A DNA stretch of 52,220 nt, from IMG/VR virus record IMGVR_UViG_3300045988_100671; one strand, 5' to 3'. A program made the position numbers and the translations under genes. Shown piece by piece: positions 1 through 52,220 of the stretch. Source of the DNA: a virus. Below the pieces are notes generated by a model. The model saw only the letters and a list, made by a program, of their open reading frames with translations. It made no database searches and was not told where the DNA came from. Position 1 is the first letter of the stretch, and every line of letters begins with the position of its first letter.

Positions 1-55
1 CACCAAGGCCCTTCTTGATAGCGGAGACATCCCGGAGGGCACCGTCATCGACAAC
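1..55. repeat. Terminal overlap, identical to 52166-52220
   Basis: Read directly: caccaaggcccttcttgatagcggagacatcccggagggcaccgtcatcgacaac occurs at both ends. Confidence 0.95.
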
Positions 56-607
56 CTCACCGGCCCCATCCAGGAGGCGGGTGAGGGCATGATCGCCAAG
101 GTGGAAAACACCGGAACCGGAGAGGCAACCGTAACCGTTCAGGCCAGCAGCATCGGCGTTTCCGTCGGATTCCCCCTCAAGGGCGTTGTCCTGTATGTGG
201 AAGACCCGGACACCGGCGCGGACGTCGCCTACACCTATCTCGACCTGCACGAGCATCCCGCCTGGATTCGTGCGGAGGGTGGCGCCACCAACTCCCTGCT
301 GACCTTTGAAATCCAGAGCATCATCTCCAGCGCCAGCAGCGTTCAGGCGGTCATCAACCCCAACGCCCTGGCCCGCATCGTCGATCTGGAGAACTATGCC
401 CTGATCGGACATAGCCACCAGATCAGCGACGTCATCGGGCTCCGCACGGAGCTGGACGATCACCAGGCCAGCCTTGACCTTCTGAATGACCTGGTTTCCG
501 GCGATATGCCCGGCGGCATCAATAAGACCGCCGACTTCTATACCCTGGCCGGAATCACCATCCGGGACGGCATCTGGAACCAGACCGCCCGGACGATCTC
601 CGCATGA
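2..607 (+). CDS. Tail fibre protein, C-terminal part (continues from 52041-52220 across the circular junction)
   Basis: With the overlap collapsed, the ORF opening at ATG 52041 is in the same frame as ORF 89-607. The joined product is about 243 aa. It has fibre-like sequence (IGHSHQISDV) and follows the baseplate J/I-like genes. Confidence 0.75.
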   Translation, partial: TKALLDSGDIPEGTVIDNLTGPIQEAGEGMIAKVENTGTGEATVTVQASSIGVSVGFPLKGVVLYVEDPDTGADVAYTYLDLHEHPAWIRAEGGATNSLLTFEIQSIISSASSVQAVINPNALARIVDLENYALIGHSHQISDVIGLRTELDDHQASLDLLNDLVSGDMPGGINKTADFYTLAGITIRDGIWNQTARTISA

Positions 608-682
608 GCTACGGGGTCCTGTGCAGCCAGGAGGAAGCAAGCTGCTTGATACCGAACCTAATCACGGAGTTAAAGCTCCCGT

Positions 683-712
683 GCCCCTGTGAGGGGCGCG
701 AGGGGCTTTTTC
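683..712 (+). terminator. Putative rho-independent terminator after tail fibre gene
   Basis: gcccc-tgtga-ggggc hairpin, then gcgaggggc followed by ttttt. Confidence 0.45.
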
Positions 713-821
713 TCTGTGGTTTGGGATATAACGGCCAGACCGTCACTGTACGGGTGCTCCCCGGCCTCATAGAGGTCGATGGCGTCCCGCCGGAGGAGGT
801 CGAGGCGATCAGAGAAAGGAG

Positions 822-1274
822 GTGCCTATGGCAAATAGGCAGGGCGAGCTCACCATCATCACCAAAGCAAAAGACCTGGTAAATCATACCCTCAAGCTGA
901 CGAACAATGCGAACCTGTTTCCGAAAAAGGTGCGCTTCACGCTCTGCCAGCGTATGCAGAACATCACCCTTCAAATTCTCCATGACATCATAGCCGCGAA
1001 CGAAATCTACCCACAGACCGCGGCTGAATGGAAGCGGCGGCTCGACCTTCAAAGGGAGGTATTGACCGGCTGCAAGATGTTCCTGACGTTTCTGGACATA
1101 GCCCTTGAGCAGGGATATGTGGACATCCGGCGGTGTGAGTATTGGACGGGGCTCACCACCGACGTTAAGAACCTGGCAGCGTCGTGGAGAAAGAAGGACG
1201 TCGAGAGGTGCAAGCAGCAGACCCAGGGCGTCCAGAATGGACAGCCCAGGGGGCAGCAGCCCTACCGGCGATGA
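822..1274 (+). CDS. avd: DGR accessory variability determinant (Avd-like four-helix-bundle protein)
   Basis: RBS aaaggagg upstream of the ATG. A 150-aa helical basic protein immediately upstream of TR and RT, resembling the Avd / 23S-rRNA-IVS protein family. Confidence 0.8.
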   Translation: MPMANRQGELTIITKAKDLVNHTLKLTNNANLFPKKVRFTLCQRMQNITLQILHDIIAANEIYPQTAAEWKRRLDLQREVLTGCKMFLTFLDIALEQGYVDIRRCEYWTGLTTDVKNLAASWRKKDVERCKQQTQGVQNGQPRGQQPYRR

Positions 1275-1326
1275 TTCGAGCCCAGGGGTGCGCTTTGTAC
1301 GTGCATCCGCCCCGGTGTGCCTTGGT

Positions 1327-1432
1327 CGGTCCCCGAACTCGTCGAACGCGAACAACGTGCGCTACGTGAACTCGGACGGGAGCCTCAACAACAACAACGC
1401 GTACAACGGCAACAGGGGCGTGCGCCCGGCTT
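1327..1432 (+). repeat. DGR template repeat (TR)
   Basis: 106 bp align without gaps to 3301-3406, and the 3' 77 bp align to 23201-23277. Rich in AAC codons, about 27 adenines by my count. All mismatches to both VRs fall on TR adenines. Confidence 0.95.
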
Positions 1433-1598
1433 CGGTGGAAACTGCGATTGAGTAGCCTGTATGGGCGAAAACAGAAGCCTACCATCAAAGGAAGGTGCTT
1501 CCCGCCCCAGCCTGACAGGGCGGGGGCAAACACATAGCGTTGACGCCCGGCGGCTCGCACAGTGGAGCCACTTGGCTATCAGCAACGGAGGTCCCCTT

Positions 1599-2750
1599 TT
1601 GAAACCAAATCAATCTTTTGAATCCGTTTATGACTTCTCGAATCTGTATGCAGCGTATCGGGCCGCCCGAAAGGGAAAGCGATGGAAAAGTACCGTCGCA
1701 AAGGTGGAGGCCAATGCGCTGGAGGCTGTTGCATATCTCCAAAAAGAGCTCCGGGACGGAACCTACCGCCCCGGAGCTTACTATGAGTTTTTCGTCTATG
1801 AGCCGAAGAAAAGGCTCATCCAAACGAATAGCATCAAGGACAAGATCGTGCAGCACGCCTTCTGTGACCAGGTTCTGTACCCGGTCCTCTCCAGGCCCTT
1901 TATCCTGGACAACTATGGTTCCCAGGTTGGGAAGGGCACCCATTTCGGCCTTGACCGGCTCCGTGACTTCATGCGGGAGTATTACCGCCGCCATGGGAGC
2001 GCGGACGGATGGGTGCTAAAGGCCGACGTCCATCATTATTTCGCCAGCATCCGCCACGACATCCTCAAGCAGGACGTTGCCGAGCTGCTGACGGACCCGC
2101 GCTGTCTCGCGCTGTCCACCGCAATCATAGACAGCACGCCGGGTGGCGTCGGAATACCTATAGGAAACCAAAGCTCGCAAATCTATGCGCTGCTGTATCT
2201 CAACAAGTTAGACCACTTCGTCAAAGAAGTCCTGCGGATAAGGTATTACGGCCGGTACATGGACGATTTCTACCTCATCCACGAGGACAAGGCCGTTCTC
2301 AAGGAGGCCTGGGCCCGCATTGAGGAACACCTCTCAGCCAGAGGCCTCCAGCTCAACGGCAAAACCAACATCTTCCCGCTGCGGAACGGCCTGGACTTCC
2401 TGGGCTTTCATAGCTACCTTACCGACACAGGAAAGGTCATCAGGAAGGTCCGCCGTTCCAGCAGGGAGAGAATGAAGCGAAAGCTCCGCAAGTTCTCTGT
2501 CATGTATGCGGCCGGGGCCATCAGTAAGGAGGAGATCACGGCCAGCTACCAAAGCTGGAGGTCTCACGCTATGCACGGCCAGTGTAGGTCCTTGGTCGAA
2601 AAGTATGACAGGATCTTTGAGCAAATATTTACCCAAAGGAGTGATAAGCAAAATGTCGCAGAAAATCAGCGCTCTGCCGGTGGGGGCCAAGGTCAGAGAC
2701 ACGAAGACCAAATACTACGGCGTCCCCATCCCGTTCCAGATCGGCGATAA
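1599..2750 (+). CDS. DGR reverse transcriptase
   Basis: RT motifs include IGNQSSQ (DGR-RT hallmark), YGRYMDDF (YMDD) and LDFLGF. The best start is TTG 1599, with GGAGG at 1587-1591. The track ORF opens at ATG 1461 without an RBS. The 3' end overlaps the target gene by 98 nt. Confidence 0.93.
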   Translation: MKPNQSFESVYDFSNLYAAYRAARKGKRWKSTVAKVEANALEAVAYLQKELRDGTYRPGAYYEFFVYEPKKRLIQTNSIKDKIVQHAFCDQVLYPVLSRPFILDNYGSQVGKGTHFGLDRLRDFMREYYRRHGSADGWVLKADVHHYFASIRHDILKQDVAELLTDPRCLALSTAIIDSTPGGVGIPIGNQSSQIYALLYLNKLDHFVKEVLRIRYYGRYMDDFYLIHEDKAVLKEAWARIEEHLSARGLQLNGKTNIFPLRNGLDFLGFHSYLTDTGKVIRKVRRSSRERMKRKLRKFSVMYAAGAISKEEITASYQSWRSHAMHGQCRSLVEKYDRIFEQIFTQRSDKQNVAENQRSAGGGQGQRHEDQILRRPHPVPDRR

Positions 2751-4353
2751 GAACCACGCCGGGTACCCGAGCAACAGCACCACCCTTGTGGTTGAGAAGA
2801 TCATCAAGCTGTGCTGCTTCGATGCTACGGAGAGCGGCGGCAACAATGACCGACGGAACTACGGAAACAACCGCATGGTCCTGGCAAATATCCGCCAGTG
2901 GCTCAATAAGAGTGGAACCGGCTGGTATCAGGCGCAGCACAGCTACGACCGCCCGCCCTCCAACGCTTATGTCTGGAGTAACTACAATGAGTACGACGGC
3001 GAGGCGGGCTTCCTCACCGGCTTCGGCCCGGAGATGCTGGCAGCCCTGCTCACCACCACCCTGACCGTCGCAAAGCCTACCGTGGACGGCGGAGGCTCCG
3101 AGACCTTCCAGGACAAGGTATTCCTTCTGTCCATGGCGGAGGTCGGCCTCGGCTCCGAGAACGGCATCAGCGAGGGTTCCAAGCTGGCCCTGTTCAGTGA
3201 CAACAACAGCCGCAAGGCATACCCTACGACCCAGGCCGTCAGCAACAGCGAGTACACCAGCAGCTCGTTGAGTGCTTCGCAGCCGTGGTACTGGTGGCTT
3301 CGGTCCCCGGGCTCGTCGAACGCGTACTACGTGCGCTACGTGTACTCGGACGGGAGCCTCAACTACAACCGCGCGTACTACGGCAACAGGGGCGTGCGCC
3401 CGGCTTTGAATCTGTCCTCTGACATCTTGGTATCTGATTCTCCGGACAGCGAAGGCTACTACACGATCATCTGGAATAACAACCCCAACACCCCTCCGTC
3501 CATCACCGTTCCCGAGACGGTGCGGAGCGGGAAAAATCTGACCGTGACCTGGGCGGCGTCCGTTGACCCGGATGGCGACGCCGTGAGCTACGAGCTGGAG
3601 CGCCAGTACAACGGAGGCGGCTGGAGCAACGTGTATAGCGGGAGCGCTACCACCTTCACCGATACCGGAATCACCGGCAGCATGAACACCGTGGCCTACC
3701 GTGTGCGGGCCAAGGATAGCAAGGCAGCATACAGCGCCTACACCACGAGCCCGACCAGAACGGTTACGCACAATGTAGACCCGACGATCAGCGGCACCAA
3801 CCAGAACCTCGGCACGGTCACGAGCCCCCCGAGTTACCAGTATAGCGTCGGAGACAGTGACACCGGTGACACGCTGGAGATCGTGGAGAGCCTGGACGGC
3901 GTCGAGGTCCGCACCATCCAGAACGCGGTGCGCGGGCAGCCCTACACCTTCGCCCTCACGGCGGCGCAGTTCACCGCCCTCACCGGACAGCACACCATGT
4001 CCATCAAGGTCACGGACAGCGCTGGTAACAGCGCGACCCGGACGATCACGTTCACCCGCACTATCTCCCGGATTGACTTCGACTGGAAGATCGACGACAC
4101 CTCTGCTGCCGCCGAAAAAATCCTCGTCTCCATGCGGTACAACGCCCACGAGGACGGTGTGGTCCTCCAGGTGTGCAACAACTACAACGACGCTTCCCCC
4201 GCGTGGGAGACGGCGACGGTAGGTCTCAAGCATATGTTCTCCAACCAGAGCAAGACTGCGGATAGCTGGGCCGTCGGCGTTCGCGTCACCATCGAGAAGA
4301 CCAGCGGATGGGACGCCATTTCGTGCTACTCCCTGTCCGCCAGCTACATCTAA
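2653..4353 (+). CDS. DGR target protein 1: N-terminal lectin-like variable domain (VR1) followed by FN3/Ig-like domains; probable receptor-binding tail protein
   Basis: ATG 2653 with aaaggag upstream. Contains VR1 (aa about 216-252 of 566). The scaffold VFLLSMAEV...WYWWLRSP...GVRPAL is typical of DGR variable proteins. FN3-like PPSITVPETVRSGKNLTVTWAAS...YRVRAKD lies downstream. Confidence 0.85.
   Translation: MSQKISALPVGAKVRDTKTKYYGVPIPFQIGDKNHAGYPSNSTTLVVEKIIKLCCFDATESGGNNDRRNYGNNRMVLANIRQWLNKSGTGWYQAQHSYDRPPSNAYVWSNYNEYDGEAGFLTGFGPEMLAALLTTTLTVAKPTVDGGGSETFQDKVFLLSMAEVGLGSENGISEGSKLALFSDNNSRKAYPTTQAVSNSEYTSSSLSASQPWYWWLRSPGSSNAYYVRYVYSDGSLNYNRAYYGNRGVRPALNLSSDILVSDSPDSEGYYTIIWNNNPNTPPSITVPETVRSGKNLTVTWAASVDPDGDAVSYELERQYNGGGWSNVYSGSATTFTDTGITGSMNTVAYRVRAKDSKAAYSAYTTSPTRTVTHNVDPTISGTNQNLGTVTSPPSYQYSVGDSDTGDTLEIVESLDGVEVRTIQNAVRGQPYTFALTAAQFTALTGQHTMSIKVTDSAGNSATRTITFTRTISRIDFDWKIDDTSAAAEKILVSMRYNAHEDGVVLQVCNNYNDASPAWETATVGLKHMFSNQSKTADSWAVGVRVTIEKTSGWDAISCYSLSASYI
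3301..3406 (+). repeat. DGR variable repeat 1 (VR1)
   Basis: 9 mismatches to the TR over 106 bp, all at TR adenines. The 3' GC-rich stretch aggggcgtgcgcccggctt is identical (IMH-like). Homology ends at ctt|tga versus TR ctt|cgg. Confidence 0.95.
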
Positions 4354-4370
4354 TCGGGGAGGGATGAACC

Positions 4371-5153
4371 ATGAAAACACTTGATGAAGCGAGGGCATAC
4401 GCAAAGCAGGAAAAGAGCCGCGATACCTGTGAAATCTGGGAGGCTATCCTTGCTGCTCACGACGCCCTTGTCGCCATCGGGAGCCCCGGGCTCCCGGAAC
4501 GCTATGTTTCCATCGCCAGGTCCAACCTGGTCAGAGCCGGTTCGGTTGAATCCGGCAGCTTCACAGACGACGATCTGACCGCCATGGCGACCGCAGACGG
4601 CGTCCGTGTCTGGGAGGCGGACATGGGCATGATCTTCAAGGACGAGCCCGTCATCGGTCCCGATCAGGAGCTCTACATCTGCCAGCAGCAGCACCAGGCG
4701 CAGGCCGGGTGGGCCCCTGGCAGCGAAGGAGGCCGAACCCTGTTCCGCCTGCTCCGCAAAGAGCCCGAGGAGCCAGGCACGTACCTTGAATTTGCTTGGG
4801 GAGAGCACGTCCCCTATGGCGCCGTTCGTCGTGACCCCATCGACGGGAAACTCTATACCCCCATCAAGGAGGCGGGCGTCACTCTCTACGAGCCCCATTA
4901 TCCGCACCTTGTTCCCTCGGAGTACAAGCTCTATGAGGACGGCGAAGAAATTCCCAAGCCGGAGCCGGAGCCGGAGCCTGAACCCGAGCCGAGCAGCGCT
5001 CCTGACTGGAACGATCTCGAAGCAAATCATCCGTTTGCTGTTGGAGATCACTTCACCTACAACGGCACGGAGTACGAAGTCCTCCGCGCCTTCTCCAAGC
5101 TGGATCACTGGGCCCCGCCCGCCCTTCTCAACGACTACTACAAGGCGGTGTAA
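4371..5153 (+). CDS. Hypothetical protein with two W/Y-rich carbohydrate-binding-like repeats split by a (PE)n linker
   Basis: RBS ggggaggg. Repeats end in GWAPG and HWAPPALL, with a PEPEPEPEPEPEPS linker. The CBM5/12-like assignment is by eye only. Confidence 0.6.
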   Translation: MKTLDEARAYAKQEKSRDTCEIWEAILAAHDALVAIGSPGLPERYVSIARSNLVRAGSVESGSFTDDDLTAMATADGVRVWEADMGMIFKDEPVIGPDQELYICQQQHQAQAGWAPGSEGGRTLFRLLRKEPEEPGTYLEFAWGEHVPYGAVRRDPIDGKLYTPIKEAGVTLYEPHYPHLVPSEYKLYEDGEEIPKPEPEPEPEPEPSSAPDWNDLEANHPFAVGDHFTYNGTEYEVLRAFSKLDHWAPPALLNDYYKAV

Positions 5154-5165
5154 GGAGGGAAGCCA

Positions 5166-5510
5166 ATGACTATTAGTATCTGGGGTGCCGTGGCTGCGTT
5201 CGTCGCCGCCATGGGCATCCCTTCTGCTGTCATGGGCCTTGTTGTCTGGCGCATGGAGCGCCGCATCGACCGGCACGACAAAGCCCTTGAGGAGAAGAAC
5301 GAAGCCCAGAAGGAGCTTGTCCTCATCCTTATCAAGGGAACCCGGGCGAGCATCGCCCTCGGAGAGGCCACAGCAAAAGCCGTTCAGAGAATCCCGGACG
5401 CTCATTGCAATGGCGATATGCACGCTGCCCTTGAGTATGCAACCGGTGTAAAGCACGAGCAGAAAGACTTCCTGGCTCGCCAGGGCGTCAATGCCTTGCT
5501 TGATGATTGA
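5166..5510 (+). CDS. Membrane protein, putative holin or lysis accessory
   Basis: RBS aaggaggg. One N-terminal TM helix followed by a charged helical region. Located in the lysis cassette. Confidence 0.6.
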   Translation: MTISIWGAVAAFVAAMGIPSAVMGLVVWRMERRIDRHDKALEEKNEAQKELVLILIKGTRASIALGEATAKAVQRIPDAHCNGDMHAALEYATGVKHEQKDFLARQGVNALLDD

Positions 5511-5519
5511 GGTGATGGT

Positions 5520-5867
5520 ATGGAAAACTACCAACCCAAACGCCTCTCACAGAACCGGCGCCCCTGGGAGTTCAAGAAGAAGCTGGCTGCATGGGCGGCG
5601 GTGGCGATCACCGCCGCCGCCGTAGCCTCTTATGCCTTGGCCTACATGGACAAGCAGACCGCCAGCGACGTGACGATTGCGATTATTACCGCCTGCGGTA
5701 GCGTGATTGCTGCTTACATCGCCGCGTCCACTGGAGAGAAAGTGAGCAGGAACCGTCATGGCCTTGACGCCGACGGACTGCCCTACCAGGCCGCGAACAC
5801 AGATGCCGCGGTTGACACCTCGACCGTGGCATCTTGTTCTGATACCACCACAACCGGAAAAGGATAA
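5520..5867 (+). CDS. Two-TM membrane protein, putative holin-like
   Basis: Two hydrophobic helices (AAWAAVAITAAAVASYALAY, IAIITACGSVIAAYIAAS). Lies between a membrane protein and the LL-H holin. Confidence 0.55.
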   Translation: MENYQPKRLSQNRRPWEFKKKLAAWAAVAITAAAVASYALAYMDKQTASDVTIAIITACGSVIAAYIAASTGEKVSRNRHGLDADGLPYQAANTDAAVDTSTVASCSDTTTTGKG

Positions 5868-5884
5868 ACAAAGGAGGATTTATC

Positions 5885-6250
5885 ATGTACGACATCACCC
5901 CCATCATCGAGGCCGCCGGTCTCCTGTTCGCCACCGTCATCACCTGCGTCCTGGTCCCCTACATCAAGAGCAAGACCACGTCCGAGCAGCAGAAGGAAAT
6001 CAATGCGTGGGTCAAGATCGCCGTCTCTGCTGCCGAGCAGATTTTCAACGGCAGCGGCCGTGGAGAGGAGAAGAAGGCCTATGTCATCGCCTGGCTCAAG
6101 GAGCACGGCGTCAAGGTCGATGAGACGGAGCTTGACGCTCTGATCGAGGCCGCAGTCTATGAGCTGAACCAGGGCATCATCCCGATCGAAGGCGTCACCA
6201 TCGAAACCACTACCGAAGTCGAAAGAGAGGAGCAGACGGACCATGAGTAA
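5885..6250 (+). CDS. Holin, LL-H family-like
   Basis: RBS aaaggagg. N-terminal TM helix, then KIAVSAAEQ...KKAYVIAWLKEHG...LIEAAVYELN, typical of LL-H holins. Overlaps the endolysin start. Confidence 0.7.
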   Translation: MYDITPIIEAAGLLFATVITCVLVPYIKSKTTSEQQKEINAWVKIAVSAAEQIFNGSGRGEEKKAYVIAWLKEHGVKVDETELDALIEAAVYELNQGIIPIEGVTIETTTEVEREEQTDHE

Positions 6251-7265
6251 CAGCAGCCTTGTCAGCTATACGCAGATCAGCCCCAACAAGAGCAGCCCCC
6301 GGAAGTATGCCATTACCCGGGTGACCATCCATTGTGTTGTAGGACAGGTGACCGTCCAGAGCCTCGGCGGCGTGTTCGCTCCGAGCTCCAGACAGGCCAG
6401 CAGCAACTATGGTATCGGCAAGGATGGCAAGGTCGGTATGTACGTCGAGGAGAAGGACCGTTCCTGGTGCAGCTCCAACGCCGACAACGACAACCGCGCC
6501 GTCACCATCGAGGTGGCGTCTGATACCTACGCCCCCTACAAGGTGACCAATGCGGCCTATTCCGCCCTTCTGGACCTGGTCACGGACATCTGCCGCCGGA
6601 ACGGGAAGACCAAGATCCTCTGGTTCGGCGACAAGAACAAGACCCTGGCCTATCAGCCGAAGTCCAACGAGATGGTGATGACCGTTCACCGCTGGTTCGC
6701 CAATAAGAGCTGCCCGGGCGATTACCTCTACAACCTGCATGATGAGATCGCGGCGGAGGTCAACAAGCGCCTGTCTGGCGGAGGCTCCTCCGCCAGCACG
6801 CCCAGCACCGGCGGCAGCACCGGCGGCCAGACGGCCGTAAACTACACTGTCCAGGTGACGGCATCTGACCTCAACATCCGCACCGGCCCCGGGACCAACT
6901 ACGGAAGTAAGGGCTTCATCAAGCCCGGCGTCTATACCATCGTGGCCGAGGCCAGCGGCACCGGCGCCTCCAAGTGGGGCAAGCTCAAGAGCGGAGCTGG
7001 CTGGATTTCCCTGGACTACGTCAAGAAGACCGGGAGCGCCGGAACGGCGTCCAGCTCCATCAAGGTGGGCAGCACCGTCACGATCAAGAGCGGCGCCGTG
7101 TATGGCGGCCTCACCACCTCCAGAGGCGCAAAGGTCCCGAGCTACATCTCTGGGACGTCCCGCCGCTACACTGTCAGCCAGATCGCCGAGCACAAGGGCG
7201 TCCAGGAGGCGCTTCTCAAGGAGATCACTTCCTGGGTTGCGCTGTCCTATCTGAATCTGGTATAA
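6243..7265 (+). CDS. Endolysin: N-acetylmuramoyl-L-alanine amidase (Amidase_2/PGRP-like) with SH3-type wall-binding repeats
   Basis: NYGIGKDGKVGMYVEEKDRSWCSSNADNDNRAVTIEVA amidase core. SH3-like LNIRTGPGTNYGSKGFIKPGVYTIV...WGKLKSGAGWISLDYV. Confidence 0.85.
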   Translation: MSNSSLVSYTQISPNKSSPRKYAITRVTIHCVVGQVTVQSLGGVFAPSSRQASSNYGIGKDGKVGMYVEEKDRSWCSSNADNDNRAVTIEVASDTYAPYKVTNAAYSALLDLVTDICRRNGKTKILWFGDKNKTLAYQPKSNEMVMTVHRWFANKSCPGDYLYNLHDEIAAEVNKRLSGGGSSASTPSTGGSTGGQTAVNYTVQVTASDLNIRTGPGTNYGSKGFIKPGVYTIVAEASGTGASKWGKLKSGAGWISLDYVKKTGSAGTASSSIKVGSTVTIKSGAVYGGLTTSRGAKVPSYISGTSRRYTVSQIAEHKGVQEALLKEITSWVALSYLNLV

Positions 7266-7310
7266 TAACCACGGAAGGCCACGGGCCCTGCTTACTCCCT
7301 TCTGGGGCCC

Positions 7311-7336
7311 GTGGCATTACCATGGCATTACCGCAT
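7311..7336 (+). repeat. Tandem 11-bp repeat doublet gtggcattacc/atggcattacc (candidate integrase arm site)
   Basis: gtggcattaccatggcattaccgcat. A near-identical doublet lies at 7503-7528. Confidence 0.7.
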
Positions 7337-7452
7337 TTTGGAGCGAGGTAGACGAGCCGGAAACGGGACGATACCGGAGACCAAAGAGACGAAAAAGACT
7401 GTCGGAGACCGCAAAACAGCCCCCGACAGTCGAGTGGGAATAATGAACCGAA

Positions 7453-7497
7453 GCCCCCAAACCCCTGATTTTTCAAGGGTTTGGGGGCCTTTTTTGT
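7453..7497 (+). terminator. Rho-independent terminator-like hairpin inside the att region
   Basis: Perfect 12-bp stem gcccccaaaccc / gggtttgggggc with a 12-nt loop, followed by cttttttg. Confidence 0.6.
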
Positions 7498-7502
7498 TTG
7501 CC

Positions 7503-7528
7503 GTGGCATTACCGTGGCATTACGGCAT
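7503..7528 (+). repeat. Tandem 11-bp repeat doublet gtggcattacc/gtggcattacg (candidate integrase arm site)
   Basis: gtggcattaccgtggcattacggcat. Overlaps the integrase stop codon (7520-7522). Confidence 0.7.
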
Positions 7529-8572
7529 CAAATCATCGAGTTTTTTGACCGCTTCCGGCACCGTGGAGGGGTATAGATGGCCGTATGTTCGGAGGGTGGT
7601 TTGGACGTCCTCATGGCCCAGGCGCTCGCTCACAAGTAGGACCGGGCAGCCCAGGTGGATGAGGAGCGAGGCGTGGGAGTGCCGGAGATCGTGGAGCCGG
7701 ATGCGCTCCACCCCGGCGGCCTCCGCTGCCTTCAACATCTCCCGGCGGAAGTAATGCTTCGTGAATGGGAACAGCCGGTCATCCGGTCCGACGTCGTAGA
7801 GCGCTGCCATGTACTCCCGCAGCTCTGCCGCCAGCTTCGAGGGCACCGGAACCACCCGGCGGCTCTTTGGCGTCTTCGGCTCCGTGATGACCTCCTCGCC
7901 GTCGATGCTCTGGAAGGACTTCGAGACGGACAGCGTCCCGGCGTCCAGGTCCAGGTCCCTCGGCGTGAGGGCCAGCAGCTCGCCTATCCGCAGGCCGGTC
8001 CAGAACAGCACCGACAGCCCGGTCCGGGCCGGGAGCTTGCGGACCTTCTCATGGACGGCCGTGAACTGCTCGACGGTCCAGAAGTTCATCTCGTCCGCGT
8101 TTTTCTTCCCGACGCCACCGGCCAGGCGGGCCGGATTGACTTGGAGGCCGTAGTAGCGGACGGCGTAGTTGAAGATGGCGCTGATCTGATTGTTGATGGT
8201 CTTGATGTAGGTTGGGGCCAGACCTTCGGCCAGAAGGTCGGACTGCCACTTGCGGACGTGCGCCGGGGTAATCTCGTTGAGCGGCAGTTCCCGGAAGAAC
8301 GGCAGGATCTTCGCATCCACCAGGTACCGCTTGTTCTTGAGAGTGTTCGCCTTGAGGCGGCCCTTCATGTCGTCGAAGTATATCTCGACCATGGACCCGA
8401 AGGCCATGTCGCAGCTCCGGGCCTTCGTTCGGAGAAATTCCTCCTCGAAGGCCTTTGCGTCCTTCTGGCGCAGGAAGCCCCGCTTCTTCTTGAGGCGGCG
8501 GCGCCCCTGCCAGTCCGTGTAGTAAAACGATGCGTACCAGGTGCCCCGTTCCTTGTCTTTGTAGGTGGGCAT
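7520..8572 (-). CDS. int: Tyrosine recombinase / phage integrase
   Basis: Start MPTYKDKERGTWY with RBS gggagg (the track ORF extends 44 codons further upstream). Arm-binding-type N-terminus. C-terminal catalytic region RIRLHDLRHSHASLL...GHEDVQTTLRTYGHLY. Confidence 0.92.
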   Translation of the reverse strand: MPTYKDKERGTWYASFYYTDWQGRRRLKKKRGFLRQKDAKAFEEEFLRTKARSCDMAFGSMVEIYFDDMKGRLKANTLKNKRYLVDAKILPFFRELPLNEITPAHVRKWQSDLLAEGLAPTYIKTINNQISAIFNYAVRYYGLQVNPARLAGGVGKKNADEMNFWTVEQFTAVHEKVRKLPARTGLSVLFWTGLRIGELLALTPRDLDLDAGTLSVSKSFQSIDGEEVITEPKTPKSRRVVPVPSKLAAELREYMAALYDVGPDDRLFPFTKHYFRREMLKAAEAAGVERIRLHDLRHSHASLLIHLGCPVLLVSERLGHEDVQTTLRTYGHLYPSTVPEAVKKLDDLMP

Positions 8573-8576
8573 TTGG

Positions 8577-9050
8577 CTATTCCTCCCTCTCTGGAGGGCG
8601 GTCCCGATTGAAGACGTCCTCCGCCCATTGGTGGAAGACCTGATAACCGGGCAGCTCTGGCGAACCTTCTTCCGGTACATCCGGGAGGGTACATCCAGAG
8701 CCATATTTGGTCCTATGTGCCGGGATTGTGATTAGGCATAAAGGGGGCCGGTGGTTCTTCCTAACGTGGTCAATGTAAAATTTCGCATCCGACAGAGATA
8801 GGCACTTGCCGGAAACTTTGGAGCATAGCTCGCACGGCTCTACGCCAGCAGCCGGAACAAATCGGACTGTCCCGACATCGTAATCTCCCCACCGTTCCAT
8901 TGGAACCTTCATCAACTCATCGAACGACAACGGCTTTCTTTGCTGGTATGTATCTTGCATTTCTTTGATTTTTCCAGACAGCTCACTGTCGTTCATTTCG
9001 TTCAGGTCCTTCCCGAGGATAGAACGCAGAATCTTTTTCATTTCCAGCAA
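8577..9050 (-). CDS. Hypothetical protein (lower-GC gene in lysogeny module)
   Basis: ORF 8577-9092. The likely start is TTG 9050, 8 nt after gggag; ATG 9041 is an alternative. No recognisable domain. The 5' two-thirds is visibly AT-richer than the genome. Confidence 0.55.
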   Translation of the reverse strand: MLEMKKILRSILGKDLNEMNDSELSGKIKEMQDTYQQRKPLSFDELMKVPMERWGDYDVGTVRFVPAAGVEPCELCSKVSGKCLSLSDAKFYIDHVRKNHRPPLCLITIPAHRTKYGSGCTLPDVPEEGSPELPGYQVFHQWAEDVFNRDRPPEREE

Positions 9051-9155
9051 AATGGTCACTCCCTTCTCAAGTATGTGTAAATCATGCCACACGCGGCCCA
9101 GGAGCGCCCAGGAGCGCGTTTCCTGGCCCTATGAATATACCGGGACCCCTGGAGC

Positions 9156-9431
9156 CTAACGCGGCTCCGAGGGGCAAATACGGGCCTCTGCCCGCAAGTG
9201 CCCCGGAACATCCTTCAACCGGACGCCCTCCGACGCCTGGTAGGCTAAGATCAGATCAGCGACACGGGAGCTGGCCTGCGGATCGCCAGCATCGACGGCC
9301 GCCTGGTAGTCCCGCTGGAGATCGGCCAGGTATGCAGCCCTCTCCCTGGCGCAGCGTGGGCACAGCCCGGAGACCAGGTCTGCACAGTTCATAAGGGAGC
9401 CGCAGCTCCGACAGGTCTTGTAGCCAAGCAT
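9156..9431 (-). CDS. Small zinc-ribbon protein (CxxC...CxxC)
   Basis: RBS aggag 8 nt upstream. CRSCGS...CPRC motif. Confidence 0.6.
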   Translation of the reverse strand: MLGYKTCRSCGSLMNCADLVSGLCPRCARERAAYLADLQRDYQAAVDAGDPQASSRVADLILAYQASEGVRLKDVPGHLRAEARICPSEPR

Positions 9432-9525
9432 CTCATTCGCTCCTCTCTCGCGCGCGCGTGCGCGTAGTCACCATGAACATAATAGTTTATATAATACGTT
9501 TATAAGAATACACGTTTATATTATG

Positions 9526-9543
9526 TGGTCAAAAATTAACCGG
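9526..9543 (+). repeat. 18-bp direct repeat tggtcaaaaattaaccgg (iteron-like)
   Basis: Repeated 17/18 at 9585-9602. ACCGGT-type cores also lie at 9539-9544 and 9566-9571. Confidence 0.7.
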
Positions 9544-9584
9544 TAAATATTCCGGTCTATTTTTAACCGGTATTTTCTTCTTTC

Positions 9585-9602
9585 TGGTCAAAAATCAACC
9601 GG
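9585..9602 (+). repeat. 18-bp direct repeat tggtcaaaaatcaaccgg (iteron-like)
   Basis: Partner of 9526-9543, with 59-bp spacing. Confidence 0.7.
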
Positions 9603-9623
9603 AAAGAAAACCGCTTAGATTTC

Positions 9624-9636
9624 GTGGCATTAAAAC
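9624..9636 (+). repeat. gtggcattaaaac motif, copy 1
   Basis: Exact 13-mer also at 21216-21228. Shares gtggcatta with the att-region repeats. Confidence 0.6.
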
Positions 9637-9642
9637 CACACA

Positions 9643-9663
9643 ATTTCCACAGAGTTTTCCACA
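9643..9663 (+). promoter_or_regulatory. Two DnaA-box-like 9-mers one helical turn apart
   Basis: atttccaca (9643-9651) and ttttccaca (9655-9663) against the DnaA box consensus TTATNCACA. They lie next to an AT-rich stretch. Confidence 0.35.
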
Positions 9664-9691
9664 TCCTATCTGGGTCGGAAGTCCACCCAGA

Positions 9692-10075
9692 TCACCCGGC
9701 CCTCCCGGCGGAGGACCCGGCTGCCTCGCTGCCCCCTTTGACCTCGCTGGAGACTGGCGAGGTCATCTCCTGGAGGCGGCCGAGCAAGAGCAGCTGCTCA
9801 CGCTCCGGTAGCTGCTCATAGAGCTCCAGCATCTCGCGCCCGTTCTCGGACATCCCGGGGGCGGGCGCTTTTTCTGTTTCCTGGCCGGTGAGCAGGTACT
9901 CCAGGGAGCAGCCCAGATATTCACAAATGGGGACTATATACTTCGCAGGTGGGTCAGTGTTTCTCAACTTCCAGTTGGAAGTGGTGCTGGTTCCGAGGCC
10001 AAGAGCCTGGCAAAGCCCGTAAGCTGTTAGGCCCCTCTTATCAAGTTCATCAAACATTCTCTCGCCTATTGTCAT
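9692..10075 (-). CDS. XRE-family HTH repressor (cI-like)
   Basis: RBS ggaggtgg. HTH LTAYGLCQALGLGTSTTSNWKLRN. Divergent from the early operon. Confidence 0.85.
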   Translation of the reverse strand: MTIGERMFDELDKRGLTAYGLCQALGLGTSTTSNWKLRNTDPPAKYIVPICEYLGCSLEYLLTGQETEKAPAPGMSENGREMLELYEQLPEREQLLLLGRLQEMTSPVSSEVKGGSEAAGSSAGRAG

Positions 10076-10107
10076 TAGACCACCTCCAAGTGGTATACAG
10101 AATACCC

Positions 10108-10128
10108 AAAAAGTTAGGTAAACTTTTT
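10108..10128. promoter_or_regulatory. Inverted repeat aaaaagtt-N5-aacttttt upstream of the early promoter (operator or UP-element-like)
   Basis: 8-bp arms with a 5-bp spacer, 22 nt upstream of the -35. A similar element lies at 28661-28678. Confidence 0.4.
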
Positions 10129-10150
10129 CTTCGTTTGTGTGCTAAAACGC

Positions 10151-10179
10151 TTGCAATTAGTCCCAAGGTGAAGTATAAT
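10151..10179 (+). promoter_or_regulatory. Early (PR-like) sigma-A promoter
   Basis: TTGCAA (10151-10156), 17-nt spacer, TATAAT (10174-10179). Faces the early operon. Confidence 0.7.
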
Positions 10180-10184
10180 ATAAT

Positions 10185-10202
10185 CAAGCCAAAGGAATAA
10201 GG
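10185..10202 (+). repeat. 18-nt direct repeat caagccaaaggaataagg, copy 1
   Basis: Exact copy at 12602-12619. Confidence 0.8.
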
Positions 10203-10574
10203 TAAAACCCCAAAGCAAACGGCCCGAGGCACCGGGCCGGAGGATAAAACAGGAAGCGGCAGTGAAAGCCGGGTCGTAAGCGGGCATCGCCCGGGGCTCG
10301 ATCGGCAGGCGGTAACGGCGGTACGAACGGCAACCTCCGGCCCACCAATCAGAAACCCAAACATCCCCGACAACTGAACACCGCCTGGGACGGCTCAAGA
10401 AGAAGCTGGGAGAGAGAGCCGCTAAGATGCTACCCGATCAAGCCAAGCATACCAGGTCGAAAGCAGAAATGGGCTGGAACCGTAAATTCGGGGGACCCAG
10501 ATGAGCCGTGGAAGCCGGACGAGTACGCAGAGGATGAACGGAAGTTACCGCATAAGTGAGAGCGGGAGGGGATC

Positions 10575-10590
10575 GCCGGGTGCAACCGGC
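10575..10590 (+). promoter_or_regulatory. GUGCAA-loop stem-loop, copy A
   Basis: gccgg-gtgcaa-ccggc, 17 nt upstream of ATG 10608. Confidence 0.6.
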
Positions 10591-10607
10591 AGAAAGGAAA
10601 GCTGACT

Positions 10608-11162
10608 ATGGATACAAACATGACCACCAAAGGCCAGGAGCGCGAAGCTCTGGCGAAGATCAGGGCGATCGTTGAGGCCCTGGGTCAGGACAGCTACATC
10701 GGAACCGCCCTGGAAGGGTGCCTGGAGATCGCCGAGGAGAACATCGAGAACGACTTCGCTTGCTCCATGAAGCAGCGGGTGGAGGCGTCGGTGGTCGAGA
10801 ACTCCAGACTGAAAGAGAAGATCGCGGAGCTGGAGAGCAAGCTCGCCGAGAGCGAAAAGGACTACGAGGTAGCACACGAGGCCGCGCTCCTGATGGCGGA
10901 GGAGAAGAACGCCGAGATCGCCCGCCTCCAGTCCATGGTCATCTCCCCTGACGACATGACGGATATTAAGCAGCTCGTGAAGGACCGGATGGCCGAGGAT
11001 GAGATGAAGGCCACCCAGGCCGCCGCCGAGATCGTCGAGCACGCCGAAGCCCCTGCATCCAACGAGTTCCAGAATGCCGTGAGGATGCACCGGGCGTACA
11101 TCGCATCTGTCGATTACACCAAGAGCTTGATGGACCGGCTCCAGAAGGCTTCCACCAACTAA
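10608..11162 (+). CDS. Hypothetical coiled-coil protein
   Basis: 184-aa ORF, first gene of the early operon, with a coiled-coil-like acidic sequence. Confidence 0.7.
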   Translation: MDTNMTTKGQEREALAKIRAIVEALGQDSYIGTALEGCLEIAEENIENDFACSMKQRVEASVVENSRLKEKIAELESKLAESEKDYEVAHEAALLMAEEKNAEIARLQSMVISPDDMTDIKQLVKDRMAEDEMKATQAAAEIVEHAEAPASNEFQNAVRMHRAYIASVDYTKSLMDRLQKASTN

Positions 11163-11172
11163 CTCGTTACCT

Positions 11173-11198
11173 CCCGCCCCCGGTGCAACGGGGGCGGG
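11173..11198 (+). promoter_or_regulatory. GUGCAA-loop stem-loop, copy B
   Basis: cccgcccccg-gtgcaa-cgggggcggg (10-bp stem), intergenic. Followed by gaaaggagataactaaccATG. Confidence 0.65.
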
Positions 11199-11219
11199 GA
11201 AGAAAGGAGATAACTAACC

Positions 11220-11498
11220 ATGAACATCCCCGACATCAAGGCAATCCGCCGATGGTCCGACGATTCCGTCCAGGCTGCTTGCATCAAGAACAACCTCTAT
11301 ACCCGCGGCACCTACGATCAGTACGACAAGATGCTCAAGAGTGCGGACGTGCTCCAGCCCACCGTCGAGAACCTGTACCGGCTGGCCAAGGACATCAAGG
11401 AGCACAGCGAGGACCAGACGATCACCAACGTCATGTTCATCCTGGAGCGCGAGGCCGTCACCACCACATTCGAGATCGACGGCAGCGACGAGATTTGA
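11220..11498 (+). CDS. Hypothetical protein
   Basis: RBS aaaggag. 92 aa. Confidence 0.7.
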   Translation: MNIPDIKAIRRWSDDSVQAACIKNNLYTRGTYDQYDKMLKSADVLQPTVENLYRLAKDIKEHSEDQTITNVMFILEREAVTTTFEIDGSDEI

Positions 11499-11510
11499 GG
11501 AGGTGCGAGC

Positions 11511-11642
11511 ATGAGCTACATGGGCATGAACATCCTGGAGTACATCGACTGGCTGATGGACCAGGGCATGAGCGAGGAAGACGCCGAGCGCGAGGCCTCC
11601 GCAGCCTTCGGCCTCTATGAGGAGGAGGACAGCGGATTATGA
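11511..11642 (+). CDS. Small hypothetical protein (43 aa, not in ORF track)
   Basis: RBS gaggagg 6 nt upstream of ATG 11511. Product MSYMGMNILEYIDWLMDQGMSEEDAEREASAAFGLYEEEDSGL. The stop overlaps the next start (ATGA). Confidence 0.55.
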   Translation: MSYMGMNILEYIDWLMDQGMSEEDAEREASAAFGLYEEEDSGL

Positions 11643-11875
11643 GAGATTGGAGAAGCCTCACCCCGGAGGAGCGCAAGGCGGAACGGGACAAGGTCCCCGG
11701 AGAGTACGCCAGAAAGCAGCGCATGGACGCCAACCTGGCTGCGACGCTGGACCTGCTCAAGGATGACCAGTTCGCCCAGGCAAAAGCCTGGAAGGTGTCC
11801 CGGGGCAGCTACCTCATCAACACCCCGGAGGAGATCGCCGCCCACTGCCGGGCGGCGGCCCACGGGAAGGACTGA
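11639..11875 (+). CDS. Hypothetical protein
   Basis: 78 aa, translationally coupled to the upstream small ORF. Confidence 0.65.
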   Translation: MRDWRSLTPEERKAERDKVPGEYARKQRMDANLAATLDLLKDDQFAQAKAWKVSRGSYLINTPEEIAAHCRAAAHGKD

Positions 11876-11877
11876 AC

Positions 11878-11895
11878 CCGCCGGTGCAACGGCGG
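11878..11895 (+). promoter_or_regulatory. GUGCAA-loop stem-loop, copy C
   Basis: ccgccg-gtgcaa-cggcgg, intergenic. Followed by ccaaatgcgaaaggagctaaccATG. Confidence 0.65.
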
Positions 11896-11917
11896 CCAAA
11901 TGCGAAAGGAGCTAACC

Positions 11918-12367
11918 ATGAAATTCCTCGAAACCAGAACCGAGATCGCCAAGGCGATCAACTTCAAGCAGTACCCAATCATCCGCATCGACGTAAGCAA
12001 GACCGACGACTACGGGATCGTCGGCACCCACGTCCTCATCGACAACGGAACCTTCCGCACCGGCGAGCCCTACTTCGTCAGGGCCACCATCCGGGCCTTC
12101 CGCGACGAGGGCTACTTGAAGTTCAAGAGCTACGGCTCCTGCCTGCACGCCGACTTCACCTACTTCGACATGGAGAAGATGCTCGACTACGCCAACGTCC
12201 CCGTCGTCAAGCCTGACCAGGAAATCCTGGTGTGCCTGGTGGACAGCGTGAAGCGCCTGGTCTACAAGCCGGTGGTGCTCAAGACCGGCGATCGGGTGGA
12301 CCCGCACTGTCAGACCCCCTTGACCCTGGAGAAATTCATGGTCCCTGGTATGGAGGCTGGAGCATGA
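11918..12367 (+). CDS. Hypothetical protein
   Basis: ATG 11918, 6 nt after aaaggag. The track ORF opens at 11900. Confidence 0.7.
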   Translation: MKFLETRTEIAKAINFKQYPIIRIDVSKTDDYGIVGTHVLIDNGTFRTGEPYFVRATIRAFRDEGYLKFKSYGSCLHADFTYFDMEKMLDYANVPVVKPDQEILVCLVDSVKRLVYKPVVLKTGDRVDPHCQTPLTLEKFMVPGMEAGA

Positions 12368-12576
12368 GCACGATGACCCTCTGGCTCAAAGGCCGAGACA
12401 GTTGGGACCGCCCGGTCTATATGGACACGACCGGGCGGCTCCTGGTGGACGTAGACCCCAGGAAGAACCGGGAGCCGGACATCTGCACCAAGCAGGGGAA
12501 CGACTTCGACGGAGAGCCGTGCGACCCGGTGCAGGCGGACTTCATCTTCCTACCGTATCGAGACACCTGGTATTAG
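12364..12576 (+). CDS. Hypothetical protein
   Basis: ATG 12364 overlaps the previous stop (ATGA). 70 aa. Confidence 0.6.
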   Translation: MSTMTLWLKGRDSWDRPVYMDTTGRLLVDVDPRKNREPDICTKQGNDFDGEPCDPVQADFIFLPYRDTWY

Positions 12577-12601
12577 TATAGCACACAACAAGCCAAAAGC
12601 A

Positions 12602-12619
12602 CAAGCCAAAGGAATAAGG
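12602..12619 (+). repeat. 18-nt direct repeat caagccaaaggaataagg, copy 2
   Basis: Exact copy of 10185-10202. Here it supplies the RBS of the HTH gene. Confidence 0.8.
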
Positions 12620-12629
12620 AGTGATTACC

Positions 12630-12851
12630 ATGAGGACTACCCGAGTAAAGCCCAAGACCGACTTCGGCATCGAAGTCCGGGTCTTCACGGCACAGACCGG
12701 AATGACCGTGAAAGAGCTGGCGGAGCGGTCCGGTGTCAAATACACCACCCTGGTCGAGACCACGACCGGCCGGTGCGCCGGGCACCAGCTCATCCCCACC
12801 GTCCGCAAGTTCATGCAGGACTACACGGAACGCATGAGAATGGAGGCGTGA
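12630..12851 (+). CDS. Small HTH DNA-binding protein (Cro-like candidate)
   Basis: aaggag 9 nt upstream of ATG 12630. HTH TGMTVKELAERSGVKYTTLVE. Confidence 0.7.
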   Translation: MRTTRVKPKTDFGIEVRVFTAQTGMTVKELAERSGVKYTTLVETTTGRCAGHQLIPTVRKFMQDYTERMRMEA

Positions 12852-12853
12852 GT

Positions 12854-13054
12854 ATGGCGAAGGTTAAGACTGCACGCGATCTGTTCTACCGCGTCGATGA
12901 TGTGATGCGGCTGCTGGGCTACTCCCGCAGCAAGAGCTACAAGATCATCGCCCAGCTCAACCGGGAGCTGGAGGCCGCCGGGTTCTGCACCTGCGACGGC
13001 CGGGTGAGCCGCCGGTACTTCGATAAGCGCTACGGCCTGGAGGCCATGGCGTAA
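12854..13054 (+). CDS. Excisionase/MerR-type HTH protein (putative Xis or regulator)
   Basis: ggagg upstream of ATG 12854. VDDVMRLLGYSRSKSYKIIAQLNREL...GRVSRRYFDKRYGL resembles excisionase-family DNA-binding domains. Confidence 0.6.
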   Translation: MAKVKTARDLFYRVDDVMRLLGYSRSKSYKIIAQLNRELEAAGFCTCDGRVSRRYFDKRYGLEAMA

Positions 13055-13064
13055 GGAGGGCATC

Positions 13065-13433
13065 ATGGAGACGAAAGAACTGACCATCAAGATCAAGCCC
13101 GAGGAGAGGGCGAAGGCCAAGCGGAAGGCCTGGGAGCTCAAGGTGTACGCGAGAATGTCTGTCCTGGCCCTGGCCGCTATGGCAACGGCAAGGCTGGTGC
13201 TGCTGACCATCGACATCGTCCAGCTTCGCGCCGGTACCGTCGGCGGAGAAATCTGCATCCCGGCCTATGCCGCGATCTTCATCTACACCGGCTGGAAGCT
13301 CAAGAGCTGGACGGCTGGAACCAGAAAGGGGAAACGAGAATGTACTACCACGAATGCGACCGCTGCGGGAGCCGCCTGGACCCGGGAGAGGTTTGCGACT
13401 GCGCCCAGCAAGAGAACCAAGCGCGGCGCGTGA
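13065..13433 (+). CDS. Membrane protein (two TM helices)
   Basis: 122-aa ORF. The 3' 94 nt overlap the next gene, so the true end or function is uncertain. Confidence 0.5.
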   Translation: METKELTIKIKPEERAKAKRKAWELKVYARMSVLALAAMATARLVLLTIDIVQLRAGTVGGEICIPAYAAIFIYTGWKLKSWTAGTRKGKRECTTTNATAAGAAWTRERFATAPSKRTKRGA

Positions 13434-13717
13434 GCATGGCCGACTGGAGCGCGGTCGGAGACTTTGAGAAGGCTGCGAAGCCTGGGGACCTGGTGGACGA
13501 GGAGATCGTCGAGGAGTTCGTCAACTGCCTCCCGCCGACCACGCTGCGCGGCGATCTGGTCCAGGCTGGTGAGCCCTATTCCCACCAGTACGACCCGGAG
13601 GCAGACCGATGGAGGGCTACCTACACCACCTTTGCGAAGGTGGATGGAGAGTGGACCTACTGCGGCAAGTGCTTCGTAGGCAAGACCAAGGAGCCCAAGG
13701 GGCTCCCCAAAGCGTAA
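13340..13717 (+). CDS. Hypothetical protein with N-terminal zinc ribbon
   Basis: MYYHECDRCGSRLDPGEVCDC, with a second C..C pair near the C-terminus. RBS aaagggga. Confidence 0.6.
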   Translation: MYYHECDRCGSRLDPGEVCDCAQQENQARRVSMADWSAVGDFEKAAKPGDLVDEEIVEEFVNCLPPTTLRGDLVQAGEPYSHQYDPEADRWRATYTTFAKVDGEWTYCGKCFVGKTKEPKGLPKA

Positions 13718-13719
13718 AG

Positions 13720-13735
13720 AGCGGGTGCAACCGCT
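13720..13735 (+). promoter_or_regulatory. GUGCAA-loop stem-loop, copy D
   Basis: agcgg-gtgcaa-ccgct, intergenic. Followed by accagacgaaaggagataactgactATG. Confidence 0.65.
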
Positions 13736-13760
13736 ACCAGACGAAAGGAGATAACTGACT

Positions 13761-14867
13761 ATGTACCGCTACTACATCACCCGTAAGACGCCGGAGGGCG
13801 TCATGGAGTACCCCACCACCACCGCACCGAACGTCATCGAGAGCTACGGCCAGAACGGTTCGCAGTTCGAGGGATTCACCGAGCGCTTCTGGGGGTACGT
13901 CGAGTTCGAGCAGGAGCTCCCCGGGAGTGACCTGGACGCCTACGGCCTGGTCCCCGGCCCGTCCCCCGAGTACCACCCCATCAACGAGAACATGGCCCGC
14001 CGGGCCAAGGAGATGATGAGCTTCAGCGAGTATGTCCCTGGGTCCGCGACCTGGGACTACCGCCTCCAGGTGGACAAGGCCTCCATGGTGGCCCAGCGTC
14101 AGAAGCAGCGCACGGACCCCATGTACCATGAGAAGATCGACGGCCTGCTGGCTTCCTATTCCCGCCGCCTGGCTGCCAACCTGAACGACGGGTACCGCAT
14201 CGGTACGATGTGCCCATCGGTGCTGATCTCCGGCGGAAGCAACTTCCCGGTACGCAAGAAGGAGCGCCAGAACGCGGCGTCTGATAAGAACATGGCGGAG
14301 TGGCAGGAGATCAACGGCATCATCGGCCGCATCAAGTCCGTCGGAACGGGCGGCATCTCGTCCGATGACCCCCTGGCCCTGGATAAGCTCAAGCTCAAGC
14401 TGCGGAAGCTGGAGGAGCTCCAGGAGGAGATGAAGGCAGCCAACGCGGCTATCCGCATGAAGAACAAGGAAGCGGGCGACGCGAAGCTCGCCGAGCTCGG
14501 CTACACCGAGGAGGAGATCGCAAAGCTCCGGGCACCCGACTTCTGCGGCCGCATCGGCTACCCGGCCTATCAGCTCCAGAACAACAACGCGAACATCCGG
14601 CGAATCCGCCAGCGGATCGCCGAGCTGGAGAAGAAGAAGGAGAACCCGGCCGAGGGCTGGGAGTTTGACGGCGGGAAGGTCGTCGTGAACCAGGGCGTCA
14701 ACCGTCTCCAGATCATCTTCGATGACCGGCCGGATGCTGATCTGCGGTCGGAGCTCAAGGGCGAGGGCTTCCGGTGGGCGCCGTCGCAGGGAGCGTGGCA
14801 GCGTCAGCTTACCGACAACGCCATGCGGGCGGCTCGCCGCATCAAGGCGATTGCCCCGGCCGAGTGA
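13761..14867 (+). CDS. DUF3560-like protein
   Basis: The C-terminal RLQIIFDDRPDADLRSELKGEGFRWAPSQGAWQRQLTDNA matches the DUF3560 signature as I recall it. Central coiled coil. Confidence 0.65.
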   Translation: MYRYYITRKTPEGVMEYPTTTAPNVIESYGQNGSQFEGFTERFWGYVEFEQELPGSDLDAYGLVPGPSPEYHPINENMARRAKEMMSFSEYVPGSATWDYRLQVDKASMVAQRQKQRTDPMYHEKIDGLLASYSRRLAANLNDGYRIGTMCPSVLISGGSNFPVRKKERQNAASDKNMAEWQEINGIIGRIKSVGTGGISSDDPLALDKLKLKLRKLEELQEEMKAANAAIRMKNKEAGDAKLAELGYTEEEIAKLRAPDFCGRIGYPAYQLQNNNANIRRIRQRIAELEKKKENPAEGWEFDGGKVVVNQGVNRLQIIFDDRPDADLRSELKGEGFRWAPSQGAWQRQLTDNAMRAARRIKAIAPAE

Positions 14868-14915
14868 GTTCCCCCTCTACCATCCCCATTATACCCAGAA
14901 AGGAGGAGGAACAGC

Positions 14916-15416
14916 GTGTCAACCACAACGAAAAAAAGGCCCCTCGAATTTCTTCGAGAGGCACGAATAGCGGCTGGATATGTCAGCCGTGGAACGGCGT
15001 CAACTGCGGTCCCGTTTTCACCCGAGACAATCGGGCGGCATGAGCGCGGAGACATCGAGATGGAGCCGGAGGACGCCGTAACCTACGCGGAGAGCTACAA
15101 GCGGCCGGAGGTGCTGCTCCACTACTGCGCGACTTGTCCGGTCGGAAGGAAGCTGGGAAAGGAAGCGCGGGAGCTGGAGCTCCCGCACGCCACCCTGCGA
15201 ATCCGTCGGCTCATCGCAGATGGACAGGATGTAGCCGACCGCCTGGAGGAGATCGCCTTTGACGGCGTCATTGACGACAGCGAGCGCGTTGAGTTCGCGG
15301 ACGCCCTCAAGTTCCTCCGGCAACTGGAGCAATCCATCATGGACATCATACTCATAGGCCTGGAAAATGGGAAGGCCGCCCCCGGTGCAACGGGAAGCGG
15401 CCAAATGCGGAAATAA
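14916..15416 (+). CDS. HTH (XRE-like) regulator
   Basis: GTG start after aaaggaggagg. N-terminal HTH-like LREARIAAGYVSRGTAS...ETIGRHERG. The 3' end runs across hairpin copy E. Confidence 0.6.
   Translation: MSTTTKKRPLEFLREARIAAGYVSRGTASTAVPFSPETIGRHERGDIEMEPEDAVTYAESYKRPEVLLHYCATCPVGRKLGKEARELELPHATLRIRRLIADGQDVADRLEEIAFDGVIDDSERVEFADALKFLRQLEQSIMDIILIGLENGKAAPGATGSGQMRK
15381..15394 (+). promoter_or_regulatory. GUGCAA-loop stem-loop, copy E (degenerate module inside a CDS 3' end)
   Basis: cccg-gtgcaa-cggg with an outer ggccgc/gcggcc pairing. Followed by ccaaatgcggaaataactaacc, as in copy C but without GGAG or an ATG. Confidence 0.5.
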
Positions 15417-15475
15417 CTAACCGCCATCATAGTACCATACTCCCGGCCGCCTGTCAAGCGAAAGGAGTTTTATCA

Positions 15476-16528
15476 ATGGCATACGACATCGTTCAGCTCA
15501 ACAAGTACCCGAAGGACAGGTACAACGTCCTGGTCCCTGTCACCACCATGCAGGCGGCGTCCAACCTCCAGCGGATCACCGTCTCCGAGGTGCTGCTCGA
15601 CACCCGGCAGGACAGCAGCAACAAGGGGCCGAGCAAGGACATCTACTTCGAGAAGTCCAGCAGCGCCTTTGCCATCACGAAGGTCGGCGGGATGAAGCTG
15701 GCCGCAGCGGCCAACATCTCCATCGTCGGAACCGAGCCAGGCCGAACCGAAGGGTGCCAGCGCTGCATCGAGATGGCCCGGGCGACCGGACAGCCCCGTG
15801 TGTGCGGGAACTGCCCGCACGTCCACGACGTAGCCGTCACCGTAACCATCCGCGTGCCGGAGCCCTCTGGGGGCTTCCGGCTGATGCAGGCCACCAAGGA
15901 GATCGACTGTACCCTGGAAGCGGCCAGCATGAAGGACGGAGCCAACGGGCAGCAGTTTCGCCGGTTCCTGCCTCACCGGACCGCGATGGCAGAGAGCAAG
16001 GCCTTCATGCGAGCCATCCGCGCCGCCCTGGGCCTGGCTGGCACCTATCCCCTGGAGGAGCTGAAAAAGCCCTTCGTCGTGGCCCGCATGGTCCCGAACC
16101 TGGACGCACCGGAGATCAAGCAGGCCGTCGCCCAGAACTACTTGCAGTCCATGGGGATGCTGTTCGAGGCACCGGCGGCCGGACATCGCCAGATCGAGCC
16201 CCCCAAGGCCGTCGAGACCGTAGAGGCCTATGAGGATGAGGCCCAGGGCGCGGCGCCGTGGGAGGAGCCGCCGGAGGAGCCGGACACCTGGAGCTCGAAC
16301 CCCAGCTACGGACCGGCCGACTACGATGACCGCACGCCCCCGCAGCGCCCCGCGATCGGGGCACCGGAGCCGATCATCTGCTCGCGCTGCCGCCAGGAGA
16401 TCACCGGCGGCACATCCCGGAAAGGCCGGGCGTGGACGCCGCAGGATGTGGCCGCGTACAGCCAGCGCACCTTCGGGCGCGTGCTCTGCCCCGCCTGCCA
16501 GGACATTGAAAAGGGGGCTCGGAGATGA
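15476..16528 (+). CDS. Putative single-strand annealing / recombination protein (Rad52/ERF-like) with zinc-ribbon inserts
   Basis: RBS aaaggag. AESKAFMRAIRAALGLAG resembles the Rad52/ERF SSAP signature. CxxC pairs present. Sits upstream of the SbcCD-like gene. Assignment is tentative. Confidence 0.4.
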   Translation: MAYDIVQLNKYPKDRYNVLVPVTTMQAASNLQRITVSEVLLDTRQDSSNKGPSKDIYFEKSSSAFAITKVGGMKLAAAANISIVGTEPGRTEGCQRCIEMARATGQPRVCGNCPHVHDVAVTVTIRVPEPSGGFRLMQATKEIDCTLEAASMKDGANGQQFRRFLPHRTAMAESKAFMRAIRAALGLAGTYPLEELKKPFVVARMVPNLDAPEIKQAVAQNYLQSMGMLFEAPAAGHRQIEPPKAVETVEAYEDEAQGAAPWEEPPEEPDTWSSNPSYGPADYDDRTPPQRPAIGAPEPIICSRCRQEITGGTSRKGRAWTPQDVAAYSQRTFGRVLCPACQDIEKGARR

Positions 16529-16665
16529 CGGTAATTGAGTTTGCAGCCAAACGGCTGGAAGAAGAAAGCGGATACGACACTGACGCTGTCCGCTACTGGG
16601 CCGCCTACCTGGACGGGGCCAGGGCGCAGAAGAAAGAGGACGAGGAGGCGAAGGTCAATGATTAA
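16525..16665 (+). CDS. Small hypothetical protein (46 aa, not in ORF track)
   Basis: ATG 16525 overlaps the upstream stop and its TAA overlaps ATG 16658. Product MTVIEFAAKRLEEESGYDTDAVRYWAAYLDGARAQKKEDEEAKVND. Confidence 0.45.
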   Translation: MTVIEFAAKRLEEESGYDTDAVRYWAAYLDGARAQKKEDEEAKVND

Positions 16666-19600
16666 GATTCTGCATACCGGAGACATTCACCTCGGGGACC
16701 TGGCCGGTCCCACCAAGGACGGCCAGAACCTTCGCAGGGAAGACACCATCAGGTGTATGCGGGAGGTCTACTACCGGGCCTTCCTGGAGGAACCCGATGT
16801 GACCATCATCGCGGGAGACCTGTTCAACCGGTCCCGCGTCTGGGCGGACACCGCCCTGGAGGACGTCAACGACGCCCTGGAGCAGTTCATCATCCCGCTG
16901 TGCAAGTGCAGCGACGCCGTGGTGCTGCTGTTTGGCACCATGAACCACGACAACCCCAGGGCCTTCGAGCTCATCAAGAGAGCCACCCAGGACCTCAAGA
17001 ACCTGCATATCTACACGGAGCCGAAGGTGGAGGAGATCACCACCAGCAGCGGACCGGTCCAGATCGTAGCGGTCCCCGGCTTCGACAAGGCCCGCCTCCG
17101 CCTGTTCTGCCCCGGGGTGGACAAGGAGACGGAGAACCGGAACGCTACGGCGCTTATCAACGACATCATGCTGGGCCTGTCCACGGAGCTGGACAAGTCG
17201 AAGCCGTCCGTCCTGGTGGCTCACTACACGGTCAGCGGAAGCGAGGCGGACAACGGCTCCACCTTCCTGGCGGGCCAGGACGTCGTAGTGCTTCCGGCTA
17301 CCATCGACGCCATGGGTGTGGACCTCGCCTGCTTCGGGCACATCCACAAGCCGCAGCGGCTTGTGTGTCAGACACCGGCCTTCTATTGTGGTTCTGTCAA
17401 TCAGCTCACCTTCAACGACGAGGGGACGGAGCACGGCTTTTACATTCACACTATCGACGGGCAGGTCTCCAGCGAGTTCGCTGTGACGCCGGAGCGGAAG
17501 CACTTCACCCTGCGCCTGTCGCCGGAGGACGTCTCCGCCTTCATCACCGGCGGAGTGGCGCCGACGCCGGACGGGATCTCTGATGCCGTTGTTCGGGTCC
17601 GGTATTCCTGTACCGCCGAACAGGACAAGGCCTTCAACCGGGCAGAGCTCCAAAAGTACCTGATGCAGGCTGGAGCCTTCTACGTCGCCGAGGTTATGCC
17701 GGAGGACGTGGAGGAGCTGGACGCCAAGGACCAGCTCACGGAGCACGATGGACCGGCCGAGTGTCTGGCCCGCTGGCTGGAGACCAACGGCGTGGAGCCG
17801 GACAAGGCCGCCAGACTTGAGGAGTTGGCCGCTCCGATCATCAAGCAGGCGGACGACGGGCGCGGAGACAGCAAGCATACCGGAGCGTTTTTCCCGCGCT
17901 CCATCGAGGTCAAGAACTACCGCAGCTACACGGCAGCGACCTTCGACTTCGAGCCGGTTCACATGGCGATGGTCAACGGCCCGAACGGCGTAGGTAAGTC
18001 CAGTCTGTTCATGGACGCCCTGGCCGATTGCCTGTACGAGCAGACCCGCAAGGAGGACATCGGCGGATGGGTCCGGGACGGCACCAAGAGCGGCAGCATC
18101 ACCTTCACCTTCGGCCTGGGCGGCCAGGACTACCGGGTCATCCGCACCAGAACCAAGAGCGGGCGAGGAACCCTGGCGCTCCAGCGCTGGGACGCGGACG
18201 GCCAGGCCTGGGCCGATGAAAGCGACACCACCATGAAGCTCACCCAGGCCCGCATCGAGCGGCTTCTCGGAATGGACTGCACGACCTTCTGCTCCATCGC
18301 ACTTATCCGGCAGGACGCCTACGGGCTTTTCCTGGAAGCCGGAAGCGATCAGCGCATGGCCGTTCTGTCTGCCCTCCTGGGCCTGGACATCTACGGCCGG
18401 ATGGAGGACCTGGCGAAGGCCGGGGCCACGGAGCAGCGCCGGAAGCTGGCGGCCATCCGGGAGCGCAGCGCCATCCTCGATGAGACTATCCAGCAGAAGG
18501 CGGGCATCGAGAGCGAAGACGCCGAGCTTGCCGATCAGGTGGCCGACGTCGAGAAGTTCGTCAAGGACCTGGAGGCGGACCTCCGTGAGGCAGAGGCGGC
18601 CGAGGCCCTACGCAAGGAGATCGCCCGGCAGGCCGAGGAGAAGAAGCGGCAGGCCCAGGAGTACCGCCTCCAGGCGGCCGACAAGGCCTCCGAATACCTG
18701 GACCTGGAGAAGAAGCACTCCGAGGCAGAGGCGGCCGCTGACGGCCTGGAGGATGCAGCCAGGGCAGCGGATAAGGTCAAGGCGGCCAGGGAGATCATGC
18801 AGCAGCACGCCCCTGATGTCGAGAGGGACAAGGACCTGGTCAAGGACCGGGCCCGCGCCACAAGTGACCTGGCGACCTCTGATGAGAAGGCGCAGCACCT
18901 TGCGAGTGAAAAGGCCCGCAACGAGGCCATCCTCTCCAAGAAGGATGAAATCGTTCGTGCGAAGAACGAACTGGCGGAGATCGTCACCAAGAAGGAGACG
19001 ATTCGCCAGCGCCTCGCAGAGCTGGAGAAGGCTACCGCAGCATATCAGGAGGCAAAGGCGGCCTGTGATAGATACCTCCAGGAGGCCAAGTCGGACATCC
19101 GGGCCTGCGAGGCTGAAATCCAGCGGGCGACCGATGAAACCGCGAGACTGGATGACAGCGGGTGCCTGGTGCCGGACACCGCGACCTGCAAGTTCCTGGC
19201 CTCTGCTGTGGAATCCAAGCGAGCGCTACCCGGAATGATGGAGGAGCTTGAGACCAAGAAGGCGAAGTACCGCGAGCGCTATGATGAGCTCAAGGCGGCC
19301 GTCGATCAGGCAAAGGCCGCCATTGATGAGATCGGAGACCCCCTCGGCGCTTTGGAAGACCTGGAGTACAAGGAGCGGCGCCTCCGTTCCATCGCCTCGA
19401 AGGAGGCGGACATCGCGGTTGCGGAAGCTACCCTGGAGAAAATCGAGGCGTCCGTCCTGGAAGTGAAACAGACCTTCGATGCAGCGGCGGCCCGCATCGA
19501 CGAGATCGACGCTGAGCGCGTGAAGCTCGCCCAGGCCGTTACCGCCTACCAGGAGGCCGAGGGAGACGTGAAGGCCTTTTCCGTTTTGGCTGATACTCTG

Positions 19601-20437
19601 GCGGAGTGTCAGGCGGCCGCAGCGAAGGCCGAGGCCCTGGAGCCGCAGATCAGGAAGCTCAAGGCGGAAGTGGAGGAGCTGCGCGGCAAGTCCGAGCAGG
19701 CACTTCGAGAGGCCGACGAGATCGCCGCCCGCGTGCCGGGAGGTGGGAACGTGGCAGACCGCATCCGCGCCAACATCGAAGCGCAGCGACGGTCCCTCAC
19801 CGACCTGGCAACCCGCCGGGGACAGCTCAAGGCAAAGCTGGAGGACATCGCAGAGGCGGAGACCAAGTCCTCGGAGCTCCGCCGGGAGGCGGAAGCCGTC
19901 GGCGTGGTCTTGAGCGACTACACCACCCTGGCCCAGGCATTTGGCCTGGACGGCATCCAGTACATGATCGTGCGCGGCGTCGTGCCGGAGATCATGCGCC
20001 GGTCCAATGAAATTCTGGCAGCCATGACCGGCGGCCGTATGGCGGTGGACATCCGAACCGAGCGGGAGCAGAAGTCCACGAAGCAGATCGTGAACAGCCT
20101 GGAGGTGTGGATTAACACCATCACGGGAGGCAACAGACCCTACCTCTCCCACAGCGGAGGCGAGAAGGTCAAGATCGCGCTGGCTGTCACCCTGGGCCTG
20201 GCTGACGTGAAAGCTCGCCGGGCGGGGGTGCAGCTTGGGATGCTGTTCATCGACGAGCCCCCCTTCCTGGACGCCGACGGAACCGAGGCCTACGCCGACG
20301 CCCTGGCCGCCATGGCCTCCAGAAACCCCAATATGAGAATCCTTGCTATCTCGCACGACCCGACCATGAAGGCCCGGTTTGTGCAGAACATCGTGGTAAC
20401 CGGCGGAGAGGACGGGAGCACAGTCACGATGGAATAA
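16658..20437 (+). CDS. Fused SbcD/Mre11-like nuclease and SbcC/Rad50-like ATPase
   Basis: ATG 16658 after gaggagg. Phosphoesterase motifs ILHTGDIHLG, GDLFN, GTMNHD, GHIHKP. Walker A GPNGVGKSS. Long coiled coil. Signature LSHSGGEKV and Walker B MLFIDEP. Confidence 0.88.
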   Translation: MIKILHTGDIHLGDLAGPTKDGQNLRREDTIRCMREVYYRAFLEEPDVTIIAGDLFNRSRVWADTALEDVNDALEQFIIPLCKCSDAVVLLFGTMNHDNPRAFELIKRATQDLKNLHIYTEPKVEEITTSSGPVQIVAVPGFDKARLRLFCPGVDKETENRNATALINDIMLGLSTELDKSKPSVLVAHYTVSGSEADNGSTFLAGQDVVVLPATIDAMGVDLACFGHIHKPQRLVCQTPAFYCGSVNQLTFNDEGTEHGFYIHTIDGQVSSEFAVTPERKHFTLRLSPEDVSAFITGGVAPTPDGISDAVVRVRYSCTAEQDKAFNRAELQKYLMQAGAFYVAEVMPEDVEELDAKDQLTEHDGPAECLARWLETNGVEPDKAARLEELAAPIIKQADDGRGDSKHTGAFFPRSIEVKNYRSYTAATFDFEPVHMAMVNGPNGVGKSSLFMDALADCLYEQTRKEDIGGWVRDGTKSGSITFTFGLGGQDYRVIRTRTKSGRGTLALQRWDADGQAWADESDTTMKLTQARIERLLGMDCTTFCSIALIRQDAYGLFLEAGSDQRMAVLSALLGLDIYGRMEDLAKAGATEQRRKLAAIRERSAILDETIQQKAGIESEDAELADQVADVEKFVKDLEADLREAEAAEALRKEIARQAEEKKRQAQEYRLQAADKASEYLDLEKKHSEAEAAADGLEDAARAADKVKAAREIMQQHAPDVERDKDLVKDRARATSDLATSDEKAQHLASEKARNEAILSKKDEIVRAKNELAEIVTKKETIRQRLAELEKATAAYQEAKAACDRYLQEAKSDIRACEAEIQRATDETARLDDSGCLVPDTATCKFLASAVESKRALPGMMEELETKKAKYRERYDELKAAVDQAKAAIDEIGDPLGALEDLEYKERRLRSIASKEADIAVAEATLEKIEASVLEVKQTFDAAAARIDEIDAERVKLAQAVTAYQEAEGDVKAFSVLADTLAECQAAAAKAEALEPQIRKLKAEVEELRGKSEQALREADEIAARVPGGGNVADRIRANIEAQRRSLTDLATRRGQLKAKLEDIAEAETKSSELRREAEAVGVVLSDYTTLAQAFGLDGIQYMIVRGVVPEIMRRSNEILAAMTGGRMAVDIRTEREQKSTKQIVNSLEVWINTITGGNRPYLSHSGGEKVKIALAVTLGLADVKARRAGVQLGMLFIDEPPFLDADGTEAYADALAAMASRNPNMRILAISHDPTMKARFVQNIVVTGGEDGSTVTME

Positions 20438-20485
20438 CGCCGGACATCCAGCGCCGGAAGTCTAAACGAAGGGAGGGACTGCCGG

Positions 20486-21202
20486 TTGAACTACATCTTG
20501 GAGATAAATGCCTTTGAACGGCGGATGAAACGGCAGCCCCTCCCAACCACGGCGCAGCTCCTATGGTACAAGCTCATGGCCTTTGCAAATCGGCAACACT
20601 GGCCGGAGTGGTTCTCGATTGACAACGACCGGCTCGGCGGGCTTCTGAATAGCACCGCCGGAACGGCCAGAACCGCCAGAGACCAGCTTGTGAAAGAGGG
20701 ATATATCATCTGCCAAAGAGGAGCAAAAGGAAGGCCGAACAGGTACAAGCTGGTGTCCATCGCCTTCCAGGAGTACCCGGACGCCGCCGGAAGCAGCGAC
20801 GTGTACCCGGCCAATGATAGGCCAGGCATCGAAGGCTATCTGGAGGACGACTACACCAGGTACTTCGGCTACACGGAGGCGATCGGGAGCGAGGTCAAGA
20901 GCGTAACACAAGAGCTGCTTGATACGTTCCGGCCGGGAGAGAGGGCGACCCAGAGGGACGAACTCGAAGTGTTCCGCAAGATCACAGATCAGGAGGGAAC
21001 CGGGCCGGAAGACACGGTCATGACGGTATCGGAGGAGAAAAAGGCCCTCCTGGTCTATGCTTTTGAGCAGGCCAGCCTTGCAGGCGCGGTGAACTGGAGA
21101 TACATAAATGCCATATACCGCAACTTTGGGGCTCGAAATATCAAGACTGTGGATGACGCCTACGACTATGACTATGACAGGGATTACCGGATGGGCCGGT
21201 AA
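20486..21202 (+). CDS. Replication protein with DnaD-like domain (replisome organiser)
   Basis: TTG start after gggaggg. N-terminal winged-helix-like region. C-terminal AGAVNWRYINAIYRNFGARNIKTVDD resembles the DnaD/DnaB_2 domain. Confidence 0.65.
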   Translation: MNYILEINAFERRMKRQPLPTTAQLLWYKLMAFANRQHWPEWFSIDNDRLGGLLNSTAGTARTARDQLVKEGYIICQRGAKGRPNRYKLVSIAFQEYPDAAGSSDVYPANDRPGIEGYLEDDYTRYFGYTEAIGSEVKSVTQELLDTFRPGERATQRDELEVFRKITDQEGTGPEDTVMTVSEEKKALLVYAFEQASLAGAVNWRYINAIYRNFGARNIKTVDDAYDYDYDRDYRMGR

Positions 21203-21215
21203 AATCTTGCCCGCT

Positions 21216-21228
21216 GTGGCATTAAAAC
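21216..21228 (+). repeat. gtggcattaaaac motif, copy 2
   Basis: Exact 13-mer shared with 9624-9636. Intergenic. Confidence 0.6.
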
Positions 21229-21242
21229 GAGAGGTGGTACCC

Positions 21243-21839
21243 ATGAAAGAGAAACTGGTGGTGGCCGTGTGTCTGACCCTCTGCGCGGTCCTGTTTGCAA
21301 GCGTGACCGTCGGAGGGCTTCGGCTCGGCGCCGAGGCGGATGAGGAATCCGCCCCTGGGGACCTGGTTCAGATCGAGATTGGGGAAGGCTCCGTTTTGCT
21401 TCCCACCCTGGATGACGGGGCATCGGATGAGCTGGAGATCCCATGGACATATCAGGAGATCGAGATGCTGGCGAAGACGATCTGGGCAGAGGCCCGGGGC
21501 GTCAAGAGCACAGCACAGCAAGCGGCCGTCGTCTGGTGCGTCCTCAATCGGGTGGACGCCGGTGGATATGGCGAGACTATCGCGGAAGTTGTAAGCGCCC
21601 CTTACCAGTTCGCCTATGACCCGGCATCCCCGGTGACGGGAGAGTTCCTGATACTGGCAGAGGACGTTCTTCTGCGCTGGGGAGCTGAAAAGGCTGGCGA
21701 GGAAGATGTGGGCCGCACGCTGCCGGCCGATTATCTGTTCTTCGAGGGAGATGGAGCGGAGAATCACTTCCGCAAGGAGTACGAGAAGACCGGGGAAACG
21801 TGGGACTGGAGCTTGCCGGACCCCTACGAAGGAGGATGA
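21243..21839 (+). CDS. SleB-like cell wall hydrolase with N-terminal signal anchor
   Basis: ATG 21243. TM helix LVVAVCLTLCAVLFASV. IEMLAKTIWAEARGV...VVWCVLNRV...YQF is typical of the Hydrolase_2/SleB family. Confidence 0.75.
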   Translation: MKEKLVVAVCLTLCAVLFASVTVGGLRLGAEADEESAPGDLVQIEIGEGSVLLPTLDDGASDELEIPWTYQEIEMLAKTIWAEARGVKSTAQQAAVVWCVLNRVDAGGYGETIAEVVSAPYQFAYDPASPVTGEFLILAEDVLLRWGAEKAGEEDVGRTLPADYLFFEGDGAENHFRKEYEKTGETWDWSLPDPYEGG

Positions 21840-22225
21840 CGATTGTGAACGCGAGAGACCGGGCGAAGGTCGGAGAGGTCTTCTGGGTCGTGGTGGAGCA
21901 CTTCTACACGCCGAAGGACAGCCACCTTTGCGAGAAGGAGTATTGCGTATGCAAGACAGAGGTGTATAAGCTGCTCCCCCGTTGGGACGAAATGGTCCTT
22001 CACGGGCCCGGGCCTGACGGGTACCAGCAGTTGCACTACTACAAGAACAAGGACATCGGCAGGACGGTGTTCAGGACGCCAAAGGAGGCCGCCCTCTATG
22101 CCCTTGAGCTCACCAAGAAGAACGATCGGGTGTGGGCCGATATGATGGGCGAAAAGCCCATGCGGCGCACCTGGGAAAAATATCTGGAGGAGGAACAAGC
22201 CCATGATGAGCAAAGCAGAGCTTGA
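21836..22225 (+). CDS. Hypothetical protein
   Basis: ORF frame 21800-22225. The start is either ATG 21836 or GTG 21845, 9 nt after ggagg. Confidence 0.6.
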   Translation: MTIVNARDRAKVGEVFWVVVEHFYTPKDSHLCEKEYCVCKTEVYKLLPRWDEMVLHGPGPDGYQQLHYYKNKDIGRTVFRTPKEAALYALELTKKNDRVWADMMGEKPMRRTWEKYLEEEQAHDEQSRA

Positions 22226-22541
22226 GGTCCTGGCCGAGAAGTATGAGGCCAAGGCCGAGAGATCGTACCAGAACTACCAGGAAACCGGTATTTCCAGGTA
22301 TGACCGGGAGCGCCGGAATGCCGAGGAGCTGGCCGCTGCCATGAGGATGGCGGCCCAGGCGAGCGACGATTACAACAAGCTCACCTTCATCAAGTTCGAG
22401 GTCTCTATCCTGGCCGATCGGGCCAAGACCGCCATGCGGGAGCCGGAGGACAAGCGTTGTGAGGCCATGGAGAAGGCCTTGAAAAGCCTGGTTTCCTTTG
22501 CGGCGTCGCAGGGCCTTACGAACGGAGACGAGCTGTTATGA
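22203..22541 (+). CDS. Hypothetical helical protein
   Basis: 112 aa. RBS ggaggagg upstream. Confidence 0.65.
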   Translation: MMSKAELEVLAEKYEAKAERSYQNYQETGISRYDRERRNAEELAAAMRMAAQASDDYNKLTFIKFEVSILADRAKTAMREPEDKRCEAMEKALKSLVSFAASQGLTNGDELL

Positions 22542-22741
22542 GCAGATCATACCCGAGAGGATGCACGATCTTCAACTGCGACCGAAGGCGTGGGAACGTC
22601 TGCTGCGCTGACTGCGGGTACCGGGAGACGAACTGCAAAAACCCGTGCCTCAACCATCCGAGCCGCTGCGGCCAGGTCCTTCCCACCGCGAAAACGGCGG
22701 CCAACAAGAAGCTACCCCAGGGGAAACGCCCCAATAAATAA
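22538..22741 (+). CDS. Small cysteine-rich protein
   Basis: 67 aa with 9 Cys (CDRRRGNVCCADCGYRETNCKNPC). Start overlaps the upstream stop. Confidence 0.55.
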   Translation: MSRSYPRGCTIFNCDRRRGNVCCADCGYRETNCKNPCLNHPSRCGQVLPTAKTAANKKLPQGKRPNK

Positions 22742-22757
22742 ACAGGAGGAAACCAAT

Positions 22758-23639
22758 ATGGAAGTCAAACTGAACGCGCTGCGCCGTGGCGACACCTTCG
22801 CCCTGGCCGGTATCAACTGGAAGGTGCTCAAGGAGCTTGAGCCCGCCCACTCTGGAGCCGCGCAGAACTATTTCTGCGAGGCTGCGGAAGACATCTTCCA
22901 GGCACCCTTCGACGAGAACGGCAACAACAACTGGAATAACGCCAGCCTGCGGGAGCGGCTGAACGGTGACTTCCTGGACGCCCTGGAGAAGGAACACCCC
23001 GGCATCCTGGAGTTCATCGTCCCCACCTACCGCGATCTGACCGCCGATGATGGCCTCAACGACTACGGGGCTTGCCTCGATAAGGTGACCATGCTGACGG
23101 CGGATGAATACCGGGAGACCAGGGACCTTCACCCCGCGCCGGAACACTGGCGCTGGCTCATTACCCCCGATGGTACGCCCGCCAGCTCCGGCACCTCTTT
23201 CGTGCGCTACGTGTACTCGGACGGGAGCCTCGACAGCGACTACGCGTACGACGGCCGCAGGGGCGTGCGCCCGGCTTTGACCCTGAAATCTGACATCTTG
23301 GTATCTGTCGATGACCAGGAAGACCAGACGGAGGAGCCGGAGGAGATGACCCCGGAGCAGCGCGAGATGGCGCTCTATGAGAAGGCTGTCGCCAAGTGGG
23401 GCAAGAGAGCCCAGGCCCTCAAGGCCATCGAGGAGATGAGCGAGCTGTCCCAGGCCATCTTGAAGCTGGTGTTCTGCGAGGACTACGGTATCGGGGATGA
23501 ACAGGCCATCCGCGACAACATCTCCATGGAGCGGGCCGACGTTGAGATCATGCTCAACCAGCTCCACGTCATCTTCGGGGACAACAGCGAGATGGAGTGC
23601 AAGAGACTGGACAACCTGGAAAGCCTTCTGGAGGGATAA
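22758..23639 (+). CDS. DGR target protein 2: lectin-like variable domain (VR2) fused to a MazG-like all-alpha NTP pyrophosphohydrolase domain
   Basis: ATG 22758 after aggagga. Contains VR2 (aa about 147-174 of 293). C-terminal EEMSE-28 aa-ERAD fits the MazG EXXE...EXXD metal-binding pattern. Confidence 0.8.
   Translation: MEVKLNALRRGDTFALAGINWKVLKELEPAHSGAAQNYFCEAAEDIFQAPFDENGNNNWNNASLRERLNGDFLDALEKEHPGILEFIVPTYRDLTADDGLNDYGACLDKVTMLTADEYRETRDLHPAPEHWRWLITPDGTPASSGTSFVRYVYSDGSLDSDYAYDGRRGVRPALTLKSDILVSVDDQEDQTEEPEEMTPEQREMALYEKAVAKWGKRAQALKAIEEMSELSQAILKLVFCEDYGIGDEQAIRDNISMERADVEIMLNQLHVIFGDNSEMECKRLDNLESLLEG
23201..23277 (+). repeat. DGR variable repeat 2 (VR2)
   Basis: 77 bp align to TR 1356-1432 with 8 mismatches, all at TR adenines. 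Counting two further A-to-T positions at 23199-23200 gives 79 bp and 10 mismatches. Same IMH-like 3' end as VR1. Confidence 0.92.
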
Positions 23640-23643
23640 GCCT

Positions 23644-23799
23644 ATGTTAATTTCCGCGCAGATCATCACCATCCTGTTCACCTTCTGCGGATTCTGCTAC
23701 ACGTTCGGAGGTAAGACGCAGATGGACCGCAGCAACGGGTCCAGGGTCACGGCGGCCGGTTTGATTGCCCTGGCGATCTTGGCCGCCTGGGGAGCATGA
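23644..23799 (+). CDS. Small two-TM membrane protein (51 aa)
   Basis: ggaggg 7 nt upstream of ATG 23644. Product MLISAQIITILFTFCGFCYTFGG...AAGLIALAILAAWGA. Confidence 0.5.
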   Translation: MLISAQIITILFTFCGFCYTFGGKTQMDRSNGSRVTAAGLIALAILAAWGA

Positions 23800-24005
23800 G
23801 CGCCAAGGAGGAGGTCTTCACCATCCCTGCCCGCCGGTGCAAACGGTGTGGAGGATTGCTCACGAGCTCCCAGGGGCTCCGGGACGGGTACGGCCCCTGC
23901 TGCCTCCGAAAGATGAGGCAGGAGGAGGCCGACCGGAAGATGATGGAGAACCAATGCAGTCTGTTCGACATAGTTCCGAAAGCGGAACAAAGGGAGGAAA
24001 ACTGA
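23796..24005 (+). CDS. Small zinc-finger protein (DUF6011-like)
   Basis: CKRCGG...GYGPCC motif. Confidence 0.55.
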   Translation: MSAKEEVFTIPARRCKRCGGLLTSSQGLRDGYGPCCLRKMRQEEADRKMMENQCSLFDIVPKAEQREEN

Positions 24006-24007
24006 CC

Positions 24008-24826
24008 ATGAACCTGCACAAAAGCAAAATCGAATGGTGTACCCACACCTGGAACCCGGTGACCGGCTGCCTGCATGGCTGCCCCTACTGTTACGCCCGG
24101 CGATTTATCGACCGGTTCAAGCCGCAGCCCTGTGAGCGGCCGGAGCCGGAGCCTATGGAGTATCTTCCCAAGGGGTCCGGCATCTACGTCAGTAACTCAC
24201 CGTGCAACGCGGTGGACGACGTCCAGAATTATGCGAGGACCACGCCGTACCCGAAGGGATTCGCGCCCACCTTCCACACCTACACACTGGACTATCCGGC
24301 CAAGCGGGCTATCCCGTCCCGGGTGTTCGTCTCCAGCATGGGCGATCTGTTCGGGGAGTGGGTGCCGGACATCTGGATTCAGGGTGTCTTCGATGCCTGC
24401 GACAAGGCACCGCAGCACACCTACCTGTTTCTCACCAAGAACCCACAGCGGTATTGCGATCTGGCGAACGCCGGGAAGCTGCCGAAGCGGGATAACTTCT
24501 GGTACGGGACCAGCGTGACCGGGAAGGGCGCTCCCCTCTTTGCGACCAGCGTGGACTTCAATACCTTCTTGAGCATTGAACCGCTCATGGAGAACCTGGA
24601 GGCCGGTCTCGGGAGCTTCGGAGGCGTCCGCTGGGTCATCGTAGGGGCTATGACCGGGCCCGGAAGCAAGAAGCACCAGCCGAAGCGGGAGTGGGTAGAG
24701 AACATCGTGGAGGCCGCTGGCCTGACCCATGCCGCCGTCTTTATGAAGGACAGCCTGGCGCCGATCTGGGGCGACGATCTCATCAGAGACCACCCGGACG
24801 GCATGGTGTGGCCGGAGGTCAAGTAA
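24008..24826 (+). CDS. Gp37/Gp68-family protein (DUF5131)
   Basis: ATG 24008 after agggagg. IEWCTHTWNPVTGC..GCPYCYA N-terminus is typical of the family. Confidence 0.75.
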   Translation: MNLHKSKIEWCTHTWNPVTGCLHGCPYCYARRFIDRFKPQPCERPEPEPMEYLPKGSGIYVSNSPCNAVDDVQNYARTTPYPKGFAPTFHTYTLDYPAKRAIPSRVFVSSMGDLFGEWVPDIWIQGVFDACDKAPQHTYLFLTKNPQRYCDLANAGKLPKRDNFWYGTSVTGKGAPLFATSVDFNTFLSIEPLMENLEAGLGSFGGVRWVIVGAMTGPGSKKHQPKREWVENIVEAAGLTHAAVFMKDSLAPIWGDDLIRDHPDGMVWPEVK

Positions 24827-24854
24827 CGCCGCTTGGCAAAAGGAGGAAGACCTA

Positions 24855-25151
24855 TTGAAGAAGCGAAACTGTCGGAAGACCGACATCGAGAGGGAGCAGC
24901 ACGACCGCGCCATCCGGGTGCGGAAGATGACCGACGCGCAGCTCTGCGAGTACCTGGACGGCCTGGGCGTCACCCGGGCGGAACCGCAGCCCTCCAAGGA
25001 GGAGATCATCACCGCCTTCCTTGAGGCCATCACCATCCGCCGGGATGACGGCCTCCGGGTGAGCGACGCCACCGTGCGGAAGCTCAAGGCCATGGCCCGC
25101 AGGGACGGCTTCCTGCCGCCTCTGCCGGAGCTCGATGACGATATGCTATGA
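24855..25151 (+). CDS. Hypothetical protein
   Basis: TTG start after aaaggagg. 98 aa. Confidence 0.55.
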   Translation: MKKRNCRKTDIEREQHDRAIRVRKMTDAQLCEYLDGLGVTRAEPQPSKEEIITAFLEAITIRRDDGLRVSDATVRKLKAMARRDGFLPPLPELDDDML

Positions 25152-25342
25152 GCCAGCACAAGAAGAAGATCACTGTGCGCGTCGCCAGCCAGACCGCGTA
25201 TCACATCAGAGAGACGGCGGAACGCCTCGGTGTGAAGGAAGGCGAGGTCGTGGACATCCTGGTACAGGCGATGCAGAAAGGCGGAGGCATCCCGGCCTCT
25301 GCGGGCCGAAGGCCCAGGAAAGACCATGTGGAGCGGCGATGA
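25148..25342 (+). CDS. Ribbon-helix-helix (CopG/Arc-like) protein
   Basis: KKKITVRVASQTAYHIRETAERLGVKEGEVVDILV fits a beta-strand plus two helices (RHH pattern). Confidence 0.55.
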   Translation: MSQHKKKITVRVASQTAYHIRETAERLGVKEGEVVDILVQAMQKGGGIPASAGRRPRKDHVERR

Positions 25343-25625
25343 CGCTGCGGAGCTGGAGCGGTACCAGAAGGACGAAGCGGCGGGCCTGCTGCTTCGGCTT
25401 CCGGCTCCGATCGGGTCAACGGTCTGGAGAGTTCGCCAGAACCCGTCCTGCCATTACGGGGTGCGGGAAGCGGAAAAGTTCTTGTTCGGCCGGGTGGTAA
25501 CACCTCGCCGCATCGTTGAGCCGGTACCGTTCACCCTGCTCCTGCTGGATGAATGGGGCCGGACGGTCTTCCTCACCAAGCATGAGGCGGACAAAATGCT
25601 GGGGAAGGAGGAAGATACAGAATGA
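25326..25625 (+). CDS. Hypothetical protein
   Basis: 99 aa, overlapping neighbours in operon fashion. Confidence 0.55.
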   Translation: MWSGDDAAELERYQKDEAAGLLLRLPAPIGSTVWRVRQNPSCHYGVREAEKFLFGRVVTPRRIVEPVPFTLLLLDEWGRTVFLTKHEADKMLGKEEDTE

Positions 25626-26155
25626 CACCGAAGGAACAACTGGCCGCCGCCAGAAGGTTTGCCGGTAAGAAGTCGAAGGCCCAGGGAGACTACTTCGAGG
25701 CCCTGATCGAGGCCGGATGCAACTTCTATCGGGACCGGAAGGTGGCGGACATCGAGAAGACGCCGGAGCCTATGCGGCCGATCAAGGACCTTGGGGGCGG
25801 AAAGTTCATCGCCCACTATACCAAGGCGGCCCAGGCGGACTTCAAAGGCTTCCTGTTTGGGGGCCAGACCGTCATGTTCGAGGCGAAGCACACGGACACC
25901 GGACGGATGGAGCAGGACCGGGTGACACCGGATCAGGCCGAGCGCCTGGAGCGGGCCGTTGAGTATGGAGCGCTGGCGTTCGTGCTCTGCTCGTTTGGAT
26001 ATGCGGGATTCTACCGGATTCCGTGGACCGTATGGCGGGACATGAAGGGCATTTTTGGACACAAGTACATCACGCCGGAGGAGGCAGCGAGGTTCGAGGT
26101 CCGCATCGGCGGGCCCGGGGTGCTGCTATTCCTTGGCGAAGCGGACACGAAGTGA
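25622..26155 (+). CDS. recU: RecU-like Holliday junction resolvase
   Basis: GDYFEALIEAGCNFY...IEKTPEPMRPIK...DFKGFLFGGQTVMFEAKHT...Q...L resembles the RecU family. Confidence 0.7.
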   Translation: MTPKEQLAAARRFAGKKSKAQGDYFEALIEAGCNFYRDRKVADIEKTPEPMRPIKDLGGGKFIAHYTKAAQADFKGFLFGGQTVMFEAKHTDTGRMEQDRVTPDQAERLERAVEYGALAFVLCSFGYAGFYRIPWTVWRDMKGIFGHKYITPEEAARFEVRIGGPGVLLFLGEADTK

Positions 26156-26170
26156 CAGGAGGCGTCAATC

Positions 26171-26491
26171 ATGGAAAACAGACTGCTTAAAGAGCTGCTT
26201 GAGCTCATCAAGCAGCGGCCGGACCTGCCGATCATCCCGATGGTAGACAGCGAGATCGTCTGCGATGACAGCTGCTCCAGATGGATGGGAAGCTGGGGTT
26301 CTGCGGAGATCACCAAGTACATCCAGTCGGAGGAGCGCATCTTCTTCTACGATGAGAGCGACATGGAGGACGCGCTCCGGGAGATCGTCGGTGATGACTG
26401 GTATGATGGAAGCACCGAAGAAAAGGACCTGGAGAAGTATCGCTCCCTGCCGTGGACCGAGTGCATCGCCGTTGACATCAACACACCGTAA
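26171..26491 (+). CDS. Hypothetical protein
   Basis: RBS aggagg. 106 aa. Confidence 0.6.
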   Translation: MENRLLKELLELIKQRPDLPIIPMVDSEIVCDDSCSRWMGSWGSAEITKYIQSEERIFFYDESDMEDALREIVGDDWYDGSTEEKDLEKYRSLPWTECIAVDINTP

Positions 26492-26503
26492 GGAGGAATT
26501 ATC

Positions 26504-26926
26504 ATGGAAAAGATGACCAAGAAGGAAATCATCGAGTGGCTGAATGACCTTGCCGAGCGGGCCAGGACGGCCTACATCAAGAGCGGGGACGACCTGGCCC
26601 GGAAAGACAACGACTGCATCATGGCGGCCATCGACATCATCGGCCGCGCTGACGAGCAGAGCTGCGAGGCGGAGCAGGGCGAAACCTGTCGGACGCCTGC
26701 GAGCGCCTTCGACGGCGACGTTCGCCTGCTGGCGGAGTTTTGCGACCTGGTGAACCGGAAGCAGCAGAGCGTGAAGACCGCACCGATCGCCACCCCGCTG
26801 ATCTCCTGCATGGCCCCTGGCCTGCGCGGGGCCATCCCCATGGCTATGAAGGCGGCGGAGCAGGAAGCGGATCTTCTCAAGCGCGTCTATACCCGCCTCT
26901 CCCAGCTCATGGAGGGCACCAGATGA
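26504..26926 (+). CDS. Hypothetical protein
   Basis: RBS aaggagg. 140 aa. Confidence 0.6.
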   Translation: MEKMTKKEIIEWLNDLAERARTAYIKSGDDLARKDNDCIMAAIDIIGRADEQSCEAEQGETCRTPASAFDGDVRLLAEFCDLVNRKQQSVKTAPIATPLISCMAPGLRGAIPMAMKAAEQEADLLKRVYTRLSQLMEGTR

Positions 26927-27177
26927 GCGCCCGCCGGGAGAAGCGTCTCCGCTCTTTGGAGCGCCGTGTGCAGAAACTTGAGGTCATGGCTTCGGCCGGA
27001 TTCCTGGAATCTAACCTGCGGGAGGAGCTGGCAAAGGCCAACAACCGGCCGGAGAACGCCTGGTGGTGCAGGACCCCGACCGACAACATCCCGCAGGATG
27101 CGGAGTACCAGCAGGTCCCGCGCCGGACCGTCCGGCAGCGGATCAAGGATTTTTTCATGGGAGGTAATCAGAAATGA
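26923..27177 (+). CDS. Hypothetical protein
   Basis: ATG 26923 overlaps the upstream stop, with ggaggg 6 nt upstream. 84 aa. Confidence 0.55.
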   Translation: MSARREKRLRSLERRVQKLEVMASAGFLESNLREELAKANNRPENAWWCRTPTDNIPQDAEYQQVPRRTVRQRIKDFFMGGNQK

Positions 27178-27641
27178 AACAGTACATCGGAACCAAGCTG
27201 ATCGAGGCGGAGCCCGCCTACCGCTGCACGGACGGCAGCGGGAAGGTCGTCATTACCCCTCACCCGGAGGAGGCTTTCCCCAACTATCCCAGCATCGAGG
27301 ACGGCTACCGCGTCCGGTACCCGGACGGGTATGTCTCCTGGAGCCCGAAGGCGGTCTTCGAGGAGGCGTATCGGCCTACCACAGGTATGAGCTTTGGTCT
27401 GGCGATCGAAGCTGCGAAGAAGGGGCACCGTATTTCGAGAGCTGGATGGAATGGGAAGGGGCAGTACGTCGAGATTGCCGCCGGAATCAGCTACGTCGGG
27501 CCGGATGGCGAGATCGTCAACGCGGAGCATGACGCCATCGGAAACAGAGCTTTGGCCTTTGTTGGCACATCCGGCGTCCAGATGGGGTGGCTTGCCTCTC
27601 AGGCGGATATGCTGGCGGACGACTGGACCATCGTTTCGTGA
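27174..27641 (+). CDS. DUF2829-domain protein (Tad2-family candidate)
   Basis: MSFGLAIEAAKKGHRISRAGWNGKG ... WLASQADMLADDWTIV matches the DUF2829 signature. N-terminal extension with GYRVRYPDGYVSWSPKAVFEEAY. Confidence 0.75.
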   Translation: MKQYIGTKLIEAEPAYRCTDGSGKVVITPHPEEAFPNYPSIEDGYRVRYPDGYVSWSPKAVFEEAYRPTTGMSFGLAIEAAKKGHRISRAGWNGKGQYVEIAAGISYVGPDGEIVNAEHDAIGNRALAFVGTSGVQMGWLASQADMLADDWTIVS

Positions 27642-27928
27642 ACTGCCACGGCTGCGCCTGCGACCGGTGCGTCTACAATGCGGAGCTGGAATCCTGGTAC
27701 TTTACCCCTGGAGAGGTCCAGGACGTCGAGGACATCTGCTACTGCTGCGACGAGTGCAAGCACTATGACGGGGACTACACCAAGAAAAGCCTGTGGCGCC
27801 CGGAGTGCGAGAAGCGGAAGCTGCCCTGCAAGTACATCGAAATGCAGCGCAGGACAGCGGAGCGGACCGAGAGAGTGGCGGCTACCAGGAGGAAGAACTT
27901 CACGATCATCAAGGGCGGCCGGAGCTGA
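27638..27928 (+). CDS. Cysteine-rich (zinc-binding) small protein
   Basis: GTG 27638 overlaps the upstream stop; the track ORF opens at ATG 27587 inside the previous gene. NCHGCACDRC...CYCCDECKHYD. Confidence 0.5.
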   Translation: MNCHGCACDRCVYNAELESWYFTPGEVQDVEDICYCCDECKHYDGDYTKKSLWRPECEKRKLPCKYIEMQRRTAERTERVAATRRKNFTIIKGGRS

Positions 27929-28015
27929 CCGAAGGTAACAAAAAAGAGCCGCCTCCCCCGAAGGGGTGACAGCCCGTGACTATTGCTATCATACCACGGA
28001 GGAGGCGACTTTTCA

Positions 28016-28522
28016 ATGGGAAATCGAAAGGAACTTGAGGACATTATCAAACTGGCGGTAGAGGCTGGCCGTATCTCTGCGGAGCGGTCTGCCAAAGACG
28101 CCTACAAGGCCACGGAGCGCCGCCTCTATGCGCTCCCCATCCTTCGACGCAAACTGGCCGATGACAAGGAGCGTCTGGAGGAGATCAGACAGTACGGCCC
28201 CAGAGAGCGGAGCAAGAGCATTACCCGCTTCACGAAGTCTGGCGTGCGCCTGTCGCCCGAGGAAATCTTTGAGGCGGTTATCATGGACATGGAGGCCACC
28301 ATCGCGGCCGATCAGTATGAGATCGACGCCATGGACAAGGCCCTGTCCGTCATCCGGGACGACGAATACTATCTGACCGTGACCGGGAGATACCTGGATG
28401 ACCTCCCCGATGAGCGCGTCGCAGAGCTCATTCCTTGCGATACGAGCACCGTTTGGAGGAACCGGAAGCGCCTGGTGCAGCGCCTTGCGGTGTGGCTCTA
28501 CGGGGCCGACGCCACGAAGTAG
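28016..28522 (+). CDS. RinA / sigma-70-region-4-like transcriptional activator (putative late regulator)
   Basis: ATG 28016 after ggaggagg. ERRLYALPILRRKLADDKERLEEI and the C-terminal HTH VAELIPCDTSTVWRNRKRLVQRLA resemble RinA/ArpU-type regulators. Confidence 0.6.
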   Translation: MGNRKELEDIIKLAVEAGRISAERSAKDAYKATERRLYALPILRRKLADDKERLEEIRQYGPRERSKSITRFTKSGVRLSPEEIFEAVIMDMEATIAADQYEIDAMDKALSVIRDDEYYLTVTGRYLDDLPDERVAELIPCDTSTVWRNRKRLVQRLAVWLYGADATK

Positions 28523-28525
28523 GCG

Positions 28526-28591
28526 GGGTGCAATTTACCGGTGCAAAAATCGTGCAATAGACGGGTGCAATTTACCTGTGTTATAATGCAA
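28526..28591 (+). promoter_or_regulatory. Cluster of GTGCAA boxes, including a 14-bp direct repeat gggtgcaatttacc
   Basis: gtgcaa at 28528, 28541, 28552 and 28565, plus atgcaa at 28586. gggtgcaatttacc occurs at 28526-28539 and 28563-28576. An extended -10 tgttataat lies at 28579-28587. Confidence 0.6.
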
Positions 28592-28660
28592 CACAATGAG
28601 GTAATGCGTTCAGGGGGTTCCAGCTCCGCCCGTCCTTGTACCGATTGGAAGTAAATCCAA

Positions 28661-28678
28661 AAAAGTTGCAAAAACTTT
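28661..28678. promoter_or_regulatory. Inverted repeat aaaagtt-N5-aacttt upstream of a strong promoter
   Basis: Similar to 10108-10128. Lies 19 nt upstream of the -35. Confidence 0.4.
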
Positions 28679-28697
28679 CGATTTTTTGTTGAAAGCT

Positions 28698-28726
28698 GTG
28701 ACAAGGATTCCGAAAAGTGGTATAAT
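28698..28726 (+). promoter_or_regulatory. Strong sigma-A promoter with extended -10
   Basis: gtgaca (28698-28703), 17-nt spacer ending in tgg, TATAAT (28721-28726). Confidence 0.65.
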
Positions 28727-28761
28727 ATGAGTGGGAAATACTAACCAAAGGAGCGAACACC

Positions 28762-29247
28762 ATGAAAAAGATTTGTCTTTTAGACCTCAACTACACCCTG
28801 GTAGGGAACCAGGCGGAGACCCGGATGCTCCGGCCCTTCTCCCGCCGCATGGAGGCGGAGGAGTACCGCCGCGATCTGATCGACGCCATAAAGGATGACT
28901 ATGTCATCATCATCACGGCCCGGCCGGACTACCAGATGCGGCAGACCATGGAGAACATCCGCCGGAAGACCGGCTGGCAGCCGCAGGAGTGGTACTTCAA
29001 CGACATCAATGCGGAGCCCCCGGTCTTCAAGGAGAGCGCCCTTCGCCGCTTCATCTTCCCGAAGCACGGCCTCCAGATGGGGCCGGAGGGGACCTTCTAC
29101 TACGCCGTGGAGAGCAACCCGAAGACCAGGACGATGTATAGCCGGTTCGGAATCAAGGGCCAGCCCTACGACGTCTTTATGCGTAGCGTGAGACCGGAGG
29201 CGGCCGTGGCGCCGCAGCCTACCTACTGCCAGGTCAGCCTATTCTAA
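28762..29247 (+). CDS. HAD-fold-like hydrolase (tentative)
   Basis: RBS aaaggag. N-terminal ICLLDLNYTL resembles HAD motif I with Asn in place of the second Asp, and IIITARP resembles motif II. Weak assignment. Confidence 0.4.
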   Translation: MKKICLLDLNYTLVGNQAETRMLRPFSRRMEAEEYRRDLIDAIKDDYVIIITARPDYQMRQTMENIRRKTGWQPQEWYFNDINAEPPVFKESALRRFIFPKHGLQMGPEGTFYYAVESNPKTRTMYSRFGIKGQPYDVFMRSVRPEAAVAPQPTYCQVSLF

Positions 29248-29260
29248 ACACAGCCCACCA

Positions 29261-29289
29261 GCGGGACGCGAAAGCGCCCCGCTTTTTTC
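29261..29289 (+). terminator. Rho-independent terminator
   Basis: gcgggacgc-gaaa-gcgccccgc (9-bp stem, one mismatch, GAAA loop) followed by tttttt. Confidence 0.7.
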
Positions 29290-29318
29290 ATGCCAAAATT
29301 AAGAAAGGAGAGAGGTAT

Positions 29319-29927
29319 TTGAGAACCCAGACCATCAAACTGGCCGACATCAAACCGGCCGAATACAACCCACGGGTGACCCTGACCGAGAAGGACCAGG
29401 AGTACAAGGCCCTGGCGGCCAGCATCGAGGACAACGGCCTGGTCCTTCCTCTGGTGGTGAACCTGCGGGACGGCGTCCTCATCAGCGGGCACCAGCGGCT
29501 CAACGTGCTGCTCGCATCTGGTGAGACGGAGACCGAGGCCGTCGTGGTGGACATGGACCCGGCCCAGGCCAAAGCCCTTTGCATCGCCATGAACAAGCTG
29601 GACGGCGAATGGGACAACGGCAGCCTTGCGGATCTCCTCCAGGAGCTCCAGGACGAAAGCGCTGACCTCCTGGGCACCGGCTTCACCCGCCAGGAGATCG
29701 ACGAGCTGCTGGGAGACCTCGGGGGCGCTGGAGACGATGATGACCCGCCCACCACGGACAAGAAGAAGGACGACAAGGAGGGCATCAAGTGCATCGTCGG
29801 CGACTACACCTTCCGTCTGACCGAAGATGAGTTCGCAGACCTCATGGTTGACGTGCGTGAAGCGGTGGGCTTTACGCAGGAGCTCATCTGTGCGGAGCTG
29901 AAAAGGAGGCTTTTCGATGCAGTATAA
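29319..29927 (+). CDS. ParB-like nuclease-domain protein 1
   Basis: TTG start after aaaggagag. IKPAEYNPR ... ISGHQRLNVL is a ParB/Srx N-terminal domain signature. Acidic tail. Confidence 0.75.
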   Translation: MRTQTIKLADIKPAEYNPRVTLTEKDQEYKALAASIEDNGLVLPLVVNLRDGVLISGHQRLNVLLASGETETEAVVVDMDPAQAKALCIAMNKLDGEWDNGSLADLLQELQDESADLLGTGFTRQEIDELLGDLGGAGDDDDPPTTDKKKDDKEGIKCIVGDYTFRLTEDEFADLMVDVREAVGFTQELICAELKRRLFDAV

Positions 29928-30594
29928 GACCACCTTCAAGACCATACCCCTGGCCGACATCGTCGAGTGCCCCTACAATCCCCGTGTGGCGATCGAGCGG
30001 GACACGCCGGAGTATGACGCCCTGCGCCGCAGCCTGGAGCAGCATGAGGTGGTGGAGCCCCTGGTGGTGAACATCCACAACATGAGGTGCGTGGGAGGAA
30101 ATCAGCGTCTCGCGGTTATGCGGGACATGGGCATTACCGAGGCCCTGTGCTCCATCATCGACCAGCCCGATGAGGTCCAGGAGAAGAAGCTCTGTCTGGC
30201 CCTGAACCGGATAGACGGCCGGTGGGACACCGACAAGCTGGGCGATCTGCTGCGGGACGACGACGTCCTGGAGTGGGAGACCGGCTTCGACGAGGCGGAA
30301 GTCCGCCTGTACCGGCAGCTTGAGGACGCCCAGGAGCCGGATGCCGACGACGACGCCGAAGACCTGGACGACCTGGAGGATGAAGACCAGGAGGAAACCG
30401 AGGGGGATGACGAGGAGGAAGACGCGCCCGAGGAGGGCACGATCAACACCACCGTCATCCGCATCGGCCACTATTCCTTCAAGGTCGAGTATTCCGCCTA
30501 CAAGCGCCTGGTGGACACCATCATGGACGACGGCATCTTCTCCGGGCCGGACATCGAGGCGGAGATCAAGAGGAGGCTGCTGGAAAATGATTGA
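29917..30594 (+). CDS. ParB-like nuclease-domain protein 2
   Basis: IVECPYNPR ... VGGNQRLAVM. Long D/E-rich linker. Confidence 0.75.
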   Translation: MQYKTTFKTIPLADIVECPYNPRVAIERDTPEYDALRRSLEQHEVVEPLVVNIHNMRCVGGNQRLAVMRDMGITEALCSIIDQPDEVQEKKLCLALNRIDGRWDTDKLGDLLRDDDVLEWETGFDEAEVRLYRQLEDAQEPDADDDAEDLDDLEDEDQEETEGDDEEEDAPEEGTINTTVIRIGHYSFKVEYSAYKRLVDTIMDDGIFSGPDIEAEIKRRLLEND

Positions 30595-32134
30595 GCTGGT
30601 ACCCATTGAATCCGTTCACGCATCGGAGTATAACCCCCGGCGGAACGATGAAAAGCGCCTGGCCTTGACGGAGCTGTCCCTCCGAAAGCTGGGCTTCCTG
30701 CTGCCGATCTACGCGGACCGCAGCGGGGAAATCTTGAGCGGACACCAGAGGCACCTTGTTGCCTCCCGCATGGGCTTCACCCAGATTCCGGTCGAGTATG
30801 TCAGCGGGAAGGACCTGGGAGAGCGGAAGGCTGTGAACGTCTTGTTCAACCGGGCGACCAACGACCTCCAGAAGCAAGACACCTGCGACATCATCCGGCG
30901 CCGTCTCTATGAGATGGACGTGGAAAGCATGGTGGACGGCCTGCCGGACATCACGCCGGACACCGTCGAATCCTTCCCGTGCGTCTTCTGCCTGCACCGG
31001 CGGGACACCGTTCAGCTCGCCAAGGCCAACCACCGGAGCTTTGACACCCACACCCGGCAGCTCGCCAAGAGCCTGGAGCGCCGCATCGGGACGGCAATGC
31101 CCATCGTGATTGGCGCAAGCGAGAACGTCATCAACGGCATCGGCCGCCTCCAGGTGGCAGCGGAGGCCAAGCGGCCCGTGGTCCGGTGTGTGGTCGTCAC
31201 CAAGGAGCAGGAGGCCTTTGCAACGGCCATGCTGAACCTACTGTCCATGGACTTTGACATCGCCTCCTATGCGGACGACCTTCGGTACAACTCGTTCATG
31301 CGGGAGCGGAACACCAGAGAGACCGACGCCGAAGGAAACGCAGCCCTGGGAGACGGCTTCTTCAAGGGCGTGTTCCCGAAGAACCGTGGCCGGGACTTCT
31401 GCAAGCTGGAGGGCGCGGCCCTGGAGGCGTGGCGCCGTCACTATGGCTCCAGCGTCGTGGACTTCGGAGCAGGAAAGCTGAACAACACCCGCACACTGCG
31501 GAAGGCTGGAATCCATGTGGCTGCCTTCGAGCCGTACTTCGTGACCGTGGGCGAGAATATCCACAAGGCCAAGAGCGTGGAGATCGCAGAGAAGTTCCTT
31601 GACGATGTGGAGGCCGGGACGCCCTTCACGTCCGTCTTCATCTCCAGCGTGTTCAACAGCGTTCCGTTTATGGCAGATCGGAAGCAGATCGCGGTGATCG
31701 CCGCCGCCCTGTGTTCGCCCGGAGGCCGGACGGTCTGCTGGTGCCAGAGCAATAAGGCCCCGCAGTTCGTGAACACCAAGAAGAAGTTCCTGGCGGCCGA
31801 GAAGACTTTAACCTTCGACCTGGACTACGAGCCCAACACCATCCTGGGAGACATCGGGAACCACCCGAAGGCCCAGAAGGGGCACACCGAGGAGGAGATG
31901 CGGGAAATCTTCGCCCCGTGCTTCCGCAAGGTTGACCGGCTGGAAATGATTCAAAAATTCTGGTACATGGAGGTGTCGGAGCCCATCGTGGACCCGGAGG
32001 CCCTGGGCGCTGCCCTGGACTTCGAGTTCGAGCTTCCATACCCGGACGGAACCCGAATGGGGCTGTCCGAGCGGGCCCGCAAGGCCTTTGAGCATCGCCT
32101 CGGCGTCTCCATCCCGAGAAAGGAGAGCACATGA
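30587..32134 (+). CDS. ParB-like domain fused to a class I SAM-dependent methyltransferase-fold domain
   Basis: ATG 30587. N-terminal VHASEYNPR...LSGHQRHLVA. C-terminal VVDFGAGKL (motif I), VAAFEPY and FISSVFNSV. No DPPY/N6-N4 motif seen. Confidence 0.75.
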   Translation: MIELVPIESVHASEYNPRRNDEKRLALTELSLRKLGFLLPIYADRSGEILSGHQRHLVASRMGFTQIPVEYVSGKDLGERKAVNVLFNRATNDLQKQDTCDIIRRRLYEMDVESMVDGLPDITPDTVESFPCVFCLHRRDTVQLAKANHRSFDTHTRQLAKSLERRIGTAMPIVIGASENVINGIGRLQVAAEAKRPVVRCVVVTKEQEAFATAMLNLLSMDFDIASYADDLRYNSFMRERNTRETDAEGNAALGDGFFKGVFPKNRGRDFCKLEGAALEAWRRHYGSSVVDFGAGKLNNTRTLRKAGIHVAAFEPYFVTVGENIHKAKSVEIAEKFLDDVEAGTPFTSVFISSVFNSVPFMADRKQIAVIAAALCSPGGRTVCWCQSNKAPQFVNTKKKFLAAEKTLTFDLDYEPNTILGDIGNHPKAQKGHTEEEMREIFAPCFRKVDRLEMIQKFWYMEVSEPIVDPEALGAALDFEFELPYPDGTRMGLSERARKAFEHRLGVSIPRKEST

Positions 32135-32826
32135 GAGACAACACAAATCCTACCGGGGCATGGGAGTTCAACGGCGAGGTTGCTGCCTGCTTCGCAAATA
32201 TGCTGGAGCGCAGCATCCCGGACTACCGATCTATGAGAGCCCTGGTCTATAACGCCGGAGAGCGGTTCGTGAAGCCCGACACCCTCATCGTTGATGTCGG
32301 GTGCTCCACCGGCCTGGCTGTGGAGCCGTTCGTCACCAAGCATCGGGACGAGAATGACTTCCTGCTGATCGACAACGCACCGGCCATGGCGCAGGCCTGC
32401 CGGGAGCGCTTCTGCTCCGAACCTGCTGTTACGGTGAAGGAGGGAAATCTCTGGGAGTTCCTTCCGCTTGAGGACCGGGCGAGCCTGGTTCTTTCTGTAC
32501 TGTCCATGCAGTTCATGCCGACGGCATACCGGCGCTTTATGCTGCGCCAGATCTGCGAGAGCATCGTCGATGGCGGCGCTCTGATCTATGTTGAGAAGGT
32601 TGTGGCCGGGAGCCTGGACGATCTGATGGTGGACCTCTACTACCAGATGAAGCGGGAGAACGGGTACACCAACGAGCAGATCATGGCGAAGCGCCGGAGC
32701 CTTGAGAACGTCCTCTCCCCTCTGGAGCCCGAGTGGAATGAAGCCATGCTCAAGGAGGCGGGCTTCCGGCGGGTACAAATGTTCTGGCGCTGCCTCAATT
32801 TCTGCGGGTGGATTGCCGTGAAATAA
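32131..32826 (+). CDS. cmoA: CmoA-like carboxy-S-adenosyl-L-methionine synthase homologue
   Basis: Matches the E. coli CmoA sequence as I recall it along its full length. Blocks: WEFNGEVAACFANMLERSIPDYRS, VDVGCSTG, IDNAPAMAQACR, GGALIYVEK, KRENGYTNEQIMAKRRSLENV, LKEAGFRRVQMFWRCLNFCGWIAVK. Confidence 0.85.
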   Translation: MRDNTNPTGAWEFNGEVAACFANMLERSIPDYRSMRALVYNAGERFVKPDTLIVDVGCSTGLAVEPFVTKHRDENDFLLIDNAPAMAQACRERFCSEPAVTVKEGNLWEFLPLEDRASLVLSVLSMQFMPTAYRRFMLRQICESIVDGGALIYVEKVVAGSLDDLMVDLYYQMKRENGYTNEQIMAKRRSLENVLSPLEPEWNEAMLKEAGFRRVQMFWRCLNFCGWIAVK

Positions 32827-32850
32827 CCCAGACGTAAGGAGAGGAGTGAA

Positions 32851-33366
32851 ATGCCGAAACGCAGCGAAACGAAGCCGTGGGAGCGCCAGGACAAGGAGGG
32901 CGAGAAGCCTTTTGAGGCCTTCGTCATCTACCGGGATATGGGCGAGAAGCGCACACTTCAAGCCGTTGCGGACAAGTTGCGGAAAAGTTACACTCTCATA
33001 CGCCGTTGGAAGGACACCTGGGCGTGGGAAGATCGCGTCCGGGCCTACGACAATAACTTGCAGAAGGAGGCCCATGCGGAGGCGGTCAAGAAGGCCCGCA
33101 AGATGGCGGACCGGCATATCGGCATAGCTCTGAAATTGCAGGCCAAGGCCATGGAGGCCCTGGAGAAGATGGACGCGGAGGACATCGACCCGAAGAACCT
33201 GGTCGCCTTCATCAGGGAGGCCACCAAGCTGGAGCGGGAGAACCGCCAGGACATTGTCCAGATGACCGACCCGGACCGTGGAGAGGAAGGCGGTTCCACG
33301 AGCCTTGCTGATGTCATTTCCGAGGCCTGGGAGAGGAGGCGGAAGCAGAATGAAAATGACAGCTGA
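32851..33366 (+). CDS. terS: Terminase small subunit
   Basis: RBS aggagagga. N-terminal HTH-like FEAFVIYRDMGEKRTLQAVADKL. Directly upstream of the large terminase. Confidence 0.75.
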   Translation: MPKRSETKPWERQDKEGEKPFEAFVIYRDMGEKRTLQAVADKLRKSYTLIRRWKDTWAWEDRVRAYDNNLQKEAHAEAVKKARKMADRHIGIALKLQAKAMEALEKMDAEDIDPKNLVAFIREATKLERENRQDIVQMTDPDRGEEGGSTSLADVISEAWERRRKQNENDS

Positions 33367-34783
33367 CGCCATCCTTTACTACGCCGACAATCCGGTGGAC
33401 TTTGTGGAGGACGTCATCAGAGCCAAGCCGGATGCCAACCAGAGGGACATCCTGAACAGCGTGGCCCGGTACCCCATGACGTCCGTGAGAAGTGGACACG
33501 GTATAGGCAAGAGCGCGGTGGAGAGCTGGCTTGCGATCTGGTTCCTGACCACCCGGCCGTACCCGAAAATTCCCTGCACAGCTCCTACGCAGCACCAGCT
33601 ATGGGACATCCTGTGGGCCGAGATTGCGAAGTGGTTGAGAAACAACCCGGCCCTGGCGAATGACCTGATCTGGACAAAAGAGAAGGTCTACATGAAAGGA
33701 CACCCGGAGGAATGGTTTGCCGTAGGACGAACGGCCAGCAAGCCGGACGCCCTCCAGGGCTTCCATGCAGACCACGTCCTCTACATCATCGACGAGGCCT
33801 CCGGCGTCAAAGATGAGATATTTGAGCCTATCCTCGGCGCGCTGTCCACCGAGGGCTCCAAGCTGGTGATGTGCGGGAACCCCACCAAGATCACCGGCTT
33901 TTTCTATGACAGCCACCACAAGAACCGCGAGCAGTTCAACGCCATGCACATAGACGGGCGAAGCTCCAGCCGAGTTGACCAGGACTTCGTTGACACCATC
34001 ATTGATATGTTCGGTGAGGACAGCGACGTCTTCCGCGTCCGTGTGGCTGGGGAGTTCCCGAGGGCCCTGCCTGACAGCTTCATACCGATGGAGTGGGCAG
34101 AGCGGGCCAGCGAGGCGAAGGCCCCGGAGATTGAGCAGGTGACCCGCGTGGACATCGGAATCGACGTTGCGCGGTACGGAGACGATAGCTCCGTGATCTC
34201 CCCCGTTCTGGACCGTAGGGTCCAGGAGGAGCCGGAAGTCTACCACCACAACGACACCATGCAGCTCACCGGCATGGCTGTTATATGCGTCAAGAAGTAC
34301 GCCAGAGCTCACCCCTGGGCAGAAATCCATGTGAAGATCGACTGCGACGGCCTGGGCGTCGGCGTGTTCGACCGTCTCATGGAGCTCAAGGAGCAGATCG
34401 TTGAGGAGATCGAGCGGGAGCGCGAAGGCCTCTACGAAGACGACGACGCGCCGCCTGCGATGTCCCTGGACATCGTCGAGTGCCACTTCGGCGGAGAAGG
34501 CGGTACTGTGAATGACGCCGACCCGGTGGAGTACCAGACAAGCACCGGCCTGATGTGGGGCACGGTGAGAGAGGCCCTGAGGACCCAGAGCTTAAAGCTG
34601 TGGCCTGATGACAAGCAGATTTCGCAGCTCTCCAACCGGCGGTACGTCGTGAACAGCGCTGGCAAGATCGAGCTGGAGAAGAAAGAGGCCATGAAAAAGC
34701 GCGGTCTCTCCTCTCCAGATATGGGAGACGCCCTGGCCCTGGCCCTCTACGACCCGCTGGTGAGCGACTGGAGCATCAACTAA
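33350..34783 (+). CDS. terL: Terminase large subunit
   Basis: Walker A-like VRSGHGIGKS and Walker B LYIIDEASGV. Nuclease half with IGIDVARYGDDSSV. Confidence 0.9.
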   Translation: MKMTADAILYYADNPVDFVEDVIRAKPDANQRDILNSVARYPMTSVRSGHGIGKSAVESWLAIWFLTTRPYPKIPCTAPTQHQLWDILWAEIAKWLRNNPALANDLIWTKEKVYMKGHPEEWFAVGRTASKPDALQGFHADHVLYIIDEASGVKDEIFEPILGALSTEGSKLVMCGNPTKITGFFYDSHHKNREQFNAMHIDGRSSSRVDQDFVDTIIDMFGEDSDVFRVRVAGEFPRALPDSFIPMEWAERASEAKAPEIEQVTRVDIGIDVARYGDDSSVISPVLDRRVQEEPEVYHHNDTMQLTGMAVICVKKYARAHPWAEIHVKIDCDGLGVGVFDRLMELKEQIVEEIEREREGLYEDDDAPPAMSLDIVECHFGGEGGTVNDADPVEYQTSTGLMWGTVREALRTQSLKLWPDDKQISQLSNRRYVVNSAGKIELEKKEAMKKRGLSSPDMGDALALALYDPLVSDWSIN

Positions 34784-34793
34784 AGGAGGCAAT

Positions 34794-34985
34794 ATGAGTA
34801 AGCGAAAAACCTACCTCGCCTCCGCTGACGGATACCCAATGAAGTACATCCGGGCAAACACCGCAGCGGAGGCCCGGGCCGAATACAAGAGAAAGACCGG
34901 CTTGACGTCTGGAAATCCGACGCTCCGGCAGGTCCTTGGCCGAAGGCCCAGACCGAGGGCCAAAAGAGAGCAAGGGGGCGAATGA
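34794..34985 (+). CDS. Small basic hypothetical protein
   Basis: RBS aaaggagg. 63 aa. Stop overlaps the portal start. Confidence 0.5.
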   Translation: MSKRKTYLASADGYPMKYIRANTAAEARAEYKRKTGLTSGNPTLRQVLGRRPRPRAKREQGGE

Positions 34986-37183
34986 CTATGGCTTTTTGGA
35001 ATAGGAACCGTGTCGGCCCCGGTTCCCGCCCCTATATGGACGGCGGACCCATGGTGCCCAGATGGACCAACCCGCCGGAGAGGAACACCGAGGAATGGAT
35101 TAGGACTTTCCGCACCAACCCGCGCCTTGCGGTTGTTGAGCGCATCGCCTCTGACCTGTCCTTTGCGGAAGGAAAGCTGTTCCGCGTGGATGAAAACGGA
35201 GACGAGCAGGAGATCGCGGCACACCCCTTCCTCGACTTCTGGGCGAACCCGAACCCGCTGCATGAGATGAGCAGCGCTGCCTTGTGGAGGCTGCTGGAGA
35301 TTTATCTCAAGCTCAAGGGTGAAGGGTACTTCATCATGGAGCGGGACGAGTTCGGGAGACCGGCGGAGCTCTGGCCTGTCCCGACCCATTGGGTGCAGAT
35401 GACGCCGTACCAGGGCTTCCCGTACTACACGGTACGGCTCACCAACGGCCAGCTCATGGAGGTCCCTGTGGACGATATGTTCGTGATGAAGGACCTCGAC
35501 CCCTACGACCCCTTCAAGCGAGGCCTGGGTCAGAGCGAGGCCCTGGCCGACGAGATCGAGACCGATGAGTACGCAGCGAAGTTCCAGAAGCGCTTCTTCT
35601 TCAACGACGCCACGCCCAACATCATCATCGGGATGCCAAAGAGCACCGAAGAACAGCGGAAGCGGTTCCTTGCCGAGTGGATGCAGCGCTTCAAGGGCGT
35701 GTTCCAGAGCCACGGCGTCGCCACAGTAAACGGCGACGTCACGGTGAACAAGATCGGCGAGAGCATGAAGGACATGGACATGGTGAATGGCCGTACCTTC
35801 CTGCGGAACGCCGCCCTTGAGCACTACGGGGTGCCCCGGGAGATCATGGGTATTACAGAGAGTAGTAACCGCGCCACCAGTGAGGCGGCGCAGTTCATCT
35901 ACGCCCAAAACGTCCTCATGCCTATCCTGCGGCGCCGCGAGGAGGCCATCAATCACCAGCTTATCCCGTGGTTCGGAGACGACCTGGTGTGGCACTTCGA
36001 TGACATCGTGCCGAGAAACCAGGAGTTCGACAAGGCCGTTGGCCTGGACGGCTGGAACGCCGGTCTGCTCACCAAGGACGAGGCCCGCGAGAAGCTGGGG
36101 ATGCCGCCCTGCAAGGTTGGCGGAGACGTCTACAAGACCCAGTTCTCCGATGTCTATGTCCACGAGGATGATGACCCGGCAGAGGTATCGACGGCAGCGG
36201 CCAACCTCCAGTACGCGGAGGGGGCTCCGCCTCTCGAAACCGGAGGCCAGCAGGAGATCGAGATTACCGACCAGGGAGAACCGCTGGACGACAGCAGCAC
36301 GGTGGAGATCGGGGACGGCTCCGACACCATCGAGCTGGAGGGCGTCAAGGCGGCAGACCGGAAGGCGTCCCGCCTCCAGCAGGCCCAAAGGCAGCTCCTT
36401 GAGGCGGAGCGCGAACAGGCGAGGCGTTTCGAGCTTGCCACGATGAAATACTTCCGGGAGCAGAACAACCGACTGGAGGCCGCCCTCGGCGGCACCCAGA
36501 AGGCCGACGCCTCTGTCTGGGACGCCCTGTTCGCCGCGATGCCTGACTATGGCGTCGTAGACGGCGCGTGGGTCCGTCTGGATGAGGCGGAGCGCGAGCG
36601 CCTGGTATCGCAGTTTGTTGCCGGTCTCATTGACTGGCCTGGAGAGGAGGCCGCCCTCAACGCCATCTTCGAGCCTCTGTGGAAAGAGAGCTACGACAAG
36701 GGCGCAGAGCTGGCAGCCAAGCTCCACGACATCACGGCCGTTCAGCGGCCGGAGCTGGTCAGCACCGCGAAGCTCCGGGGTGGCTCCCGGGTGCGCGGCA
36801 TTACCCAGACCACCAAAGACACCATCGGCCGCATCGTCTCCAATGCCCTGGAGCACGGTGACAGCCGAGAGACCATAGCCAAGCAAATCCAGCAGGAAAT
36901 GCAGACATCGGCCTCCAGGGCCCGGACCATCGCGGCCCAGGAGTGCAACACCAGCTTGCTCACCGGCAACTTCGACATGATGAAGAAGGCAGGGGCGGGC
37001 ACGAAGACCTGGCACGTCACCAATCCGGCCGTGGCTCGGCCATCTCACAAGAGGCTGAACGGCGTCACGGTTCCCATTGACGGCAAGTTCTCGAACGGCT
37101 GCCGGTTCCCGTGTGACCCGGATTGCAGCGACGCTTCCGAGGTTGTCAACTGCCACTGCTTCCTCACCTATGACAACTATTGA
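34982..37183 (+). CDS. Portal protein (HK97-type) fused to a Mu F / SPP1 gp7-like head morphogenesis domain
   Basis: Portal-like N-terminal 430 aa. The C-terminal RARTIAAQECNTS...TWHVTNPAVARPSHKRLNGVTVPIDGKF...NCHC is typical of the Phage_Mu_F domain. Confidence 0.85.
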   Translation: MTMAFWNRNRVGPGSRPYMDGGPMVPRWTNPPERNTEEWIRTFRTNPRLAVVERIASDLSFAEGKLFRVDENGDEQEIAAHPFLDFWANPNPLHEMSSAALWRLLEIYLKLKGEGYFIMERDEFGRPAELWPVPTHWVQMTPYQGFPYYTVRLTNGQLMEVPVDDMFVMKDLDPYDPFKRGLGQSEALADEIETDEYAAKFQKRFFFNDATPNIIIGMPKSTEEQRKRFLAEWMQRFKGVFQSHGVATVNGDVTVNKIGESMKDMDMVNGRTFLRNAALEHYGVPREIMGITESSNRATSEAAQFIYAQNVLMPILRRREEAINHQLIPWFGDDLVWHFDDIVPRNQEFDKAVGLDGWNAGLLTKDEAREKLGMPPCKVGGDVYKTQFSDVYVHEDDDPAEVSTAAANLQYAEGAPPLETGGQQEIEITDQGEPLDDSSTVEIGDGSDTIELEGVKAADRKASRLQQAQRQLLEAEREQARRFELATMKYFREQNNRLEAALGGTQKADASVWDALFAAMPDYGVVDGAWVRLDEAERERLVSQFVAGLIDWPGEEAALNAIFEPLWKESYDKGAELAAKLHDITAVQRPELVSTAKLRGGSRVRGITQTTKDTIGRIVSNALEHGDSRETIAKQIQQEMQTSASRARTIAAQECNTSLLTGNFDMMKKAGAGTKTWHVTNPAVARPSHKRLNGVTVPIDGKFSNGCRFPCDPDCSDASEVVNCHCFLTYDNY

Positions 37184-37193
37184 GGAGGCCAAC

Positions 37194-38180
37194 ATGGAAT
37201 TTACACCCGAACAGGCCAAGAGCGCAGCGGCCGCCGCAGGCATCGACCTGGAGGCGGAACGGTACGATCTGGAGGCCCTGACCGCCGGGATGAACGCCGA
37301 GCTGGAACATGGCTCCGCGAGCCCGGACACCAACATCACCAATGACGACCCCATTCTGACGGCGAAACTTGCGGCCGCGCACCTCCGCAAGTCGCCGTTT
37401 TATTATGCCCCCAAGCGGGGGCTCAAGGCATGGGAGGCTTCGCTCGGGAAGGGGGTGAAAGCCAAGAGCATGAAAACCGAGTACAAGACCCTCACGTTCA
37501 GAGCGGAGGAGTACGAGGAGGAAACCGGTATTTTCAGCGGCTACGCCGCCGTGTATGGCAACATCGACAGCGGCGGCGATGTGATAGAGCCCGGAGCCTT
37601 CACGAAGACAATCGCCGAAGGCTGGGAGCGGGTCAAAATCCTGGCCCTGCACAACGACTGCTGGCTTCCCATCGGCCGCCCTCTGGAACTCCGGGAAGAC
37701 AGCAACGGCCTTTTCATCAAGGCCAAGGTCAGCGACACTTCGATGGGGCGCGACATCAAGGTGCTGCTGAAAGACGGCGTACTCAACGAACTGTCCATCG
37801 GTTACGACCCTGTTGTGTTTGACTACGACGAGAACGGCATCCGCCATCTGCGCGAAGTCAAGCTGTGGGAAGTCTCCGTCGTTACCTGGGCTATGAACCA
37901 GGAGGCGGTCATCACCGATTACAAGCAGCTCGGAGAGGACGCAGACCGGGCCACCAAACTGGTGGCCGACGTTGCGGCCGACATCAAAGCCGGTCGCAAG
38001 ATCAGTGGGGCGCGTTTGAAGGCCCTCCAGGACGCCCAGGCGTCCATGAAGGCGGCCGTCAAGGCCCTGGACGGTATCATTGCGGAAGTCCAGGACAACG
38101 ACAGCCAGAAGGCCCGCAGAGCGCCCCAGAGGGCCAGCAAGAGCGCCAGCGCTGGCACCACCATTGAAATCATTCTTTAA
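37194..38180 (+). CDS. Prohead protease (HK97 family) with N-terminal extra domain
   Basis: ATG 37194 after gaggagg. FSGYAAVYGNIDSGGDVIEPGAF...LHNDCWLPIG...ELSIGY...EVSVVTWAMN. Confidence 0.85.
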   Translation: MEFTPEQAKSAAAAAGIDLEAERYDLEALTAGMNAELEHGSASPDTNITNDDPILTAKLAAAHLRKSPFYYAPKRGLKAWEASLGKGVKAKSMKTEYKTLTFRAEEYEEETGIFSGYAAVYGNIDSGGDVIEPGAFTKTIAEGWERVKILALHNDCWLPIGRPLELREDSNGLFIKAKVSDTSMGRDIKVLLKDGVLNELSIGYDPVVFDYDENGIRHLREVKLWEVSVVTWAMNQEAVITDYKQLGEDADRATKLVADVAADIKAGRKISGARLKALQDAQASMKAAVKALDGIIAEVQDNDSQKARRAPQRASKSASAGTTIEIIL

Positions 38181-38199
38181 CACAAGGAGGAAACGCACT

Positions 38200-39738
38200 A
38201 TGAAGACCAACCCCAACCGCAAGTCCATGAAGATGGAGGCCGACGAGCTCACCGAGAAGATCAAGGCCTGTGTCAAGGAAGCCCTGGAGGAGCAGGCCGA
38301 GGCCAAGGCAGACGGCGATCCCGCCGAGGAGGAGCCTGCTGCCGAGGTCAACACCGGCGACATCTCCGCCCTGATCGAGCAGGCCATGGACGTCGTGGCC
38401 GAGAAGCGCAAGTCCCGCAAGGAGGCTGGCGAGGAGGTCGGCGACGTGACCGCCGATGACGTCCTGGAGGCCGTCGGCGAGATCATGGAGGCCACCGCCT
38501 CCAAGGCCGACGAGGGCGACCCCGAGGAGAAGGAAGACGACGAGGTCGTTGAGGGCAAGTCCTTCGCGCACCCCGCCCGCCAGACCAAGGCCAAGGCGGC
38601 CAAGACCGGCCGCGCCCCTGCCCAGCGCAAGTACGCTGGCATTTACATGGCCGCCCCCAACTCCGTGAAGAAGACCGAGAAGAAGTCTGTCCCTGCTGCT
38701 ATCCAGCTGGCCCGCGCCATCAAGTGCCTGGACATCTTCGGCAAGCACGACCCCGAGGCTGCTGCCTTCTACGCCCAGCGCAAGTACGACGACAGCGACA
38801 TGGCCCGCGAGTTCAAGGCTCTGTCTGCCACCAATCCCTCCGCTGGCGGCTATCTCATCCCCGAGATTTACATGGACCAGATCATCGAGCTCCTGTACTC
38901 CAAGACCGTCATCTTCGAGCTGGGCGCCCAGAAGGTCCCCATGGCCAACGGCAACCTGAATATCCCCAAGATGACCGGCGGCGCCCGCGCTACCTGGGGC
39001 GGTGAGCAGCGCAAGATTTCCAAGAGCCAGCCCACCTTCGGCAACATCAAGCTGTCCGCAAAGCGCCTGGAGGCCATCGTGCCCCAGACCCGCGAGCTGC
39101 TGATGAGCACCAACTACTCCGCCGATCAGATCTTCGCCAATGACCTGACCCGCCGCATGGAGCTGGGCCTCGACTTCGGTGCCCTGTTCGGCAAGGGCGG
39201 TGAGTTCCAGCCTATGGGCGTCTTCACCGACAAGGAGATCGAGCACATCGACGCCAAGACCATCGGCAACACCGACCTGGCCGACACCAACGGCAAGGTG
39301 ACTGCCGACTTCCCGGTCTATGTCCGCTCCATCGTCCTGGCCAAGAACGTGGACGACATCAAGCTGGGCTGGACCTTCAACAGCGTCCTTGAGGGCTACT
39401 TCATGAACCTCAAGACCACCACCGGTGAGTACATCTACCGCGACGAGATGAACGCCGGTAAGCTGCTGGGCTTCCCCTACAAGGTCTCCAACCAGATCGC
39501 CACCGACAGCACCGGCCTCACCGAGCTGTGCTTCGGCAACTGGGCCGATATGCTGGTCGGCGAGCAGATGGGCCTTGAGACCTACACCACCCTGGACGGC
39601 TCCTGGGTGGACGAGGACGGCGTCCAGCACAACGCCTTCGAGGAGAACCTGGCCGCCACCCGCGCCCTGATGTATGTGGACATCGCCTCCCGTCACAAGG
39701 AGAGCTTCGTCCACGTGAAGAACATCAAGGCGTTTTAA
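38200..39738 (+). CDS. Major capsid protein (HK97 fold) with long acidic N-terminal scaffold-like domain
   Basis: ATG 38200 after aaggagg. PSAGGYLIPE...NIPKMTGGARATWGGE...LSAKRLEAIVP... is typical of HK97-family capsids. Confidence 0.9.
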   Translation: MKTNPNRKSMKMEADELTEKIKACVKEALEEQAEAKADGDPAEEEPAAEVNTGDISALIEQAMDVVAEKRKSRKEAGEEVGDVTADDVLEAVGEIMEATASKADEGDPEEKEDDEVVEGKSFAHPARQTKAKAAKTGRAPAQRKYAGIYMAAPNSVKKTEKKSVPAAIQLARAIKCLDIFGKHDPEAAAFYAQRKYDDSDMAREFKALSATNPSAGGYLIPEIYMDQIIELLYSKTVIFELGAQKVPMANGNLNIPKMTGGARATWGGEQRKISKSQPTFGNIKLSAKRLEAIVPQTRELLMSTNYSADQIFANDLTRRMELGLDFGALFGKGGEFQPMGVFTDKEIEHIDAKTIGNTDLADTNGKVTADFPVYVRSIVLAKNVDDIKLGWTFNSVLEGYFMNLKTTTGEYIYRDEMNAGKLLGFPYKVSNQIATDSTGLTELCFGNWADMLVGEQMGLETYTTLDGSWVDEDGVQHNAFEENLAATRALMYVDIASRHKESFVHVKNIKAF

Positions 39739-39744
39739 TCCGCC

Positions 39745-39766
39745 GGAGGGGCCGCAAGGCCCCTCC
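39745..39766 (+). terminator. Stable hairpin after the capsid gene (terminator or RNA stabiliser; no T-tract)
   Basis: ggaggggcc-gcaa-ggcccctcc, a 9-bp GC stem with a GCAA loop. Confidence 0.45.
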
Positions 39767-39801
39767 AACTACTCACATTACCAACAAGGAGGAAATGCAC
39801 T

Positions 39802-40146
39802 ATGAAGCGTGCTCTTATTCAGAACGTGAAGGTTATGCCCTATACCCTGGAGACTGCCATTGACCGCGAGGGCTATCTCTCCGCCATCCTGGCCGCCTCC
39901 GTGACCGCTGGCACCAGCGCCAAGGTCTCTGTCACCCACTGCGACACCGAGAGCGGCAGCTACGAGGCCGTCCCTGACGACTTCATCGTGGTCGGCAAGG
40001 ACGAGGCCAGCTTCACCGCCACCGCGCTGGTGAACTTCGACATCGACCTGGTCGGCTGCAAGCGCTATATCAAGATCAACGTCACCGGCCCCACCACGGC
40101 CACCTATGCCGTCGCCCTGGGCGACCCGGTCGAGGCCCCCGTTTAA
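39802..40146 (+). CDS. Hypothetical head-associated protein
   Basis: RBS aaggagg. 114 aa, beta-rich. Lies between capsid and connector genes. Confidence 0.6.
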   Translation: MKRALIQNVKVMPYTLETAIDREGYLSAILAASVTAGTSAKVSVTHCDTESGSYEAVPDDFIVVGKDEASFTATALVNFDIDLVGCKRYIKINVTGPTTATYAVALGDPVEAPV

Positions 40147-40167
40147 TTTCAGGAAGGAGTGCTCAAG

Positions 40168-40290
40168 ATGGCCCGTATCTATGACCAGAAGGCCGTGAAG
40201 CCTTCCCAGAACAAGAAGACCGGCCCCTCCGAGAAGAAGGACGAGGGCACCAAGAAGGGCGAGGAGAAGAAGGAGGGCGAGGGGGAGTAA
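40168..40290 (+). CDS. Small K/E-rich protein (40 aa, not in ORF track)
   Basis: gaaggag 8 nt upstream of ATG 40168. Product MARIYDQKAVKPSQNKKTGPSEKKDEGTKKGEEKKEGEGE. An 11-bp hairpin spans its stop (40274-40301). Confidence 0.4.
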   Translation: MARIYDQKAVKPSQNKKTGPSEKKDEGTKKGEEKKEGEGE

Positions 40291-40323
40291 CCCCTTGCCC
40301 TCTGATTGAGAGGGGGATGCAGC

Positions 40324-40977
40324 ATGGAAAATGAACCCACCGTAACCCTGGCCCCCAATGCCATGACCACCCTTGAGGACACCATGGAGCGCCTTGGAAT
40401 CCCGCCGGAGGCGGCCGATACCGCCGTGAAGAACAACATCATCCGGCTCATCAACACCGCCTCTGCCTGGGTCGAGACGATCACCGGACGGAAGTTCGGG
40501 AGACAGACCTACACCCAGAGGTACGCCGCCCCTGGGCACCAGGAGCTTGTGCTCCAGCAGTACCCCATCAGGTCCGTGGAATACGTCAAGGACACCATGG
40601 ACGGCGTAGACATCGACCCGGATTCCTACGACTTTTCCATGGAGGGAGACGTCGGGGTTCTGTACCGGGACCTCGGGTGGGTGTTCCGCGGGTACATCGC
40701 GGGCCTTGCGAACGACTATGTGGCGCCGAGGCGGTACCTGGAGGTGAAGTACACCGCTGGGTACATCCTCCCGAAGGACGCCACAGAGGAGGAGCCCTCG
40801 GACCTCCCTGCGGACATCGTGGGCATCGTCTGGGGGATTGCGGAACAGGAGTTCTCCATCCTCCGAAACGGAGCCCAGGGCCTTGCTGCCTTCTCCATCT
40901 CGGACGTGAGCTGGACCTTCGATAAGGAGCCCCGTAGCTCCTGGATGGAGACCCTTGCCCACTACATGAGGTGGTAG
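40324..40977 (+). CDS. Head-tail connector (gp6-like) protein
   Basis: ATG 40324; the track opens at TTG 40306. Position and LEDTMERLGI...IIRLINTASAWVETITGRKF are typical of gp6-like connectors. Confidence 0.65.
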   Translation: MENEPTVTLAPNAMTTLEDTMERLGIPPEAADTAVKNNIIRLINTASAWVETITGRKFGRQTYTQRYAAPGHQELVLQQYPIRSVEYVKDTMDGVDIDPDSYDFSMEGDVGVLYRDLGWVFRGYIAGLANDYVAPRRYLEVKYTAGYILPKDATEEEPSDLPADIVGIVWGIAEQEFSILRNGAQGLAAFSISDVSWTFDKEPRSSWMETLAHYMRW

Positions 40978-41624
40978 GCGTGAGGACCACGGACGGCGTA
41001 ACGCCAGAGATCGAGAGAATCAGGAGGGAGCTGGAGCACCTGAACCGGATCCGTATCAAGGTCGGAATCCAGGGAGATGCAGACAGCGAGATACTGACAA
41101 TCGCCCGCGTCCACGAGTTTGGAGCGGTCATCACGGCAAAGACCACCAAAAACCTCGCTATCCCAATCCACAGAGAAAGCTACGACAAAAGCCCCAGGGA
41201 CTTCCCGGGGCTTTTCTTCATCCGGTCGGAGGCCGGGTACCTTTTCGGCGTTGTGGAGAAGGGACGCCGCCGGAAGGGCAGCGAAGGGGACAACCTCAAG
41301 TTCCTGTTCCTGCTGCTGCCATCTGTCACCATACCGGAGCGTTCCTTCATCCGCGCCGGGTATGATTCCAACAAGAACCGGCTTGCGGAGGTCGTCAAAG
41401 ATCAGGTGTCGGAGATCATCTTCAACCGAAAGACCGCCACCCAGGCGGCCGAGTACATCGGAGGCAAGGCGGTGGACTTCATCCGGGAGTTCATCAACGA
41501 CGCCAGCAACTTCAAGCCGAAGGGAAACATCCAGAAAGAGAGGCACCCGTCTTGGGCGAACAGCCCGCTTATCGTGACGGGCCGCCTCCGAAATTCAATC
41601 ACATGGAAAATCGAGGAGGGATAG
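40971..41624 (+). CDS. Virion morphogenesis / HK97 gp10-like head-tail protein
   Basis: PLIVTGRLRNSI motif near the C-terminus. The start is GTG 40971 or GTG 40980. Confidence 0.6.
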   Translation: MVGVRTTDGVTPEIERIRRELEHLNRIRIKVGIQGDADSEILTIARVHEFGAVITAKTTKNLAIPIHRESYDKSPRDFPGLFFIRSEAGYLFGVVEKGRRRKGSEGDNLKFLFLLLPSVTIPERSFIRAGYDSNKNRLAEVVKDQVSEIIFNRKTATQAAEYIGGKAVDFIREFINDASNFKPKGNIQKERHPSWANSPLIVTGRLRNSITWKIEEG

Positions 41625-41625
41625 C

Positions 41626-42000
41626 GTGGGAATCCTGTTCAAAATGGCACAGCCGCAGATACCGGGCGGTCTCCTGCACACGATGTATGAGCTCCAGTCC
41701 GGCGGCAAGTACGACCAGGACCAGGGCGGACAGTGGGTGCCCACTCCTGACCAGAGGACCGCCTTTCAAGGCGTAGTCCTCCCGGTCAGCGATGTGGACC
41801 TGCGCCGGGAGATCACCGGCACCGTCACGGACAGGTCCGAAAAAATCTACACCAACGGCCACGCCCTAAAGGTTGGCGCGGAGGTGTACGACCCCGATTC
41901 TGACACGACCTACACCGTTACCCAGGAGCTCGGGCATAATAGCCTTCATCCTTTGAAGCGGTACCTTGTGGAAGCGAGAGGAGGCGCGGCAGCAAAATGA
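41626..42000 (+). CDS. Head-tail adaptor-like protein
   Basis: GTG start after gaggaggg. Called from size and position. Confidence 0.5.
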   Translation: MGILFKMAQPQIPGGLLHTMYELQSGGKYDQDQGGQWVPTPDQRTAFQGVVLPVSDVDLRREITGTVTDRSEKIYTNGHALKVGAEVYDPDSDTTYTVTQELGHNSLHPLKRYLVEARGGAAAK

Positions 42001-42524
42001 CCTTCACAGAGAAGCGAAACAAGCTGATCGCCGCCCTTCACGCCGCCGTCGGGCGGCCTGTTGTTCTCGCATCGCAGGTTCAGCCGGAGGCAGAAGTCCC
42101 GTTCATCATCTACACGGTTACGACCGACTACATGGCGGACGGAAGCCTTGGGCACTACCTCCAGGGCGACGGTGAAACGGAAGACAGCCTGGTTGTGGTC
42201 CGGGCAGAGCAGCCGACCGCGACCTTTTCATTTACTGCTTGCAGCATCGACAGAACCACGGATAGCGGCACCGTATTTGGAGCGGACGAAGCCCTGGACC
42301 TCGCAAATAGGGCCCAGGGCTTTTTCCTTCATACCGGCCGTGACGCGATGGAGGCGGCTGGCTTTGTGGCCCTTGATGTCTCCAACGCCACCAACCGGGA
42401 CGCCCTGGAGCTCAATGAGATGGGCCGCCGGTACGGCTTCGATGTCCGCCTCCGCTATGTGCGCGAGGACGTTCTTGAGGTTGGTGCTGTCGAGAAGCCG
42501 AACATCATCCAGAAAAAGGAGTGA
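41997..42524 (+). CDS. Tail terminator / completion-like protein
   Basis: Immediately upstream of the sheath gene. 175 aa. Confidence 0.5.
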   Translation: MTFTEKRNKLIAALHAAVGRPVVLASQVQPEAEVPFIIYTVTTDYMADGSLGHYLQGDGETEDSLVVVRAEQPTATFSFTACSIDRTTDSGTVFGADEALDLANRAQGFFLHTGRDAMEAAGFVALDVSNATNRDALELNEMGRRYGFDVRLRYVREDVLEVGAVEKPNIIQKKE

Positions 42525-42529
42525 AAACC

Positions 42530-43606
42530 ATGCCGAAAGACGTTATCGTCGTCGTTGACATCGACGCGAAGCCTGCTGGTACCGAAAGCCTTGACATCCT
42601 CCTGGTCTCCACGGAAGGGGCGAAGGGCGTCGCCACCTACCGCGATCTTGAGGTTATCAAGACCGATTATACCGGCAAGAAGGTTGCGGACATGGCCGCA
42701 GCCTTATTTGACCAGGGCAAGACCACCCTGGCCGACACTCTCATCCGCAAGGTCAAAATCCTCGGCATCGAGGCCCCTACCGGGTCCGGCGAGGAGGACA
42801 AGGCCGCAGCCCTTGTTGCGGCCATCGAGGAGTTCCGCCAGACGGACGACGACTGGTACATCCTTCTGACCGATCAGAGCGGCGATGAATATGTCACCGC
42901 CCTTGCGGCCTGGGCGGAGGCCACGGAGCCTACGGAAGCGGAGCTGGGCGCTGGTGAGGAAGACCACCGCAAGCTCTATTTCGGACAGACCAACAACAAG
43001 GAGCTGGAGATCACCAACCGCCGCGCCGTGGTCATCTATACCGACCAGCTCACCGAGTACGCAGACGCCGCCTACCTGGGAAACGTCGCCCCGTTCTACC
43101 CCCGGTCCGTCACCTGGAAGTTTAAGCGCCCCCAGGGCCTCACGGTCCCTGATCTGACCCAGGCCGAGAGAGACGCCCTGGAGGAGGCGAACGTCAACTT
43201 CCTCACTGTGGAATACAAGCACGAGTACGTGAAGAACGGCGTCTGCACCGACGGCGAGTTCATCGACGTCCAGATGGGCGCCGACTACATCGCCAAGACC
43301 ATGCGTGAAAACCTGTATGCGATCTTCCTGGAGAACCCCAAGATCGGTTACACCGACGAGGGCTTCGCCATGGTCGGAGCCGGTGTCTATCAGGCCCTCA
43401 ACAAGGCCGTGGACAACGAGATCATCGCGCTGGACCCGGAAAGCAACAAGGGCGTCTTCACCGTCGTCATCCCGAAGCGCTCTGCTGCTACCGACGAACA
43501 GGCCCGCAACCGCGAGATGCCGGACATCACCTGGGAAGCGCAGCTCGAAGGCGCTGTCCACAGCGCGAAGGTCAAGGGCGTGCTGCGTGCTACCTTGAGC
43601 GCGTAA
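42530..43606 (+). CDS. Tail sheath-like protein (DUF3383-type)
   Basis: ATG 42530, 8 nt after aaggag; the track opens at GTG 42521. Called from sequence character, size, and position before the tube gene. Confidence 0.7.
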   Translation: MPKDVIVVVDIDAKPAGTESLDILLVSTEGAKGVATYRDLEVIKTDYTGKKVADMAAALFDQGKTTLADTLIRKVKILGIEAPTGSGEEDKAAALVAAIEEFRQTDDDWYILLTDQSGDEYVTALAAWAEATEPTEAELGAGEEDHRKLYFGQTNNKELEITNRRAVVIYTDQLTEYADAAYLGNVAPFYPRSVTWKFKRPQGLTVPDLTQAERDALEEANVNFLTVEYKHEYVKNGVCTDGEFIDVQMGADYIAKTMRENLYAIFLENPKIGYTDEGFAMVGAGVYQALNKAVDNEIIALDPESNKGVFTVVIPKRSAATDEQARNREMPDITWEAQLEGAVHSAKVKGVLRATLSA

Positions 43607-43622
43607 GAAAGGAGCATTGTAA

Positions 43623-44033
43623 ATGGGCAAAGTATCTGTTACCACCTATGACCCCAAGAAGGTCAACGTCATCGTCGGCGGCCGGGTAATCACCGGTTTC
43701 GCCTCTGATGGCGTCGTAACCCTGGCGAAGTCCGAGGATAGCGTCACCCCTTCTGTGGGCGCGAAGGGCGATGTGACCTACTCCGAGAACGCCAACGAGA
43801 GCGGCACCGTGTCCCTCACGCTAATGTCCACCTCCTCCAGTCTGTCCTATCTGCGCGATCTGGAGGCCAAGCGCCGCGCCGTCAACGTCTCCATCACGGA
43901 CGCCAACGACGACACCGCCTTCACCATGAACGAGGACAACTGCCGCATCACCAAGATGCCTGACGTCGCCCGCCAGAAGGAGCAGGCGACCGTCACCGTC
44001 ACCATCTTCGTCCCGTCCATGACCATCCGGTAA
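43623..44033 (+). CDS. Tail tube protein (DUF3277-type)
   Basis: RBS aaaggag. 136 aa, beta-rich. Follows the sheath. Confidence 0.7.
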   Translation: MGKVSVTTYDPKKVNVIVGGRVITGFASDGVVTLAKSEDSVTPSVGAKGDVTYSENANESGTVSLTLMSTSSSLSYLRDLEAKRRAVNVSITDANDDTAFTMNEDNCRITKMPDVARQKEQATVTVTIFVPSMTIR

Positions 44034-44098
44034 TGGGCGGGGCTCCACACTGGCCGAACCGGCCGAAATCTTTAACCGAAAGGGGCTACCGAAAGTAT

Positions 44099-44365
44099 AT
44101 GGCAAAGCAGAAGAAAGTTACCGTGAACGGCCAGGAGTTCACCCTCCAGAGCGTTTCTCCCACCTGGTATTTTGGCGTCAATGACGAGTGCGGCATGACC
44201 GGCGGAAAGAAGGACACCAGCAAGTATCTGGACACCATGTTCAAGAACTGCGTGGTCTCTCCCGCGGAGGTCCGCAACGACGGCATGGCCTACTTCGACG
44301 CCCAGGAGGACGTCAAGACCCCGGAGAAGCTGATTAAGGCTATCGAGCAGTTTCTTCGAGAGTGA
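44099..44365 (+). CDS. Tail assembly chaperone (G-like)
   Basis: 88 aa, between tube and tape measure. Confidence 0.65.
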   Translation: MAKQKKVTVNGQEFTLQSVSPTWYFGVNDECGMTGGKKDTSKYLDTMFKNCVVSPAEVRNDGMAYFDAQEDVKTPEKLIKAIEQFLRE

Positions 44366-44549
44366 ACTCGACCGAGTAGCGGCAGACCGCAGGGCCCGCC
44401 GCAATAAGACCTTCTGGCTCATGGTATTCAGCGGCCAGGGCTTGAGCTATTCAGACATGAAAGGCATGGACCTGGCGGAATATCAAGAGGCGGTTACCGC
44501 CCGGATTCTTTACAACGAAACATGGAGCAAAGAGGGGCGGCCGCAGTAA
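44334..44549 (+). other. Open +1-frame extension overlapping the chaperone 3' end (candidate frameshift product, T-like part)
   Basis: Stop-free from 44334 to TAA 44547-44549. Encodes ...ELDRVAADRRARRNKTFWLMVFSGQGLSYSDMKGMDLAEYQEAVTARILYNETWSKEGRPQ. No RBS or early ATG of its own. Confidence 0.45.
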
Positions 44550-44588
44550 TGCGACCGCCCCATTTTTCCGCAGAAAGGAGGTGAGGGC

Positions 44589-47066
44589 ATGGCAGACAGC
44601 AGAGAGCTCACCTTTGGAATGGACTTTGACCTGGACGAGACGATACAGCAGCTCGGCGACATCCTTGGAAGCCTGGAGCGAATCCGGGACAGCGCAGAGG
44701 ACGCCGAGCAGCAGGGCCGCGATATGGGCCGCCAATTCGAGGCTGGCACATCCGCAGCGGCCGCAGGTGCAAGGGACGCAGAACGCGCCCTTGAAGACCT
44801 TGGGGACGAGGCGGGCGACGTAGGAACGGATTTCCGGGCGATCGGCCGGGAGGCCGACAGCTTCGGTTCAGCCGTCATCAAATCCATGGGAACGGCAGCC
44901 AAGGAGAGCGGAAGCGCCGCGAAGACCATCAAGGCGGGCTTTGACGGGGCCATAGGCCAGGTTGAGAAGAAGGTCGGGACCTTTACGAAGAAGGTCAAAG
45001 ACATCGGAACAGCCTTCACGCACCCGATCAGCACCATAAAGGGTAAATTCCTGCGGGCGGTCGAGGATGCAGCGGACGGCCTGGAGGACGTCGGGGACGA
45101 GGCGGACGACGCCAGGAAGGACCTGGACGATATGGGGGACGAAGGCGATAGCGCCGGTTCCCAGATCAAAGATGCCATCAAGGGTGCGCTCGCAACCTTC
45201 ATCGGATTTGAGGCCATCCAGACCGGTATTGATATGCTCAAAGAATTGGGCGCGGCCGCCGTAGAGGCAGCAGGGCTCGCAGAGAACACCGGCCGGAAGT
45301 TTGAAGCCTCTTTTGCAGGAACCGACGCAGCAGAATGGGCGGAGAACTATGCCGACGCCATCCACCGCAGCGACCAGGAGGTCCAGAGCTTCATGGTCTC
45401 CAACAAGGCCATGTACGGCGAGCTGGGTATCACTGGCGAAGCCGCAACGGAGCTCTCTAAAATCTCTACATCCCTCGCATACGACCTCGGCAACGCCTTT
45501 GCCATGGACGATACCGAGGCCCTGGGCGTCATCCAGGACTACATCAGCGGAAACAACGCTGCCCTGGAGGAGTATGGCGTCCACATCGACGAAGTGGCGC
45601 TGAAAAACTCCGCTATGGAGATGGGCCTCGGTAGCCAGATTGACGAGCTGGACGACGTAGCCCTGGCGCAGGTCCGCATGAACGCCCTTCTCAAAGAAAG
45701 CACCGGATTCCAGCAGGCTGCGGCCAACAGTACCGGAGGCCTGGTCAACAGCACCAAGGACCTCAAGGGGATCTGGAGCAACTTCATGGCCGACGCCGGA
45801 GCGAAGTTCACGCCGGTCCTCGAAAGCCTGTTCGGGGCGATCATGGACAACTGGCCCACCATCGAGCCGATGCTCATGCAGTTCGTGGAAATCTTGAGCA
45901 ACGGCATGGCCCAGGCGGCGCCCATCCTCATCGAGCTTGGGCAGACCCTCATTCCGACACTGACCAGCGTGATCGGCACGCTATTCCAGGCCGGACTACC
46001 CCTGATCGAGGTGTTCGGCCAGCTCGCACAGACAATCCTTCCGCCCCTGGCGTCCGTGGTTGGCATGATAGCAGAGGCGGTCATGCCACCCCTGGTTGAC
46101 ATCCTTGGCACGCTCAACACGGCGATTATCCAGCCGCTTGTCCCACTCATTCAGAAGATCGCAGAAGCCTTCCTGCCTCCGATCGCGCAGCTCCTTGGCG
46201 CGATTTCCCCTATCCTTGAGGCGATCAGCCCCGTGCTGACCGTAATCGGGGACGTCCTCGGGGTAATCGCCGAGGTGCTTGGCAAGGTGGTGGGCTGGCT
46301 GGCCGACGGCGTCAACAGCGTCGTGAACTTCTTCACCGGCCTGTTTGGAGGTGCGAAGGAGAGCGAGGCTGCGGTCAATGACCTGAACGGGGCCGTGAAC
46401 GGGCTTGACGAGACGGCCTCCAAGGAGACCTCTCTTGCCGTTGACACCTCGCAGTATAAAGAACAGGTGGAGGGCGCTGCATCCGCCACAACAGAGGCAG
46501 TCACCAACAGCTCCAACGAGATCGCGGAGATTACCGATGTAAACTTCATCGCCATGGGCGCGAGCGCTACGTCCGCTTACTCTACCATGCAGACAGACGC
46601 CGAAACGGCCTGGAGCGCGATGCAGACGGCCGCCCAGACCGGCACCGACAGCATCGTGTCGCAGTTCAGCCGAATCACGGCAGCGGCCAGAGAGGCCGCC
46701 GCAGCCTCTAACATCCAGGTTGGAGCATCTGTCCCGCATAACGCCCGAGGGACTGACAACTTCCCTGGCGGCCTTACCTACATGAACGAGGAGGGCGGCG
46801 AGCTTGCCATCCTCCCCGGGGGAACCGCCATCATTCCGGCCGATCAGACGGACCGGCTCGTGCAGTCCTTCGCCAGCAACAACACCACAAACCAGGGCTC
46901 CAAGCAAATTACCCTGGCTCCCAGTATCCAGATCACCGTCTCCGGCGGAGACAGCTCCGCCGCAGCCAACATCAAAGAGCAGTTGCGTGCCTTGTTCCAG
47001 GAGCTCTACCAGGAGGCCCAGGAGCAGGATTATACCGACCGCATCATGCAGCACGGCTACGCATAA
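44589..47066 (+). CDS. Tape measure protein
   Basis: 825 aa, Ala/Gly/Leu-rich helical repeats, after the chaperones. RBS aaaggagg. Confidence 0.9.
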   Translation: MADSRELTFGMDFDLDETIQQLGDILGSLERIRDSAEDAEQQGRDMGRQFEAGTSAAAAGARDAERALEDLGDEAGDVGTDFRAIGREADSFGSAVIKSMGTAAKESGSAAKTIKAGFDGAIGQVEKKVGTFTKKVKDIGTAFTHPISTIKGKFLRAVEDAADGLEDVGDEADDARKDLDDMGDEGDSAGSQIKDAIKGALATFIGFEAIQTGIDMLKELGAAAVEAAGLAENTGRKFEASFAGTDAAEWAENYADAIHRSDQEVQSFMVSNKAMYGELGITGEAATELSKISTSLAYDLGNAFAMDDTEALGVIQDYISGNNAALEEYGVHIDEVALKNSAMEMGLGSQIDELDDVALAQVRMNALLKESTGFQQAAANSTGGLVNSTKDLKGIWSNFMADAGAKFTPVLESLFGAIMDNWPTIEPMLMQFVEILSNGMAQAAPILIELGQTLIPTLTSVIGTLFQAGLPLIEVFGQLAQTILPPLASVVGMIAEAVMPPLVDILGTLNTAIIQPLVPLIQKIAEAFLPPIAQLLGAISPILEAISPVLTVIGDVLGVIAEVLGKVVGWLADGVNSVVNFFTGLFGGAKESEAAVNDLNGAVNGLDETASKETSLAVDTSQYKEQVEGAASATTEAVTNSSNEIAEITDVNFIAMGASATSAYSTMQTDAETAWSAMQTAAQTGTDSIVSQFSRITAAAREAAAASNIQVGASVPHNARGTDNFPGGLTYMNEEGGELAILPGGTAIIPADQTDRLVQSFASNNTTNQGSKQITLAPSIQITVSGGDSSAAANIKEQLRALFQELYQEAQEQDYTDRIMQHGYA

Positions 47067-47078
47067 GGAGGTGCCGAT

Positions 47079-47699
47079 ATGTATACCCTCGTAGGCCAGA
47101 AGTGCGGCACCGTGCTCCTGGACCCCCGAACAACCGGCGTGGTCAATAGCGAGGCCGTGAGCCGCCAGAGCACCATCACGGACAACCCTGTGGAGGGCGG
47201 CGGCAACATCCAGGACCACGTATTTTGTCAGCCCTTGACCATCCAGCTCCAGGGCACGGCCATCAATGGAGCTGACACTATCGCAGCGTTGAGCGCCATG
47301 TGGAAAAAGGGAGACATCCTTACCTACACCGGTCGAAACAGGATCAGCAACTTGGTCATCCAGAATCTCCAGAGCACCCACGACCCCAGCAACAGGAATG
47401 GATTCACATTTTCCGCTACCCTCAAGCAGATCACCATCGGAAGCTCCGAGGACAGCGGAACGGCATCCACGATGAGCGTGCAGGATTCCACGGCTGCCGC
47501 CTCGTCCCCTACACCGGCGAAGTCCAGCCTTCCGGCATCGCAGACCACGAAGACCAAAAGCGACGGCCTCAAGACAACCGTTTCGACCACGATCTCCTCC
47601 AGCGCCTACGCTTCCTACGTGAACAGCTACAACAGTAAACCGGCGAGCAGCGCGGGGCCAACAACCCGCGCCACTCCGAGCAACAGCGGAAGGAGGTAA
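47079..47699 (+). CDS. Tail/baseplate protein with S/T-rich C-terminus
   Basis: RBS aaggagg. ITDNPVEGGGNIQDH motif. Immediately after the tape measure gene. Confidence 0.6.
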   Translation: MYTLVGQKCGTVLLDPRTTGVVNSEAVSRQSTITDNPVEGGGNIQDHVFCQPLTIQLQGTAINGADTIAALSAMWKKGDILTYTGRNRISNLVIQNLQSTHDPSNRNGFTFSATLKQITIGSSEDSGTASTMSVQDSTAAASSPTPAKSSLPASQTTKTKSDGLKTTVSTTISSSAYASYVNSYNSKPASSAGPTTRATPSNSGRR

Positions 47700-47703
47700 T
47701 GGG

Positions 47704-48060
47704 ATGCAGCTTATTGAACTCGGCAGCGAAGTCCAGTACATCGAGATCGACACCAGCAAAGTCCCCTACACCTTCTCCGTCAAGCTGGAGGACCGGACCT
47801 ACTCCTTCACCATTCGCTACAATGACGTTGGCGGATTCTTTACCGCCGACCTGTCTATCTCTGCGACCGGTGAGGTGCTGGCCTATGGGGACCCCATCCG
47901 GTACGGCCGACCCATGTTTGGCCCAATCGAGGACGAGCGTTTCCCGCTGCCCGTCATCATCCCTCTTTGCCTTACCGGCGACGACATCGACGCCGTGACC
48001 TGGGACAACCTCGGCAAAGAGGTCCAGCTCTATTTGTTCGAGAGGAGGGACGGGTCTTGA
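47704..48060 (+). CDS. Baseplate assembly-associated hypothetical protein
   Basis: RBS aaggagg. 118 aa. Confidence 0.55.
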   Translation: MQLIELGSEVQYIEIDTSKVPYTFSVKLEDRTYSFTIRYNDVGGFFTADLSISATGEVLAYGDPIRYGRPMFGPIEDERFPLPVIIPLCLTGDDIDAVTWDNLGKEVQLYLFERRDGS

Positions 48061-48902
48061 GCTTTTGGATGAGGTCCGCAACCCTCCAGATCGGCAGCAA
48101 GCGCTACGGCATGGACGACCTGTACTTCGAGTTTGAGGTCCCCTTTGAGGACAGTGACACGCTCCAGACAGCGAAGTTCAAGGCCTATAACCTGTCCGAG
48201 GCAACCCGGAAGGGAATCAAGAGAGGCGACGCCCTCATACTCAATGCAGGGTATGAGGGCGACGTCGGCTCCATCTTCGTCGGCCAGGTAAGCGCGTGCA
48301 GCCACAAGCACCAAAACGCAGACTGGATCACCGAAATATCCGCCACCGCTGCTATGGACCAATGGCTCTCCGCAAAGGTCTCGAAGACCTACGCCAAGGG
48401 CTCCACAGCCAAGGACATCGTCTCCGACCTGCTGAACCTGTTCGGCGTGGAGATCGGTGACTTCTCCCTTGCTGTGAACAAGGTCTATGACCGGGGCCTT
48501 ATTTGCAACGGGAAGGTGAAGGACCAGCTCATCAAGATTGTGGTCAACGACTGCAAGAGCCGGTTCCTTATCCGCAGCGGGGCGGTCTACATCAACGACC
48601 CGACCAAAGGCGTCCAAAACGGCCTTACACTGACACCGCAAAGCGGCCTTCTCATCTCTGGCAAGGAGACCGAGGAGACCGTCGTGGCCGTCGGAAATGA
48701 CAGCCAGAAAAGCGCCAGCGCCAAGAGCGAGGAGGGCAACTACATCAGCCGTGAGTGCCTGCTCAACTACCACATCGGCCCTGCGGAGCAGGTGCGCGTC
48801 CAGTCCAAGTCCTTGTCCGGTACCTTCATCGTTGCCTCCGGTAAGCACATCGGATCTCCAAAGGGTAACTGGAAAACCACCATCGAGCTAAAGCCTTTGT
48901 AA
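48057..48902 (+). CDS. Baseplate hub / late control D-like (XkdQ-like) protein
   Basis: TTG 48057, 8 nt after ggaggg; ATG 48069 is an alternative. Called from size and position. Confidence 0.6.
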   Translation: MSFWMRSATLQIGSKRYGMDDLYFEFEVPFEDSDTLQTAKFKAYNLSEATRKGIKRGDALILNAGYEGDVGSIFVGQVSACSHKHQNADWITEISATAAMDQWLSAKVSKTYAKGSTAKDIVSDLLNLFGVEIGDFSLAVNKVYDRGLICNGKVKDQLIKIVVNDCKSRFLIRSGAVYINDPTKGVQNGLTLTPQSGLLISGKETEETVVAVGNDSQKSASAKSEEGNYISRECLLNYHIGPAEQVRVQSKSLSGTFIVASGKHIGSPKGNWKTTIELKPL

Positions 48903-48914
48903 GGGAGGGAGACC

Positions 48915-49451
48915 ATGGCAAGCCAGAATAAAAAGCGCTCCTATGAGGACGCCAAGAAGCAGGCCGAGGCCGCTGGCCTCTGCGTTGCGGACATCGTCAA
49001 GGTTGTCTCCTTCGATGAGGCGGCCATGACGGTGGATGTCCAGCCGCTCACCAGATACCCAGATGAGGACACCTTTCAAACGAAGCCCCAGATTCTCTCT
49101 GTACCCGTTGGAATCATCTACGGCGGCGGCTTCGTCGTCCGCCCTGTCTACTCTGCCGGAGACATCGGCTTCGTGGTCTATCTGGACCGTGACAGCGATG
49201 CCACCATCGCGGGAGGCGCGGAGGCGGACCCCAACACCGAACGCCTGCACAGCGGAGACGATGCCGTCTTTGTCGGCGGCGTCCGCACAGGCGGAAACAC
49301 CATCAGCGGTCTTCCGGCCGGTACCTTGTGCCTCGGCAGAGCCGACGGGTCCGTGTATATCTCCATCACCAACAGCGGTGTGGACATCAAGGGCAACGTC
49401 ACCATCACCGGGGACCTCACTACCACCGGTGGCACCGTCAACCTGAATTGA
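48915..49451 (+). CDS. Baseplate spike (gpV-like) protein
   Basis: RBS agggaggg. OB-fold-like N-terminus and a beta-helical GNVTITGDLTTTGGTVNLN C-terminus. Confidence 0.6.
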   Translation: MASQNKKRSYEDAKKQAEAAGLCVADIVKVVSFDEAAMTVDVQPLTRYPDEDTFQTKPQILSVPVGIIYGGGFVVRPVYSAGDIGFVVYLDRDSDATIAGGAEADPNTERLHSGDDAVFVGGVRTGGNTISGLPAGTLCLGRADGSVYISITNSGVDIKGNVTITGDLTTTGGTVNLN

Positions 49452-49463
49452 GGAGGGATGTCA

Positions 49464-49802
49464 ATGCCAAGCGCCGCACGCCTGGGAGACAGCATAGCGG
49501 GCACCACCGCAGGCGAGCACTCCGGGCACGCTACCCCTCATTCTCCGCTGCCAATCACCGGCAGCATCTCCGGGAACTGCTCCGGCGACGTCTTCATCAA
49601 CGGGCAGCCTGCCGCATACGTCGGCAGCGTGACCACCGAGAACGACGCCTGCTGCGGAAGCTCCCAGGGGTCCGTGGGTGCCGGGAGTGGCACCGTGTTC
49701 ATCAACGGCCACCAGGCGGCCCGCGTCGGAGACGCCCTGAACGCTCATAACGGAACGGGGCAGATCACCGGCGGCAGCGGGGACGTCTCTTTTGGAGGAT
49801 AG
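49464..49802 (+). CDS. PAAR-domain spike-tip protein
   Basis: AARLGD, AAYVGS and AARVGD repeats with FINGQPAA / FINGHQAA. Confidence 0.8.
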   Translation: MPSAARLGDSIAGTTAGEHSGHATPHSPLPITGSISGNCSGDVFINGQPAAYVGSVTTENDACCGSSQGSVGAGSGTVFINGHQAARVGDALNAHNGTGQITGGSGDVSFGG

Positions 49803-49805
49803 CCC

Positions 49806-50177
49806 ATGGAAAATTATACACTGAAAATTGACCCCGAAACCCGGGACCTTTGCCTGGATGACGCCGGTGTGCTGGAGCTGGTAGACGGCGACGCCACCAG
49901 CGCCCAGGCTGTCCGGCTCACCCTGGAGGCATGGAAGGGGGAGTTCCCCTTCGACCCTACTCACGGAACCGACTACACCCGCATCGCCGGTAAAAAGGCC
50001 CGCGAGCTCGCAGAGGACGAAGTCCCGGAAGTCATCCGGGACGCAGTCCTCCAGGAGACCACCGTGAGCGAGGTGGACAGCGTGGAGTACAACCTCTCCG
50101 GCAGAAGCCTTGAGGTCTCTGTGACCGGCACCCTCACCACCGGCGGGGTCATCACTACGGAGGTGAGCACTCTATGA
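49806..50177 (+). CDS. Baseplate wedge protein (gpW/gp25-like)
   Basis: 123 aa, directly upstream of baseplate J. Confidence 0.6.
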   Translation: MENYTLKIDPETRDLCLDDAGVLELVDGDATSAQAVRLTLEAWKGEFPFDPTHGTDYTRIAGKKARELAEDEVPEVIRDAVLQETTVSEVDSVEYNLSGRSLEVSVTGTLTTGGVITTEVSTL

Positions 50178-51352
50178 ACACTGAGGAATGGGGCGTAACC
50201 GAACGAGGATTCCATCGCCCCACATACGTCGAGCTCCTGGACGCCGTTGAGTACAAAGCCCGGGAGCTATTTGGAAACAAGGCGAACCTGACTGTCCGGT
50301 CCCCCCTCGGAGTATTCCTCCGCATTTTCGCCTGGATGCTCAACCTGCTTTTCTGCCTGATGGAGGAGACCTACAATTCCAGGTTCGTGGACACCGCCGT
50401 CGGAACCAGCCTCTACAACCTCGGCAAAGCGATCGGCCTGTCTCTGCTCCCAGCGCAGAAGGCGTCCGGCTACGTTACCTTCACTGGAGCGGCCGGCACA
50501 CCTATCCCGACCGGCTTCCTGGTTCGGACCGTGGCCGGTCTCCAGTACGCCGTCCTCACCGACGGCCGCATCGGGTCCGCTGGCACCGTCACCCTTCCTG
50601 TTCAGGCCGTAGAAACCGGCGTGGACTACAATGTGGAAGCGGGCCGGATCTCGGAGATCACCAACCCGCTGGACGGCGTTGAGAGCTGCACCAATGAGGC
50701 CCCCATCACCGGCGGCCAGGACCGCGAGACCGACGAGGAGTTCCGGGACCGCTACGCACAGTCCGTTGACTATGCGGGCGGCGTCAATGCCGACGCCATC
50801 GCCGGTGAAATCCTCCAGAACGTCGAATCGGTCTACTCCGCCGTGTGCTATGAAAACGACACGGATGAGGAAGACGCCCTCGGCCTTCCGCCTCACAGCA
50901 TCGAGGCTGTTGTCTACGGAGGCCTGGACCAAGATGTAGCAGCCGCCATCTACCGGCGCAAGGCTGGAGGAATCCAGACCTACGGCACAACCACCATCGC
51001 GGTCATAGCTGCCAGCGGCCAGAGCATCAATATCAACTTTTCCAGGCCGACGGCCGTACCGGTCTACGTAAGGGTAACAAACCTGGAGACGGGAAGCGAC
51101 TTCCCGCTGAATGGCGCGGACCTTGTGAAGGCGGCGATCATCGACTACATCGGCGGCGCCGCCTATGGCGGCCTTCCGATCGGCCGGGACGTCGTCTACA
51201 TGGATTTGCCCGGGGTGATTAAGACCGTGACCGGCGTTATTGACTTCGATCTGGAGATCGGAGAGAGCGCCAGCAGCTACGGAACCGAGAACATCACGAT
51301 CGACACCCGGGAGAAGGCTGTCACGGACGAAGGGAAGGTGACCGTGGAATGA
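50174..51352 (+). CDS. Baseplate J-like protein
   Basis: 392 aa. The ITGGQDRETDEEFRDRY motif is typical of the baseplate J/gp47 family. Confidence 0.8.
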   Translation: MNTEEWGVTERGFHRPTYVELLDAVEYKARELFGNKANLTVRSPLGVFLRIFAWMLNLLFCLMEETYNSRFVDTAVGTSLYNLGKAIGLSLLPAQKASGYVTFTGAAGTPIPTGFLVRTVAGLQYAVLTDGRIGSAGTVTLPVQAVETGVDYNVEAGRISEITNPLDGVESCTNEAPITGGQDRETDEEFRDRYAQSVDYAGGVNADAIAGEILQNVESVYSAVCYENDTDEEDALGLPPHSIEAVVYGGLDQDVAAAIYRRKAGGIQTYGTTTIAVIAASGQSININFSRPTAVPVYVRVTNLETGSDFPLNGADLVKAAIIDYIGGAAYGGLPIGRDVVYMDLPGVIKTVTGVIDFDLEIGESASSYGTENITIDTREKAVTDEGKVTVE

Positions 51353-52035
51353 GCTACGGCTATTTATCCCAGATGCTCGAATACCTGACCGGTGCCTACA
51401 ATCGCAGCGACATCCGCAACGACAAGCACAGCCTCCCCATGGAGACTAACATCGGAAAGCTGTTCGGCACCTTTGCCTGGGGGCTGGAGCTTATCCATGA
51501 ACACTCTGACCGGATGCTGCTCTGGGATGATATTGACAATGCCCAGGGGGCCGTCCTGGACAGATACGGGGCAAACTTCGGCGTTTCCAGAGGCGGAGCA
51601 AACGACGCCTTCTACCGCCTTCTCATCAAGGTAAAAATGATCTCCATGCTCTCCGGCGGAGACATCGACACGATCATCAAGGCGGCCGCCAACCTGTTCA
51701 ATGTCCAGGCTTCGGACATCGAGGTGCGGGAACTGTTCCCGGCGAAAATATGGCTCTATGTTGACGAAGACATCCTGGACGCCGAACGCCTTGAAGCGTC
51801 CGACCTTATCGCGGAGCTGATGAAGCGCATTGTCTCCGCTGGTGTCGGTACACGCATTTTCCTTCGTACCTACCATAACGCCAGGACGGCCAGCTTCCTT
51901 GCGGTTGCAGCCCTTGAGAGCGCCACGGTTACGGCCCGCGTCCGAGTCTCCAGAAACTTCAAGGGGACCGTAAGGAGCAAGCTGTCTATGCCCGTATGGG
52001 AAGATACGATCATCACAGCAAAGACAAGGAGGTAA
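51349..52035 (+). CDS. Tail protein I-like (XkdU/DUF2313-like)
   Basis: Follows baseplate J. LDRYGANFGVSRGGANDAFYR is typical of this family. Confidence 0.6.
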   Translation: MSYGYLSQMLEYLTGAYNRSDIRNDKHSLPMETNIGKLFGTFAWGLELIHEHSDRMLLWDDIDNAQGAVLDRYGANFGVSRGGANDAFYRLLIKVKMISMLSGGDIDTIIKAAANLFNVQASDIEVRELFPAKIWLYVDEDILDAERLEASDLIAELMKRIVSAGVGTRIFLRTYHNARTASFLAVAALESATVTARVRVSRNFKGTVRSKLSMPVWEDTIITAKTRR

Positions 52036-52040
52036 GTACA

Positions 52041-52220
52041 ATGCCCAATGATTTTGAGCTCGACCCTATCCTGGAGACGGAGCCCGACAACGACGGCGCT
52101 GTCCCCCTTACCAGCGGGTATGAAGTGCTGGGCCGCATTTTGGCACAGCATGGCCCCGTGAAGTACACCAAGGCCCTTCTTGATAGCGGAGACATCCCGG
52201 AGGGCACCGTCATCGACAAC
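52041..52220 (+). CDS. Tail fibre protein, N-terminal part (continues at 56-607 after collapsing the overlap)
   Basis: RBS aaggagg 7 nt upstream of ATG 52041. Frame is continuous with ORF 89-607. Confidence 0.75.
   Translation, partial: MPNDFELDPILETEPDNDGAVPLTSGYEVLGRILAQHGPVKYTKALLDSGDIPEGTVIDN
52166..52220. repeat. Terminal overlap, identical to 1-55
   Basis: Same 55-mer as window start. Confidence 0.95.

Follow-up and report, generated by a model that had tools for sequence, protein, structure and literature searches.

Why does a temperate phage carry a synthase for carboxy-S-adenosylmethionine (Cx-SAM) beside a ParB-domain methyltransferase, just before its terminase genes? The question arises from a prophage-like genome, IMG/VR record IMGVR_UViG_3300045988_100671, of which the whole stretch of 52,220 nucleotides analyzed here is called the window. 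A sequence-only reading had described a CmoA homologue coupled to a ParB::methyltransferase fusion and proposed that the pair carboxymethylates phage DNA or an RNA. According to our analysis, the CmoA and the ParB-ParB-methyltransferase fusion probably form a second, undescribed type of phage carboxymethylation beside the CmoA-CmoX type. The sequences suggest that the fusion may be a Cx-SAM-dependent transferase of a new class, carboxymethylating the phage DNA late in infection, a reading to which we assign a probability of about 0.5.

Both open reading frames were present on the + strand exactly where they had been placed, the fusion at 30587-32134 (515 aa) and the CmoA-like gene directly behind it (231 aa). 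By sequence, the latter encodes a full-length CmoA homologue. The CmoA model TIGR00740 aligned residues 7-231 with model positions 11-239 (E 1.9e-45, 155.4 bits), the second-best family in the profile search scoring only 27 bits. PRK15451 (E 2.9e-36) and phrog_4752 (E 8e-78) matched as well. The TIGR00740 score does not reach the equivalog cut-off of 193.3 and exceeds the scores of the CmoA of Erwinia phage Y3 (142 bits) and the validated phage enzyme SpCmoA (115.6 bits). The closest solved structures were all CmoA proteins, namely E. coli CmoA 4GEK (E 3.9e-36), 4IWN (3.7e-34) and H. influenzae YecO 1IM8 (1e-30), with the first non-CmoA structure, an unrelated methyltransferase, following at E 4.7e-13. 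The conserved blocks from which CmoA had originally been recognized were seen in the alignment with these relatives, and the assignment holds along the whole length. The position of E. coli Arg199, which we take from the 2013 structures to contact the Cx-SAM carboxylate, is an Arg in the window CmoA (KRRSLENV versus KRSMLENV); SpCmoA and several CmoAs from related modules have a Lys or Arg one position later. In view of this strong homology the protein would convert SAM and prephenate to Cx-SAM.

Table 1. Features of the module and its surroundings in the window
Feature	Position	Strand	Basis
Putative transcriptional activator (context)	27983..28522	+	phrog_36 'transcriptional regulator' E 1e-11; phrog_248 'transcriptional activator'
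Sigma-70-like promoter candidate for module and packaging operon	28698..28726	+	GTGACA-17-TATAAT, extended TG, 11/12 positions; consensus match only
HAD-like protein, 160 aa	28762..29247	+	phrog_32036 E 1e-88
Small ParB-like protein 1 (ParB/Srx N-domain, acidic linker, short C-terminal domain)	29319..29927	+	phrog_620 E 1.5e-46
Small ParB-like protein 2 (paralogue)	29917..30594	+	phrog_620 E 6.5e-35
Fusion, ParB/Srx domain 1 (aa 1-115; NPR and SGHQR motifs)	30587..30931	+	ParB PHROGs, Noc/ParB structures
Fusion, ParB/Srx domain 2 (aa 120-225; NGIGR motif)	30944..31261	+	hhalign to domain 1
Fusion, divergent class I (Rossmann) methyltransferase domain with beta-rich C-terminal extension; candidate Cx-SAM-dependent transferase	31262..32134	+	
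CmoA homologue (carboxy-S-adenosylmethionine synthase)	32131..32826	+	TIGR00740, PDB 4GEK, phrog_4752 matches
Terminase genes (context; conserved downstream neighbours): small subunit, large subunit	32851-33366, 33278-34783	+	Phage_terminase small-subunit match

The gene junctions are tight. The TGA stop codon of the fusion overlaps the cmoA start in the sequence ATGA at 32131-34, preceded by the ribosome-binding site AAAGGAGAG, and the stop of the second small ParB gene overlaps the fusion start by 8 nt. Downstream the terminase genes come next, as the sequence-only reading had noted, and a portal gene lies 3' of these. A putative activator gene lies upstream of the module, just before a promoter-like site, and no + strand terminator-like site was found from this promoter candidate to position 35000. 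Three ParB-domain proteins are encoded consecutively. The small ParB genes and the HAD-like gene, which belong to the same conserved module, had been overlooked. Small ParB-like protein 1 also matched ParB_N (E 3e-5) and Noc TIGR04285 (E 3e-9). The HAD-like protein has the invariant motifs LLDL(N/H)xT, TARP, K and ESN, in which the second Asp of DxDx(T/V) is Asn or His. Its Pfam matches were weak and sub-threshold (NIF 0.013, HAD 0.014, HAD_PNKP 0.027), no PDB sequence matched, and its orthologue in Gordonia phage Evaa carries the annotation 'phosphatase'.

The fusion matched phrog_5475, a phage family of unknown function, over almost its entire length (residues 1-506 to positions 2-457 of 458, E 3.7e-179); the same family was matched by gp052 of Pseudomonas phage SM1 and gp2 of Gordonia phage Evaa. 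At the N-terminus ParB_N was weak in Pfam and strong in phage ParB PHROGs (E 1e-23 to 6e-24), including phrog_498 over aa 2-92 (E 5.7e-24), and by sequence Noc and ParB were the best solved-structure matches. Alignment of aa 1-115 with aa 120-225 by hhalign gave a probability of 97.3% (E 1.9e-11), indicating two tandem ParB/Srx domains, of which the second had escaped notice. Across the family N16, P17, R18, S51, G52 and R55 are invariant in domain 1, and G184 and R187 in domain 2. A Methyltransf_23-like segment spans aa 284-381, which together with the N-terminal ParB matches agrees with the ParB::class I methyltransferase architecture proposed earlier.

The VVDFGAGKL and VAAFEPY sequences on which that proposal relied are both present in the methyltransferase domain, and motif I (D292-x-G294-x-G296) and the acidic, ribose-binding E315 are conserved across the family. 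With these sequence features the domain looks active. The absence of a DPPY-type motif was also correct: a motif scan of the fusion detected neither [DNS]PP[YFW] nor PC[QH], and a Pfam scan gave no PF01555 match. The SVPF sequence at 358 belongs to the generic segment after beta4 ('vlhhvp') that characterizes Methyltransf_11/25-type enzymes. The suggested comparison with CmoB and DNA methyltransferases produced no homology. Aligning the family profile with E. coli CmoB by hhalign gave a probability of 1.3% over just 26 columns around motif I, CmoB structures were missing from the top 50 Foldseek matches, and homology to CmoX or any DNA methyltransferase was not detectable. AlphaFold2 models of the domain (pLDDT 86-88) retrieved only generic class I methyltransferases (E ~5e-6, TM-score 0.32-0.58 among the matches listed). 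The closest folds, with low TM-scores, were small-molecule, peptide and tRNA methyltransferases (CypM, GSMT, CcbJ, TylM1, Trm9, METTL6). The dissimilarity to CmoB, CmoX and DNA methyltransferases counts against DNA carboxymethylation.

These folds bring up the possibility that Cx-SAM is used with an acceptor other than DNA. The acceptor might then be RNA, for example the tRNA or rRNA of the host, or a protein, for which a ParB partner, the terminase and a capsid component come into question; a third candidate is a nucleotide, either free or bound. With a nucleotide acceptor, the ParB/Srx domains would be nucleotide-binding modules and the HAD-like protein a phosphatase acting on the product or a precursor. 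ParB/Srx N-domains are indeed nucleotide-binding folds (PMC13229309), the putative phosphatase is almost obligate in the module, and of the known Cx-SAM users, CmoB modifies tRNA, TglF a peptide and MccB a peptidyl-nucleotide (PMC10491745). However, the window contains no tRNA genes, and the ORFs scanned in this temperate phage included no nucleotide kinase or DNA polymerase that could channel a modified dNTP. To our knowledge, Firmicutes hosts lack a ho5U-to-cmo5U pathway partner. Association with ParB is shared by CmoX and 5mYOX, which are both DNA enzymes (PMC12783734, PMC13229309), and phages that bring their own CmoA into CmoA-positive hosts suggest a stoichiometric, bulk substrate. Examples of such phages are Pseudomonas SM1 and Aeromonas HJ05, and their CmoA fits a bulk Cx-SAM demand because the cellular level of Cx-SAM is ~0.5 uM as compared to ~200 uM SAM (PMC4482062). 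We consider a non-DNA acceptor unlikely, though with an appreciable chance of being correct. A simple scheme of DNA carboxymethylation does not account for the HAD-like protein, which could point to a phosphorylated substrate (nucleotide or protein).

To establish how firmly the fusion and CmoA belong together we surveyed their co-occurrence, as had been suggested. A CmoA-like gene was located at most 1.3 kb downstream of the fusion on the same strand in 83/84 viral and cultured-phage loci, the one exception being truncated, and beside the fusion in 69/80 prophage loci of bacterial genomes. In seven of the 11 other prophage loci the sequence breaks off no more than ~1.5 kb behind the fusion, in one case with a cut start of CmoA still present; another locus has a CmoA remnant, and 3 are without any CmoA. 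The linkage is kept from 100% down to 33% fusion identity, and pairwise identities of fusion and CmoA are correlated (r = 0.874; 0/999 permutations reached that value). Linked phages belong to hosts from Firmicutes, Bacteroidota, Proteobacteria, Verrucomicrobiota, Cyanobacteria, Chloroflexi and Actinobacteria and include the cultured phages Pseudomonas SM1/PaMx31, Gordonia Evaa and Aeromonas HJ05; the hosts closest to the window phage are Flavonifractor and Oscillospiraceae. We know of no cmo5U pathway in Gram-positive hosts such as these. The HAD-like gene was found in 75/83 and 76/80 fusion loci, in most lineages directly between fusion and CmoA, and the small ParB family in 81/83 loci, often in two copies. 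That fusion and CmoA are translationally coupled, stay together in nearly all loci across phyla and diverge in a correlated manner supports their functional coupling, in agreement with the sequence-only reading.

This linkage bears on whether the fusion could be an ordinary SAM-dependent methyltransferase, with CmoA acting independently as a SAM drain or as a source of Cx-SAM as an anti-defence metabolite, and co-regulation as the reason for their proximity. The SAM-binding motifs of the fusion are generic, and its family-invariant residues R233, N357, D364/R365 and K428 are candidates for gripping the S-carboxymethyl group. An effect of CmoA-mediated SAM depletion on host defences was raised as a possibility in the Discussion of Yang et al. 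(PMC12783734). The 3 prophage loci without CmoA, which retain the fusion and the HAD-like gene with no CmoA within 6 kb, are also compatible with independent roles and speak against Cx-SAM-dependent DNA carboxymethylation. Near-obligate adjacency, translational coupling and co-divergence across very distant phages nevertheless argue against such independence, as does the pairing of CmoA-type genes in other phages, always with a dedicated transferase such as CmoX (PMC12783734). Furthermore, the methyltransferase domain is essentially confined to this architecture and context: at E<=1e-3 it was found in 314 clusters, almost exclusively in ~500-aa proteins in which it starts near residue 220. An ordinary methyltransferase is thus distinctly improbable.

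The position of the module could also mean that it is mainly a packaging accessory, in which the ParB-like nuclease domain proteins help the terminase in recognizing or cutting the packaging site. Modification by the methyltransferase and CmoA would then be limited to a local site or to a packaging protein and not extend over the whole genome. TerL homologues were found downstream of the module in 70 loci, and terminases of other families follow it in SM1, HJ05, L056, L064, L071 and L077. The place directly upstream of the terminases is invariant across these unrelated families (window-type, Terminase_6, Terminase_3 and lambda GpA), and the row of three ParB-domain proteins would suit a packaging function. 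However, phage DNA methyltransferases are also usually encoded just before the terminase, as are the first genes of the late operon, no nuclease catalytic residues are visible in the sequence, and a dedicated cofactor synthase would be costly for a single-site mark. We regard this explanation as having a very slim chance.

For DNA carboxymethylation, a scheme can be proposed in which the module stands at the head of a late, packaging operon and comprises the HAD-like protein, one or two small ParB-like proteins, the ParB-ParB-class I methyltransferase fusion and CmoA. The ParB-fused enzyme would transfer the carboxymethyl group from Cx-SAM made by CmoA. It is the candidate consumer because it is the only other methyltransferase-fold protein found in the phage; Pfam detected no further methyltransferases in ~48 larger ORFs of the window. 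The likeliest target would be a base in the phage's own dsDNA, modified after replication, around the time of packaging, and the modification may serve in anti-restriction or anti-defence and be distinct from the 5-carboxymethylcytosine made by CmoX. The ParB/Srx domains within the fusion, together with the small ParB paralogues, might tether or activate the enzyme on dsDNA, for which the ParB activators of phage thymine dioxygenases are a precedent. By analogy with phage ParB-DNA methyltransferase fusions (phrog_498), ParBc proteins found with CmoX (PMC12783734) and the ParB-activated thymine dioxygenase (PMC13229309), a role at the DNA level is plausible. A ParB domain is in itself no proof of DNA binding, since 5mYOX-associated ParBs have no DNA-binding domain (PMC13229309). 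The more specific version, in which the fusion founds a class of Cx-SAM-dependent DNA carboxymethyltransferases unrelated to C5 methyltransferases, modifies a base to a product other than 5cxmC genome-wide, and uses ParB/Srx as a tether or clamp-like activator, is put forward tentatively and at less than even odds. If correct, the phage DNA would contain a previously unknown carboxymethylated base, e.g. an N- or O-carboxymethyl purine or pyrimidine, introduced by an enzyme expressed together with the packaging machinery, and the system would be common among temperate phages that infect gut Firmicutes and hosts of many other phyla.

The earlier statement that phage carboxymethylation lacks a natural precedent is outdated. 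In Synechococcus phage S-B43, CmoA-CmoX-CmoY produces 5cxmC and 5gcxmC, its glycine amide (Yang et al., Nat Commun 2025; PMC12783734). Phage DNA carboxymethylation with phage-made Cx-SAM is therefore an established idea, and only the transferase family would be new here; Yang et al. found no further carboxymethyltransferase class associated with CmoA (PMC12783734). Both systems have a phage CmoA beside a methyltransferase-fold gene and ParB-domain proteins nearby, as ParBc proteins occur in CmoX contigs (PMC12783734), and the presumed logic of making Cx-SAM and then transferring its carboxymethyl group is the same. Identity of the window CmoA is 30% with SpCmoA and 45% with its counterpart in Erwinia phage Y3, whose cmoA gene is adjacent to one for an asparagine synthase and close to one for a DNA methyltransferase. 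CmoX, which with phage CmoA gives 5-carboxymethylcytosine, is a C5-methyltransferase homologue (PMC12783734), whereas the partner in the window is a ParB-ParB-class I methyltransferase unrelated to these enzymes and accompanied by a HAD-like protein. The window module has no C5-methyltransferase homologue, SPPC motif or equivalent of CmoX R350, which grips the S-carboxymethyl group as K91, Y200 and R315 do in CmoB. Searching with SpCmoX by tblastn gave no match at E<=0.01 in the window and 83 other loci, nor at E<=1e-4 in the 80 genome loci, PF00145 had no Pfam match in the scanned window ORFs, and SpCmoY, an asparagine-synthetase-like amide ligase, had no match in the window or ~160 related loci.

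The bacterial CmoA/CmoB pathway to tRNA cmo5U34 resembles the module in the full-length likeness of CmoA and in gene overlap, cmoA with cmoB in E. coli and the fusion with cmoA here. In contrast to CmoB, the window partner carries ParB domains, is not a CmoB homologue and is encoded in a phage late operon, with Gram-positive Oscillospiraceae as closest hosts. Phage N6/N4 DNA methyltransferases fused to ParB (phrog_498; CDD ParB_N_like_MT) share a related ParB/Srx N-domain and the pre-terminase place, but the catalytic domain of the fusion is not PF01555- or D12-like and has no (D/N/S)PP(Y/F), and the fusion has a second ParB domain and a near-obligate CmoA partner. The 5mYOX thymine dioxygenases need ParB to act on dsDNA (O'Toole et al., PNAS 2026; PMC13229309). 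In contigs that 5mYOX profiles picked up, ParBs (27%) and terminases (19%) ranked among the commonest accompanying domains, and the figure of that survey also has a HAD annotation (PMC13229309). Both systems have small phage ParBs without an obvious HTH beside a known or putative DNA base-modifying enzyme; the window enzyme differs in having a methyltransferase fold instead of that of an Fe/2OG dioxygenase, in its covalently fused ParB domains and in being known from sequence alone. Finally, CmoA homologues have been recruited together with dedicated carboxymethyl transferases for non-tRNA substrates in TglE/TglF (3-thiaglutamate) and MccS/MccB (microcin C) (PMC10491745), but there the transferase is either CmoB-like or a part of MccB, and the pathways belong to bacterial biosynthetic clusters rather than to phage modules.

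Both ORFs described in the sequence-only reading are real and their positions exact, and the product of the second is a full-length CmoA homologue with CmoA as its top family, as had been proposed. The protein (231 aa, window CmoA) matched NCBIfam TIGR00740 over residues 7-231 with E 1.9e-45 and 155.4 bits, under the NCBI equivalog cut-off of 193.3, as well as PRK15451 (E 2.9e-36) and PHROG family phrog_4752 (E 8e-78); the runner-up family reached just 27 bits. The best solved structures were E. coli CmoA 4GEK (E 3.9e-36), 4IWN and H. influenzae YecO 1IM8, and the first non-CmoA methyltransferase appeared at E 4.7e-13. Sequence identity was 33% to E. coli CmoA, 30% to SpCmoA of Synechococcus phage S-B43 and ~45% to CmoAs of Erwinia jumbo phages. 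In the alignment window CmoA has Arg at the position of E. coli Arg199, which we take to be a ligand of the carboxylate of carboxy-S-adenosylmethionine (Cx-SAM). The equivalog cut-off is uninformative for phage proteins because SpCmoA, for which Cx-SAM synthesis was demonstrated biochemically (PMC12783734), reaches just 115.6 bits; the CmoA of Erwinia phage Y3 scored 142 bits. By homology, window CmoA is predicted to make Cx-SAM. All module-linked CmoA-like proteins tested also had CmoA as top family by a wide margin.

The preceding gene encodes a 515-aa protein (the fusion) that matched phrog_5475, a family without assigned function, over its whole length (E 3.7e-179). The protein begins with a ParB/Srx domain, for which matches were obtained to Noc/ParB structures and, with E 1e-23 to 6e-24, to ParB PHROGs. 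A further, degenerate copy of this domain occupies residues 120-225, as profile-profile comparison showed (hhalign probability 97.3%, E 1.9e-11). Confident AlphaFold2 models (pLDDT 88 for the entire fusion, 86 for the C-terminal part) gave a class I methyltransferase fold for residues ~226-515. SAM motif I reads D292-x-G294-x-G296; it is conserved across the family, as is an acidic residue closing β2 (E315), which indicates an intact cofactor site. The absence of a DPPY-type motif, noted earlier, was borne out, since (D/N/S)PP(Y/F/W) does not occur in the fusion; a PC(Q/H) motif was looked for and is absent too. The 'NSVPF/SVPF' stretch after β4 was considered as motif IV of an amino-methyltransferase with N6-A or N4-C chemistry. 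This was rejected because TSVFISSVFNSVPFMADRK...GG fits the Methyltransf_11/25-type pattern 'fDlvvssnvlhhvpd...GG' and not hhhh(D/N/S)PP(Y/F). The comparison with CmoB that the sequence-only reading had proposed gave a hhalign probability of 1.3%, so the domain is not CmoB-like and was rejected as a CmoB homologue.

Sequence and profile searches of the PDB with the fusion recovered the ParB part alone, the catalytic domain having no detectable solved relative. Foldseek, run with the full model and the isolated C-terminal domain, returned generic class I methyltransferases only, acting on small molecules, peptides or tRNA (E ~5e-6), with TM-scores of 0.32-0.58 among the matches listed. As modelled, the fold offers no clue to the substrate.

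The genome in the window is that of a temperate phage, with an integrase and a CI-like repressor as well as genes for replication/recombination, terminase, portal, protease, capsid, tail and baseplate. No tRNA genes were found in the window, and Pfam scans of ~48 of its larger ORFs gave methyltransferase matches in the fusion and CmoA only. The fusion and cmoA are translationally coupled: the TGA of the fusion overlaps the ATG of cmoA as ATGA, with a good ribosome binding site ahead. The upstream ParB-like gene 2 overlaps the fusion start by 8 nt. Because a strong promoter-like site precedes the module (HAD-like gene, small ParB genes, fusion and cmoA) and the scan gave no terminator-like site on the + strand through this stretch, the module appears to open the late, packaging operon.

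Features in and around the module of the window
Feature	Coordinates	Remark
Activator-like gene	27983-28522	first in order around the module
Promoter-like site	28698-28726	strong; consensus scan
HAD-like gene	28762-29247	~160 aa (160-161); phrog_32036
ParB-like gene 1	29319-29927	
ParB-like gene 2	29917-30594	
Fusion	30587-32134 (+)	after ParB-like gene 2
cmoA	32131-32826 (+)	after the fusion; then terS, terL and the portal gene

Elsewhere the window carries a diversity-generating retroelement. Its 107-nt template repeat (1326-1432) is closely followed by a reverse transcriptase gene (1461-2750; RVT_1, E 5e-15), and a variable repeat (3300-3406), 92% identical to the template, lies inside ORF 2506-4353, which encodes a DUF6273/Ig-like protein. 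Template adenines account for all mismatch positions in the repeat core. Since this ORF adjoins genes for a CBM_5_12 protein and a lysis amidase, a tail or receptor-binding role is suggested for its product. A second DUF6273 protein is encoded at 22590-23639. The 1300-aa ORF at 16535-20437, in the replication/recombination region, is an SbcC-SbcD-like fusion of a calcineurin-like phosphoesterase domain and an SMC/RecF-type ATPase; a DUF5131 protein (23765-24826, E 1e-38) is encoded near a RecU-like resolvase (25622-26155).

The co-occurrence of cmoA-like genes with ParB-methyltransferase fusions, which the sequence-only reading had put forward for survey, is near-obligate. A CmoA-like gene on the same strand within 1.3 kb downstream was present in 83 of 84 viral and cultured-phage fusion loci, a set that includes Gordonia phage Evaa, Pseudomonas phage SM1 and Aeromonas phage HJ05 (fusion identity 33-40%); the sequence of the sole exception stops 29 nt past the fusion. 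Among prophage loci in bacterial genomes 69 of 80 had the gene. Seven of the other 11 have at most ~1.5 kb left downstream of the fusion, one of these holding a cut CmoA start, one has a 116-aa CmoA remnant, and three have no CmoA within 6 kb. Pairwise identities of fusion and CmoA across loci correlated with r = 0.874, a value reached in 0 of 999 permutations, and the two proteins thus co-diverge with their synteny preserved.

The three loci with the fusion and the HAD-like gene and no CmoA (L116, L117 and L127) come from Pseudomonadota and Puniceicoccales MAGs and one MAG labelled merely 'bacterium'. Their sequence past the HAD-like gene looks unlike phage packaging genes, with an ORF in L117 that is PIN-like by eye, and they may be prophage remnants or users of host CmoA. 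Chimeric ORFs of metagenomic origin were seen as well (P0002 and the ParB::CmoA or fusion::CmoA proteins P0098, P0120, P0181, P0185, P0194 and P0204), which combine an N-terminal fusion or small-ParB part with a C-terminal CmoA part, or ParB2 with the fusion. Probably they arose by deletion, frameshift or misassembly inside the module; the CmoA chimeras were rejected as Rosetta-stone evidence because each occurs in 1-3 contigs and the parts are joined at non-equivalent positions.

By neighbourhood clustering, small ParB proteins number 138 copies, spread over 81 of 83 loci. The two in the window have an unusual layout in common, in which a ParB/Srx N-domain is followed by a strongly acidic linker (runs of D/E) and then by ~50 conserved C-terminal residues ending ...E(L/I)KRRL(F/L); no HTH domain was detected in either. 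The phrog_32036 protein, linked to the fusion almost as tightly as CmoA, occurred in 75/83 loci by the same clustering and in 76/80 genome loci. In most lineages its gene is inserted directly between those for the fusion and CmoA, and stop and start codons overlap at the junctions; in locus L003 it is found at 2633-3115 (-). Its invariant blocks are LLDL(N/H)xT, TARP, K and ESN, the second Asp of HAD motif I being replaced by Asn or His. Pfam matches to NIF, HAD and PNKP-phosphatase families were weak and sub-threshold, a sequence search of the PDB gave no match, and the Evaa orthologue is annotated 'phosphatase'; the HAD-like assignment is tentative.

In all lineages inspected, the gene that directly follows the module is that for the large terminase, and a TerL homologue was found within 5 kb downstream in 70 of 164 loci (tblastn, five TerL queries). 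The position is kept although the terminases belong to unrelated families, namely the window type, Terminase_6 (L001), phrog_9 (SM1, HJ05), Terminase_3 (L056) and the lambda GpA type (L064, L071, L077). It brings up a role mainly as a packaging accessory, which we regard as most unlikely.

The fusion family is large, with matches to 741 clusters at 90% identity among scored candidates, 248 IMG/VR stretches and 198 stretches in GTDB species genomes. When the methyltransferase domain was the sole query, an exhaustive search gave 314 clusters at 50% identity (E<=1e-3), nearly all ~500-aa proteins in which the domain starts near residue 220, so the architecture is fixed. Prophages of Oscillospiraceae and Lachnospiraceae from the human gut commonly carry the module, which also occurs in phages of Proteobacteria, Verrucomicrobiota, Cyanobacteria and Actinobacteria, including the cultured Pseudomonas phages SM1/PaMx31, other Samunavirus phages, Gordonia phage Evaa and Aeromonas phage HJ05. 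The nearest prophages (84% identity) are those of Flavonifractor and Pseudoflavonifractor, which fits the G+C content of the window (~60%); a DNA-level search of annotated phages found no close relative of the window.

We give a probability of about 0.5 to the reading that the module carboxymethylates phage DNA using Cx-SAM. The fusion would consume the Cx-SAM made by CmoA, the acceptor would be phage DNA modified after replication, around packaging, and the ParB/Srx modules would hold or activate the enzyme on DNA. Pseudomonas and Aeromonas hosts have CmoA, and their phages with the module still bring their own copy; since cellular Cx-SAM is ~0.5 µM versus ~200 µM SAM (PMC4482062), this suggests a bulk requirement for Cx-SAM. 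Against the use of Cx-SAM count the three loci without CmoA and the fact that no Cx-SAM-specific residue was demonstrated in the fusion, which might then be an ordinary SAM methyltransferase with CmoA acting independently; beside the co-divergence of the two proteins we consider this improbable. Against DNA as the target count the fold neighbours of the fusion, which are not DNA enzymes, and the HAD-like partner, which hints at a phosphorylated substrate. Transfer from Cx-SAM to another acceptor is rather unlikely, being somewhat more plausible than use of plain SAM.

If carboxymethylation of phage DNA holds, the module would represent a second class of Cx-SAM DNA-modification transferase and imply an unknown carboxymethyl modification of DNA (or other), with a new job in base modification for ParB/Srx domains, and DNA labelling would gain a new enzyme that provides a carboxylate 'handle'. 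In practical terms the module bears on how gut phage DNA is sequenced and analysed by restriction, and it is directly testable because cultured phages carry it. A literature search on DNA modification in Samunavirus/PaMx31/SM1 found nothing relevant.

The sequence-only interpretation stood in its CmoA homology, architecture and coupling, while its belief that no natural phage system had been established is outdated. Yang et al. (Nat Commun 2025, PMC12783734) described the CmoA-CmoX-CmoY system of phage S-B43, in which Cx-SAM comes from phage CmoA and is used by CmoX. CmoX is homologous to C5-cytosine methyltransferases, has Arg350 and an SPPC motif, and forms 5-carboxymethylcytosine, which CmoY amidates with glycine (PMC12783734). 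Natural Cx-SAM DNA modification was shown only in late 2025 and only via homologues of C5-cytosine methyltransferases (PMC12783734). Searches with SpCmoX and SpCmoY by tblastn gave nothing in the window or ~160 related loci, and the module was rejected as a CmoX system. It differs in this from the cluster of Erwinia phage vB_EamM_Y3 (12641-19450 of NC_047880.1), where CmoA adjoins an asparagine synthase close to 2OG-Fe(II) oxygenase and DNA methyltransferase genes and which looks like a CmoA-CmoX-CmoY type with an extra oxygenase.

ParBc proteins without known role occur in many CmoX contigs (PMC12783734). O'Toole et al. (PNAS 2026, PMC13229309) described small phage ParB-like proteins that activate a thymine dioxygenase, and do so specifically on dsDNA. 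The small ParBs of the window resemble these activators, which consist of a nucleotide-binding domain and a C-terminal domain without HTH (PMC13229309). In contigs retrieved with 5mYOX profiles, the domains that co-occur most often include ParBs and terminases, and the survey figure has HAD as one of its domain annotations (PMC13229309). Yang et al. reported no further transferase class alongside phage CmoA, their preliminary search having given no N6-A or N4-C carboxymethyltransferase candidates associated with CmoA (PMC12783734), and the fusion may be this 'other' class of carboxymethyltransferase. Whereas CmoX is a C5-cytosine methyltransferase homologue, the module is probably a phage Cx-SAM system whose transferase comes from a different, uncharacterised family and has additional partners.
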